Assembly (NCBI GenBank): GCA_973895155.1
Contig: OZ316899.1
Span: 6,141,241 to 6,205,240 of the forward strand
Origin: Marsupella aquatica
Lineage: Eukaryota; Plantae; Marchantiophyta
Length of the DNA: 64,000 nt
Reading direction: 5' to 3'
Part shown: piece by piece, positions 1 to 64,000 of the stretch
Numbering within the stretch: the stretch's first letter is position 1
How the letters are laid out: the number at the start of each line of letters is the position of its first letter
The notes under the pieces: generated by a model
Told to the model about the DNA's origin: nothing
Databases searched by the model: none
Seen by the model: only the letters and a program-made list of their open reading frames with translations
Program-made: the position numbers and the translations under genes

Positions 1-2188
1 AGAACAAAGCACCTGACTGTTCGCTTTACACAGGTTTCATCCTCTGCCAAATAGCAAGGTATAGGCCCTGATATGTTCAGTCAAGTATTGATTTGTGAGT
101 ACACCTCAGCAATAAACTGGAACTGCTCAGCATGGACACCAACTCGAAATACTATCATACCTCTCTTGTCTCATTGTAGGGTGTTTAGACTAGGGCCTAT
201 TCCATTACTCGCAAGGCAATCAACAACGCGCCGACCACCATGCAAGAATAGTGTCTGGCACAAAAGCTTTGTTCCTGGCTTAAACCTATATCCCTCCTTG
301 CTCTTGTTTAGGTTAGAAGCTATGTCTGATAACATATCCCATAGAGCACCTCTTCCACCGAATGCACCATTTTTATGTGCCAAAACTATGGATTGGAAAA
401 ACTTGAACACTGCCACTTTATTAGGCTCTTGATAGTGAAGACACACTTCACTGATACTTGGGATCCGAAACTTCATCTTTACCACTTTATGAAAAAGCAT
501 TCTCTCTGTTCTCTGCATAGTCAACATCCATTTCTTGTATGTCCTGGCTTGAATGTGCAGCTTAGAAACTGTTAAGTAACCTATCCGACGACCCTTACCA
601 GTCCCTCTTATCCCTCTTTTCTCAGGCGCCTTGAACTCTCTACGCACTCGTGCTCGAAAGTCCTCCTCCTTGGTAATGCTAAAACACTTCTCACATGTTA
701 GGTCTTCAAAGCCAAGCCCTTCATCTGATACCCTACTACAGTCAGAATGTTGAAATGTACCAATGATGGTACAAAGCTTACCACTATCCACACACAAGAC
801 CTCTTGGTTCACAATAGGCTCTGTGGACCACACTGCTCCATTTCTTAAGGGATCATCTAACATTCCCTTGATTGGCCTAGTCTGACCACCAACCTTGACC
901 ACATCACGCCATAGTCCCCAACACAGCAATGAAAAGGGTTCAATGGTACCTCTATCCGAACTGCTCGAGGCACCTGGATTCGACCTCCGGGTCAAAAACC
1001 CGTTGATTGTCCTTTGTTTCACATCCCTCCCATCTGCAGTACGGGGTCTTCCCGACCGTCCTGACAGTACAGGATCACCTCTCGCAGACTTCTGACTTCT
1101 TGCCACATAAGTAACATGACCACCACTGTCAATATGGGTTTGAAGGTTGGATTCCAAATTATGTTGCTTTGGGACCAATGTAAGAGTGTCTATATAAAAA
1201 TTGCAGAGAATTTTGAATTTCAGAAGCTGCAAGGGCTCCTTCTCCTGATCACCTATGACTATAAATGTCTCCCGCCCAACCAAGACTCTTTGTGAATCAT
1301 TGGCCTTCTCGACAATTTTCAAATGTTGCTCAAGTGTGGCTCTATCAGTCAATGTATTTGCTTGAGCCCTCCTGGCAATCTTGTTAGTGTCAACTTGCTC
1401 ACCCCTGTTCTGTGCCACATGAGATACATGCTTTGCTGAACGCAAGTGCTTGCTCTTGTAGTTGGTGAAGGCATTACTAATGGTAGTCCTATCCATCAAT
1501 CCCTTGGCGCACCCATCCTGACGAGTGTCACACTCTAAACATTCAAGTTGCCCACGGACCTGGTTGTCTTTGTCCCATGTGCTGGCCCTCCATTTGTGGT
1601 GACCACATTTAATGAACTCCATGTGACTCTTCAATTTTTCCACATTTGACAACCAGATTTGTTTGACCTCTTTTGTCATTAACTCTGACTCAAACCTAAT
1701 GTGGGGGTCAACCTCTTGCACTGGTGCTACAATAGGATGTGGTTCTACCTGTTCTACGTGGATCCCGGCTAGGATGTCACGCTGAACCTGGTCTACCTGG
1801 ATCCCGACCTGGATATGAGGTTCTTCAGTAATGGGAGAATTAATCCAGTCTAGACTCTCTGTCCAGGTCGGTCCATTAGAGGCATTGCTGCTCACTAGGA
1901 CTTGTGGCACCCCTGTAGGCCCATTACGGACAGGATCATTCATAGGTCCGTTGGTGACCGGATGACAATGATCTTTCCGCCACAATCTTCCAACCGATTG
2001 ACCTTCTCCCATTTCTCTAGCATTCTACAGACAAGACTGACATCAATAAATTGGATGTCATAATCAAACAGTGTACCCAACTTCTTCCTGGCATCTGCGA
2101 ATGTTTTGCCATCCTTGTAACTATACGATGACACAGGAACCCAATCCCCAGACACTGTGTCTACTTCAAAAATCTGGACTGACGGCAT
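1..2188 (-). pseudogene. Putative P-element/THAP9-like DDE transposase, N-terminal part; runs off the window start
   Basis: ORF 1940-2188 shifts frame into the 613-aa ORF 171-2012, which has CxxC...HxxxxxH zinc-finger-like motifs. The frame continues past two TGA codons (likely from CGA) as ...GYRFKPGTKLLCQTLFLHGGRRVVDCLASNGIGPSLNTLQ*DKRG...ISGPIPCYLAEDETCVKRTVR. This resembles the G.R[YF]...PS..TL and hydrophobic-D-E region of P-like transposases. Confidence 0.55.
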
Positions 2189-2348
2189 CCTCTAACACCT
2201 CTGATTCCCTAAGCACCACTCATAGGTTGGCCTGCAAAGATTTCATAATACAAAAAACCATCAACGCCACCCACCTCTTATCATCCTAAGTATATTTATA
2301 CACTAACAATACACCACGGACTTGTAAACAAGTCTGTACCCAATATAA

Positions 2349-5300
2349 TTATAAACATACTCCAAAGACTTCCATGATTGACAAAAATGATAGACAGTTT
2401 CCATGATTGCACAGTCCAACAGTGGCTCTTACTACTAACAAACATTGGGTATGTCTGTCTGGTGAAGGATGACCCCAGGTTGACATACCTTGATTAAGAC
2501 TACATTTGCAAAAAACTATCTTGTTTCTACTAGTCCTCGCCATCACTCTCCCAATCAGTATCTTCATAGTGTGGCTGCCTTCTTTCAGTCTTTCTAAGAG
2601 GCCATAGGGGTACATGATTCACCCTATGAGAATAAGTAAACAGCCAATGAAATTCAACTTCCGCGCTAACGGGATGAACTACTGCAACCGAATATCTGCA
2701 TGATGGAATGTCACAACAGGCATGGGTGCAGCACATACACACCTCCCCATTTGCCATTAAACTAGTCCAAAGACCACAATAAAAAATGACAGGGAGAAAC
2801 CTACAGACAGGTCGGGGGCATTTTCCTTGTCCGATAGGAATACAATTTCCCACCGGTGTCCACAAAAAATTCAGTGCCAAGAGGATCCAAGAGGTCATCA
2901 ATGACCTCCTGGATCTCATCAAATGTTGCCCGTCTATTAGCTGCATAGAAGTGTGGTTCAAACAACAGATTGTCATCAACTACATGACAACAGTGAAGAA
3001 TTAGCTTCTTCACGGCACCTATCTTGAGTAGGAGTAAAATAATACTTCTACTGTAACTACAGTATCGATCCCAATAGATGTAAATCATCCACTCCTCTTC
3101 ATCAAGAAAAAAGTGATATAAATTCAAGTCCCATGGCTTACAAATGATGTCAATGATACGCATAACAAGGCTGGAATCAAGCCTCTTAGCTCTTCCAAGA
3201 GGTTTCCTCTGCCATAATGATGAGGCTCTATCCATGGGACATATTGGTGGTTCTCCAACATTGCCTATTCAAAACAGGAAAATTCCTCATGTGAGTTGAA
3301 GTCCGTGAAGTGGTTTGATTTGTCTGAATTCATGGTTTTTCCTTACGCAACAAACTTGAAAGGAATATATAAATTGATTGTAGTGAAATAGACCTAAACC
3401 ACTACACTCCTGGAGACCACATCCACTGGACCAATCCCACAAGGGCCTTGCCCCATCTCGGCCATTTCTCGTGGGGTTGGCTTGTGTAAGATCCTTGCAG
3501 CTTTCTCCTTTCGGGTGGGAAGGGAGGTACCCTTTGCATGCAAAGACTCCAGATTCTGCATAAGCACAAGAAAGTATGGGATTTGCACATGGCCATAAAA
3601 GCTTGTCCCAACAAATCTTGTCCCAATAAGATTGTCCCATATATGTGCTTGGTCCATGTGCAGTCGGGGCTAGGCCCATCACTCCAATCTCTCTCCTCCA
3701 AGATTGTATCATGGCTCTATGATTGACTTGTTTTCTTCTATAGTGACTTGTTCTTGACTCGACAACACCAGCAGAACCAAGTAAAAAGCCCGGACCACCC
3801 AAACCCTGATGGACTTGGCTCTATTCTCTCATGCCAACGCACATGGTTGTGGATAGTCCCCACTGCAAGACAATCATACCCACATTGTAAATTTCTGTCC
3901 AAGTCAGCCCAGAAGCATATAAATCTATATGGAATGCATTTGATGCCCTTCCTCTTGTTCAATAGAATGTATGAGGGTTGATCATCATTGTTTCTACATT
4001 TGAGAAACTCAGATCATTTTCATTGATGCTACCATACTTATATGTTGCTGAGATGTTTAAACAAAACTAAGCATGTGCAAGAATCACAACGCTTCATACA
4101 AAATTGCCTATCAATGAGGCTGAGTACACAATTCTACCACAATTGCTAGACAAAAGCCTGCACATATATACCTAATCAACTACTCTGTTTCCACATTGAC
4201 ATTCCGCCAGTGACTTGGCTAGACACACCCATGGCGGAACACGCTCAACTAACCCTAACACAACCGGGTCACTGTTCCAGAGTTGGTAGACGTGCCAAGA
4301 GTGCAATCTAAGAAAATTCTCACGGACTTTGACATCCGCATCTCGTTGGACATCACATACTGGACACCTCTTGTCCAAAGGATGGATACAACCTGCAAAA
4401 ACAGTGTACTTGGTGCCATCCCTAGTACACGCTAAAACAATAGAAGTCGGCTCCAAAAAATCTGCCCAGGCTGAGCGTTGTGTGAGCAAATTTGGACGTT
4501 CAGAGCCAAAATAAATTGCAAGAGGGTCTTTCCCTCTAATCATGCCCAAGTCTTGCAGCCTAATGCGCAACCTGACTGCCTTCTCGTATAGACTGCCTTC
4601 TCGTATAGAAGACCTACAGAATGGCTCCAAGTAGTTACCATTTCTGCCAACCACCGTCTCACCAACCCCACAGAATGAAGACTGCACGACTTCAATGAAA
4701 GAGCTTCCCCTGCAAAGGAATTACATTTGGAATGTAAGGTAAGGATTGACTTTAATTAACAAGAAATGCAAACCTGCAGGTATGCATTCAAGGCATTGAC
4801 AAGCTCCAATGACATGCACTCATTTCAGCAACAAACAAAGCGATGGAAATGAGAGAACCTAAACTTGTCAGCTATATCTTCCCTAAAGCAATAATCGGTG
4901 ACTTACTTGCACACAGGCTCGACCTCAAATTGATGGTGGTGCCAATTAATCTGAAGTGCCACCCATACAGCAACTGACAACTTTCAAAGTATGCAAGGTC
5001 TTTGAACTCCCTGCGGCCTCCCTGCATGAAATTCCACTAAGTTGTCAACCATTGTCCAAGGCATCCGAGGCCATATCGAGGGCCATATCTCAAATGCAAT
5101 AGCCTAAGACAATTGTGTAGGTATAGGTGGAGATAACTATAGATACCTTTCCTTGGCAGGACTCTTACTCGAGATCCTCATCCTTGGTTTGATGCCAATG
5201 ACAGAACAAGTGGTCCAAGGGTCAACCAAGGGCAAATGTTTGGGGGTGCGGCCTGCAATGAACAGACATTTCATAACTGTCCAATCGGGTGTCCAATAAG

Positions 5301-5760
5301 CCAAGACACTTCTGAGGGACTGCTGGCAAAAATCAAATGCTCTTGAAGGTAAGGCTCTGGTCCAAGATTTGAAAGTGCAATAAGGATCTTACCATGCGCG
5401 GTAATCGTCTTGGCCCTGGGCTTGATTAAACTTGCTTCAACCAATACGCTCTTCTTTGACTACTAAGTTTGTTGTCGCTCTCGCTTCAACTCTAGTCCTA
5501 GATCCCCGCTCAGTCTGCAAAATGTTGGGACCAAGATGGCGCTCTTGACCTAAGAAAATCAAGCTCCAGTGCATGAGCCAACGCACATCTGCAAGTTTCC
5601 GCCATATATCCCAAAATAGATCAAAGATTGTCTCCAAACCTTCTCAATCCAAGCTATGCAAGTATGAACTTCTAAGTTTATCAGAATGAGAGCGGGAGTG
5701 AGAGGCAGCGCAGCCGGGAGCTTAACCTTGAAGAGCCCACTGAGCCATAGAGTACACAAT
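2349..5760 (-). pseudogene. Cluster of degenerate unknown ORFs upstream of the P-like transposase (probable element cargo)
   Basis: Co-oriented broken frames at 2530-3235, 3290-3986 (Cys/His-rich), 4172-4687 and 5437-5760, with GT-AG intron-like segments. No family recognised. Confidence 0.3.
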
Positions 5761-6648
5761 CATTGCGCGGGACATTCCGCCATGCTTACACTAGCTAAGC
5801 TTTCTCCTTGGAAAATAAATGGATGCAAGATATCTGGGAATAAGAAAGCGCAACAAAAAGGAACAGGCAGCTAGGGATGCAAGAACAAAGAAACCAGGAT
5901 GCAAGAAGAGGTGCAACAAAGAGAACAAAAGCTTACAGAAGTGCACAATAGCAGCAAGAAGAGCCTTGGGAAGAACTCGGAATGAGTGTTCGGGCTCGCC
6001 TTGAGCTTTGGCGATGGCGAACAAGGAGCTTCAACGACCTTCAACACGGCAACAATGGGGGTAACAGCGGCCGGGGTTAGCAGCTATGGCAAAGAGGTTC
6101 AATGGAGGCCGGGCATAGAGAGCGCACACCGTTCACGCCCGAACATGGAAAAACTGTCAACACCAAAGGCGGGAATGAAACCGGCATCAAGGACAGGAAT
6201 GAACGCGGCCAAGAGACAAAGGACAAAACCCTAAATGGACCTAACCCCCCCTAAACCCTTTCAATGCTTGAGTCGGGGCTTGCGTTTGAGGTTTTGAATG
6301 AGGTTTGCCCCGATCCATTCTTGGGTGAACATACGAACCAACATACCAAACTTACCCCCCTCCTAACCCCCAGAATTATTGTACCTTAGGATAGGCACAC
6401 CCATAGAATTGGAAATATAAGACATTGCCAAGTGTTCCAATGAGACCTTGACACATGGACCACTTATACAATGACACGTGTTGCATATATTATAGGATCC
6501 CTTTGGCCAAATTAATATGCCACCCTTTTGGAAATACCCTTATTTCTTATAAACCCAACTCTGTATAAAGTTGCGGGTTGGGTTCTTAGAATTGAATTAT
6601 AATTATTACTCGGATTTGGATTAAAAATACCCTTCAAGCGTGCGCACG

Positions 6649-7530
6649 TGTTCCGGGATTACGTAAGCTAAGGGCCCAGGGCCACTACGGCAGGGTAGCC
6701 AATGCCAGGAGGGATGGTACAAAAGCAGCAGGGGTGAAACCCCCACTGGCCAAAGCCGGGCAGGCCGAGGCCAAAGTAAGGGTGGGGCCCGGTCACGCCA
6801 AAGATAGGTTGACCCAGTCAGGAGCGGGTAACCTATCAGAGGACGGTGTCGTGCCGAATGATTTCGGCTCAGGAATGGCTTTTATAGGGGATGATGGACG
6901 AGGCCTCCCGGTTGGGTTGCATGCATGCTGACTCGGAGGGGCTACTTGGTTGGATGGATTGAGGTTTGGTGATTGGGTGACTTGTCGTCACCAGGTTTGG
7001 TGTTTGGGTGAGTCACCAGGCTTGGAGTTTGGATGAGCCTCGCTGATGGCAGCTGGCTCAGGCTGGATGGTTGGGTTTCTGATGCTACTTAAAACTTGAG
7101 CCTCGGCTCATTGAGGTGGACGGTTGTCTATTGAGGTCGGTTGAGTTACGTTATGTGAGTTTCGCTCCGTTCTGTGGGACTCGGCTATTGTGCGTTGGTT
7201 TTGAAGTTCTGAGTGAGTTTTCGATCCAGGGAAGGAGTTTTCGATCCAGGCGGGAAGTTTCTCGAGTCTGGAGTCTCGTTGATCCAGGCGGGGAAGTTTC
7301 TCGAGTCTGGATTCTCGTTGATCCAGGCGGGGAAGTTTCTTGAGTCTGGAGTCTCGTTGATCCAGGCGAGAATTTCTCGAGTCTGGAGTCTCGTTGGTCC
7401 AGGCCCGAGTTCCGTGCGAGCTGTTTTAGACTAGTGGAGTAGCTAGTTGAGTTTTGGTTTTGTGAGCTAAGGAGGATAGTTTTTCCGTCAGATTTTGAGT
7501 AGTTAGTCACTCGAGGAGTTCTACCTGACA
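6649..7530 (-). mobile_element. Probable LTR or LTR fragment
   Basis: TG at 6649 and CA at 7530, reverse-strand CCCCTATAAAAG near 6880, and an internal tandem array. No matching TSD found. Confidence 0.4.
7222..7397. repeat. ~39-bp tandem repeat, about 4 copies
   Basis: GATCCAGGCGGGGAAGTTTCTCGAGTCTGGAGTCTCGTT repeated head to tail with no spacers. Confidence 0.9.
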
Positions 7531-9453
7531 AGTTAGAGGTAGTTGCCCGCCGTAGGGCCAGCTACCAGACTCTTGCGGGCAAGCTTACTCGAGGGCACCT
7601 ATTGTAACCTTTGTGAGAAAAGTAAAAAATTAAAAGGAGTGAGAGTTCGCTCCGAAAAGTGCTTGTCACCTGTCCTGATCGCAACCAGAAGCGTGTAGTT
7701 TGCCCGAGGAGCCCCTAACTTAAAGTCCACGCGACAACGGGAAGCCTACATTGGCCGCCTAGGAAGGATTGGGGGCGTCCATTGAGGACCAACCACCAGC
7801 GTCGTGATGGTGTAAAGGGCGCCGTCCCTTTTAGAGAGGGCGGACGTGGAGGTAGGAGGCGTGAGTGGGCAGAGCGGGCGCAGACCTCTAGATTTAGGAT
7901 TAGGATCAGGACCAAGAAGCGGCCCTGACACTTAGATTAGTGGGATTGCGGATCCACTGGTAAGAGCAACACTTGTGCTCTTGCCCTGCTGTACATAGGT
8001 AGATTCCACTTAGGGGTAGGTTTGGCTTACGCAACAAGGAAATAGGGGTAGGTGCACTGTCGGGATAAATACCTGGGCAGCGGGACTAGAGGGCCTTCTT
8101 CTTAAGCAAGTTTTTAGTGCACCAGCAAGGCTCGAATCAATTAGTAAAGAGAAGCTCTTGGTTAGTTATGTTGTGACCCTTGTGTACATTCATGTTTCCT
8201 CATACCTCAGAGTTGAATAGAGTTGGCCTTCGGGCTTAGTTCACAGACCTTGTGTAGGAGAAGTACTCCTTGTATGGCAATGACATGACATGTACCTTAG
8301 TCAGTAGGAGTCATCTTTCTAATTGTGTGTCGTATCAACTTGTTTGAAGATTGCCCACATCAACCAAAGAGAGAAAGGAAGTTTAGAAGCAGGAAGAGTT
8401 GGATGTGTTGAGCTGAGAGGGATCTTAGCGGCTCCCAAGCCGATTGGGCATCATTCTGGGGGCGGAATCCAAACAGACCTGAAGGGAGACCAATAGAAGA
8501 GAGTAAGGAGAGGCATAGAGTAGGCCGGGTGCATATCTCATGACCCGGTGAAGGATCTATCCAGTATATGTGGTTAAGAAGTAGAGAGGAGATAGCAGCA
8601 TCCCATGCCAATAAACCGCGGAACCGGCCTTGGCAAGCAAGGAACCGGTGGGAATGGGCTTGTTAAGGGAGGGTTCTTGGGGTTAAAGAGCCATGGGACG
8701 CGCCACACATAGCATTTGTTTTGGCGCTAGATGGAGGGGGCACTCTGAGTTGTATTCAGATTGGAGACATGTGCGTGTGTACGTTATCACGGGACCTTGG
8801 GCCCCAGTGAGTTGTTAACTACTGTGTAAGAGTAGATGCCCGTCACGCATTCTCAAGCAACATACCTAAGGAGACTTTTGAGCAAACGTGAAAGTACATC
8901 AACAACAAGCTCGGAATCATCAGATTTGGAGGATTTGCAATCGCCTCAACGGATGAATATTCCACTAGGACCATGGGGGTCCAGTTCAGTAGGGTTTAGG
9001 GCCCGGTTGCACCCCCGCTAGTGCCTCCACAGCACCCATGCCGATAGCTCCTCCAATTGCAGCTTGTGCGGCCCCAGCTCCTCCGCAGGTATCACAAAAA
9101 TCAAGGTTCCATTACTGACCATTCAAAGGACGTCATGGGGACAATCCAGACAAATAGTTGGATGAATTTGAAGCCACTGCCAAAGCTAATGGGGAAATGC
9201 CATTAAGTTGATAGTCCTTCTAGGAGTAATGCGGGAGAAGCCCACCCATGGTACAACTCATTGCAACCCGGAATCACCTGGCCACAATTCCAGGCAACAT
9301 TGTTACAAGAGTTTTGTGCAATCAGAGCAGAGTTGCGCTCCTTGTTAAAACTTGGCCATCTTCGCATGGGGAAGAAGGAGTCCCTGCGAAAGTTCATTCA
9401 AAAGTTCCAGAAGCTCGCGGCCAAGATTTGACCCAGGCCGGGCAATGCCCTCC
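7531..9453 (+). mobile_element. Truncated Ty3/Gypsy element A (LTR part, PBS, start of gag)
   Basis: PBS at 8722. The gag remnant (FKGRHGDNPDK*LDEFEATAKANG) is homologous to 58810-59140. It ends abruptly near 9453. Confidence 0.75.
8722..8739 (+). promoter_or_regulatory. Primer-binding site, tRNA-Asn(GUU) type
   Basis: TGGCGCTAGATGGAGGGG is complementary to the recalled plant tRNA-Asn 3' end (CCCCTCCTTCTAGCGCCA) with one mismatch. Confidence 0.75.
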
Positions 9454-9729
9454 AGCTTACTCATTCCAGCCACTTCCCAAAGTCACTCAGATACTTCCCA
9501 ATGTCCAGTAGCTCTCTTGAGTAACACTCTTCCTTGAACACTAGACTCCCCATCTTTTGGTCCTCAATTGGCTCTTCTTTGAACTGTGCTTTTAGATCCA
9601 TCTCAACATCTTGGTTCTCCCCTATAGCAATGCCAACTTCTGTCGTTGTTGGATCTCACAGTTGCTTTGGGTTCCTCTCATTTCAGGTAGAACAGCCGGA
9701 AATTGAACCACCTCCTTCCCATCTTTGCT

Positions 9730-10353
9730 TCAAACCTTCACCATGAAGGTGCTGTCATCCAGAACCTTTGTCTCCATCCTCCATTCAGTAATGAATGGCA
9801 TGCCCAGTATCACTAGAAACAACAAGTGCTTGTGAACAAAAATGTTACAAGCCTGCTTGACATTCCCAAACTTTACCATCACATTCAGACATTTTCCCCA
9901 AAGATTGTCCTTCATCAAGCTCACCAAATTTACACTCCAAAGCAACTCATTGTCCACCGGCCAATTCCCCTTTTGAAACACCTTTGGATCCATCAAGTTA
10001 ATCTCTGAACCAGTATCAATGAGCGCCCGCACTTTCCCTTCCATTCCTTCTAGTTGGCACTCACTCTTTGGACATGCTCAAGCCCAGTATCCGTCTCTAT
10101 AAGCATAGCCGTTCCCTTCCATCGAGCCCATGACATGAATGGTTCGTGATTGCGCAGTAGTGCCTTCTTGCTTTTTCTCTTCAACTGGCTCCCTATTTGT
10201 CATGGACTTAGCTTCACTTTTGGTCCCCATGAGCTCTACTTCCACATCAAAGAACTCATCATCCAAGTCCACAAACTCGGAACAGGAACTCATGAACTCA
10301 TCATAGCCCATGGGCTTCCCTCTTAGGGTCTTGACCCTCTTTGGCTTTCCCAA
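9730..10353 (-). pseudogene. Retroviral-type aspartic protease of Gypsy B
   Basis: GYWARACP...KVRALIDTGSEINLM...VILGMPF. Confidence 0.85.
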
Positions 10354-10373
10354 GCCTGACTCTTTGGAGTCAT

Positions 10374-11977
10374 TGTAAACAGAGAAAATAATTAAATAGA
10401 ATTAGTAGAGAAATGTCAAATAGAAGACAACAAATCAAGTATTTATAGGGATCAGTAGTAGGTGGGAACGAGGGTGGGAATGACTTTTGTAAGATGGCTA
10501 AGGGATTAACAGTTGAAAGCGCAACAATTTTGGCCATATGGAGTAATACCGGATTAGGGTTTTGCTACAAAGGATGCGACACCAAGTTAAGTGATGGCAG
10601 AGATTGCGCTTTGGGCGTAAAAGCGAGGCAATGAAGGCAAATGGGAGAAGGACGATTGAATGTTTTCAGTAGAGATTGACTTAATACTCATATTTGCAAG
10701 CCTGTAGGAGAAGGGAAACCCATGTTTAGGTTTATGATCCGCATTAGGGAAGGAGACTGCCATGTCTGGAACAAAGCGGGGCAATAGCTCTTTTGCATGG
10801 ATGCCGAATCTTTCCAACGATAGTTGACGACCCAAAAGGCTGTTGAAGAATTTTGCAGGGGAATCATGTCATCAAAATGTAACCTGATGTTGGGACAAGA
10901 ACTTGATCAACAACAACTTAACTGCTGGAGGCTAATCGCCGCTGAACAAGTAATTGTTTTTTGAAACCTTGCGGAACCAGAAGATACATCAAATGTCCAT
11001 AACTTGACCTCAGTATTGAGAGACTTAACCATTAGCAGTTTGGAAACAATGGTTTCAACCACAAATTGCTTACAGAGATGTTCAGTGTAGTAATTCCAGT
11101 CAACAGTAGATAACGATCGGGAACAACGGATAGCGCTTTAGTAACCGCAAACAGCAGTTTAATAACCATTATGCGGTTATGTTTGATCAGTAAGTTAGAT
11201 AACCATTTTTGATAGAGTACTCGGACAGTTGGAAACCGATAGACCTTGCAGGAAGATAGTATTTAAAGTTGGCAATGGCGTATGGCAAGGTGTCACTTTT
11301 GCAATAGGAAATCTGATTGAGAGGCGAAGTCAAACTTCCCTTAAGATGATCAATAGATTTGTTTAAGTGTTCCCTACTCAAATGTGAGTAGAATTTTGAT
11401 GTTGAGAAGTAAAGAAATCATTATGGCACAACCTAGAGATTTGTTCTTGAATGAGCACATTTGCTGAGGAAGCTTACAGGAAGAGAGTGTGATTGAATGC
11501 GAGAGTAATAATTGAGAGTGAATGGATTCAGAGACTGAGAAGTATGTTAAGATGGTCATATTCCGACCGCAGGAATGAATGAGGGTCAACTCGCTCAGAG
11601 TGAGGACGTTGAGGTGTAATACATTGCGGAATTGAGTTATAGACAACTCGTAAGTAGCAAAGTCTGGCTGGAGTTTGTGTGTTTTGAGGACAACCATCTA
11701 ATTGTTATACACCTCTAGCATAACGGAGTAGTCGCGCGTTGAATTGATATTCTACTTACTAATAGCTTTTCTTGATCTACTTCATTACACATGCAATTGA
11801 TTGACTCCCTGGTGGGTGAATCGATGAGACGATTGGATCTAACCAGATCACAATCCCGAAAGCATGAGTTCTAACAACAAAGTTAAGAAGAACTACCCAC
11901 TAATTAGACTCAGACCAATTGAATTGTGGATCTGTTCAATTGGTTCGCACCTAATTACTTGTCGACTGAGAGAGGAA
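10374..11977 (-). mobile_element. Unclassified ~1.6-kb insertion inside Gypsy B (LTR-like end)
   Basis: It interrupts gag-pro between ...EAGIL and DSKESGLGK.... On the minus strand it ends CCCTATAAATA...GTTTACA. The right boundary is approximate. Confidence 0.45.
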
Positions 11978-13600
11978 AGTATGCCAGCCTCCTGCATCAA
12001 GGTGTGAGGGCCCTCTTTGTAAATGCGCTTTCTCTTGGATCTCTCCAAGATTGCTTCCTGGATCTCCCGCCTCATGCTGCCAAAGAACTCAGCATTGGTA
12101 AACCCTTGAGCCTGTTGGCTCTGGAACTTTTTAGCTACAACCTCCGGGTACATAGTCTGGTTGACATCCCTACCTAGCACCCATCCTGGATCCTTTCTGA
12201 TCGGCTTCTCCTTAGCCGGCTCTTTCCCACTTGATTTGTCATCTTTGAATATGACCTTCCTTTCCCTATCTTGCGTATCCCGCCTCTCTCGTTCCTCTGA
12301 TTGAGATGGAGTGTCATCCTCATCGGTCTTCTTCCTCTTTGACTTGACTAAAGCATCCCAACTAGCCCCAACCTTGACAGTTATCACATTGATCAGCACT
12401 GGATCACTCCATCTGGATCTCTCTCGAACCAGATTAGCCAAGCATTTGTAGAACTTGTCAGTTTCCGTCATGGGGCCATCCACCTCCACATTTAAACATT
12501 TGCTTCTAGGTGTGAAGAGGACGCCTCTTCAAATCGCTTCCCAGCTTGCTTCTCGACCAAAGCCTTCATGCCTCCCTTGTTGGAGTTGAACGGAATTGGC
12601 AAACAATATCTTCTTCTGACCAACTTCACCGATGAACTTGATCAACCCCTTATCCGTAGCTTCCCTCAGGTCCAGACACTCCCTCTTGTCATGCTCTTTG
12701 TTGTCGCACCACATGCAAGGCCAACTCTACATCTCTCGCTTCCTCTCGAGAGCACTCACAACCCTTGGCTTTGGTTTCTCAATTGCATGTGCCGCCAAAA
12801 TCTTTAGGTTTTGCATCATTTTGGCGAGATCATCCACCGCTGGTTTGATCTCTTCCTTCATTGGTTCTTGCTTCCCTTTCCTCAATGCTGGTTCCAGCGG
12901 CCTTAGGTCAAAAAGTGGTTGCCTACTTGTCCAGCTCTTGCCTCTGGTGACAATTGCTCACTTTTGACACCGCTTTCTCAACTTGGTTCCAATTGTTTGA
13001 CAAGGTAACTCTTGACGGTTCCAACAGCTCCATTGCGTTCTCAAGCTCCTCTCAAAGGTCCTTGTCGGCTGCCCTCAAGAATAGTGTCAAGCGCTGCAAC
13101 TCAATGATTCCCACATCTCTCTTCCATAACTGAGACACCCTTCTTTTGAACTCCCTTATAAGCTCTTGCAGCCCCTTAAGCTTCTTGTTCTTGTCATTCA
13201 CCCAATCCAAGAAGGTAGCCTGCATGACCCGATTAGCATCCTCCGCTTGGAACTCCTCTTTCATCTTATGATCAAAGTCTTCCCAACTCTCAGCCAAGTT
13301 AACGATGGTTCACACCGTCAAACTCAACTCCTTCTCACAACCAGCACCATGAACTCTTTCACCGCCGTCTCTTGGTCCAACTTATAGACAACGGCCTTTG
13401 TCAAGTAGGACTTCAGGTAGCTTGTCAAATTCCTCCCATCAAACTGCCCATTCTCTTTCAAAACCTCCTAGAGACACCAAGTAGTTATGTTCGCTTCCTT
13501 GTTTGCCCTTTCCGCCTCAAGCTCTTCCTTCCTTATGGCTTTCATCATTGACATGACGATACCCAAAATCCAATCGACTTTGTCATAGCCACCCATCTTG
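11978..13600 (-). pseudogene. gag: gag of Gypsy B
   Basis: ORFs 13052-13297, 12529-12714 (CCHC knuckle) and 11893-12489, with stops and frameshifts. Confidence 0.8.
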
Positions 13601-14107
13601 ACCAATCGCCCCAAGGACTCCCCAATATGGTTGCCAATGTCACAAGGACTAGAAGTTAAAGGCTCCTCAGGTAAACTTTCCCGACCTAGTGCTTATGCCT
13701 AGGCCCTTAGATCTTGTTGTTGCTTGGGACCCCAATCGGCCAAACCCAGATTGGGGCGTAACGCACGCCCCAAGTGTCCGTTGTTGATGGAGTAAACTCC
13801 ATTGGCCTTGGGCCCAAGAGAATCTCTCACTCAAGCCCTCAGAACTCAAAGTCCGTCCAAGTTTTGGATGGTCAACCTTGAGTCCAGCCCTTTCCCCTTG
13901 ACCCGACCAGCCCCCAGCTAGTCTAAGTCCTTAGCGTGTGTCACCAACTTATCGCCTTGCCTTTGCTAGTGCCATGCCCCATTGCCCACAAGTCTCCCCA
14001 TGCTAAGTCCTCCTTGGATGGCTATTCCAGGCCTGGATCATAGGAGAGCTCGGCATCAGAGTCAGCGATGCCTGAGCTAAGTGTTAAGGTAGTTGAGTTC
14101 TTCAACT

Positions 14108-16698
14108 GACTACAACTTTGTTGCCTCTAAATTGCAACGACTCTTTGATAAGTGATCATACTTTTTCTCTTTGATAGTTGTCTTACTCTCTATGGGCCAC
14201 AACAACCACAATACATGTTACTAACAATAACACATTCAAACACTATGTCAATACAAACAATAGATTCTACAATCATATCCCACAAAGTTATAAGGGCCTT
14301 ACCTTCAACTCTAGATGTTGTTGGAATGCCATAAGAGTGCATATATTTTGCTACCTCAAGTGGTGATGGTGAGTGGTGGACCTTGCCACCCAACGCCCTC
14401 ACCAATCCCAGCACTCACGCCTAAGTGCCCCTGGTGCCCAAACGCCTCCGCGGAATTCCTCGAGCAAGCGCCCTAGTGCCCCTTGCACCACCAGCGGCCC
14501 CTCCCATACAAAGCCGCACTTGCTCACCTACACGACCGCTACTCAACGATCCTCATTGTCTGCACAAGCAACCAAGCAGCTCGGTAAGTAACCCTTCAGG
14601 ATCTAGAACTTGCCAAGTTTAGCATCCTAACTCAAGCTCAAGAGACATTGGTAAATAGGTCAGCGATAGGTCCTCCCGATGCCATAAGCCGGAACCAGAA
14701 CCCACGCCCATTGTTTGTCCAGAACAGCTCCTTCCATGGGCGGGCCCGGGTTCCCCATCGTATCTATCCATCACGAATTGACCGCCCTGACCTCAGGACA
14801 TGCTCATGGCCCAAGTAGCGTAGCTTGTCCTAAAGCTTGTCCCAATCTTGTCCTAACATGTCGGGAACAGAATGGCCCCGCCTCTAGCAACCGACTCCCA
14901 ATTTGCCTCACTGATGGTCTAAGGACCTAGCACTGTTGGAACTCAACCTCCACACTTACTTGGCCTTGCCTCCCCAATGCAAGCTCCCTTGGGAGACTGA
15001 ACGCGGCTTGGCTGTTGTTTTGGCAAGATTTGGCAAGCGGGCGAGTTAACACCCACAAACCCTGAGAACCCATGGTGCCCCCAGACCCAGCTGAGCTCCG
15101 GAGAACGTAGCCCTCCTTGAGAGCTTTCCAACGCACCCAAGAAGTCCTCCAACGGACTTCCCGTTGGGAAGATATCGCTGTTTCCGTTTGGCGGTTTCCC
15201 TTAGTGTCGCGACCGCCGCGGCTCACGACTTCGGCTTGGCCTTAGCCCCCAGGGAGACACCACTCCCCTCATATATGCTTCTGGAGACCTGCCACCACCC
15301 GGACCAGCTTTGGTCCCTAAACATTTGGCGACCAACCCGGATCCTATCACGCATAATGGGCGCGCCACCAACTGGCAACGCCCATAACTCTCTCGTTAGG
15401 CATCCGCAAGCGGAGTGCCTTTGCCCATTGTGATTGGGCCGACCTAGTGCTCATGCCTAGGTCCTCAGGTCTCATCGCTGCTCGGGGCCCCCGATCGGCC
15501 CAACCTGGATCGAGCCATAACTTGCGCCCCAAGCATCCGTTGCCCATGGCGTCAACTCCACGGGCCTTGGGCCCAAGAGGAGCTCACACCCAAACCCTCA
15601 AAACTCAAAGTCCATCCGGAGGTCCGGACGGTCGTCCTTGAAACCGGCCCATTTCCCCTTGACCCGACCAGCTCTCAGCAAGCCCAAGTCCTTAGTGTGT
15701 GTCGCCAGCTTGGCTCCTTGCCTTCGCTAGTGCCATGTCTCGTCGCTCACAAGTCTCCCCATGCTAAGTCCTCCCCGGATGGCCTAGATCCAGGCCTGGA
15801 CCACAAGGGAGCTCGACGTCGGAGTCAATGACCCCAGAGCTAAGTGTTAAGGTAGTCGAGTTTTGCGACTTGGTGGAACTCCTCTAGAACTGCAATCAAT
15901 TTTATCTCTCACCAACACAATGGCTTCCACTAATGACTTGAAGTTCACATGGAACAAGTCAGTCAGTGAATTCAAACGTTCATTGATCTCTGGAAGACAT
16001 GTTTCCACAACCTTCAAACTATCACTTATCTCTGTAAGTGAAGATCCACCTCCCTACATGATGCAGAGCAATAGTGAATCACTCCATATGAAAGGTCGGG
16101 GAATATATGCACAGTCATACATATGTGTACACCTAAAATTCAACGCAGGTCATTCAATTACCAATCAGAACTCATTTAACTTACGTGCTTGGGGGATTCA
16201 GATGCCTCACATGCCCTGTTGTTCACAATTTCAGCAACTCTTCTTTTGAAGGGCTTTGCTCCAATCGGGCTTTCTGCACATGCATGGCAAACTTAGGTTA
16301 TCATTTTCCAATGAACACTCAAAAACAAAGTCAATAGGAGATAGTGTAGCATGAATTACATAATTAGCCATTGATTCTTACCAAGCGTTTTGCTATTGGT
16401 GCAGTGCCGGTCTTTCCTATCAGATTAGGGTTTTGAACACTCAACCTAGCCTCGGTCATCTGTGAACTCTTCTTTTTTGAAGCATAAGTCACAAAGTAAG
16501 CTACTAACCTCACCCATAATTTATCATCACAACTTGCTGGTGGAGGCATATCTGGCTTCTCCCCACCTTCCTTCCAAGCCTTATGCATTCTCCATCTCTC
16601 TTGCTTGATGATTTTACCTGCTGTACTTTCCAGGAAACCTATGTCCACACCATCATCACTGCCCACATAATTCCATTTGGCAGCAACATCTTCACATA
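14108..16698 (-). pseudogene. CACTA second-ORF (TnpA/Transposase_24-like) gene, 3' exons; interrupted by a solo LTR and Bianca element 1
   Basis: EDVAAKWNYVG...ERWRMHKAW...WVRLVAYF...SSQMTEAR is similar to 48361-48714. The frame rejoins across both insertions (GVPP|SPLEVAK and KDWKTVC|EDVAAKW). Confidence 0.7.
14372..15870 (-). mobile_element. Solo LTR (1.5 kb) of the Gypsy B family, AGT...ACT termini
   Basis: Perfect TSD TGGTG at 14367-14371 and 15871-15875. It is an inverted copy of 19067-20563. Confidence 0.9.
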
Positions 16699-16819
16699 TG
16701 TTGTAACCCAATGATAAGTCTACCTTAGACCATGGTAACCATAGATAGTTACACTTGTTTAACTACCTCCATGTATATATTACCCACATGAATGAGAAGG
16801 AGATCAGTAGTATTCAACA
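16699..16819 (+). repeat. 5' LTR of Bianca element 1
   Basis: TGTTGTAACC...TATTCAACA, nearly identical to 46134-46254. Confidence 0.95.
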
Positions 16820-17299
16820 TGTTATTAGTGCGAATAGCTCTAGCAATTGTTTTAGAGAGGAGATAGAACGAGGCAGCAACATCCCAATGTGGCAAAAATT
16901 CTCTTGCAATCCTAATCAGGAAAGGCAGATTTGGAAAGGCCCCAACCACAAGGAATTGAGGTTCTATGCTTGGAGCGTGGAGTGCCCTTAATGTGATTCA
17001 TTTTCCCCTCTCAAAGTTTAGTGAGCCCAAGACTGGACCAGAAAGGCAGGATTGAGAAGAACTAGGGAAATTTGCAGATCCAAATTGATTAATGAAGGCC
17101 TCGTCTCCTCACGTTGATTAAAGTACACCAAGCTCACATTTCATCTACAAATCAAGATCACACCAGATAATTACTCCCCTCCCTAACCTTTTTTTTCTCA
17201 AGGAAAATTTGCAGATTTGTTAATCCCAAGTGGGGAAGGCATACACCACAAAATCAACAGGGATTACATAACCGAGCACCCATATAGAGACAATCGCAA

Positions 17300-20200
17300 A
17301 TAATACCATTGAGAAACTCCACTTTCAAGCATTACACATTGATGGTTCTAATTATCTTTAATGGTCATTAGACATCGAGGCACCTCTCGCCTCAAAGAAT
17401 TTACAAGATGCAATTTTCATGGACAATGGCCCAACTCTACAGCAAAAGGCCCAAGCACTGATCCTAATTAGACATCATCTAGATGATCCCCTAAAATGGC
17501 AGTATATGATCCAGGTTTGATCATACATGAATGATTTTTCTCCTTGAAGCAAGGCACGATTGGGTCAACCTTTGAGTTCAGGACCACAAAACAATTGCAG
17601 ATTACAACAGCAAATTGATTAGAATTGTCTCCCAATTGGCAATTTGTGGACATCCAATGGGAGACGAAGAGCAGATAGAAAAAGCATTGTCCACATTTCA
17701 TTCCACAAATCTGATACTATCGACGCAGTAGAAGAATATGAACTTTACTAAATACTCTGAATTTATTGCTCACATGTTGCTAGCCAAAAAAATCAGATTT
17801 TGCTACTACAAAATACAAAGGAGAGACCCCTTGGAACTCTACCCCCACAAATAACCCCGGAGTTGCACTTCAACAATCAGCAAAATGGATACAAAAACCC
17901 ATTATGGGGCAGAGGTAGCAACAAGGGAGAAGCACCTTTCAAGACCGGGGAAGCAACTTTCAACGTGGAGGCAGGGGCAATCATTTAGAGGAAGGGGTCG
18001 TGGTAGACCTGGATCCAGCCCCCCAAAAATTCCTGGAGGCATGGATCGACAAACCAACAACAATTCAGGAGTCAAGACAAGAGCAATACCCGAGATAAGT
18101 CCAATAACCCTCCTATATGCTACCAATGTGGAACTAAAGGTCATACTAAGAGAGTATGTCGAGCCCCTGCACACCTTGTCACGCTATATAAGAAAAGTAT
18201 AAGCCTGGATGAATATGAAACACATGGGGCATTCTTAGAAGCCCCAGAGATATTACTTGAACTCCATCTAGCCCTCCAATCACACTGATTACAAGTCTTG
18301 AATGACCCCAGCTGCGTTGTAGTGGACAACGACACCTCCCACTCCATCCTGCGCAACAAAATCTATTTTGATCATATAATTCCCTCCCAACAAAGAGTCA
18401 CAACAATTATGGGCCAACATCAACTAGAGGAGGGCCACGGAAAAGCCACATTAATTTTACCAAAGTGCACGCCCATCCATATCAAATCAGCCATTTATGC
18501 TCCAAAGGCTACACGTAATCTACTTAGCTTTAAGGATATCAGAGAAAATGGCCTACACATCCACACAAGTGTTAATGACTCAAGGGAAGTACTACACATT
18601 ATAGCTAAGACCCCTTGAGGCACAGAGATAAAGGAAACATTGACAGCCTTTCCCGATTATTGGCCCACATCATAAAGTTGAAAACCCAGTTCCTTTGATA
18701 ACCCAATCAAAATCTTAAGAGTAGACAATGTCGGGGAATTCATGTCTAAGACATTTGACAACTTCTGCACGTCCTTGGGAATAGAAGCACAATACCCAGT
18801 AGCATATCTACATTTCCATAACCAAATAGCTTCATCACTTATAAAAAAATTACAATCAATAGCGCAGCCTATGCTCGTGCAGTCAAAGCTACCACCCTTT
18901 GCTTGGGGCCATGCTATCTTGCACGCACCTACACTAATACACTACAGACCATCAGCTTTTAATGCAAGCTCACCACATCACCTTGCATTTGGGACTAGCC
19001 TAGATTTATCCCACCTAAGAACTTTTGGGTGCTAGGTGCTGGTACTGATAATGGGACCTAAAAGGAAGTCGTGGAACTTGACTACCTTAACACTTAGCTC
19101 CGGCATCGCTGACTCCGATGCCAAGCTCCCTTATGGTCCAGGCCTGGATAGGCAATCCGGGGAGGAATTAGCATGGGGAGACTAGTGGGCAATGAGATGT
19201 GGCACTAGCGAAGGCAAGGAGCCAAGTTGGTGACACACACTAAGGACTTAGGCGAGGTGAGAGTTGGTCAGGTCAAGGGGAAACGGGCCGGACTCAAGGT
19301 TGAATGTTCGGGCCCCCAGAAGGACTTTGAGTTATGAGGGCTTGAGTGCGAGCTCCTCTTGGGCCCAAGGCCAATGGAGTTGACGCCATGGGCAATGGAC
19401 GCGTGGGGCGTGAGTTAGGGCCCGATCCGAGTTTGGCCAATCAGGGACCCCAAGCGGCAATGAGACCTGAGGGCCTAGGCATGAGCACTGGGTTGGCCCG
19501 ATCACAATGGGGTAAGGCACTCCGCTTGCGGACGCCTAACAAGAAAGTTATGGGCGTTGCCAATTGGTGGCGCGCCCACTATGCGCAATAGGATCCGGGT
19601 TGGAGGCCAAATGTTTAGGGACCAAAGTTGGTCCAGGGGTGACAGGTCTCCAGAAGCATATATGAGGGAGTGGTGTCTCCCTGGGGGCCAAGGGCGAGCC
19701 AAAGTCGTGAGCCGCGACGGTCGCGACACTAAGGAAAAGCGTCAAACGGAAACGGCGATATCTTCACAACGGGAAGTCCGTTGGAGGATTTCTTGGGTGT
19801 GTTGGAAAGCTCTCAAGGAGGGCTACATTCTCCTGAGCTCAGTAGGGTCTTGGGGTGCCAGGGGTTCTCGAGGTTTGTGGGTGTTAGCTCGCCCACTTGC
19901 CAAATCCTGCCGAACAGCAGCCAAGCCGCGTTCAGTCTTCCAAGGGAGCTTGCGTTGGGGAGACAAGGCCAAGTAGGCATGGAGGTTGAGTTCCAAGGGT
20001 GCTCGGCCCCTAGACCATCAGTGGGGCGAGAACCGGGAGTTGGTTGCTAGAGTTGGGGCCATTCTGGTCCCAACGTGTTGGGACAAGCTTGGGAAAAGCT
20101 TTAGGACAAGCTATGCTATTTGGGCCATGAGCATGTCCTGGGGTCAGGGCGGTCAGTTGGTGATGGATAGGTACAAGGGGGGACCCGGGCCGTGCCCAAG

Positions 20201-21154
20201 GAAGGAGCTGTTCTGGATGAACAATGGGCGTGGGTTTTGGTTCTAGCTTATGGCATCGGGAGGACCTATCAATGACCTATTTACCAATGTCTGTTGAGAT
20301 TGAGTCAGGATGCTAGACTTGGCAAGTTCTAGATCCTGAAGGGTTACTGACTGAGGTGCTTGGTTGCTTGTGCAGATAGTAAGGATTGTTGAGTAGCGGT
20401 CGTGTTGGAGAGCAAGTGCGACTTCGTATGGGACGGGCTGCGGGCGGTGCAAGAGGCACTAGGTTGCTTGCTCAAAGTATTCCGTGGAGGCATTTGGGCA
20501 CCAGGGGCACTTGGGTGTGAGTGTTGGGATTGGTGAGGGCGCTGGGTGGCAAGGTCCACCACTCAGGACTAAGCTAGGACCACAAAGACAGAGGGGGATA
20601 TATATTGGCTTTGATTCTACTTCTATTATTAGATATCTAGAACCGACAACTGCCAATGTGTACAAGGCTAGATTTGTCAATTGCCACTTTTATGAGGACA
20701 TTTTCCAACTCTAAGCACAGTGCAAAAGTCACCAAACATTCCACATGCAGAACTTGCTTGGCAGATCAAGTCCAAATTCTGGAATGACCCACGGACTGGT
20801 CAAACATATGTTAGAGGTCTAGCAAATGCTTCACCTTACAAGGATAAAGGAGGAGCTGCCTGACTCATTTGCTGACGTTGCAAAGGTGACTAGGTCACAT
20901 GCACCAACAGCCAACGCTCCATCGTGGATCAAGATGATAGACCAACCATCAGCAGCAACAACACCTAGAATGAAGAGGGGCCGCCCAGCGGGATCCATAG
21001 ACAAGCAACAGCAACAGCATAAGACTATGCTTCCAAATCAAAGGGCGACCACCCCACCGGTAAATGCTATGTTTTCTCAAACACCAAGTACAGAGAATGA
21101 GGAAACTGCAATCAACTATAGCAATACTGGACATATCTAGGACAGAGTAAAAAC
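17300..21154 (+). pseudogene. Bianca 1 gag-protease-integrase remnants, split by a solo LTR
   Basis: EKLHFQALHIDGSNY; CVVVDNDTSHSIL; LRVDNVGEF; AWGHAILHA; MGPKR|TKLGPQRQRGIYIG. There is a deletion near 18650. Confidence 0.85.
19067..20563 (+). mobile_element. Solo LTR (1.5 kb) of the Gypsy B family inserted in the Bianca 1 integrase
   Basis: AGTCGTGGA...TCCACCACT with flanks AAGGA/CAGGA. Removing it restores MGPKRTKLGPQR. Confidence 0.9.
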
Positions 21155-22389
21155 TGTTGTAACCCAAAGGTTAGGTCGACATCCAACCCTAGTTAGGCTA
21201 GGGGATTAAGGTAGTTACTATAACTACCACTACATCTATACCTAGGGAGGTATTAGTAAACCTCCATGAATGGATGAACCTTGATTGTTGGTGTACTTGA
21301 CATTTTCTCTCCTAAGAATTATCTCCACCTCTCAACACGTTATCAGCATGTAGCCCTCCATGAGCAATTTTTCTTTAAGTTAAAGACCACATTTACATTT
21401 AATGTTCATAGATTTGAAACATTTATTTCTCAATGGGGTAGAAGGAGAATTGACTCAGATTGAAATCTACGAAAACAAGAGAAACAAAAGCATAGCAGTC
21501 AAGACACAAGAAATGTTTTTGAGAAAGAAAAACAAGAGAAAACAAGATTGAATGGGAAGTGTTCTTTCTTATCTTTGCCCATGACAATCTCGTCCCCAAA
21601 TTTGAGTGACTATTTGCTTCAGCCCTAATAAACTCATTATTCTACCACATTTGCAAGGCAAACTAGATTTCAATAATGGACTGACTGGCAGGAGCCAGCA
21701 AACCGATGAGATCATCCAATTCTGTTTGTGGCTTGCCTTGCTGATGATCTATTCGAGTTCATCTCTCAGAACACCATCATTCAATTCCAAAAGCAGGCTG
21801 AATTTGGTGGGACATGTGAGAATTGTCATAGGACTTGTAGCATCAAGAGAGAGGGATTTTTGGACAATGAGACTTTCCGAGATAAGGGCATATTCATGAT
21901 GACTCCATTCACCTAAAGATTGAAGCCCATTGGGGAATAGAGGATTGCAGCCCCAAGAATATCATTATGAATGAGCATTGGAAGGAACCGGTAGTATGTG
22001 AAGGATTAGCCTGAATTGAAAGGATCCCTCAGACGATGAACATGAAGCGAAAAAGCTTGTGAGAGAATTCAATAGGACTTTCCTCCGGGAGCACCTTTGG
22101 AAGAACACAAGGAAGAAGGAAAAGCATTTGAATGGAGACTATAATGCAGGGGACTCGGATTAGAGAATCCACGAAAAGAAACCTGGTGGATCGGTGAGGT
22201 GACAAACGATCGAAGGAGACACAATGGCACACTAAGACTCGGGGGAGAAGGCTGAAACTATCGGAAATCATCTCAAGAATACTTTGTTGCTACAGAGCCA
22301 AGGAACAAGAGAGGAACATGCGGTTATGTGATGAAAGTGCAACATTTGCCCCAATTTTGCACAAGAAAATCACAAAGGAAAGTCATTTT

Positions 22390-25300
22390 TGTTCTACTCC
22401 ATAGATTACACCAACATCAATGTCTCTTCTATTAGGGATGAAAGCCTTTATGTGTTACATGATGAGGCGGTTAAGTAACTACCTTAACCTCTAAGTATTA
22501 CATTAGGGTCTAATCTAATGTAATGCTCACTTATAGTGTAATCTACATGTCATAACACTCCCCCTTGGTTATTTTATTGGGGTATAAAAGAACCAATCTA
22601 TGTAGAGTCTAAATGTAAGTGTAAGATTAAACCCTAGTTTAGTATGGCCTCCTTAAAACCTTTCTGCTTTCTTCCAAAGGAAAGAGTGCCACTACTTACA
22701 TGTCATAGGGTAATCATGGAGTAAATGCTCTTCAGTAGAGTTTAATGTAAATTATAACTCTAAATGTAATGAAGTGTCATGTGTAAGGGCGTATGTAAAA
22801 TGGTGTAGGTTATTGTAATGTATTACTCGAATGTGAATTGTCTGTCATTTCGCTGATTAGTATCTTTGTCTTGTCTCATTTGCATCGTTTCCGTCTCCTC
22901 TCATCGCTTCTCAACACTGTTCCTCGGTGTGTTCTGATCTATCGTTCCTTTGTCGTGATGGTGTACAGAAGAAACTTGCTAGATTCAATCGTTTTAGCTT
23001 TTGCTTTGGGGGTCAGCATTCAGATGGGCTTCGTAGTTTTCTAGGGTCTGGCTGTCAAAATTTAGTAATTCGTGCTCTGTAGTAAAGTGGAGAGTCGCCG
23101 CATTCCGATGCCCACTGTGTGATCTTTGTGGAGAGATGGTGGAAGTGGTTTCGTAAAAAGATCTGCTCGGTTTTCTTTACTCGGTATCCACTAAACCTGA
23201 ATCTTGTCACCATGTTGTTCGTGCGTGAAGAAAAACTTGGGCGCAATGTGTTTATTTTGTCACCTTTTATGAAGCCCTGAGTGATCTGGTCGACACAAGG
23301 TCGATTATCCTCATAAATAATCATTGGCAAATTCAGGAGTGGACGACCTGTGTTCTTGCTTATGTGGTCGATAAGTTGTCTCAGCCACAGGCATTCGCGA
23401 CTCGCTTCATAAAGTGCTATTAGTTCTGCATGGTTAGAAGATGTAGTCGTAAGGTCTGTTTCAAACTCCTCCAAGATATGGCTGTGCTCCCTTGAAGGAA
23501 CACGTAGCCTGTCTGAGATTTGGCATCGTCGGGATCAGAAAGATATCCGGCATCAGCAAATCCTGTGAGTTCAAGTTTTGCATTGTGTGGAAAAACAGTC
23601 CCAAGTCTGTTGTTCCCAGTAAGTATCGAAAAACTCTTTTGATTCCGTTCCAATGTCTTATTGTTGGTTGGGAGCTGTGCCACGCTAGGAGGTTTACTGA
23701 AAACAAAATGTCGGGGTGCATTTGGTTAGCCAAGTACATGAGCACTCCGATTGCAGATAGGTAAGGTTTCTCCGATCCAAGTGTCTGTTCTGCTTCTGTT
23801 CGCTTCTTGAAAGTGTCTTTATTGGGATCGAGTGATCTCAGTTCCATCGGAGTGCTCACAGGGTGAGAGTTGTCCATGTTGAACTGTTTTAATATCTTCT
23901 TGGTGTAGGTTGCCTAGTGAATCAGTATGCCACCCTGCACATAACCAAACTGAAGTCCAAGACAGTATTTGGGTTCACCAAGATCCCTCATTTGAAATGT
24001 GTTTTTCAAATTTTTTATTGTCTCTTTAGTTATAATAGGAGTACCAAAAATGTTAATGTCGTCTACGTAAATAGCGACAATGATATATTCAGTTCCTTGT
24101 TGTTTTAAAAATAGACAAGAAGCAATATCGTCATTCACAAAGTCGAGTGCTAACATCTCTGCCCGGAACTTTTTGTACCAGGTTTGACCACTCTGCTTAA
24201 GGCCATACATTGAGCGTAAGACTTGCACTGCATATTCTTTTCTCGTTGTTTGTGTAGCAGATTGCGATTTATAAGTTCTTGTATGCCTGTGATTTTCTTG
24301 GAATGCGCTCTGCCTCTTTTGGTTATTTAGAACTGAAGGTTCATTATGTTTTGCATGCTTAGGAAGATACTCTGTAGGAGTTCTTCGTGTAGTCCCAAGT
24401 TGTAAATCATGGGATATGATACCATTTCTCTCCCCCTGAATATGAAAGTTCATCCTTGTGATTAACTCAGGAGGGACTTTCATGTATATAGTGGTGTCGA
24501 GTATGCCATATAGATAGGCTGTCACCACGTGAAGCATCAACTTATGAGCAAGTGCGAAGGAGATCATGTATCTGCAGGTGATGGAATCCATCACTGGTGA
24601 ATATGTAAGGTCAAATCTCTTCCTGGTATCTGAGTATAGCCCTTTGCTACCAGGTGGACCTTATATTGTATGACCTCTCCCTGTGCATTTCTTTTCTTTG
24701 TAAATATAAACTTGTATCCAGTAAGTTTTGTGTGAAGTGGTGCAGGAATGATAGGTCCAAAAACTTCTCTCTGAATGAGTGAGTCTAACTCAGAGTTAAT
24801 AGCTATTTCCCATTGAGGCCAATCGCTTTGCGATTGTGCTTCTTTCACTGATAGTGGGTCCGGTATCTCGTTCGTGATATCTTGTGCGATTGCATAGGCA
24901 AAAATATCATCTATTATTGTATTGTTTCTATGCCATATTCTGCCAATATGCATGTAATTTATTGTAATTTCCTCATTTTGAACAGTCGTTGTAGGTGGTA
25001 GGGCAGTGTGTACCACAGGTATTGATGTATTTACTGTGTTAGCCTTTGATCTTCTTTGTCAAGGTTGATTGTCTCGTGAACCTGGTGGTCGACCTCGCTT
25101 AGCTCTTGGAGCTACTTCTGAAGCTAATCGGCTTGGTGCAACTATCCGGGCAGGTACATTTCCTGCCTCTATATTCGAACGCGTGACAGCTGCTGCATCA
25201 TTAAATACATCAGGTAGCTTCTCAAGCATCTGGTGAAGATGGATAATTTGTCTTACTTCCTCATCTGCTTGTTTGGTCCGTGGATCGTTTTGAAATGGAT

Positions 25301-28237
25301 TTGGAGATTGCCATTGTAGGATCTATGTCTTTGATGTAGTCTCGATGTTTTCTGGATTTGTTAGTCGAGGGAACACATCCTCAAAAAAATTGCAGTCTAT
25401 AAATCTGGCCTTAAATACATCTGTTGTTGTCGGTTCAAGAAAACGTATAATTGATGGTGAGTCATATCCTATATATATCCCTCTTTGTCTTTGGGGTCCC
25501 ATTTTGGTTCGTCTAGGACCCATGATCGGAACTAAACATCCAAATGTACAAAGATGTGAGATGTTTGGCGGAAGTCCAAATGCCAAGTAATGTGGGGTAT
25601 GTGAATTGAATGCAGATGGTCGGTATTTTAGCAATGACGCAGCATGTAGGATCGCATGGCCCCAGGCTGTAATTGGCAGTTGGGTTTGCATTAGCAGGGG
25701 CCTAGCAATTAGCTGTAGTCTTTTGATTAATGACTCTACTATTCCATTCTGGAAATGAACATGGGGAACTGGGTACTCGGTGTCTATGCCGGCTGTCTCA
25801 CATAAATCATCAAAAGTCTTCAAGGTGAATTCCCCTGCATTGTCTACCCTTAATGTTTTAATTGGGTTATCAAGAAACTGTGATTTCAGCTTCAAAATAT
25901 GTGATAGTATTTGAGGAAAAACTAAGTTTCTTGTTGATAGCAAAGAAACCTGAGACCATTTTGATGAGGCATCAATAATGGCAAGGAAAATCCTGAAGGG
26001 GCCTGAAGGTGGGTCTATGGGTCCACATACATCGGCGTGGATTCTTTCAAGGAACCTTGGTATTACATGTGTAGTTTTTGATACTGCAGGTCTGATTATT
26101 AGTTTGCCTTGAGCGCAAGCCAGGCATGGTTGTTTCAAAGTGGAAGGGTGTACTCCCCTAGGTATTCCTACGGTATCCCGGATTATATGATGATACATTG
26201 TAGTACCGGGGTGCCCTAGTTGATTATGCCATGATTATGTTAATGTGGGAACTGATCTTTCAGTGTGGAATGCTTGTATTTTTGTAATATATAGGCCGGG
26301 GGGGGGGGGATCGGTAAGATCTCCCTGTTTGCATTCCCATGTTTGTCTTTTCTAGTATCTGGAGGACTTCCCCTTTCTCGGTTCTGTTTGTATGTATATG
26401 AAGTTGGTTGGCTGTGATGTGTTTGAAACTGACCAAGTTTCGTGTGGCCTTGGGTGCATAAATGGCGGAGCGGATATGAATGACTGTCCCTCCTGAAAAT
26501 CTGACAGTGGCTGGGCCATTTCCTTCCTCGATTTGATTCTGACCTGTTATCGTTGTAATTTCTCTATTTGACTGGGAAATATCTTTGAAGAATTGCCTTG
26601 ACCTAAGGATCGAATGGGAAGTTCCACTATCGACAATGCAGTCAAAGGGATCTGAGTTGTATGTAATCTCAGATTCGTAGTGGTCTGTGTGAGCTTCAGG
26701 CATATCTGTGTCTGTGATATATGCATTTATACTCTCTGGTATTTCCATATAATTCCCTTGTGCCTCTGGTGTTTGCTTGTTTAAGCTTTCTTTATAGAGC
26801 TTAACTAGATGTGTTGTTGCTCTGCATGCATGTCTTTTGGATGTGTCCTTTTGTGCCACAGCGAAAACAGAAGAGTGGAGTAAACTTATCTTGTCTCTGG
26901 TGTTGTGATCCTTGGCCAGAGCTTTGTCCTCAAAAACCATTTCTATTTCTAGGGTCTTGTGCTGCTTCATTAAATTCAGTTCGGCCTCTTCCACGGCCTC
27001 CGTAGCGACCTCGTCCAAATGGTCGGCCTCTGCTCCCCCTGAAGCTCCCACGACCGCGTCCCCTTTGTCTATTTGCTGGCTCATATAGGTGGGTCTCCGG
27101 TTTGGGTGGTAGTGGTGCGGTTCCTGGTGGCCTCATCTTTGCATTCTGCATCAATAACATTTGGTGCTTCTCCGCGAGTAACATATGTGAGATTAGCTGT
27201 GAATATCTGGTAAAGTTCATGTTACAATACTGGGCTGCCAATACAGGTTGGTAACATGAAACATAGATAAAGTCTTTTCGATTTGTTCAGCATCATCTAC
27301 TGGGTTGCCGCAAATTGCCAGTTGTGAAGTGATTCTGAATAATTCACTGTTATAATTTGCAATTGTGGTGTGATCTTGTACTCGCAGATTAATCCAGTCG
27401 TGGCGGGCTGTTGGGAGGGAGATGGTGCACATATGATCAAATCTTAGATGTAGTTCTTCCCATAGGATACGGGGATTATAGTGATTTAAGTACTGAGTCT
27501 TAAGTGGCTCGGCTAGATGATGTCTTATAAGAATCAGGGCTCTAGCTTTTTGTTGGAGGGTGGGGCCTGCATCTGTCAATATTGTATCTTGTAAATCTTT
27601 GGACGCGAGATGTGCTTCAACGTCCAATGACCAAGATAGATAATTAAGTCCATCTATTGACAATGCCTGGAGATGCAATTTCTCCATGGAATTCATTGGA
27701 TGAAATTTTGTTTGTGGATGGTAGGTCGTATCCTTGCAGTTTCCTTCGGGAAGTGTTACAAATAAGAAGTAATTTGTAATTTGATTGCGATTGAAAATGC
27801 ATGTAAGGGTGATTGAATCCCTTGCCTTGTTGTAGTGCTTTATCAGATTGCTATCATCTTTGAGGCTCGGATCTGCAAATTTCTCATGGGTGGGACTGCT
27901 TTGGATTGAATTCGCCTTCCTTTCTTTCCTTCCTTGATTCTGGTGAACCAATTTTATGAATCCCTCGTAACCAGATCGACCGCAAATTGTTGGATTCGAT
28001 CAATCAAAATTAATTGGATTCGCTACCATCTCAAAAAAAAATCTAATGCCCTCCACTAGCTCGTGCTGATAACGTGTTCTACTCCATAGATTACACCAAC
28101 ATCAATGTCTCTTCTATTAGGGATGAAAGCCTTTATGTGTTACATGATGAGGTGGTTAAGTAACTACCTTAACCTCTAAGTATTACATTAGGGTCTAATG
28201 TAATGGTCACTTACAGTGTAATCTACATGTCATAACA
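22390..28237 (-). mobile_element. Full-length Ty1/Copia Bianca-type element 3
   Basis: LTRs at 22390-22557 and 28075-28237 (3 substitutions and one 5-bp indel seen). Minus-strand PBS CGTTATCAGCACGA at 28061-28074, PPT at 22558-22566, flanks ATTTT/ATTTC. Confidence 0.95.
23055..27695 (-). pseudogene. gag-pol of Bianca element 3 (gag, PR, INT, RT, RNase H), frameshifted
   Basis: MEKLHLQALSIDGLNYLSW; CIVDSGTSHSIL; FLERIHADVCGPIDPPSGPF; YGLKQSG...YVDD; GFADAGYLSDP; TSSNHAELIALYEA; IYEDN. Confidence 0.95.
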
Positions 28238-30001
28238 ATTTCCCATCATTGCAACGCACAACAAAGAATTTTTCCAATACAAAAAGAAATTTGCATTGTC
28301 TTGCATAATTAAGCCCTTAATTGGGTCATCAAAATGAATTAATGGGTGGTAATTAACCACTAATCAAACAGAAAAACAAAAGTCTACCCCACTACCCTAT
28401 AAGTCAAAATGTAACATCTTGTAAATTTGAGCTTGGAAACTTTATTTCACAGTTCAATGAATTGAAATAGCAAAGGGGTAAACAAAAATGGCATTAAATG
28501 AACAAGAGCATTTTAATTTTTTTCCTCAATGATGAGAAACAAATGAATGCTAAGACACAATTAGTTGGTTTCCACATATACCATACATCAAGAAGTAAAA
28601 TGTGGACCAATACATGATGGAACTATAAATTGCTTGAATGATATAAATTACATACTTATTAAAAAGAGCAAATGTTTGGAACAAAATTAGAAAGATGTAT
28701 AAGAGGGAACAAACATGAAATGGAAGGATCATTTGTTCACTTGGCTGGCATAAGTTATTACAATGCAAACTCCCTAGACCTCAATTTGAGGGGGAGAAAA
28801 TAATGTATTACCCGGCTCATATTACCCTTGAGACATTCAAATAGAAACCGACAATATTAATTACTATACAAGGTATAGATAGAGGTTCACCTCCTATATC
28901 TAGTGGGGATAGTTGTTAAGCTTACCATGGAGGATATAGGGGCCAACCTCATATAAGATCTATATATATAAGGTATTTAGACATGACTTAAATTTTAGAA
29001 TTCCAAGAATGAGTGAAGAATGCATATACAAATGAAAATTTGAGATTTGAGGGGGAGAGAAGTACACCCTCCTCATATGCATCCATTGGATTATTTGAGC
29101 TCCATTTTACAAATGATATCAAATGAGGAAGTGCCTTTAGCACATGCTATGGATGGCCAATCATGAAAAGTACTTTGTAAAAACAAATAAGATAAGTGGA
29201 GAGAGGAGAAATTCTCCTGGAGATTTGAAAAGCCTTTGATGGAAGTGTGTGAAAGTCCCTAACACCACCATGGCTATGCCACTACTACTTATGAACATGA
29301 CATGTATATGTTGGCCAATGATTTATATCACATGGGAAAAATGATTTCCACATATATGGATCCAAAGGGCAACCGAAGGCAATAGAATACCACCAAAAAT
29401 GATGGAAGACTAACATATGCATGTTGGTTGCAGAAAATGCACATCTGGTTATAAACACCATGAAGGAAGAACATGGGACCAATCAGAAATGAAAACCCAA
29501 GATTCAAGTTTCTTCGCACTTCAAGCCTCAAGCTTCACCTAGAACAAGAGTTCATATGTGACTTACTCCCAATAGGGGACCCAATATATTTAAGACCAAA
29601 TTTTAGATCTATATTTCCACCCCCCTTGAGACATATCCAAAATGACTATAAATGTAACATTGGTGGTGACACTCTTTCCCTTAGAAGAAAGCAAGAGGGT
29701 TTTAATGAGACCACACCAGTGGATACCATGTACTACATAGATATAGCACTTATTGCTAGATGTTAACCCTAGTGTGGTTGCATTATCTATGATAATTAAA
29801 ACAACCAAGGGGGAGTGTTGTAACCCAAAGGTTAGGTCAACATCCAACCCTAGTTAGGCTAGGGATTAAGGTAGTTACTATAACTACCACAGACTACATC
29901 TATACCTAGGGAGGTATTAGTAAACCTATGTGAATGGATGAACCTTGATTGTTGGTGTACTTGACATTTTCTCTTCTAAGAATTATCTCCACCTCTCAAC
30001 A

Positions 30002-30749
30002 AAAATGTCATTAAATGACCAATTTGCATATCAAATTTCACAAGAGATAATGGACAACCTACTGGGTCCTAAAACAATTATTGAAGCTCGCCAACAACCT
30101 GATTGGCAAGACTAGGAGCTGGCAATAAACTCAGAAGTGGACTCCCTTATTTCACGCCAGGTTTTTGGCCCCATTACACCAGTTCCACCCGATACACACC
30201 TCACTGGGTATAAATGGGCGTTTGTTAAAAAGCACAATGCAAAAGGAGAGATTGTGAGATATAAAGCCCATCTCGTCGCCAAGGGATTCACTCAAATCCC
30301 AGGAAGAGACTATGACCTGACTTATTCCCCTGTGATGAATATAATAACATACATATACCTCATAGCCTTTTCACTCCATCACAAATTATCCATGTATCAG
30401 ATGGATATTGTTAGAGCATATTTATATGGTCACTTAGATACGACTATATATACACATGGAAACTCCACCTGAACTGATTAAAAGAGTTCACTACCATAGT
30501 CAGGGGGAGCATCTACAGAAAACCCAAACAGATGGCCCCTTTGGCCATACTAACTGAGCTGTACTACACACAACCTTGAAAGCAATTGCATGGAGGACTT
30601 CTATAAAGCAAACTAATGATTACAAGTCCACCACTGCCAAGATCCTATTAGCCGTCCAGGTGCTCCGCTCTATGTATGGGCTGAAACAGAGTAGGTGAAC
30701 CTGGTACAGACGTTTTAAAGCTGAGATGCTTGCTATGGGATTCAAGAAC
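30002..30749 (+). pseudogene. Bianca 1 reverse transcriptase, 5' part
   Basis: GYKWAFVKKHNAKGEIVRYKAHLVAKGFTQIPGRDY...YGLKQS...MLAMGFKN, then interrupted by a LINE. Confidence 0.9.
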
Positions 30750-33217
30750 TGCTATGAATGTGCCACTGGTGCTCGGCTTAATCTGAGAAAATTGGTGATA
30801 GAACCTTTAGCATTGGATGAGGTCCTAGATTGGCTGAGGGACACGGGCTGCCAGATCAGTGCGGAGGGAGAGATACAAAAGTACTTAGGGGCACCTTTTG
30901 GAGCTGGTCTATCTGAAGCCAACCTGCATAACTTCTGCCTAGACTAAATTGGGGCCAGACTCTCATCCTGGTCTACTCGTTTGCTTTCCTTTACTGGTCA
31001 AGTATTGCTGGTTAAACATGTGTTGCAGGCTATTCCAGTATACCATATGATGTTTCTTTGATCACCCGCTTAGCTAACTAAGAAACTGATAGCCTTGAGT
31101 AGAGTTTTCCTTTGGGGTACCAACAAGCAGGGTGGCAAGAGGATCCCACTTGTGGCTTGGGAGAAATTATCCAGACCTAAGGTTGAGGGCAGTTTGGGGC
31201 TGAAAGAGTTCAGAAGCCATTCTGGTGCTCTTTTGAGTAAGTGGTTTACTTGAGCTATGGATCATCCTAAGTTGGAATAGGCTCTGATGTTTGCAGAGAA
31301 CTTGGGGCTGACCAAGTGGAGAAATTACAGAATTGTCCGCATGAACAACTATTCCATGAAGGACAAGCTGCTATTGTGCTCTCCACGGTCCTTTGGCAAG
31401 TTTTTCTACACAGGACAGATCTGGTGTGCCTGGGATCTTGTTTGCATGCACCTGATTTTCTGCCCTGGTACTGCTGTTATTCCTGGCCATTGGGGTATGG
31501 AAGACTTGCTATGCTGCTTATATGGGTTTTATGGTCTACCAGAGGTGGACAGAGAGAAGATTGTGAAAGTGTGCGGAAAATTGGGAATTTGCAAGGTTGG
31601 AGATTTCTGGTGTATTGAAGAGGGAGAATGGATGGACTTGACTGTGAGGATGCAGCAAATTCATGGACTTACAGCACATGTCAAGGCGTTTTGCCTGGAC
31701 TTCTTCTGTGCAATTCACTCCTCTACCTCCTATTGTAGCCACCAGGAGGCACCAACACGGTTGTGGCGTTGGCTGGACATTGATGGCCCTATTAAATCTT
31801 TTGGGCTTGCCAATCACCGGGTCTATGAGATGTTGCGGACTAAGGGATTGGATTCTCTCAAATTGAACAAGATTTGGGGTGAAACACATTCTGAGAGACA
31901 ATGAAATGAGGTTTGGCAGGTTCTGTGGATCTCTTATCTTTCCACTCGGGCCAAAACTTTTATTTGTCAAGTTTTGGCTCAAGGGCTCTTCTCTGGATCC
32001 CAAGCTCTCAAAATTGATAAGTCTGATGGGTCCTGCACCCTTCTCAAGAATAGTTGAAACTATCCCTCATCTTTTCTTTCAGTGCAGGTTTGCACATCGC
32101 TGTTGGAGAATTACTTGGGGATGGATGAACGGGCAGATCATTGGCCCCGATTTGAGCTTACTTGAGTTTAGTAAGGTCTTGCAAGGGGAAAAATCCCCTA
32201 AACATGTTGCGTTTTGTTATGATTTATGAGGTTTTATGGAGCATCTGGCTGGCTAGGAATGGACAGACTTTTGACTTGGCAAAGAAATGAGTTTTTATCA
32301 GGTTTTGATCTACTCTGCTACGCTTGACCTTTTGGTTGTTGGTACGGCGGTTTCAAAATCCAGTAGGAAACACATGCGGCTTGTCTATGCAACTGCCCTA
32401 CTAGAAGGAGAACGGAGTAGGATATTGAGAAGTGGAATCAGAGGCATAGTATCATTCTAAGAAGAAACCAGGTTGCTGATTGTATAGTGGGAACTAGTTG
32501 AGTCCCAATGAGTAGGACATCTTTTGGCTCCTTGAAAAATTGTGCTACTTTGTCTCAGTTACATCATATAGTGCCAATGTTAGGAATAGGTGAGAACTGG
32601 ATCCTCAGTCATGTGATGCTGTGAAGTTTTTGATACTTTGGAGGTGCAATCAAATTGATCTTCTAGATGCTTTAATTCAGCGCTTATGATGCACGATACC
32701 AGAAGGTGCTTGGTAGGGACTAGGTTTTTTGACTGAGGTACTAAGTTTTTGGCTTGGCTGTTGTGCCACATGTTTTCTATTTTGCCCTCTTAGGGGCTTT
32801 CACAACTACAATTTTTAACGTTGCGTGCCCTATGAATGTCTTCAGCGTAGACGTTCAATTGGATCACGTCAAACAAGACGTCATTCCATATAGCTGAAGA
32901 CGTTAGGCCAACGTCGTAGAATATGGCGCAACAATCGGAGTTATTTTTACGTCGTGTGATACGACGTAAGATTTACGTCGTCTCATCTGGGTAATTATAC
33001 GTTGGCTAGAAAGAGGTAAAATAAATTGCGTCATCCAGAGCGTCATAATGTACAGTTTTTTGGACGACGTGTAAAAGTACGTAGGAATTTGAGAGGTTAA
33101 ATCCATTCTGGAGCTCTCATCGACGTTTGAGAGTTACTCTGCCACATGATACGTGCAAGACATCATTTTGGTCGACGTAAATGACAGAAATTCCTTGCTG
33201 ACTCGGGTTTTCTACCC

Positions 33218-33963
33218 ATGGCTTTTGGTTCATAGCTGCTAAGACCTTCCAAGACTTGCATTCAAGTTTTTGAGTGAGCTCTTGTCTTGAGTAGGGAGAA
33301 ATTTTTGTGGGGGATAGAAAGTGCTAAGCTACGGTGCGCAAGCTATTCAAGGATGTGCATTGTTGCTTCCTTCCTCTCGGTGAAGAGGACAAGACTGTGC
33401 GTGGGTTCTTTTGTCGTGGAGGTGTTATTGAGAAGTTGTGTACCTCAGAGACAGACTACTTGCTGGCCTATACCTGGAAAGATGTTGTTGAGCACTTCAG
33501 TGACTACCCTGGATTGATTGAGCACTTTGCGGAGACAGTGCATTTCATTTCTATCCGTTGGGTTGAGTGCTCCATTCTGGCTAACAAGGAGTTGGATCCA
33601 GGAGACTTCTTGTTGCAGCCGGGTGATCATGAGATCCTTGATGATTTGCCCAAGCCTAATGATGGTGAGGCATATCCACCTACCTTCTGTAAATGTGAGT
33701 TATTGCCTACTGAGCTTGGGATTTATTGTACGATTACAAGGAAAGCTGTGCAGCTGAGGTTGAGGCTGAAAGGCTGAAGGTTGGGGAAGCGGTTGTGCGG
33801 AAGAAATGGAACCAGAGCCAGAGGCGTGATTCATACAAAGCAAGGAAGGCCGATGAGGAGTACTACTGGTCTGGTGAAGGGGCCCCTTAAGCAACAATAC
33901 TTCAAATCGCAGCTGGTTGTGGGGTTTAGGTTCCATGATTCGCATAGGTTAGCATTGCTTTAG
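33218..33963 (+). pseudogene. Unknown cargo ORF in the CACTA element
   Basis: 147-aa frame 33334-33777 is continued in frame by 33781-33963. It is convergent with the transposase. Confidence 0.45.
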
Positions 33964-34460
33964 TGGAAAGACAATGTGTTGTGAAATGTATAACTTGTGT
34001 GTTCATATCACCTTAATAAAGACACCCATGATTGTATTATTTTGATTGTGCCGGTGAATGTGCCCTTTCAGTGTGTGCAATGTGAGTAACGTCGCCCCTC
34101 ACACGTTACGTTGTCCTCCACGTTGTCCCAAAATAGTTTACATATCATAATAAGACGTTCCACAATGTACGTCCTGTAGGGCTACGTTTATTTATGTCGC
34201 AATTTAGTATCACGTCGTGTAGGGCTACGTAAGAATGACGTTAAGTTAGTGGTTTACGTCATTTTTGGTGGGGTTTTAGGGGTTTTAGGGGTTTTGCGAC
34301 GACGTACGGGTTTTCTACGTCGTTTTGGGTGTTACAAATGGGACGTTTAATGTTATAAATGACGTAAATGAGGACTGTCCAACCAGACAGTATATATGTA
34401 AAGGATGGCTACAGCCAATATACATGCATCCAAAGCATCATGACAGTGGTAATGGTCATA

Positions 34461-37400
34461 TCAATCAGCATCGTCTATAATTGCTGATTGCATCAAACCC
34501 TTCCTCCACCGTGGGAAGATGGGAATGACAATGGACCACCCTCTCATAGTCTGCATGGGCACCATAATACACTGATCCACTTGGCTAGGAAAAACTATGG
34601 TATCACTAACCTCAGTCCCGCTTGGTGCTACACGAGTCGTGTCCACCCGGTAAAATCCAAACTCATCTTTCACCATGGTGGCTCTCACAAGAGGTGACAT
34701 GATGGACTTGTGCCACCGCACCTCTAACACAGTAGTGGTAAATGACCAAAAGTCAACATCTAAAATGTCCAATACAGTGCCGCAATAAGGAACCTCAACA
34801 TCACCTCGGTCTGTCAACATGAACACTCGTGAGTTACATGTTGTCTTTTTCATATGGTCTGTCCTCCAAGTCCGAAAGTGGTGCCCCGACTCATACATGT
34901 GTGTATGAGTTGTTGCCCACATCGATGGCCCCCTAATGATGTTCTGAACATCAATCGGGATGGATGTGGGCCCATGCTCTGCCAGGCCCCTCTCCATGTG
35001 CTCCAATGCCCATACGCGGAATGATGCAATTGTGCGTACATGTCCTGCAATAACCGGCTGTCGCTCCCTCCATGCCCTGGCATTTGTATACACAAATATT
35101 GTTAGAAATTTGCAGTATCCTATGGACAATAAAGTACTCCCCAACTACAAGTCTAACTTCACAATCTAAATGCCTCATACCTGTACAACTCCCTCCAAGC
35201 TGACATGTCAGGGCGGTTTTCCAACACATAATTGTGGATTTGTCGTCGAAAAATGTTGTCATGTAGTGACCGCTTCTTCGACGCACCCATCAAGCGCAAC
35301 CCACCATGTCCTCATCCTGTGCCTCTTCCCAATTTGTGGGAGCTGTAGGGTCCAAACTCCCTATCATCCCCCCTGAATAGAAGAGGCACTCAGACATATG
35401 TACCCTGTTGCCATGCTTCCCTCTGGTCGAGCTGGTTGACGCACCATGGACTTGAGCACTTTCATGAAGCGCTCAACCCAATCCATCCACCGCGCATGAA
35501 CTGGACCAGCAATAGCTACCTCATCCATGAGGTGACATAGCAAATGCAATTGCATGTCAAAGAGACAAGGAGGGAACACCTTCTCCATATTGCACATCAC
35601 ACGTGCTGACCTCTCCCTCATCAAAGGAATCTCACACTCCTTTATCTCCTTAGCGCATACCCACCTATATTCCACCTCATACAATCCAATTGATTTAATA
35701 TCACAATCACACCAAGCGGTTGCCAAAATTACCAACTTAATTAATTATAATACTGGTAATGAAAAAAATTAAGCCCAAAATAACAAGTCTCTAGTTTTAA
35801 ACTTAGGGTTTAACCCTAAACTTCTTTAAAAACATACCTGAAAATAGAGCACATGGCGTAAATGGTGAGTCGAAGTAGGCGTCTCTCTCGCGAGTCATCA
35901 CAACAATGCAAGACAGCAGGCAGCACATGTTGAATCAACTTGTGATAATCATGAGACTTTAGCCCTATTGGGGGCATGTGGTCATTTCTGCTAGTGCACC
36001 CACGAAAGCCGGCTCCATAGTGGCTAGGGAATTTCATCTCACAAATCATCCCATTAATTTGCTTTAATGTCTCCTTTGGCAATACCCAAGGAGCAGGTGG
36101 TTTCCCCCCAGTACTTGTCATCCAGCAAGACTTCACAACTCCTACATTCTCAGCATCCTCTCGGACTTGACGAGTATCATTCCATCCATAAATGTGCTTC
36201 AACAAATTCTTAGCAACATTCACTTTGATGTGCATGGGGTCCAACAACCACCGGACCTGGAGGTCTGGAGCATGAAAAAACAATAATGTTGGAGTTCACT
36301 AATAAATTTCTCAATAGCAATAGTTTTCAGTGAAGACTCCAATTTGCAATTAGAAAAATTAACCATTTGCTTTGTCTCACTTACCCTCCAATAAGGCAAG
36401 TCCCACAAAGCTGAGCGGCGATTACTCCACAATCTTTGGGTTTGAGTAACTTTGCCTCCACCATCTCTGCCATTTGGATTTGCCCTTCAGCTGAAGGGCC
36501 ATTGGGACATGGTCTTAACTCACTTTCTGCCCAATGAGTTGTGTTTCGCCGCAAGTGATCATCCATTGCCAAGCGGACCCTACTTCCCTCATATGTGGTT
36601 TTGTGCAATAGTGATGAGTACCTCCCATGCAACTCAGGACCACATGAAGGGCAAGGTGAATAACCTGCCACCTTCAAACCAGATATTGTTCCCATACCTG
36701 CAAATGATATTTTGGGTCCATAGAATATGTCATTATCTCTATTACATTGTACAATATAATGCAATTAGAAAAATGCTCTAGGTTGTCTTGTGAATTACCT
36801 GGACCATCGGTGGTGCAATGGGTGATCATCACTCTCATCTGGAATATCCTGCCATTGCTAGGAGCCCGAGTGACATCTGTGGTAGGTGCCCCAACCTCCC
36901 ACAGGTTTTGTAGCTCTTCATAAGCTAGTGCCAAGCAGACATCTGGATTCTTGCAGGCCTCAGGACCAGGTATGATAGCAAGGAGGAGGACATGGCCCTT
37001 TTTCATTGCCAACCATGGAGGGATGTTCTGATTAATCAAGAGAACCGGCCAAATGGACTTAGGCTTCCGCCGTTGCTTGTACGGGTTTACACCGTCTATT
37101 GCCAACCCCAATCGGACATTTCTTGGCTCCTGGGAAAACTGAGGCCAAGTCATATCAATGTGTTTCCATGCTGGACTATCTTGGTGGTACCTCATAATCC
37201 CTGGTGGGGATTTGTTCTCCGCATGCCAAGTCTGTAGTGTGGATAAGCGTTTCCGTCGATATAGGTGTTGCAGCCGGGGTGTGATAGGGAAATACCTCAC
37301 TACCTGTAATAACAATAGTGAAACCATTCAAATTGACGATATTAGAACCCTAACGTCATTTACGAAAACATAATCTTATTTTAACCACGTCTTCTATGAC

Positions 37401-40170
37401 GTAAACAAAGAAGAGACATTACTTTACGTCACAGAAGAGACGTAAAATGGGTTTACATTGTCTGAGAACACGTATTCAATTCACATTGACGTTACAATGT
37501 ATGTTACGTCGTGTAATGAGTCGTAGATATGACGTTAATACAACGTTAATAAATAAATCTATGAATTTGAAGACGTATGATGTGAATGTAGTTTGTTGAG
37601 TTGGATGTTAAGTTTGCACCTGAGTATGTGGACGCTAATCACATGAGTTTGCATAAGTAATTTACCTTCTCTGGAATTTTGTCCCCAATGGTGTCTGGTC
37701 GATATCGTGGAAGGCCACACCGTTCCTTTGGGCAATGAGTGTGCTCAACATACTCCTTTCTATACAAGATGCAACCAGCGGGGCACATATGGATAGTCTC
37801 CAAAGCCAATCCAATGGAGACAAGTAACTTCTGAGCCTCCCTCACACATCCAGGAAGAGTGTTTGGTTGGGGCAAGAATTTCTTGTGGAACAACTGCAAT
37901 AGTGCATCTGTATGGACATCCGAACCATTGAAAACTCCTTGCAAATTTAACATCAAGAGAGTGGCAACCAACCTGCATTTGCAAAACCACAATTAGTTCA
38001 TCAAAATGCAACCATAGTACTACCTGCAATTACACTCTCACAATTAGGGAAGTCATAGGCTTCTCTACCTCGAGGTTGGAGAACCCTCACATAGTGGAGT
38101 TCTGGCTTCTGATTTGAGCTGGTCCCAATCCTCCTGGTCTACTTCCGTAGTAGGGTGATCATCGTCAGGTGCATGTGGTCCAAAGTGAATGTCAACCAGG
38201 TGGGCAAAAGCTTCCTCTTCAAGAATAGGTGCAGGCCCCTCATCCTCTACATCATCATCAAACTCGACATCATATGCATCATGGTACTCATCATCATCAT
38301 CGTCCACATCATCATCATCATCCAGATCATCATCCACATCATGGACATCATCATCATTGTCGTCACTGAAATGTAATGTGGCTCGAGCGTGGAAGGCACG
38401 GGCTGATGTAGTCATCATGGATGGGTGTGGTGTAGGAGTAATATTGGCACCATCCTACATATGTAAGTAAGAAATTTCCAATGCAAACTCATCATTAGAC
38501 AAAGAGTTCCATGAAGGGTGCAATGAAGCTCAAATAATGATATGTGCAAGGAATGTCATGTATTGAATAGGTGATGTACATATAAAGTTGTGATCAATGC
38601 CAATCATAATCTACAAAAATCTCATCTCCTGCTCTAATGGTGCGGGTGGCATGCGTCAAGACATAATGTGTGCATGCCATGGGCAAACGTGGGTGACACG
38701 CATCATGGTACTCGTGCCACTCAGCGTTTGGCCTAAACCCTAAACGCCGACACCCAACAGTGCTATTGATGTAGCCCGCCAAGTTTCCCGTGCGAGGTGG
38801 ATAACCATCCATCTGAGAATACCTAGGGTCCATCTTCAGTGACATGCCATATCGACCAAAGGTCGGACACTGTCAAGACAAGATTCGTCATCTCTAGGCC
38901 GAATACTTCGGCCCATAGAATGAGAACAACTGAGGTAAATCGTCAGGGGCACACCCATGAGGGACCACTATATCCACAAGTGCAAAAACGCCAAGGCCAA
39001 CGTCAGGTCCCAATGTGGATGGGAGGAGGGCCCACGGCCGACCCCAGACTATGATAGGTTCCCTGACTGGAAGGTCGTCGGGGAGTCCAAACTGGGCAGG
39101 GAAGGAGTCCTTTATGATATCCAAGGCTCTCCCTCGCAACTGTCTCGTGACTCTCAAAGAAGGTGCATCAAGAAAAGGACAACGTGGCGGCACTATCCTA
39201 GGTAGACGAGACTCCATCGACCTCAGTCTAGTGGTCACCACTACTCCCCTCTCAATAGGGTGCACTTGCACCACTCTCCCATCAAAAACACGGTCTATAG
39301 CCCTCAATGTGGCAGACAATGCTGATGGGGGTACTAGAGGGGTGATCGCACGCCTCGCAATCTCTCTCATGCTGTCCACGGCCGAAGGCATTACAATAGG
39401 AATCTGTCCACATGTGACCAACAGGACAACTTCAGAATTTGTGTCTGCAAGCATGAACAATTGCAGCCTAGACAACTTCTAGTTAGGTAAAAAATGAAAG
39501 CAACTAAATAATTGAAATGTTTAAACCTTATATTTACCTCTTGTGTGGGCGGTATATAACGACCGTGGATCCCTAAATGGCTAAGGACAGTGGTCCTCTC
39601 GTGAGACACAACTCCCTTGCACCGCCTACATGGGCAAGGCATCTTACGGATAGGTCCAATCCCTTGAATGACAGCCATAGCGTCTCCAAATCCCTCCTCA
39701 GCCGTGGATGGGTCGTGATACTGGTGCGAGGGACTCAAGGATCTAGTATCTCTCCTTCTGTCCCGCCGATGTCTGCGTCGGTGATGCCTGGACTGATGGC
39801 GCCTAGATGGTGAGTCATCCCTCCTCCTCTCCCGTGACTCATCGCTGAGGGATCAGCCCTCCTCCTGCCCCGGGAGTGATCCCTCCTCTCCTGGGAGTCA
39901 TGGCTCATCATCCCTAGGGACACATCCCTCCTCCCTGGCGACTCATCCCTCCTCCTCCTCCTCCGTCGTGACCCATCCCTCCTCCTATCCATGGATCCAT
40001 GGCTCCTCCTCTCCTGGGACTCATCACTAGTCCCCCCCCATGACTGATCTCTCCTCCTCCCCAACGACTCATCCCTCTCCCTACTATGATGACCTTGTCT
40101 GCATCGGTGACAAGTACCTCCATCACAATGGTCATAGTATGATGAGGAAGACCCATACATTGCCATATGG
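34461..40170 (-). pseudogene. CACTA Tnp2/TnpD transposase, multi-exon
   Basis: Transposase-associated CPCRRC...HLGIHG; IHMCPAGCILY; RYFPITPRL...EPRNVRLGLAIDGVNPY...WPV (Transposase_21-like); LDPMH; LKSHDYH; FPPCLFDM..HL...GPV..RWM..ER (DUF4218-like); YCG.V.DI (DUF4216-like). GT-AG introns. Confidence 0.92.
38594..39391 (-). pseudogene. SET-domain protein (putative lysine methyltransferase) nested in a transposase intron
   Basis: One reading frame with three in-frame stops at 38866-38896: PSTLGPDVGLGVFA...FYGPKY...YGMSL...MDG...GNLAGYINS...PNAEW...ATRTIRAGDEIFVDY, i.e. the SET motifs in order. The start may be ATG 39391 or a spliced upstream exon. Confidence 0.85.
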
Positions 40171-40559
40171 CCATGCAACAACATACATGCCAAATACCAA
40201 TTAGTACCATTCAAATAATGGCAATAAACCCCACACATTTTCCTACCCTACGTAAACCCCCAATGTAACATCGTTTATGTAAACCCTGGACATCGTAACC
40301 CCCTATTTTATGACGTATTGTGAAGTTTACGTCGTCCCCCATAATGTTCTATTTAGGGTTTGTGAAAAGAACGTCATTAAAAATGACATTAAATTGGGAG
40401 AACAGGGGTTCTTTGTGGTTTTGCGCGTAGCTCGGCGTTTTCCAAAGGAAAACATTGGGGTAATAGTCGAATGTGAGACACATTCGACGTCCCGGACCCC
40501 AACTCCCCTCCTCTCTCTTTCTCTCATTCAATTCTGACCTCTATGTTTGACAGTTGCCC

Positions 40560-42806
40560 TTCCAATGTCAAGACCAGCCTATCTTCCTTTCAGTGTGAAC
40601 TTTGATGTAGACAAGGTGGCCATGGACGATTCAGAGGAGTTGGAGAAGGTGCGTTGAGCTTTGCTTTCCACCCACCCATTGATCAACGCTTTCAATCAAA
40701 GTTGGAGATACTTGGGAGGAGTGGGAAGCAAAGAGTCCTAGTTTTTGGAGTACCTGGGCAATATCGAGGTCAATGCTCTTGCCATGGATGAGGATGAACA
40801 GATTCCCGCTGCAGAGTGCTTGGGGGAGCTCGGTGAGGCTTCAGTGAATCCTCTACCTTCGTTCCCTTTGCTACCAGATGATGGTTGGGATGATCTAGCT
40901 TTCTTAGGAATGGCGCTTGATTCTCAGGTTCATTCTGGGACTCCTATCAAAATCCAGGTCAGGATCCCACATGACAAATATGAGCCAGAGGATGGGGGGC
41001 GGGATTATCGTAGGAAGAGAAAGCATAGATCCCCTTCTAGGAGCAAAAGCAGTAGCATTGACAGGAGAAGACGAAAAGAGAAGGGAAAGGAGTGCAGACG
41101 TCTAGATGTAGACCCAAAGGCGGACAGGGGAAGGAGGCAATTACCTCCACAGCCACATTTGTCTCGTCCTTAGGCACCAGATTCTGCCCAACGAGCTGCA
41201 GCAAAACCCAGCAATAGAGAGGAGCTCCCGACCATAACTTTGGCAGCTTTTGATGCAAAACCGGATGTCCTTGATGAGAAGGCACTCACCAATCGAGTGC
41301 AGACCTGCTATGCGAAACATTGCCCGGGTTAGACAACCTGGAAGGATTTGTCACATAACACTAAGAAATTCCAGACACTCCTCAATGATGTGCAGACTGG
41401 GTTCCGCAATGGGAGAGAAATTGACTTCCGTCACATGAGGCAAAAGATTGTAAACCACTTGGCGGATAGAAGGTTTAGGTGGAAAAACAAGGTTCAAAAA
41501 TCAAAATCTTTGCAAACAGGGGAGTACCACAAACCTGAAGGGATGACTGAGGCTGATTTCAATCTGATCGTCAGCAAGTTGGAGGCAGACCCAGACACGG
41601 CAGTAGGAAAGCGAGTGCGCATGGGGGACAAAGCAACAGCAGCTCGAAAGCAGACTGGCCGGCTTGCAGTGACCAATTTCTAGGGGCAGGGAGGATGGCA
41701 AGGCTTCCTTGCAACCTATGTAAGTGCCCGTCCTAATTTCCTTGCTATTTGTGCGTACCGGAGCCTTGCGGTGAACTCCTGCTACAAACGTCGAGTTTGG
41801 AAATTTTATGTCACAAAATCCACTAGTAACGTCGTCGCTCACATCGTAGCACCCTTCTTACGTACACCCTAACGACTTCTGTTAGTGAAACATCTTCTCA
41901 TCGACGTTACAACTATGCAGTTTGTCTTTACGTCGCATAAAACGATGTTATTGAATGTACGTCCCAATCAGCGGTGTACATTACAATGTCCCTTACGACG
42001 TTACTAGTTTTTGCTGCAGAAGCGCAAGTATGGACGAGAGGCTGAGCCTAGCGAGGAGGAACGGCTGTACTCCAAGCGGTATGGCCCTACGGCATTGTGG
42101 GCCAAGTTGGATTCCACCCCAGAAGAGTTCCCTGTAAGTAGGAATCCAACAACATTCCTTGGCAGTGCTAGTTGTATAAGCTCTATTGTGTCAGCATGTA
42201 TTGATACATAGAATATGTCATGTGCAGGTGGATTGGACCCCTCCGGAGGGGTTAGTGGCACGCCCCATCATAGAGGATGAGCAGGTGGACATTGTACCTG
42301 ATGAGGAGGGTACCCAGGAGGAGGCACCTGTAGCTTGCGGACAGCAGGGTAGTGCAGGCACACAGGCTTGTGACAGAGAGAGAGGTGAGGGAGGGAGAGA
42401 TAGAGGGAGGGAGAGAGAGAGAGAGGGAGGGAGAGAGAGAGGTGAGGGAGGGACAGATAGAGGGAGGGAGAGAGAGAGAGGTGAGGGAGGGAGAGATAGA
42501 GGGAGGGAGAGAAGGGAGAGAGGGAAGGAGAGAGGGAGAGATAGAGGGAGGGAGAGAGAGAGGGACAAGGGAAGGAGAGAGAGAGGGAGGACGAGGAGCC
42601 ATGTCCATAGGGACACCACCAGGAGATCCCGCGACACTAGAGGCAAGGGTGCGGAACAGACAGATCCTTTGTCCTCCAGTAGTAGTAGCTCAGATGAGGA
42701 TGAGCAGAGGATTGAGTTGCGCTATCGAGGCGGACAGTCAAGAGGTGCGCAAGAGAGTTCCATCCGTAGGTCTGGACGGAACAGGAGCCACTCTCAGCGA
42801 CATTAG
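40560..42806 (+). pseudogene. CACTA second ORF (TnpA/Transposase_24-like), multi-exon, divergent from the transposase
   Basis: ...KIVNHLADRRFRWKNKV...KPEGMTEADFNLIV...ARKQ...GQGGW, with introns near 41719-42018 and 42134-42227 and an ER-rich C-terminus. Confidence 0.65.
42372..42595. repeat. GA-rich low-complexity tandem repeat
   Basis: Units like GAGAGAGGTGAGGGAGGGAGAGATAGAGGGAGG, encoding an ERGEGGRDRGRE-type tract. Confidence 0.9.
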
Positions 42807-43562
42807 GGTTTAGGGTTTAGGGTTTGCACGATTTCCTCCTGAATTTTGTAAATTTCCCAATTCTATTTTGATCTCACCCATATGTAGTGGTGCCACATTC
42901 CAGGATTGAACTGTGTACAATGGGCATGTATTGATCTTGAACACTTGATTGTGTATTTTGTATGTATTCCCTACCCCCAAAAATGCACAACCCGTCCACA
43001 TAACCATGGAGCCCTAAACAACATCATACGTCGGAATTAACATTCCCACAAAAGTCAGATAATTTTAATATACCTCGTCTATGGGAAGAATCCAACGTCT
43101 TATTTGCCGTTGTCAAGTTAATTAGGTCATTCCATATGACCAACATAACGTCATGGACAACGACACACACTCACATGAACATCGTTTATAAGGCCTCGTG
43201 TAAACACGTTATTTACAACGTAATTCACTCTGACGTCGTATTAAACAACGTAAACAACTGTAATTCTCTGAGTAGACTCTTCCCCTTGGAACGTCGCAAT
43301 AAACTACGTTAAGAATGTTACGTCACTTAAAATGTGGTAATAAACGTCGTTGTGGACGACTTAAATGAGGTTGTCTGGGTCTGGGCTCTTTACGTGCCCA
43401 GTTTCACGTCGCTTTAATCGACTTTGCTTTGGGGCAAGTTCACGTCGTGTTTAGCGTAAACTCAGATTACGTTAAACCCTCAAGAATTGTAGTTGTGTTT
43501 GTTGCCTTTGGGCCTACTTGGTTCCCCCATCCATGGGTTCATGCGGAATAAAAAAAATTAAA

Positions 43563-44647
43563 TTTAAAAAATGAAAACATTGCCCCACATTGCCCCATGC
43601 CTATTCATCAAACAGGAGAGCAATAAGTTCATAATTGTAGCCATATATGTGGACAACTTAAATTTATTCGGCGCTAGCAAGATAATGCTGCAAACTATAA
43701 GGCTACTAAAACATGTATTTAAAATGCAAATTTAGGCATGACTACCTTCTGCCTTGGACTGCAGTTTGAACACCTTTCTGATGGAATACTACTCCATCAA
43801 TCTACATACACACGTAGAATGCTGAAGCAATTTAACATGCAAAAAGCAAAAGCAGTCAAATTGCCAATGGATCTACAATCATTGGACAGAGAAAAAAATA
43901 TTTTCCGGAAAAGAACAGAGGAGCCACTTCTTGGCTCCAAAAGCCATACCTATCTACAATAGGGGCCTTAATGTTTATCGCAAATCAAACTTGCCCAAAC
44001 ATAGCTTTTGCTATGAATCTATTGGCATGCCATAGCTCTCAGCCAACCATTTGCCACTGGAATGGTCTGAAACAAATTTTCAGATACCTAAATGGCACTA
44101 TAGATATGGGACTACATTTCCCAGCCATGAATAATTGTAATCTAACTGGATATGCTGATGCCGACTACCTCTCAGACCCAGCAGATACTAAATATCAGAC
44201 AAGCTATGTCTTTCTTATTGGCCCTATAGCCATCTCCTGGAAGAGCACAAAGCAATCCCTAACCACAACTTCTTTGAACCACTAAGAGATTATAGCTTTA
44301 GATGAGGCCAACCGCGAGTGTATATGGCTTTGGAATGTTATAGAACATATTCTACAACACATAGGTAGAGACTGACCTTCTCGACTATACTATTTGAGGA
44401 TAATAGGGCATGTGTGGTATAGATTACCACAAGATACATTAAGGGCAAAAGGATGAAGCACATTGCACCTAATTGTTTTCTCTCCCATGAGCAACATGGG
44501 ACAACAATCAACATCCAGTGGGTTCTGAGCCAGCATAATTGTGCAGACCTCTTCACAAAATCCTTACCACCTGCAATACATGAAGAACTAACTCACTCCA
44601 TAGGCATGCACAATCTTTTCAAATTGTTGCAGGAATCAAATAGATGA
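43563..44647 (+). pseudogene. Bianca 1 RT 3' part and RNase H
   Basis: AIYVDN; FCLGLQFEH; GYADADYLSDP; SWKSTKQ; FEDN; ADLFTKSLP. Confidence 0.9.
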
Positions 44648-46133
44648 CACATGTGGGAAACCAATGCAAGGAACTTCAGACTCAAGGGGAGTCCCAACCT
44701 GAATGACAACAACTTGTACTCATAGGCGTCCGAGCTTCTTCTAGGAAGATGTGCACCGCTACATCATGCAGACATCGAGTTCAACCATGAAGAATGCCCG
44801 CCCTCACTACAACAAAGGAACAGATTACAAGGAATAAAGGTCAATGTTAACACGTAATGTAGCGTATAACTACCCGATGCTACATAGCAAGAAGATAAAA
44901 ATGATAGCCTCCACCTAAACAGCGCAAACGACTACAGGGTTTGAGCATTGCGTTTTGTTTTTTTGTTTTTTGCTAAAATCGATTAGAGTGACTTTGAACA
45001 GCCATATTTTGAAGTTAACAACAACACTACAGGCAAAGGCTTTACACCGTGTTAGGAAACAGGAAAATGATTTCCTATTATGAGCAAAAGTTTACTGTTA
45101 CGAACAAAAATGAAATACAAAAAATTTCTCATTAAAACTCAAAATTTTCAAAATATTTGCAAAAACGATCATTTTTGGCTAGCGCTAGACGCTACTATTA
45201 CTAGCTTGGGCGCTAGTAAAAAAATGTCAAAAATACAAACCCCGCCCCAAAAAAAATTCCCCCAAAAAAATTCCCCCAAAAAATTCAAAAAATTCTCATC
45301 CATTTGTTGTTTACTGTTTACTGTTTGCTATTTCCTTTTTATTGTTTCCCTGGCACGGTGGTTATACCCCTACAAGCAAAGCCAGAGAATAAAATGAACA
45401 GGAGAAACAAGAGAGAAAAACGTACACATTATTGATTGGATTGAGGGACTGTGATGGCATTCATCAAGGAGTTCATTGGAAACTAGATTCAACCGAGCAT
45501 GAAGGACTTGGATGTGAGAGACTCCAAGTTCCAAGAGCAAATCTACAGCAACAAGGCAAAGCGCGATGAGCCAAAGGCCTTCAAGCAGGCGCACAAGAGC
45601 AACTAATTTACCAATTATAAGCTGAGCAAAGACGTAGACAAGAGCTTACCACACTGATCACAATTCTACACTATGAATCTTGCCTCCAATCCTCAACGCA
45701 AACCATTCCTTTGACCTTCGATCCTGATGCCCGCGCTCATCTATCGGTGGACTTCACAATTTTTCTTTCCTTTCTCCTTTGAATTGTGATTGCTTACTTC
45801 TATGCTCATTTGGCATTGACCCTAATCAACTCACCTAACTTGACCACATATTTCCATGCGACTACTAACACTAGTTCAATATGTCATACTAGATAACATA
45901 GTATACTTAAACTTAGGTATTGCCCCACAAGGGCCTCCTCAATAAATTACATTACATTATATTACACTCTGGACAAGAGGGGATGGTAACACTCTTTCCT
46001 CCCAAAAGAAAGTAGGGGAGGTTTTAATGAGATTACATCCCCATCTTTAAGTCCTAAGACAATTTAACTTTCACTTATGGTAGACTTAAAATGGCTGCAA
46101 CATTTAACTTTAAATGCTACATCCAAGGGGGAG

Positions 46134-46254
46134 TGTTGTAACCGAAGGATAAGTCTACCTTAGACCATGGTAACCATAGGTAGTTACACTTGTCTAACTA
46201 CCTCCATGTATATATTACCCACATGAATGAGAAGGAGATCAGTAGTATTCAACA
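46134..46254 (+). repeat. 3' LTR of Bianca element 1
   Basis: Preceded by PPT AAGGGGGAG and followed by TSD ACATA. Confidence 0.95.
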
Positions 46255-46259
46255 ACATA

Positions 46260-46500
46260 CAGTCTTCCAATCTTTTGGATGTTGTACATTTTTTAAAATG
46301 AATAACACTCACATCTAACCAGCGCAATACTTCAGCTTTCAAATTAAATCAGCATGCCATTGGTTCTTGCAAGGACACTCGGCATCCACCCATATATACC
46401 TGTAGCTCTGCTAGTAGACATTTGTGCAAGGACTGCAGTCTGGACCACCTGTCCAACCTCACTTTCTAGCTAGGCACATGCAAACATATGTACTGAAAAC
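46260..46500 (-). pseudogene. Upstream exon(s) of the TnpA-like gene that continues at 16698
   Basis: WLDVSVIHF...QHPKDWKTVC joins EDVAAKW across the TSD and resembles 48639-48857. Confidence 0.65.
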
Positions 46501-46576
46501 TTAGTAAATCAATAAACTATAGGAAAACAAGTGAACATTCCAAAATACCTGCCCCTTACGTGTTGCATTTGCATAG

Positions 46577-47098
46577 ATTGCTTTACTGGAACGAAGAGCA
46601 CAAACCCTTCATAAACCCAAGGCCATGTTATTGCCAACACATTTTTACCAAGTGATGACAACTCCGGAATATAACTTCAACGCAACGTTGGCATATTGGC
46701 GGGGCATTCAAATGTGGGAGCACGAGTATGTTTTAATCCCCGTCTACCGGCCAAAACACTGGGTACTAGTTGTGGTTGATACTGCCTTGCAGCAACTGCA
46801 TTTACTTGATCCGCTTGTGCCCGAAGCACAGGATGGCACAGAAGTGTTCAAAGTAGCTTAGTTTCTTTCGGACCTCTCCATCTTGCGGGGTCGTACCTTG
46901 TTATGTCCATTAGAATGGCCACACATTTACCGAGATAACATTCCAAGTCAAGGGGATGATTACAATTGTGGTGTATATATCATTATCTACATGGAGCATA
47001 TTTCTGGAGGCGGCGTACTGAACTTTGACCCTGCACTTATAGACATCATGCGGCAAAAGATTGTTGTGGACCTTGTCTGCCAGACAATTACCCTGTAG
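46577..47098 (+). pseudogene. Ulp1/SENP (peptidase C48) SUMO-protease domain
   Basis: YVLIPVYRPKHWVLVVVD...LLDPL...PSQGDDYNCGVYI shows the His, Asp, Gln and Cys motifs. One in-frame TAG at 46859. Confidence 0.88.
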
Positions 47099-47579
47099 AG
47101 AGGATGGAAGATGGAGACGCAGCCTAGTGGAATTTAGTTCAGAAAATTGAACATCGTTGTAAAGTTTGGTACAAAGCTTAATAAAAAGTGTATCATCCAA
47201 ATGTTCTTAATGTGGCTCCTATTTGATATGCTATGTTGAATCTCGAATCGCTGGGTATGTTTTCATCTTGGCGAGCTCAGCCAAGATGGAACAACACTCC
47301 AAGGATATCTCAGAGAGGACGCCAAGATGGTTAGAAAGGGCACCAAGATGGTCAGAGAGGCAGCCGACATTACTAATTGTCCAAACCAAAACAATGTCAG
47401 AGTGGACGCCGACATAGGGTTTGACTGTGGGTGTGAATTAAGTCAATGTCGGCGGCGTTGCTGAGTTTTGGGCATAGACTGATATCAGTGACTGATGAAA
47501 GTCACTGATAACTGATGAAGTTGTGTACCCCATTTTGCTTCAGAATACTGTTAGTTGTGTTAGTTGGATTTCCCTACGA

Positions 47580-50500
47580 CACAGGAGGCTCCCCTAAAGA
47601 TGCTGTTATAAAACACACACAAGAGAAATGCATAAACAAACATTTATACACCAGCAACATATAATCACACTAGAACATGCAAGAACATTACAAACATACA
47701 ATGACATATATACACCACTATAATTACATTGAATGGACAGTGAATAGATGATAGAGAATTTTACCTCCATTATCACCTGAAAAAGTAAGAGATCGTTTTC
47801 TCTTACCTTCTTTGGTAGCTGTAGTCAACTTACTATGACTAGGAACAAATGTTGGAACTTGTGCATTACTGGAGTGATGTGCCATCCATATAGTCATCAT
47901 GTTTGTCAACTCCTTTACAGTGCCTTTCAACTCATCGACATCCAATTTGACAGCCCCAATGGCAGTGATCTCTTCTTTTGAATGTGGGGTCTGTAAATTA
48001 AGCACAAACCAACACAACATTCTCACTGTCAAACTAACAAATGACACAACACTCTATCAAATGGAAAATGATGTATAAATCAGATTGGAATGGCAATACT
48101 CATAGTTGATCCATGTCTGTATCCTTGCCCCAGTAAGCTAGCACTTTTACCCTCCCCACTTGCCAATGACGGGCTCACCTTTGCTCCCAAAAAACTACCA
48201 GTCTGACCTTCTGCACTTGCCAATGATGGGCTCATTGTCACCTTTGGCAATGAACCCTGACTACCAAGGTTTTCTTTCAGGTTAGATATACCTGGGCTTG
48301 ATCCTCTCTTATGCTTCCGTTCAAACACACAATGAATGAGAAACACAGAGTCTGTTTTCATCAAGATTCACAAACAAGACAAAATTGATAGTGAAAATGA
48401 TATAGACAATTTACCATTCTCTTTGCTGTTGCAGCATGCCCTCTACCAAAGTGACTGGTATCTTGCACTCGTGCTCTTTTATCAGTCATTTGTTTACTCA
48501 AAGATATCAATGCTGGACTGGTGAAATGAGATACCAAAGCTGCCCATTTCTTTGGATCAACACCAGATGGCCCAAGTTTGGTTGGATCCTCGTTGCAAAC
48601 TTTCTTCCAATAAACATGCATTTTATGGCGCCCTCTCCTCAATATGCCACGACAATGACTCTGGAATTTGTTGTCAATAAATTCCTCACCCACATATTTC
48701 CACTCAGCTTCCACACACTGGTGATATGAACTCGTGGATGATCAGTCCATTTTGGCTTTGATACATCAAAGACTCTGAGTACATTGCCACGAAGTTCCTC
48801 CAGCCAGTACTGTTTGTTGGGATCAGAATCATCAATATCATTGTCATAAATCTGCATTTCACATGCAATGTCAATTCATAACTCTGGAATTTATGCATAG
48901 TCCAGGTTTTATACACACAATAACAGAGAGGATCTATGTCTAAATCTACATTCAAAAAAAGTACAATACTCACTTTAATGTGTTTGGGCAAATCTCCCTG
49001 ATTCCTTCGTACTTTGGCAGCATTATCAAACATCTTCTTAGCATGCCTTCGTTCCCTGCGCATCTCAGAGGCCCCGCTTGCAATGCACACACATGGTTTC
49101 AATCAGAAAATATGTACATTGAAAAGTTGAGCAAATGCACTTGCATATACATGACGAGCATATTTGTATTACCTGAAGATCCTCTGGAATGTAGTACGTC
49201 AAATTGACCTGATCTACCTTTAGATGCTAATGGAACCACTGAACAAACACACAACACCAAGCACTTCAATGAATTTCATTTCCAAGTAGAATATCAACTT
49301 CCAAACACACTGAAAAGGTATATCAGTACAATCCACTCACTTTCATATAAAAGTCTAGTGTCTGGGTCTTTGTGGAATGGCAAATAAGAGTTATGGAGTA
49401 AAACTGGTACAATTTAAAACTTTTTGTCACTACTTGAACGTTTTTGAAAGCATCTGATCACCCCTTAACCTATTTTGAGCCTCAAAAGGAAGTTTTTGGA
49501 AAGAAGTGAAGAAGTTGGGATTTCAGACTGGAGAATTGCTTCCTGCTAAATCCGAAATAAATTGCTTTTAGCTAAATCCAGAGAAAATCGCTTTTAGTGG
49601 GATTTTGGTTTGAGGATTCTGCACCAACTTTGTCGGATGATTGTGGATTGGCCCCATGTCGGTTGGAGGAACTTTTGGTCTTGTTGGAAAGCTTTTTGCA
49701 AGGGCTACATGAAGAATTTCTTAAATCATGAAAATCAAAAACTTCAAAATATCCTAAACCGATTCTCCGGGATATCTTGGCATGTGTTGCTTAAACTGTT
49801 TTGCATCTCTTTCTCACCTCTTGAGCCTTTCCATGAGTTAGATAGAGTAGGATATAGAGGGAAATAGTTTAGTGTACCTTTAGGAATTAGATTTATAGAG
49901 TCTTAGTCTTACCTTACCTTTTAGGACCTTAAGTTTAGATGAGAAAAAGTTTTTAGGCTTTTAAACCTTTTGGCATCTCAGCCTTTTGAGGGAGCCTTAC
50001 AAGTGAACTCCCAAAACCATGATTCATTGTCTTTTCTTCAACATTGATTTTTGACCAAGTGTGGGTCTTTTTCTCATGCCAAATTGGGCTTAGGAGAGAG
50101 AATCTAATGGAGAAGACTTGTACCACTCACATCAATTGAATTTCAAACATTTCATGGATCAAACCTAAGTATTCAAGTTTTGATGTTTGAATTAGTTGTA
50201 AGAAATAGAATTGAATGGATAACTAAGGTGTGCCTTTGAAATCTAGTTGAAATGGGAATTGTACCAACCTTCATGACGTAAAACCGATCACTACTAAGTG
50301 TATAAGGAAGTTAGAGGGAAGAGAAAACCTTTCAATCTATCGAGAAGAAGCCGAACCTAAGGAAGTTCATTTCAACATTTGTGACATAATAATTGTTTCA
50401 GGATTATATAAAGAGAAACAACAAGGAAATCGCTTGAAGATTTTGAACACCACAAAACCTTAGTAAATCGCTTTGTTTATTCTTTACGGGACCAAATCTT

Positions 50501-50968
50501 GGTATTTAAGGATAGAATTACATACATTTGTATTATTCCACTTACCATAGTCTTTCCAACATCTCACCAGCCCACCTCCACCAGGCTTAGTCTTCTTAGG
50601 ACCACGATTTTGTTTCTATACCTACATCATGGACAACGTAGGCATATTGACAAATACTTTGAAACAAGGACAAGGATTTAGGGTTTAGGATGATGAAGTT
50701 CAAGCATTACCTGTTGTTCACTCTCAGGTTCTGACCCTCCAATGTCAGAATCCTCAGTGTCATACCCAGCATTGGCATAGCCATCATCACCAGACTCTGC
50801 CATGTTCACCTTGGTAACTTGTGATAGTCTAGAGCTCCTCCTCTTTGGCAATGTTCCAGTTGAAGTACCTTTCACCAATGCAGACTTTTCTCTTTGTTGT
50901 TTTACATGTGTGGTTGGGCCTCTAAGGAACAAAGCAATCATCAACATACACCAATGCAGATCAAACAT
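47580..50968 (-). pseudogene. CACTA second ORF (TnpA/Transposase_24-like), multi-exon
   Basis: AEWKYVGEEF...GRHKMHVYW...PSGVDPKKWAALVSHF...SKQMTDKRARV..SHFGRG, downstream of and co-oriented with Tnp2. Confidence 0.7.
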
Positions 50969-51179
50969 ACATGCAAGCAGAATCTACAACACAGTAACAA
51001 TGGTACTTATGTATAGGATCCATACTAGTATGAGAACAATCTGGAATATGAAAACAGAAAAGGAACCTGACAACTCCATCTACTGAATCAAATTTGCAAC
51101 AGACATATTAACACACACATCAACATGCAGTTTGGCCCCAGTCCTAGATCATGCATAATGCTGACATTATGCTCTATGT

Positions 51180-54100
51180 TTCGCTTTCGGGCCTCCTCAT
51201 AAGCATTCACAGGATGTGACAACCTCTGCAATCTTCCTTTCATAGGCTGCATTCACCAACTGCACAAATGGGCAGAACATTAGTTTGATTTCATATATAG
51301 TCCATACATGTAGTCCATCTATGGACTTCACACACCTAAAACCTATTCACTGCTTAGGCCTACCCTTTCTTGCAGATCCCTTTGCATCTCTGCCTCGTTT
51401 GGGACCAGTACTTGGTCCTGGATTTGCTCTAGTCCTACAGGCTTTAGCCAATTCAATGTGTAATTTGGCATTGTTTTCCATTGTAGCATGGAAATCAACA
51501 TCTGTGTAATCACCTAACACCCTTGTGGACCTGGATTCTTTGTGGAGGATTGTTCTCCATGCTATCCCCTTCTCATTGGGGTGGAAGAAAACCTGCTCCA
51601 CTTGCTTTGGGAAAACGTAATCCATTTTCTTGGACACACCCAGTTCTCTATGGAAATTCACGTGCCAAAGACCAGACTCAGAATACCTCATACTGGCAGA
51701 GGATTTAGGAGTCCATGATGGATCTGCCCATTTCCCTTTGAAAAGAATCACCTCTTTCCTCAAGCTGTAGTAATTCAGTACCAAGATATCTGTCAAGGCC
51801 CCTACATACTGTACAAATTCTTCTCTAGTTGTGCCAGACCTGTCCACTCACTTCTCAGTGAATGTCGAAGCCATCCCAGAATCAAAAGTGCTGAATGCAC
51901 CAGAATCACAATCACTCAAACACCCCAAGGATGGAATAGTCCTCCAGTGATGCCCATAGGCTCTGCATGCCCTATACAGTCGTGCTTTCAAACTAGGTGG
52001 TGTGGAGTATGCAGATAGTAATGACCGCTCAGACTGTCTCAAAATTATGGGTATTGACTAATGTTTGAAACCATTCCCTGAAAGGTGGCAGTTCTTGGCA
52101 GTCAAGGAGAAATTCCACTGGTTTTCTTTGATTGGCAGGCTTCCTCATCCATTCCTTCCGGAAATCCACTCTTTGTTTGGTAACGGTCTCATTGGTAGCA
52201 TCATATGTCCTACATGGCAACAACAACACTTAAGACATTAGTGCACGATCCACCATGAATATACAAACACAATGGGCCGGGGCAACATAATTATGATCCA
52301 TATGGTACAGGGTTTACATACCTGTACCATGGAGCCACTGTCTCTTCATTCTCCAATATATAATGATGCATGGCCATCATTTCAAACCAATTCAAAGTTA
52401 TCTCCTTTGCAGCCCCTTCCAAGACAATGCTTGCAACGCCAGCATCCTCCTCCAACTCCCAGGTTTGTTTTCCCTCTCCCTTAGCATCAATCATGTATTC
52501 AGAAAGGAATCCCAAAGACTCATCTAATACATAGCCTTCAGCCATAGAAGCCTCTGGACATGCCTTGTTTCGTACATAACCCTTCAATACCTTCAGGTTC
52601 CTCTCTATTGGGTACATCCATCTGCCTGTAACTGGGCCACACAAGTCTAATTCCTCCACTAGGTGCATCATTAAATGGGTCATGACATCAAAGAAGCTTG
52701 GTGGAAAATGGATTTCTAAAATGCAGAGAGTGAATGCAACATCCATCATCAAATTCTCATACATTGAAGGGTCCCACACCTTCGTATAGATCTGGCGATA
52801 GATATTGCTAACCCCAGCTATGGCCAAGAAAACTCCTTCATCAAGTAATCCCATTGCTGCCAGAGGGAGAATCTGATGTATGAGTTGGTGGAAATCATGT
52901 GATTTGAACCCAGAGAGTTTCTTGGATTTTGTAACACACTTTGCCAAAGAACTTGAAAAACCAGTGGGCCCTTTCAAGGTCAATAACACCTCCAAGAACC
53001 TTGTTCTTTCCTTCTTGCTTAGGCAATATGGGGCTGGGGGCATCAACAATTTGTCATCGTTACGCTTGGGAGCTGGATTGTGTACAAGCCATAGGTGTTG
53101 TCGCACCTGTAAGAGCTTCAGGTCTTCTTGCACAGAAGGAGTGTCCTTGGTCCCAATGATAGTGTGCACAATGTTGTGTGCAAGATTCATCTCACAGTGC
53201 ATGGGATCTAGACAACGGTTAATGAGTGGTTTCTGCAGTGGACACACAATTCAGAAATTAGGGCATTGAATACAACAATTACAAAATCTGGGCTACAGGA
53301 AGTAAACACATTTCAAAGTCATATGAAGAGATTGCAGAAATTCATTGTAGTAGTATGGAGTCTTACGTTTCAATAGGGCAACTTGTACAGACCAGTAGCC
53401 CTCTTCACTCCATGCACCTTTATGGGGCAACTCTCATCCTCAACCTTGGTTCCTCCCTTCTTCAAATATTCTGTTGTCTCGTCTCCCCACTTCTTTCTAT
53501 CAGAGCTTGACATTCTACACGGTGCAAGTCGGCTCTCAATTGCACCATCAAAGTATTGTGCACTATCTGGTCTACGAAAAAGATGCCTTGCTGTTAACCT
53601 TCAACGGTGGCCACTGTACTCTAATTTCTGCAAGTGCTTAGAACCACGTGCCACACATTTTGGCCCACAGATGACACATCCTTCGTATCCAGCGTGTTGT
53701 TGTCCAGATATTAAACCATATGCAGGGTAATCATTGATTGTCCACAATAGCACAGCCCTTAGGTTGAAGTGTTGAGACAATCCTGGGCGTGACAATTTGT
53801 CAAAGCAGGGCACTCCTTTCGTCCTCAACAGCTCTAGCTCCTCATAGAATGGGCCCAATATTATGTCCAGTTGTTCCTCTATTACTGAATCAGGTCCTGG
53901 AATCAGCATAGCTAGCATGACAAAGAACTTCTTGGTGGTAAGCCAAGGAGGTAAATTGTAATTCAACATCAAGATTGGCCAGGTAGACCAAAGCTGTGGA
54001 ATTATTCCCAAAGGGATTCACCCCATCAAGTGCCAACCCAAATCGCAGATTCCTTGGTTCAGCTACAAATTTCTTATCAATACTTGTATCCACATGCTTC

Positions 54101-54467
54101 CAAGCCTTGGAATTTGCTGCGTGCCAAACCATGTTGTCTGTGCTTCTATTCTCATGATGCCAAGTCATGAGTTTAGATGTACCAGCAATGGCATACAATC
54201 TCTTCAACCTGGGAATTATAGGGAAATACCGCACCACCTTCCTTGCCTGTAATGAATTCCCCACTCTCTTCATCTTGGGCTGCTGACACACTGAACAGTT
54301 TTCTAACTTGGCAGACTCACCCCTAAAGAGCATGCAACCTTTCTCACAGACAAGGATTCTCTCCTAATCCAAGCCAAGCTTTCTCAATAGCTGCTTTGCA
54401 GCATATAAGTTATTGGGCAGATTATGCTCTGCAGGCATACCATGCTCCCCCATCAAAGCCAACAATG
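51180..54467 (-). pseudogene. CACTA Tnp2 transposase (second element, 5'-truncated)
   Basis: RYFPIIPRLKRLY...EPRNLRFGLALDGVNPF; WTINDYPAYG; LDPMHCEMN; FKSHDFH; FPPSFFDVMTHL...RWMYPIER; YVFPKQVEQVFF. Confidence 0.93.
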
Positions 54468-54994
54468 GTGGTTAGGATTTCCGTTTGTTTTTTCCTGAAT
54501 GCGCTGCAAGGATAAAAACCTGGGCAGCGTGGCTTTGGGGGCTTTTTCTTAGTCAAGGCTTTAGTGTTAATCTGTATTGTTGTGAGCACAGGAAGCTCTC
54601 GGCTAAATCTAGACCGTAGGGTATCAGTAAACCACCAGTTCCCTTGGATTTCTGAGCAATTGTTTGAATTGAGTTGGCCTCATTGCACAGTTCGCAGATT
54701 CTTGCCATCCAAGAAATTGAGTGTTATGATATTTGTTGCTTGATCGATTTAAGTCAGATAGGGTGAACTGTTGAACAAAATACAATCGCATTGTCTTTAT
54801 TGGAAACTGCCCAATCAAACTCTGAGAGAAAAGTGAGGATTGAGAGTGTTAGTTGGTGAAGTGTGGGTTGAGTCAGTCTGAAAAAGACCTTCAACCGGCT
54901 TAAGAAATTAAGCCGTAGAGGTACATTCCGGGGGCGAAATACAAATATACCTGAAGAAGTTAAAGAGGAATTAGGTGTCTCAGTTGTGCACAAT

Positions 54995-57102
54995 TCACAA
55001 GCCCAGTGAAAGAATCGGTCCGGTAAGTGTGGATCGAAGGAGAGTATCGCGTTTCCAAGCCGAATAGCTGCCATAAGGCAAGAGGACGGACATAAACAAG
55101 TGGTTTATGATCGGTTGAGGGTAGTTCTTGGGGTTAGAGGTCTTGGGAAACGTGCCATAGTCATCCATGGGTGGCCCCTCCAAATGCTGAAATAATCCCT
55201 TCCATGCCATGAAAGGGGTAAACAACGTGGCGTTACGCAATGTCTGCATATCACACCACGTAGCAAACTCCTGGATGAAGTCATCTAGATCAATCGTGCC
55301 AACTGCACCAGAGTATTGTCGTGGGCCCTTCGTAGCCCCGTACATCTCGTCCATATCTCACAACAAAGGTGCAACCACCTGATGACGAGGAGAATTGGTC
55401 ACTGAGTCCTCGTCGGAATCACTGTCTGAAGCTGCACTGCTGACTGCTACCAATGCCGTTGGCTGAAACTGCGCCCCACTCCGAGTGAAACCGGTCTGTC
55501 GTCCATCGGGTAACCCAGCAGCACCAGAAGAATCCGTGGTGACCAACCTAACCTAATCTATATGCTAACCCTAAGGGCAATCTGTCCTTGTTAGCAACAC
55601 AAGCACTCACCATGGTGTGTTGGGCATCACTCCAACACCACCAGGGGAGAAATACGTAGCACAACTAGAATGTCCGGTTGCAAACCCGGATCACTCCTAT
55701 AGAATCACGCGCCCACGTCAAACTAACATGGCGCATAAACAGGAAGCATGTGTGGAGAGGATCCAGAAACAAGAATGGATACCATTCAACTCTCCACACA
55801 AAAGCAAATGCAAATCAATATGACAATGTGCATAAGGTTCAAGGAAGATCCTTCATAATAGGCTTCACAATGGCACTCCAATGTTGTAGATGAGAATCAA
55901 GGCAAAATTGGTTCAATCTGTGACTCTAGATGGACTCAAAAGTATCAAAAACCTTTTAACAACCTCTGATTTGGCCTAGAATAGGCCTCTAAACAAATCG
56001 GGAAGTGTATAAAGCCCCCTGACGCTTGAATCTAAACAACAAGTTATGAAAGCTTGTGTGTACACAAGGTGGGATGAGAACTTGCCAATTAAGCGCTTGC
56101 GGTTGGGAATAGCCCCGGGATGGGTGACCTCGCTCTTCGTCTTGCGCTTGCGACTCGGAATAGCCCTCGTGCCTCCCCTCGCGCTCACGGCCCGGAAGAG
56201 CCCCGGGATGGGTGACCTCGACCTCGCGCCTGCTTGCGCTCGTGATGGGTGACTTCGTGCTCGTGGTTGGGAGCACTTTCGGGATGGGTGACCTCGCGCG
56301 CCTCACACTTGATCCCAAAAATGACTACTTCCTTCACGAAAAGCTCCCAAAAACTGTCAATTTCCTTTACAAAAAGCTGTCGACCACCAGGAACCCAAAA
56401 ATTGTCGAAAGCTTTTTTCTTTTCTTCCCAAAAAATGGAACAAACATCGACCAAACGATATGCAGATTCAGATCTACAGAGCAACCCACTACACACACAA
56501 ATCCTTATCAAAGAGCTCACAATAATCACCCAATCAGCTTATTAAAGGCTTCACAATGATTGGACGGCACCACCAATCTGCTTGAGAACTCTGTCCAAAA
56601 ACCGTCAACAGCAAAGCTTCAGAACTCGGATCTCCCACTTCAGATCCGTTACCAGCAACCAACCAAGATGCCAACAATCTATTCAATACGATCCGAGCTA
56701 CCACGGATCCACACAACGATTTCCCCAACCCGTCGCCAACTCAATCAACACATACAAACTTCTGTTTGCACAGTCCGCACAACAGAGTTTGCATCTAATC
56801 TTTCAATGTAATCTCCACAATCAATCGGCACAATGATCGACGCCAACAATACGCACTCAATCCCGTCCGATCCAATCACACACATATGTCGAGCCAACGC
56901 ACCTTGCACTCAAGGAATCCACGCTACATAGAGAGAGCTCTCAGCCACCATAGCCACCACACAAGCTCCCATCTCCAAGGCTCAACATTGAAAGATGACC
57001 TTTCAATGCCTTACCCTCTCACATAAACCTAATGGAACCTTATCGGCTCATATAGCACACATACCAAACATACGGATCTAGATAGTATGATACACTCTAA
57101 CA
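54995..57102 (-). mobile_element. Truncated Ty3/Gypsy element C (LTR ~55619-57102 and start of gag)
   Basis: TGTT...AACA-bounded segment with GGGATGGGTGACCTCG repeats, followed by gag-like IDLDDFIQEFATWCDMQTLRN...LFQHLEGPPMDDY. Confidence 0.6.
56090..56300. repeat. Degenerate tandem repeat in the LTR of element C
   Basis: About 4 copies of (CCC)GGGATGGGTGACCTCG. Confidence 0.75.
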
Positions 57103-58465
57103 CTACCTAGAATGGTGTGACAGTTACCAGCCTAACCGACCTCAACAACCAATTCCTGCAGGCAGCTCAGCAGGTGGCTAGTCTCTCCGTCGAGCGAGAT
57201 AAATTGTTGGTGCAGGACCAGACCCATTGTGACTCCATCGGCCAGCTCAGCCTAGAGGTAGCACGGCTCTAGACAAGGCCGACAAAGCTGGAAACAAGGC
57301 AGAGGAGACGGTACAAGATAACAAGGCCTTGCAGAACCACATTACCCTGCTCGTCAGCCAGTGGGCAAGACCTGGACCCACCTCTGATCAAGCGGCTTGA
57401 GGTCTCGCCCCGACAAGGGGACAAACCCTGGTCCGACCACAGCACGCACGTAAGGGGTGGTTAGCGGAGGGAGCGAACAGGCGCCGTGCGAGGCAGTTGG
57501 GTCAGCGACATCTTTTTGATTAGGCTTAACGATAGAATAGCTGTCATTAGGCGCCAATTAGTGGCGCAGTAGGGAGGATTAGGACAGGATCAGTTAGGAC
57601 CAGCCGACGTAGGATAGAGCCCATCAACAGACTAGAATTTTGGTCAGTAGACTTAGCTACTGACACCCCGGTCAGCGCCCCCGCCACTGATTGTCAACCG
57701 GTCAAAGGAAATGCGGCCGGCTAGTCAGAAGGTAGTTAGTCAGTAGGCATTACCCCGAAAGGTAGTATCTTTTGGCTCCTTTCCGCAAACGTAGTATTTA
57801 GGCTTCCCCTTCCGCTGTGGAGGGGGAGAAGACTTAGTTCACCTTAGTGCAGGAAAAGGCGAGGCACAGGGAGTCCCGGCTTGAGCAGGGTCAGAGTGCA
57901 CTAAGGAGTGAGAGCCAGAGTCAAGCTTGCTGGGCAAGCACAGGGTAGGGCCTCGTAGAGACTGGGCATCGACTGCTGTTAGACCTGCTGACCCCTTAGA
58001 AGTCGAGTCAACCATGTAAATCGATTCTTTGTTGAGTAAATGTAGTCTTTTTTCTCTGATTTTATCGCGAGTAATTGGTGTTGTGTGCATGCTTTGTCTG
58101 GGCAAAGGCGCCATTTGAAGGGACATACCGGGTGCGGACTAATGGTAGGTATTGCCACAAGTTGCATCACATGTCGCAAGGTTCCAAGTCGCGTCGATGG
58201 CTTGAAAGCCCCAGCCGGGAGTTAGTCCAAGTCACTAACTGTGGGAATATTCCAGCGGTGGAAAATAAATATACCTATGACCAGTACGAGTTGCGTAAGT
58301 ATTATATCGGTAAGTATATCAACTTAGCCCGGCTTAGGGCTAATCGGGGCCACTACACACCTCCTTGCCCAAACCCTCACCCCTACTGGTGGTTGTTGTC
58401 GCCCCAGGGAACTAACTTGGATTTAAGGCCTGGGTTATGGGCGCGACATACGGCGACCGGTTTTT

Positions 58466-58483
58466 TGGCGCTAGATGGAGGGG
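58466..58483 (+). promoter_or_regulatory. Primer-binding site, tRNA-Asn(GUU) type
   Basis: TGGCGCTAGATGGAGGGG, identical to 8722-8739. Confidence 0.75.
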
Positions 58484-58799
58484 GCACTCATTTTGCCTTA
58501 CAAGTGGAGCCATGTAGTGAGCTATTAACCTGTGATTTTGTCCTTGACGCGTAGGAAGGGGCATGCCCCTTACCCGCTCACTATCTGCGTATTTACAACA
58601 CCCGGATGGAGCATCAAGTTTGGAAGGAAATACCGCATCTGGTGGAGCCGGGAGCTTGGCTTCCCAAGCGGGATCGCTTATTGTGATGGGAACCCAAGCA
58701 CCAACTACGGGAGGGCCTCCACCGGTTCCACCGGTTCAGCCAGCCCCACGGGTACCAGGTGCGTTGCGTCCCCCTGCGGCTCAGACTAACGTGTCGCAG

Positions 58800-61700
58800 C
58801 AATCTCGGTTCCATTGTCGACCCTTAAAGGGACGACCTTGATGAATGGCTAGCTGAATTTGAGGCCACAGCCAAGGAAAATGGCAAGGAAGCCATTAAGC
58901 TAACCATTCTTCCAAGCGTGCTACGGGGAGAAGCGCGGCCGTGGTTTAACTTGCAACCCCCCGGCTTCACGTGGGGCCAATTCCCAATGGCATTTTTGCA
59001 AGAGTTTAGGCCTGTGGGTATCGAATCCTGGGCTCTGTAAAAAATTGGACGGATGCAGATGGGTAAGCATGACTCACTTCGCAAATTCTTGCAGAGGTTC
59101 CAGAAGGTTGCCACCAAGATTCGGCCTAAGCCCGATGACTCCCTGTTGAGGAAATGGTTCATCAACGCGCTACCTCAAAAGATGGCGTTCTCAGTGCTAG
59201 AATAGAAGACCACCACCCTACAACACCAATCCTTCAAGGAATCGCACTACGCCTCTCAGCTTAATCGGAGGACCAAGCATAAGAAGAGCAGGAGGTATCA
59301 TACCTTCAGCAATTCCGACTTTGAGTATGACGAGAAGAAAAGGAAGAAAAGACGGTGGCATAAGAAGAAGGGGCAAACAAGCTCTTTGTCAGACTCTGAT
59401 TTAGAGTCTAGCTATTCCCTATCCAGCAGCCCAACCTTGACTGGCTCATCCTCCAGTGACACTGAGTCAGATTCTTGTAACTGCCGAAGGAAGAAGGGAT
59501 CACGGTCAGATATGGGTAAACATAAACCGCGATCAAAGGTCGTCACCACAGACCCCAAGACCGCGGAGGTAGAGAAGCTAAACGAGATCACAGACCGGCT
59601 AAAAGCACTATCCGTGCATTTGGCGGACAAACCACCAGACAAGAAGAAACCACCGGAAACCCGAGCGCATGCTTGGTGCTCCAAGTGTTATCAGTCTGGA
59701 CATGTGGTGTAGGAAAGCCCAAGATGGAACACTCGTGTACACCAGATAGAGTTGGAGCCCGGACAGTCCGAGCCAGAGCGAGGCACAATCGAATACTTTT
59801 TTGAGGATCCGGCCAAGGCGGTGTTCCAGATGAGTATGATAGGACGTCGCACGCTAAACGGCCACAGTCCAGGGTTCCATACCCCTATCCATATCCAGTG
59901 AATGGGCGTGGCTCCCAGGTAGTTAGCAATCCAAGTATTCTACCTAAACCCAGAGTTTGGCGGACCCCGGTATGCTATAATTGCGAGAAACCTGGTCACT
60001 TTGCCCGAGAGTGCACAGAGCAACGGCAACAAGGGGATGGGAGAGAAATTCCATTGTGCCAGGTCTGTCGAACCAAAGCACATTCCATGGCAAACTGCCC
60101 CTTGGTGTTAGTCGCGAAGGTCGGAGCCGTCCGAGCTGCTCTACCCGTGACCCCACCGACTATGGATGCGGTGGTGCAAATGGTAACGATGGAATGGTAG
60201 GACAACGCCACTGAGTGGATCAACCTAAGAGAAGCAGTCAAGCAAACGGGAGCACATGCGAACAACAAATGTTACCGCGTTTCTACCCGATCATCTACCC
60301 GATCATCTCGCAAGAAGGACAAGTACAAAGATGGACGGGCTCGGAAGGATGACAAGCAGAGAGACGTGGTCGCGGATAAGCATAGTCCGATAGAACTGGA
60401 CGAGCAGGAAGACTACCAGTAGGATCACCCAAAGTTGTTTTACCCGCGAGTAGAGGAGCTGGTCAAGAAGCAATTGGAAGCCTACGAGGCCCAAGAGCAC
60501 AAAAAAGCCATTAAAAAGGATATCACCGACGCTAAGGCGACTGAAGAAGCTGAGGAAGCTAAGGCTGCCTTGGAAGCTCGAGTTAAGGAAGCAGAATCGT
60601 TAAAGTTTGCGACCCAACCGACAAACCAGTACGACATCAAGAAGGACGTTCAAAATTGTGCAGCCACGGCCACCGTCGGACAATTGCTACAAGATAACCC
60701 AAAGTATCGGCAACAACTCAAGGAGATGCTGATAGGAAAGAGACGGAGACGGCTCCCTTGGGTAAGCGCCTTAGCCAACTGTATGATGATTTACCAGGAC
60801 TTAGGGGTGCTTGAGATTTCTATCGAGATAGTGGGCTGCACTATTCGGTTTGTGCCCGTGGATGGCGGGTCCGAAGTAAATATCATGACAGAGGACACTT
60901 CCGTGAGGTTGGGATATACAGCATATCAACCTACCGCCCGTGCCATTTGGCTAGCAAACGGCGCCCGAATCATGCCGTTGGGAACGTTGACCAAAATATC
61001 CACGTGGATTGGGGGTCTCGAGTTTTTCCTAAATTACCTGGTCATGCGACCAGTCTGACCCTTGTCTTACTCAATACTGTTGGGCAGACCCTGGTTGTAC
61101 GGTGCTCGAGTCATTACCAACTGGGGAAAGAAGGAGTTACGATTTGGTAACCCAACTACGACGGTATCATGGAAGGAGGAGGACTATCAGGGCAAAACAC
61201 CCCAGGGACCCGAAGAATATGACTCGGAGGAGGAAATCTCAGAAGAAGAGGTAAATATGGTGGAGTTAATCTCTTGGCTTGATGAAGAGGATGTCTTTGG
61301 GGTAAATGCCACCCGAGAGGCCCATATTTTGAACCATCCCAGGCCAGAACTCCCGGCCGAGGCACCAAGGACGCCAGTAAGTGATATGCAAACAACGGGT
61401 GCAAAATCCCCAGTAATAGTGAGCCCTATGGAGGTTGTTAGCCAGGGCGCCTTGCCAGGTATACTTAAGGAGGGCGCTATCATGGCGACTGCTCCACTAA
61501 AAAGGAAGAAAGTTACATGGAGCCCCGAGGTGCCATCTGTAAGGGAGGAAGAACCAAAGCAGCTACCCAAAGAGTAGCCAACGGTCTGGGAACCCGTGGT
61601 TTATGATGGCATCAGGCTCAAGGAATTGTAGGACCACCTCGACTGGGCCACTAGGGAGTATGTTGACGTAATCCGCAAGGATCACTATCGCAAGTACACC

Positions 61701-64000
61701 ACGGAGAAGCAGAGAACATTTAACGTGGGTTACGGCCTGCGGGCCCCGGAGGAGAAGGCCATCCAAGAACTACTATCAGAGTATGAGGACGTCTTTGCAT
61801 GGAGTCATCGGGACTACACCGGGATTTCACCGGCCTATGGGGAACACATCATCGACCTAAATTTGGGTGCTCATGCTGTCCGAGAGAGACAACGAAGACT
61901 AAATCCACGCCACTCCATCTTGGTAAAAGAGGAACTTGATCAACTGATCATGGCGGACATCATCTACCCCGTCTTATCTAGTGAATGGGTGTCCCCCATT
62001 GTGGTGGTTCCCAAGAAAGTAGGGCCCAATGGTAAACCCAAGATTCAAATATGCCAGGACTACCGAAAGCTCAACGGTGCCACTCGCTTCCTTACACGGA
62101 TATGGTTCTCGACATGGTAGCCCGAAATGAGGTATACACCTTCTTGGACCGATTTTTGGGTTATAACCAGATCTGGATCAGACTATCGGACCAACTCAAG
62201 ACCACCTTCATAACGGAGTGGGGAACCTATGCGTTCAGAAGGATGCCCTTTGGCTTGTGCAATGCCCCTACGATGTTCCAGCGAATCATTATGAATATTT
62301 TTCATGATTTCCTACGAGAATTTTTGGAGGTCTTCATAGATGATTTTGCCATCTTTGGAACAATCGCTCAGCACCCAGAACACTTAAGGCGGACCTTCGA
62401 GCAATGCAAGGAAGTAGGATTGAAGCTGCACCCGGGTAAATGCTTCTTTGGGGTAATGAAAGGAGTGTTGCTTGGACATCGTGTATCCAAACGAGGCATT
62501 GATGTGGATCAAGAGAAGGTGGCCGCTTGGATGAATGTCCCTTACCCAACGGACCAGAAGGTGGTGCGGTCTTTCTTAGGCTATGTGGGGTACTACCGAT
62601 GATTCATTCAGGATTTTGCCAAAATCGCCCTACCCCTCACCGAAATGATGAAACAAGATGCAGTCATAGAATGACTCCCCGCCGAGTAGCCGCCTTTGAT
62701 GAACTAAAAAACCGTCTAACCATGGCCCCTATCTTGACCACTCTCGGATTGGAATAAGGAGTTCCACGTGTACGTTGACGTATCTGGGTTTTGCATCGGG
62801 TCAGTCTTGAGCCAACTGGATGACCTGAAACGCGACTACCCCATTTACTATACGAGCCGACAACTGTTTGCGGCAGAGAAAAATTATTCACCCACGGGTC
62901 AAGAGGCCTTGGGGATCATCTATTCGTGTTACAAAAAGTTTCGCCATTATCTATTGGGGTACAAGGTAGTTTTCCATACTGACCATGATAGCCTGAAGTA
63001 CATGGTAAACAAAGCGGACTTGACGGGGAGAATAGCTCGTTGGGTCCTATTGCTCCAAGAATTTGACTACAAAGTCTGAGTATGACCTGGGAAGGCACAC
63101 GTGAATGCGGACTTCTTCTCATGGATTGAGGGAGAATCGAACAGTGCACCAGTGGATGATGCATTTCTTGATGAAGAGTTATTCCACGTTGAAACAAACC
63201 AACCGACGTGGTATGGGGACCTCATCACCTTTCTCTTAACCGGCCGCATTCCAGGTAACATCAACCAGGAGGCCACGTCAGTCTTCGTGCGCAAGGCGAC
63301 GCCTTACATGATGATACGCGGACATTTGCATAAGGAAGGAGTCGACGGGAAGATCCGCAGATGCCTGGAATATAATGAAACAATCATCGTCATGAGAGCT
63401 ATGCACAAGGAGGAGGCAGGGGGACACTTCACCCCAGTAACCATGTCCCACAAAATCTTGGACGCGGGTTATTGGTGGCCTACGCTTCATCACAACGTAG
63501 CCCGGTTCATCCGAGGTTGCAACTTGTGTTAGCGGGCGGGCAAACCACGCAGATCGGGTAATCACCCTCTTACCCCGATCTTTCCCTTGGCCCCATTTGA
63601 GAAATGGGGCGTTGATTATATCGGACCGTTCACCCCTGTAACCCAAGGTCGGCGTTGCCGGTACATTCTTCTCGCTATTGACTATTCAACTAAGTGGGTA
63701 GAGGCCCGAGCAACGGTCAAAGATGACGGAGCCACCACCGCCAGGTTCCTGTACAAACAGATCTTCACCCGTTTTGGACCCCCGTTGGAGTTAGTCAGTG
63801 ACCGCGGGACTCATTTCCTGAATGAAACGGTCAAAAAACTGACTAACCGTTACCTCGTCAAACACAGGAAGACTACCCCTTACCACCCCAAATGTAACGG
63901 ACTAACAGAGCGGGCTAATGGTATTGTGGGAAAAATCCTCAACAAAACCGTAGCCGCCCACAAAATGGACTAGGATGACAAGATTTTTGCGGCAATCTAT
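58800..64000 (+). pseudogene. gag-pol of Gypsy D, decayed
   Basis: Knuckles CYNCEKPGHFAREC and CQVCRTKAHSMANC; PR VDGGSEVN; RT WVSPIVVVPKK...MPFGLCNAP...FIDD; RH YVDVSG...TDH; INT H..E.GGHF...C..C, PFEKWGVDY, SDRGTHF, NGLTER. Confidence 0.93.

Follow-up and report, generated by a model that had tools for sequence, protein, structure and literature searches.

The stretch of Marsupella aquatica DNA analysed here (64 000 nt, referred to below as the window) contains a dead copy of a liverwort CACTA element, and its gene is best explained, with a probability that we put at about 0.7, as one transcription unit for two products that share exon 1. Exon 1, with its Zn motif, would be joined across an intron of 121–191 nt to a SET exon, giving a Zn-SET protein of ~330–420 aa, or it would skip the SET exon (1083 nt here) and be joined to an acidic exon and to exons coding for Transposase_21 and DUF4218, giving the transposase. 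The SET exon (~260 aa in intact relatives) terminates at its own stop, and the 3′ end of the SET transcript would fall within the spacer at 38455..38593. As to function, the Zn-SET isoform may be an active lysine methyltransferase, which the N-terminal module common to it and the transposase would take either to the element ends, where clusters of CGACGTAA are found, or to the transposition complex; its role would then be that of an epigenetic accessory protein, by analogy with TnpA of canonical En/Spm.

The element is complete (32801..43497, minus strand; 10,697 bp): the inverted repeat can be read at both ends and the whole gene lies inside. The left TIR (CACAACTACAATTTTT; 32801..32816, plus strand) is directly preceded by TTT (32798–32800) and the right TIR (43482..43497, minus strand), complementary at 15 of 16 positions, is directly followed by TTT (43498–43500), i.e. 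a 3-bp target-site duplication, for which a T triplet is weak evidence if taken alone. In a word search of the whole window the 13-mer CACAACTACAATT was found at the two TIR sites only. The TIR, 16 nt in length, begins with CAC and contains ACTACAA; its start is CACAAC, not CACTA or CACTG. A subterminal cluster of CGACGTAA and ACGT-core motifs lies at 32947..33180, with a similar cluster at the opposite end: all seven exact copies of CGACGTAA present in the window (0.35 expected) fall within the element, and the density of ACGT at the element ends reaches 5–11 per 250 nt against a window mean of 0.56. A GA-rich microsatellite occupies 42375..42590 in the 5′ region of the element; a similar GA-rich stretch opens the related locus L008. 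Neither a TnpA-like gene nor any other conserved second gene was found in the element flanks. The remnant of a second CACTA transposase lies at 52.3–54.5 kb of the window, and no Zn exon was found upstream of it; since this remnant may be truncated, the lack of a Zn exon there is not evidence of a SET-less lineage.

Coordinates of the gene are all given for the minus strand. The gene that flanks the SET frame was identified as a CACTA transposase by its Pfam matches to Transposase_21 (36429–37306; E = 3.5e-37) and DUF4218 (35385–35669; E = 2e-25), both located in the last group of transposase exons (34464..37977). The acidic (Asp/Glu-rich) exon at 38068..38454 has tblastn matches in L001, L003, L005 and L009, and the same exon is present in L008 after the SET stop of that locus. 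Exon 1 is an open frame at 39538..39852 (first ATG at 39678); it contains a basic Ser-rich stretch and the Zn motif CPCRRCKG...H...HGRY (39538–39636) and ends ...PPTQE at 39538, on a phase-0 GT donor. The Zn motif and the GT donor were also found in seven other loci. The match of exon 1 to Transpos_assoc (E = 1.5e-4) is under the Pfam cut-off, so that DNA binding by the Zn motif is an assumption. On re-reading, the splice sites proposed in the preliminary description all held: a GT donor (39537–39536) and an AG acceptor (38456–38455), both in phase 0, delimit a long intron of 1083 nt (38455..39537) for the transposase isoform, and the next exon opens GAT GGT GCC (DGANITPTPHPS) at 38454.

The SET exon (38594..39403) consists of 269 codons followed by its own TGA (38596–38594) and is interrupted by three in-frame stops. 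In scripted comparisons an X replaced each stop of the window SET; exons were searched singly, not as a spliced product. The SET motifs announced for this same-strand frame are there in order (GLGVFA, FYGPKYS, GNLAGYINS, PNAEW and IRAGDEIFVDY), and the frame is real: the exon matches the family HMM with E = 7e-94, and its C-terminal piece alone matches Pfam SET (PF00856) with E = 4.5e-5 and 24.2 bits, above the gathering score of 22.4. When the whole window was scanned in six frames with the family HMM, two SET pieces were returned (E = 3e-37 and 8e-36) and nothing else below E = 1, i.e. no second SET was found in the window. From the SET stop to the AG acceptor of the long intron there is a non-coding spacer (38455..38593), whose counterparts measure ~130–190 nt in L001, L005 and L008.

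The stops of the window SET, located at 38873..38896, had been described as each lying one transition away from a Gln, Trp or Arg codon. There are exactly three, all of them changes of the C-to-T and G-to-A type. TAG at 38896–38894 falls in a column that is variable in relatives, and in other copies, which come from this genome or a related one, the coding strand has C at 38896, giving CAG (Gln); TGA at 38890–38888 and TGA at 38875–38873 align with an invariant Trp and an invariant Arg, respectively. Because of these three stops, and because the transposase is frameshifted several times where relatives have single ORFs, the window copy is dead. It is a fossil and therefore adds nothing functional itself.

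CACTA elements are known to capture fragments of host genes. The three stops in the window SET and the existence of stand-alone SET relatives in Calypogeia and Ginkgo would both be compatible with passive capture of the Pack-CACTA style, in which a host SET fragment, present in one copy or a small subfamily, decays neutrally. However, the relatives of the SET exon render this explanation extremely improbable. A word-index search yielded 15 homologues. A profile search gave 150 clusters at E ≤ 1e-3, of which 38 reached E ≤ 1e-30; a metagenome scan with alignment A2 added a single locus, the short L020. Intact SET homologues are 258–300 aa long and show 36–91% identity. An intact SET ORF precedes Transposase_21 on the same strand in about 8–9 other loci, including Riccia sorocarpa (loci with both: L001, L002, L003, L009–L012, L018 and L019). 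Position and orientation are constant among these diverged elements: in tblastn searches the gene order is the same everywhere (SET, acidic exon, exon 3, Tnp21, DUF4218), and the SET-bearing family is present in Marchantiopsida as well as in Jungermanniopsida, the two major classes of liverworts. It is a whole domain, not a fragment, that is kept, and its splice phases are conserved. The SET exon is thus a feature of the transposon family, neither captured by the window copy alone nor inserted in one copy with its own TSD or poly-A.

Nor does the SET exon behave as a near-identical host gene in neutral decay. Its dN/dS is 0.37–0.47 (Fisher P = 2e-7 to 3e-4) in unsaturated, non-independent pairs, significantly below 1, and the family retains intact SET ORFs. 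In the SET core dN/dS is 0.30–0.45, again in non-independent pairs, which denotes tighter constraint than in the N-terminal part. Identity of the SET exon follows that of the transposase (Spearman 0.67 over 21 non-independent pairs), and the midpoint root of the SET tree has TE-linked copies on either side. These comparisons show that purifying selection has maintained the SET exon as it diverged together with the transposase.

The preliminary description presented the SET ORF as nested in an intron. The SET frame does lie within the first intron of the transposase gene, but it is better viewed as an alternative exon with a stop of its own, exon 1 being common to it and the transposase. A short intron of 134 nt (39404..39537) leads from the exon-1 donor to a conserved CAG acceptor in phase 0, at which the SET frame opens; the alignment of relatives shows conservation of the acceptor column (Q). 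In eight of eight loci (window included), the Zn exon ends on a codon boundary, and 121–191 nt further on the SET frame opens at a CAG acceptor; the lengths of the eight introns include all three classes modulo 3, and in-frame stops are present in most of these introns. Two alternative acceptors were considered for the window copy and rejected: the AG in TAG at 39481–39479 is in frame but would leave an intron of just 59 nt and is not conserved, and TGCAG at ~39447 is out of frame. The CAG at 39406–39404, conserved in all loci, is therefore preferred. A search for sequencing runs that contain the stretch returned four, from two organisms, and no RNA run; the contigs of these four display copy diversity and not splicing, and a joint 38249→39552, observed in those of organism B, has non-canonical ends (CA..CG).

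In L008 (P0030), the Zn motif and SET form a single ORF of 423 aa, followed by an acceptor and the acidic exon, and three predicted models from Riccia (P0028, P0041 and P0054) are likewise Zn+SET. Given this single-ORF lineage and the codon-boundary donor and acceptor of all eight loci, a Zn-SET isoform generated by alternative splicing, in the manner of TnpA and TnpD of En/Spm, is the likely product. The proposal that SET is co-transcribed with the transposase is, by the same phase-0 sites, the L008 ORF and the Riccia models, strongly implied. Another possibility is that the SET ORF is an independent nested gene, with its own promoter and start, which does not share exon 1: gene callers give a stand-alone SET ORF of 258–300 aa, and in the P0001–P0004 clade an ATG is found immediately after the acceptor. 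However, this ATG is not conserved (there is none at that place in the window, L004, L005 and L009), and the frame remains open from the CAG acceptor, with the donor on a codon boundary, in every one of the eight loci while the length and sequence of the intron vary. Together with the fusion of Zn and SET in one ORF in L008, this makes a separate gene distinctly unlikely. The opposite arrangement, a single SET-transposase polypeptide similar to SETMAR, is suggested by two other Riccia predictions, P0067 (SET + Transposase_21, 773 aa) and P0073 (Zn + half SET + Transposase_21), but these predicted fusion models cut through the SET domain. Moreover, every SET exon examined stops shortly after the catalytic Tyr, and 130–190 nt of non-coding spacer follow; we attach almost no probability to such a fusion.

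We now turn to the nature of the Zn-SET protein in the two-product reading. Since the window SET has stops, the fold was tested on P0017, the nearest intact relative (63% identical to the window SET core). Its AF2 model (pLDDT 87.7) has the SET fold: with this model Foldseek gave 261 matches at E ≤ 1e-3, each match listed being a SET enzyme (best: LegAS4, MLL1, NSD, SET7/9 and SETD8, E about 1e-6), and VIA-align gave Z of 12–13 with an rmsd of 2.3–3.1 Å over 118–135 residues. A sequence profile matched LegAS4/RomA over the whole SET core (E = 4e-5). With the Pfam SET model, P0002, P0063 and P0111 score 25.9, 24.1 and 34.2 bits and several members 19–22; the majority of members are at or slightly under the gathering score. 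No Pfam domain beyond SET was detected in 14 family members, N6-adenine DNA methylase being absent.

The GxG motif and the catalytic Tyr are kept (GLGVFA and GDEIFVDY in the window): G143, G145 and Y271 are invariant in alignment A2, and in alignment A3 (39 sequences) G129 is invariant and G127 and Y257 nearly so. The canonical NH(S/C)xxPN is not matched, the family having (Y)INS, an insertion of 7–10 residues and then PN, with the Asn kept and the His changed to Ser; the post-SET Cys cluster is absent in the family. The closest solved structures by profile, also at the top of the Foldseek list, are those of Legionella LegAS4/RomA (PDB 5czy, 8sr6/8swi), which similarly have GNLxxYINxS with the His of NH replaced and are without a post-SET Cys cluster. 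They differ in being bacterial secreted effectors with ankyrin repeats and are only ~20% identical; nothing indicates a common origin beyond membership of the SET superfamily. LegAS4/RomA are active H3K14 methyltransferases (PMC10653858; 10.64898/2026.05.29.728679). Since these active enzymes have the comparable YINFS, the NS motif weakens the case for catalysis by Zn-SET without excluding it, and such catalysis is plausible.

The SET domain might nevertheless be non-catalytic, i.e. a binding module or a pseudoenzyme, or it might methylate the transposase or a host silencing factor instead of a histone. The replacement of NH by NS, the loop insertion before PN and the lack of a post-SET region would be in keeping with this. 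So would the structural neighbours, which span H3K4, H3K27, H3K36, H4K20 and H3K14 enzymes with tied Z, so that histone specificity is not readable from the fold; SET7/9 and SETD8, for their part, have non-histone substrates. Against a non-catalytic domain, 39 diverse members show little or no variation at GxG, the conserved Asn residues and the catalytic Tyr, constraint is strongest in the SET core, and the closest solved relative, with YINFS, is an active histone methyltransferase (PMC10653858). We regard these possibilities, taken together, as fairly unlikely. Since intact relatives carry a selected SET exon that could be spliced to transposase exon 1, the family appears to encode and produce an enzyme that methylates proteins or chromatin.

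The organization proposed here is best compared with that of En/Spm, where TnpA and TnpD are produced from one gene by alternative splicing and TnpA, which binds clusters of subterminal motifs, acts epigenetically as an anti-silencing factor (PMC13547354; bioRxiv 10.64898/2026.08.24.746577). Maize En/Spm and Arabidopsis EN/SPM3/7 also have Transposase_21, a 3-bp TSD and subterminal motif clusters, and in them one transcription unit gives either the transposase or a smaller accessory protein by alternative splicing, as is predicted for the window family. However, the alternative product of the window family would have a SET domain instead of the TnpA DNA-binding domain, its alternative exon is found within intron 1 of the transposase gene with only the Zn-motif exon shared, its TIR starts differently and its flanks contain no detectable TnpA-like ORF. 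In SETMAR, the primate SET-mariner, SET and transposase are also found in one locus and linked by splicing, but there a host SET gene captured a transposase and a fusion protein results, whereas the SET exon of the window is owned by the element and has its own stop.

The writer of the preliminary description knew of no described SET-carrying plant CACTA family. Our literature search found no report of SET in a land-plant CACTA, but SET-carrying DNA transposons have been described, among them a Plavaka of the EnSpm/CACTA superfamily, so that the kind is not new; what appears to be new is the occurrence of SET in a land-plant CACTA and a layout in which an exon is shared. According to entries cited in later papers, SET genes are present in HarbingerS and in Phytophthora MuDR families (Kojima & Jurka 2014, Repbase Reports, cited in PMC12730594) and SET has been captured by Helitrons (cited in 10.1101/2025.02.11.637652). 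By these descriptions they too are DNA transposons with an accessory SET lysine-methyltransferase gene, but they belong to PIF/Harbinger, Mutator and Helitron, reside in other hosts (oomycetes and others) and have SET as a separate gene. The accessory SET protein of red-algal Plavaka PAG2 has been conserved over long evolutionary times (10.1101/2025.02.11.637652). PAG2 encodes it as a separate gene, combining N6-adenine DNA methylase (PF01555) with SET, in a three-gene cassette of a 17–19-kb Plavaka, whereas the window family has Pfam SET only, shares the first exon of the transposase and has a plant tnp2-type transposase. VANC of VANDAL, an Arabidopsis MULE, and the TET/JBP of fungal transposons are likewise TE factors thought or shown to alter the epigenetic state of their own element (PMC12730594), but VANC is a sequence-specific hypomethylation factor and TET/JBP a 5mC dioxygenase, while a lysine methyltransferase is predicted for the window family.

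It is tempting to go further and suppose that a land-plant CACTA clade has replaced or supplemented TnpA with a Zn-finger-SET lysine methyltransferase, produced from the transposase pre-mRNA by alternative splicing and provided with the N-terminal targeting module of the transposase, which would put a methyl mark on histones or other proteins at the element's own subterminal repeats so as to evade or modulate host silencing, and that at least one liverwort, Calypogeia fissa, has since domesticated a copy as a stand-alone gene of the host; this is a tentative idea, rather less probable than its converse. Few TE factors are known to act on the host epigenetic machinery (VANC, TnpA, fungal TET/JBP and the red-algal PAG cassettes), and an enzyme exon long retained within a land-plant CACTA transposase gene, and sharing its Zn module, would be a compact new case. 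It may also provide an example of a domesticated transposon-borne SET enzyme. Finally, a SET-bearing CACTA offers a testable route to finding which lysine, in a histone or in another protein, would be methylated by a transposon, a question relevant in bryophytes, where transposons are marked by H3K27me3 as well as by H3K9 and DNA methylation (10.1101/2022.10.24.513474).

Minus-strand reading of the donor, acceptor, frame and stops bore out all the coordinates of the preliminary description, which had placed a SET-domain frame inside an intron of a CACTA transposase gene. Exon 1 of that gene (39538-39852, minus strand; hereafter the Zn exon) carries the motif CPCRRCKG...H...HGRY and, read directly on its strand, ends with ...PPTQE at 39538, a codon boundary followed by a GT donor (39537-39536). 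An AG acceptor lies at 38456-38455, also at a codon boundary, and from it the frame resumes as GAT GGT GCC... (DGANITPTPHPS) in an exon coding for an acidic segment (38068-38454). The 1083-nt interval from donor to acceptor contains, on the same strand as the transposase, a SET frame with the motifs GLGVFA, FYGPKYS, GNLAGYINS, PNAEW and IRAGDEIFVDY, its own TGA (38596-38594) and exactly three in-frame stops (TAG at 38896-38894, TGA at 38890-38888 and TGA at 38875-38873). When the proposed Pfam comparison was made, the C-terminal SET piece alone matched Pfam SET (E 4.5e-5, exceeding the gathering score). Scanned in six frames with the family HMM, the entire 64-kb window yielded the two SET pieces (E 3e-37 and 8e-36) and no further match below E = 1. 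The adjoining minus-strand ORFs correspond to Transposase_21 (E 3.5e-37) and DUF4218 (E 2e-25); the match of the Zn exon to Transpos_assoc is weak (E 1.5e-4) and under its cut-off.

The gene is enclosed by a 16-nt inverted repeat, CACAACTACAATT(T/C)TT, at 32801-32816 and 43482-43497 (15/16 complementary), each arm being flanked by TTT; the 13-mer core of the repeat is absent from the rest of the window. The repeats and their flanks thus delimit a 10,697-bp element with a 3-bp target duplication. ACGT-core motifs are densely packed at both ends, and CGACGTAA occurs in 7 copies (0.35 expected), all within the element. The repeats, the target duplication, the ACGT-core motifs and the tnp2-type transposase together assign the element to the CACTA/En-Spm superfamily; its terminal inverted repeat has no literal CACTA start.

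The copy in the window is dead, a fossil with three stops in SET and a transposase split between frames: what relatives have as single ORFs is spread here over two or three frames, and the low-complexity start of exon 1 appears frameshifted too. The second SET stop falls in an alignment column where the family has an invariant Trp, and the third in one with an invariant Arg; at the first, the coding strand of other copies (contigs of public runs) has C, so that the codon reads CAG. Each of the three stops is therefore a single transition, C-to-T or G-to-A, as had been supposed from the sequence. Differences among copies in these contigs are also mostly transitions.

The junction between the Zn and SET parts was examined in the eight loci where both are visible (the window, L001, L002, L004, L005, L006, L007 and L009). 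In 8/8 a GT follows the codon boundary at which the Zn exon ends, and in 8/8 a CAG acceptor, 121-191 nt after the Zn exon, falls between codons of the SET frame; the window has it at 39406-39404, which defines a 134-nt intron and a SET exon that starts at 39403. Since the lengths of these introns fall into all three mod-3 classes and most contain in-frame stops, the two frames could be joined by splicing only. The position of the first Met of the SET frame varies between loci. At locus L008 (433-1704) an uninterrupted ORF of 423 aa spans both the Zn motif and the SET domain; after it come a spacer of ~130 nt, an acceptor and the acidic exon of the transposase, and the short intron has been lost from, or was never present in, that lineage. 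Three Riccia gene models (P0028, P0041 and P0054) likewise join the Zn motif to SET. Two others, P0067 and P0073, show a SET-transposase fusion protein, but they cut through the SET domain, and such a fusion is unlikely because every SET exon is closed by its own stop, a few residues past the catalytic Tyr. The most economical reading of these sequences is that one transcription unit would give two isoforms with a common exon 1, Zn-SET and Zn-transposase, the former either terminating in the "intron" or keeping the remaining exons as 3' UTR. The preliminary interpretation proves largely right in structure: the family carries a SET gene of its own within the transcription unit of the transposase. 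The co-transcription and the role as chromatin writer that it proposed are putative. In contigs of coded organism B, 38249 is joined to 39552, so that the SET exon is skipped together with part of each flanking exon (1302 nt); this joint has non-canonical ends (CA..CG) and may be a SET-less deletion derivative.

The N-terminal SET piece retrieved one protein, which in turn retrieved 15, and a profile search of 1.84 billion representatives gave 150 clusters at E<=1e-3, 38 of these at E<=1e-30. Where contigs are long enough, an intact SET ORF of 258-300 aa is found just upstream of Transposase_21/DUF4218 on the same strand: in L001, L002 and L003, in L009-L012 (eight runs of one study) and twice in the genome of Riccia sorocarpa (L018 and L019). 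The order in tblastn is constant (SET-N, SET-C, acidic exon, exon 3, Tnp21, DUF4218). Hundreds of public-run contigs from two coded organisms show 85-99% likeness across the SET and transposase parts, so the transposon family is multi-copy in both. The members with a named host belong to Riccia sorocarpa (Marchantiopsida) and Calypogeia fissa (Jungermanniopsida); Ginkgo biloba has a distant relative. This relative (P0111, Gb_21150; Pfam SET 34 bits, Cys/His-rich N-terminus) is 24% identical (E 3e-11) to P0017, the nearest intact relative of the window SET, and shows that relatives of the transposon SET type exist outside liverworts. In Calypogeia fissa (GCA_965154635.1) a single-exon, stand-alone 503-aa relative, P0063, lies at L017:10001-11512 between genes for mitochondrial mL59 and an FtsH protease, and has a paralogue, P0194, on a separate contig. 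It has a different, Cys/His-rich N-terminus, its branch in the SET family tree is long, and tblastn found no transposase within 10 kb; P0063 may be a domesticated copy.

The preliminary description had named two capture scenarios that would refute it: a SET frame confined to this one copy and bearing a TSD or poly-A of its own, and passive capture of a near-identical host gene followed by neutral decay. Both are excluded by selection, co-divergence and the tree, and the family claim survives them: the SET ORF is present and intact in relatives, with dN/dS of 0.37-0.47 (Nei-Gojobori, unsaturated pairs of L001, L003, L006 and L007; Fisher p 2e-7 to 3e-4, indicative only as the pairs are non-independent). 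The core is more constrained (0.30-0.45) than the N-terminal part (0.39-0.48). SET identity correlates with that of three transposase segments (Spearman 0.67, 21 locus pairs), and the midpoint root of a maximum-likelihood tree built from 55 SET cores has transposase-linked SETs on either side. This pattern fits a single old SET acquisition followed by descent with the element.

Because stops break the window copy, P0017 (63% identical in the core) was folded in its place, using a 39-sequence alignment. The model (mean pLDDT 87.7, SET core above 90) gave 261 Foldseek matches in the PDB at E<=1e-3, all those listed being SET methyltransferases, led by LegAS4, MLL1, NSD, SET7/9 and SETD8. VIA-align gave Z 12-13 and rmsd 2.3-3.1 A over 118-135 residues, with no one subfamily ahead of the rest; the SET fold anticipated from the motifs is thus matched. 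The solved structures with the best sequence-profile match are Legionella LegAS4/RomA (E 4e-5 across the whole core), which are H3K14 methyltransferases (PMC10653858). Among 39 members GxG has an invariant second Gly and a nearly invariant first Gly; the catalytic Tyr is also nearly invariant. The canonical NH motif is replaced by INS, an inserted loop and then PN, as in LegAS4 (YINFS); a post-SET Cys cluster is absent from the family. Catalysis by the transposon SET domain is plausible on these grounds.

Elsewhere in the window, a second CACTA transposase remnant (52300-54470, minus; DUF4218 E 3e-35) is 30-50% identical to the SET-linked transposases; SET and Zn exons are not detectable upstream of it, and it may be 5'-truncated. 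Nested LTR retrotransposons occupy 21155-30001, with direct repeats at 21155-21337/29816-30001 (96-98%) and 22390-22564/28075-28244 (90-98%) enclosing minus-strand Copia-type ORFs (gag, Pol_BBD, SH3_retrovirus, RVT_2) at 23.9-28.0 kb. Copies of a 121-nt direct repeat (16699-16819 and 46134-46254; 97% identity, 29 kb apart) flank the region of these retrotransposons and the CACTA element. There are also a large interrupted inverted repeat (13726-15871 and 19066-20565; arms of 84-489 nt, 83-90% complementary), a minus-strand 613-aa ORF without Pfam match at E<=0.001 (171-2012) and, near the window's end, another retroelement ORF with an RVT_1 reverse-transcriptase domain (62051-62602, plus; E 7e-19).

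In En/Spm, TnpA and TnpD arise via alternative splicing (PMC13547354), and TnpA binds clusters of subterminal motifs as an anti-silencing factor and derives from transposase domains via splicing-based partition (2026 preprint, 10.64898/2026.08.24.746577); the proposed Zn-SET/Zn-transposase pair resembles this logic. No paper found in a literature search describes SET carried by a CACTA element of land plants. SET-carrying DNA transposons are already known: HarbingerS and Phytophthora MuDR families are cited as such in PMC12730594 (Kojima and Jurka 2014), SET captures by Helitrons are among those cited in 10.1101/2025.02.11.637652, and the PAG2 accessory gene of red-algal Plavaka, within the EnSpm/CACTA superfamily, combines an N6-adenine methylase with SET (10.1101/2025.02.11.637652). 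What differs here is the liverwort host, the plant tnp2-type transposase lineage and the architecture, in which a lone SET exon lies inside the transposase gene and shares its exon 1.
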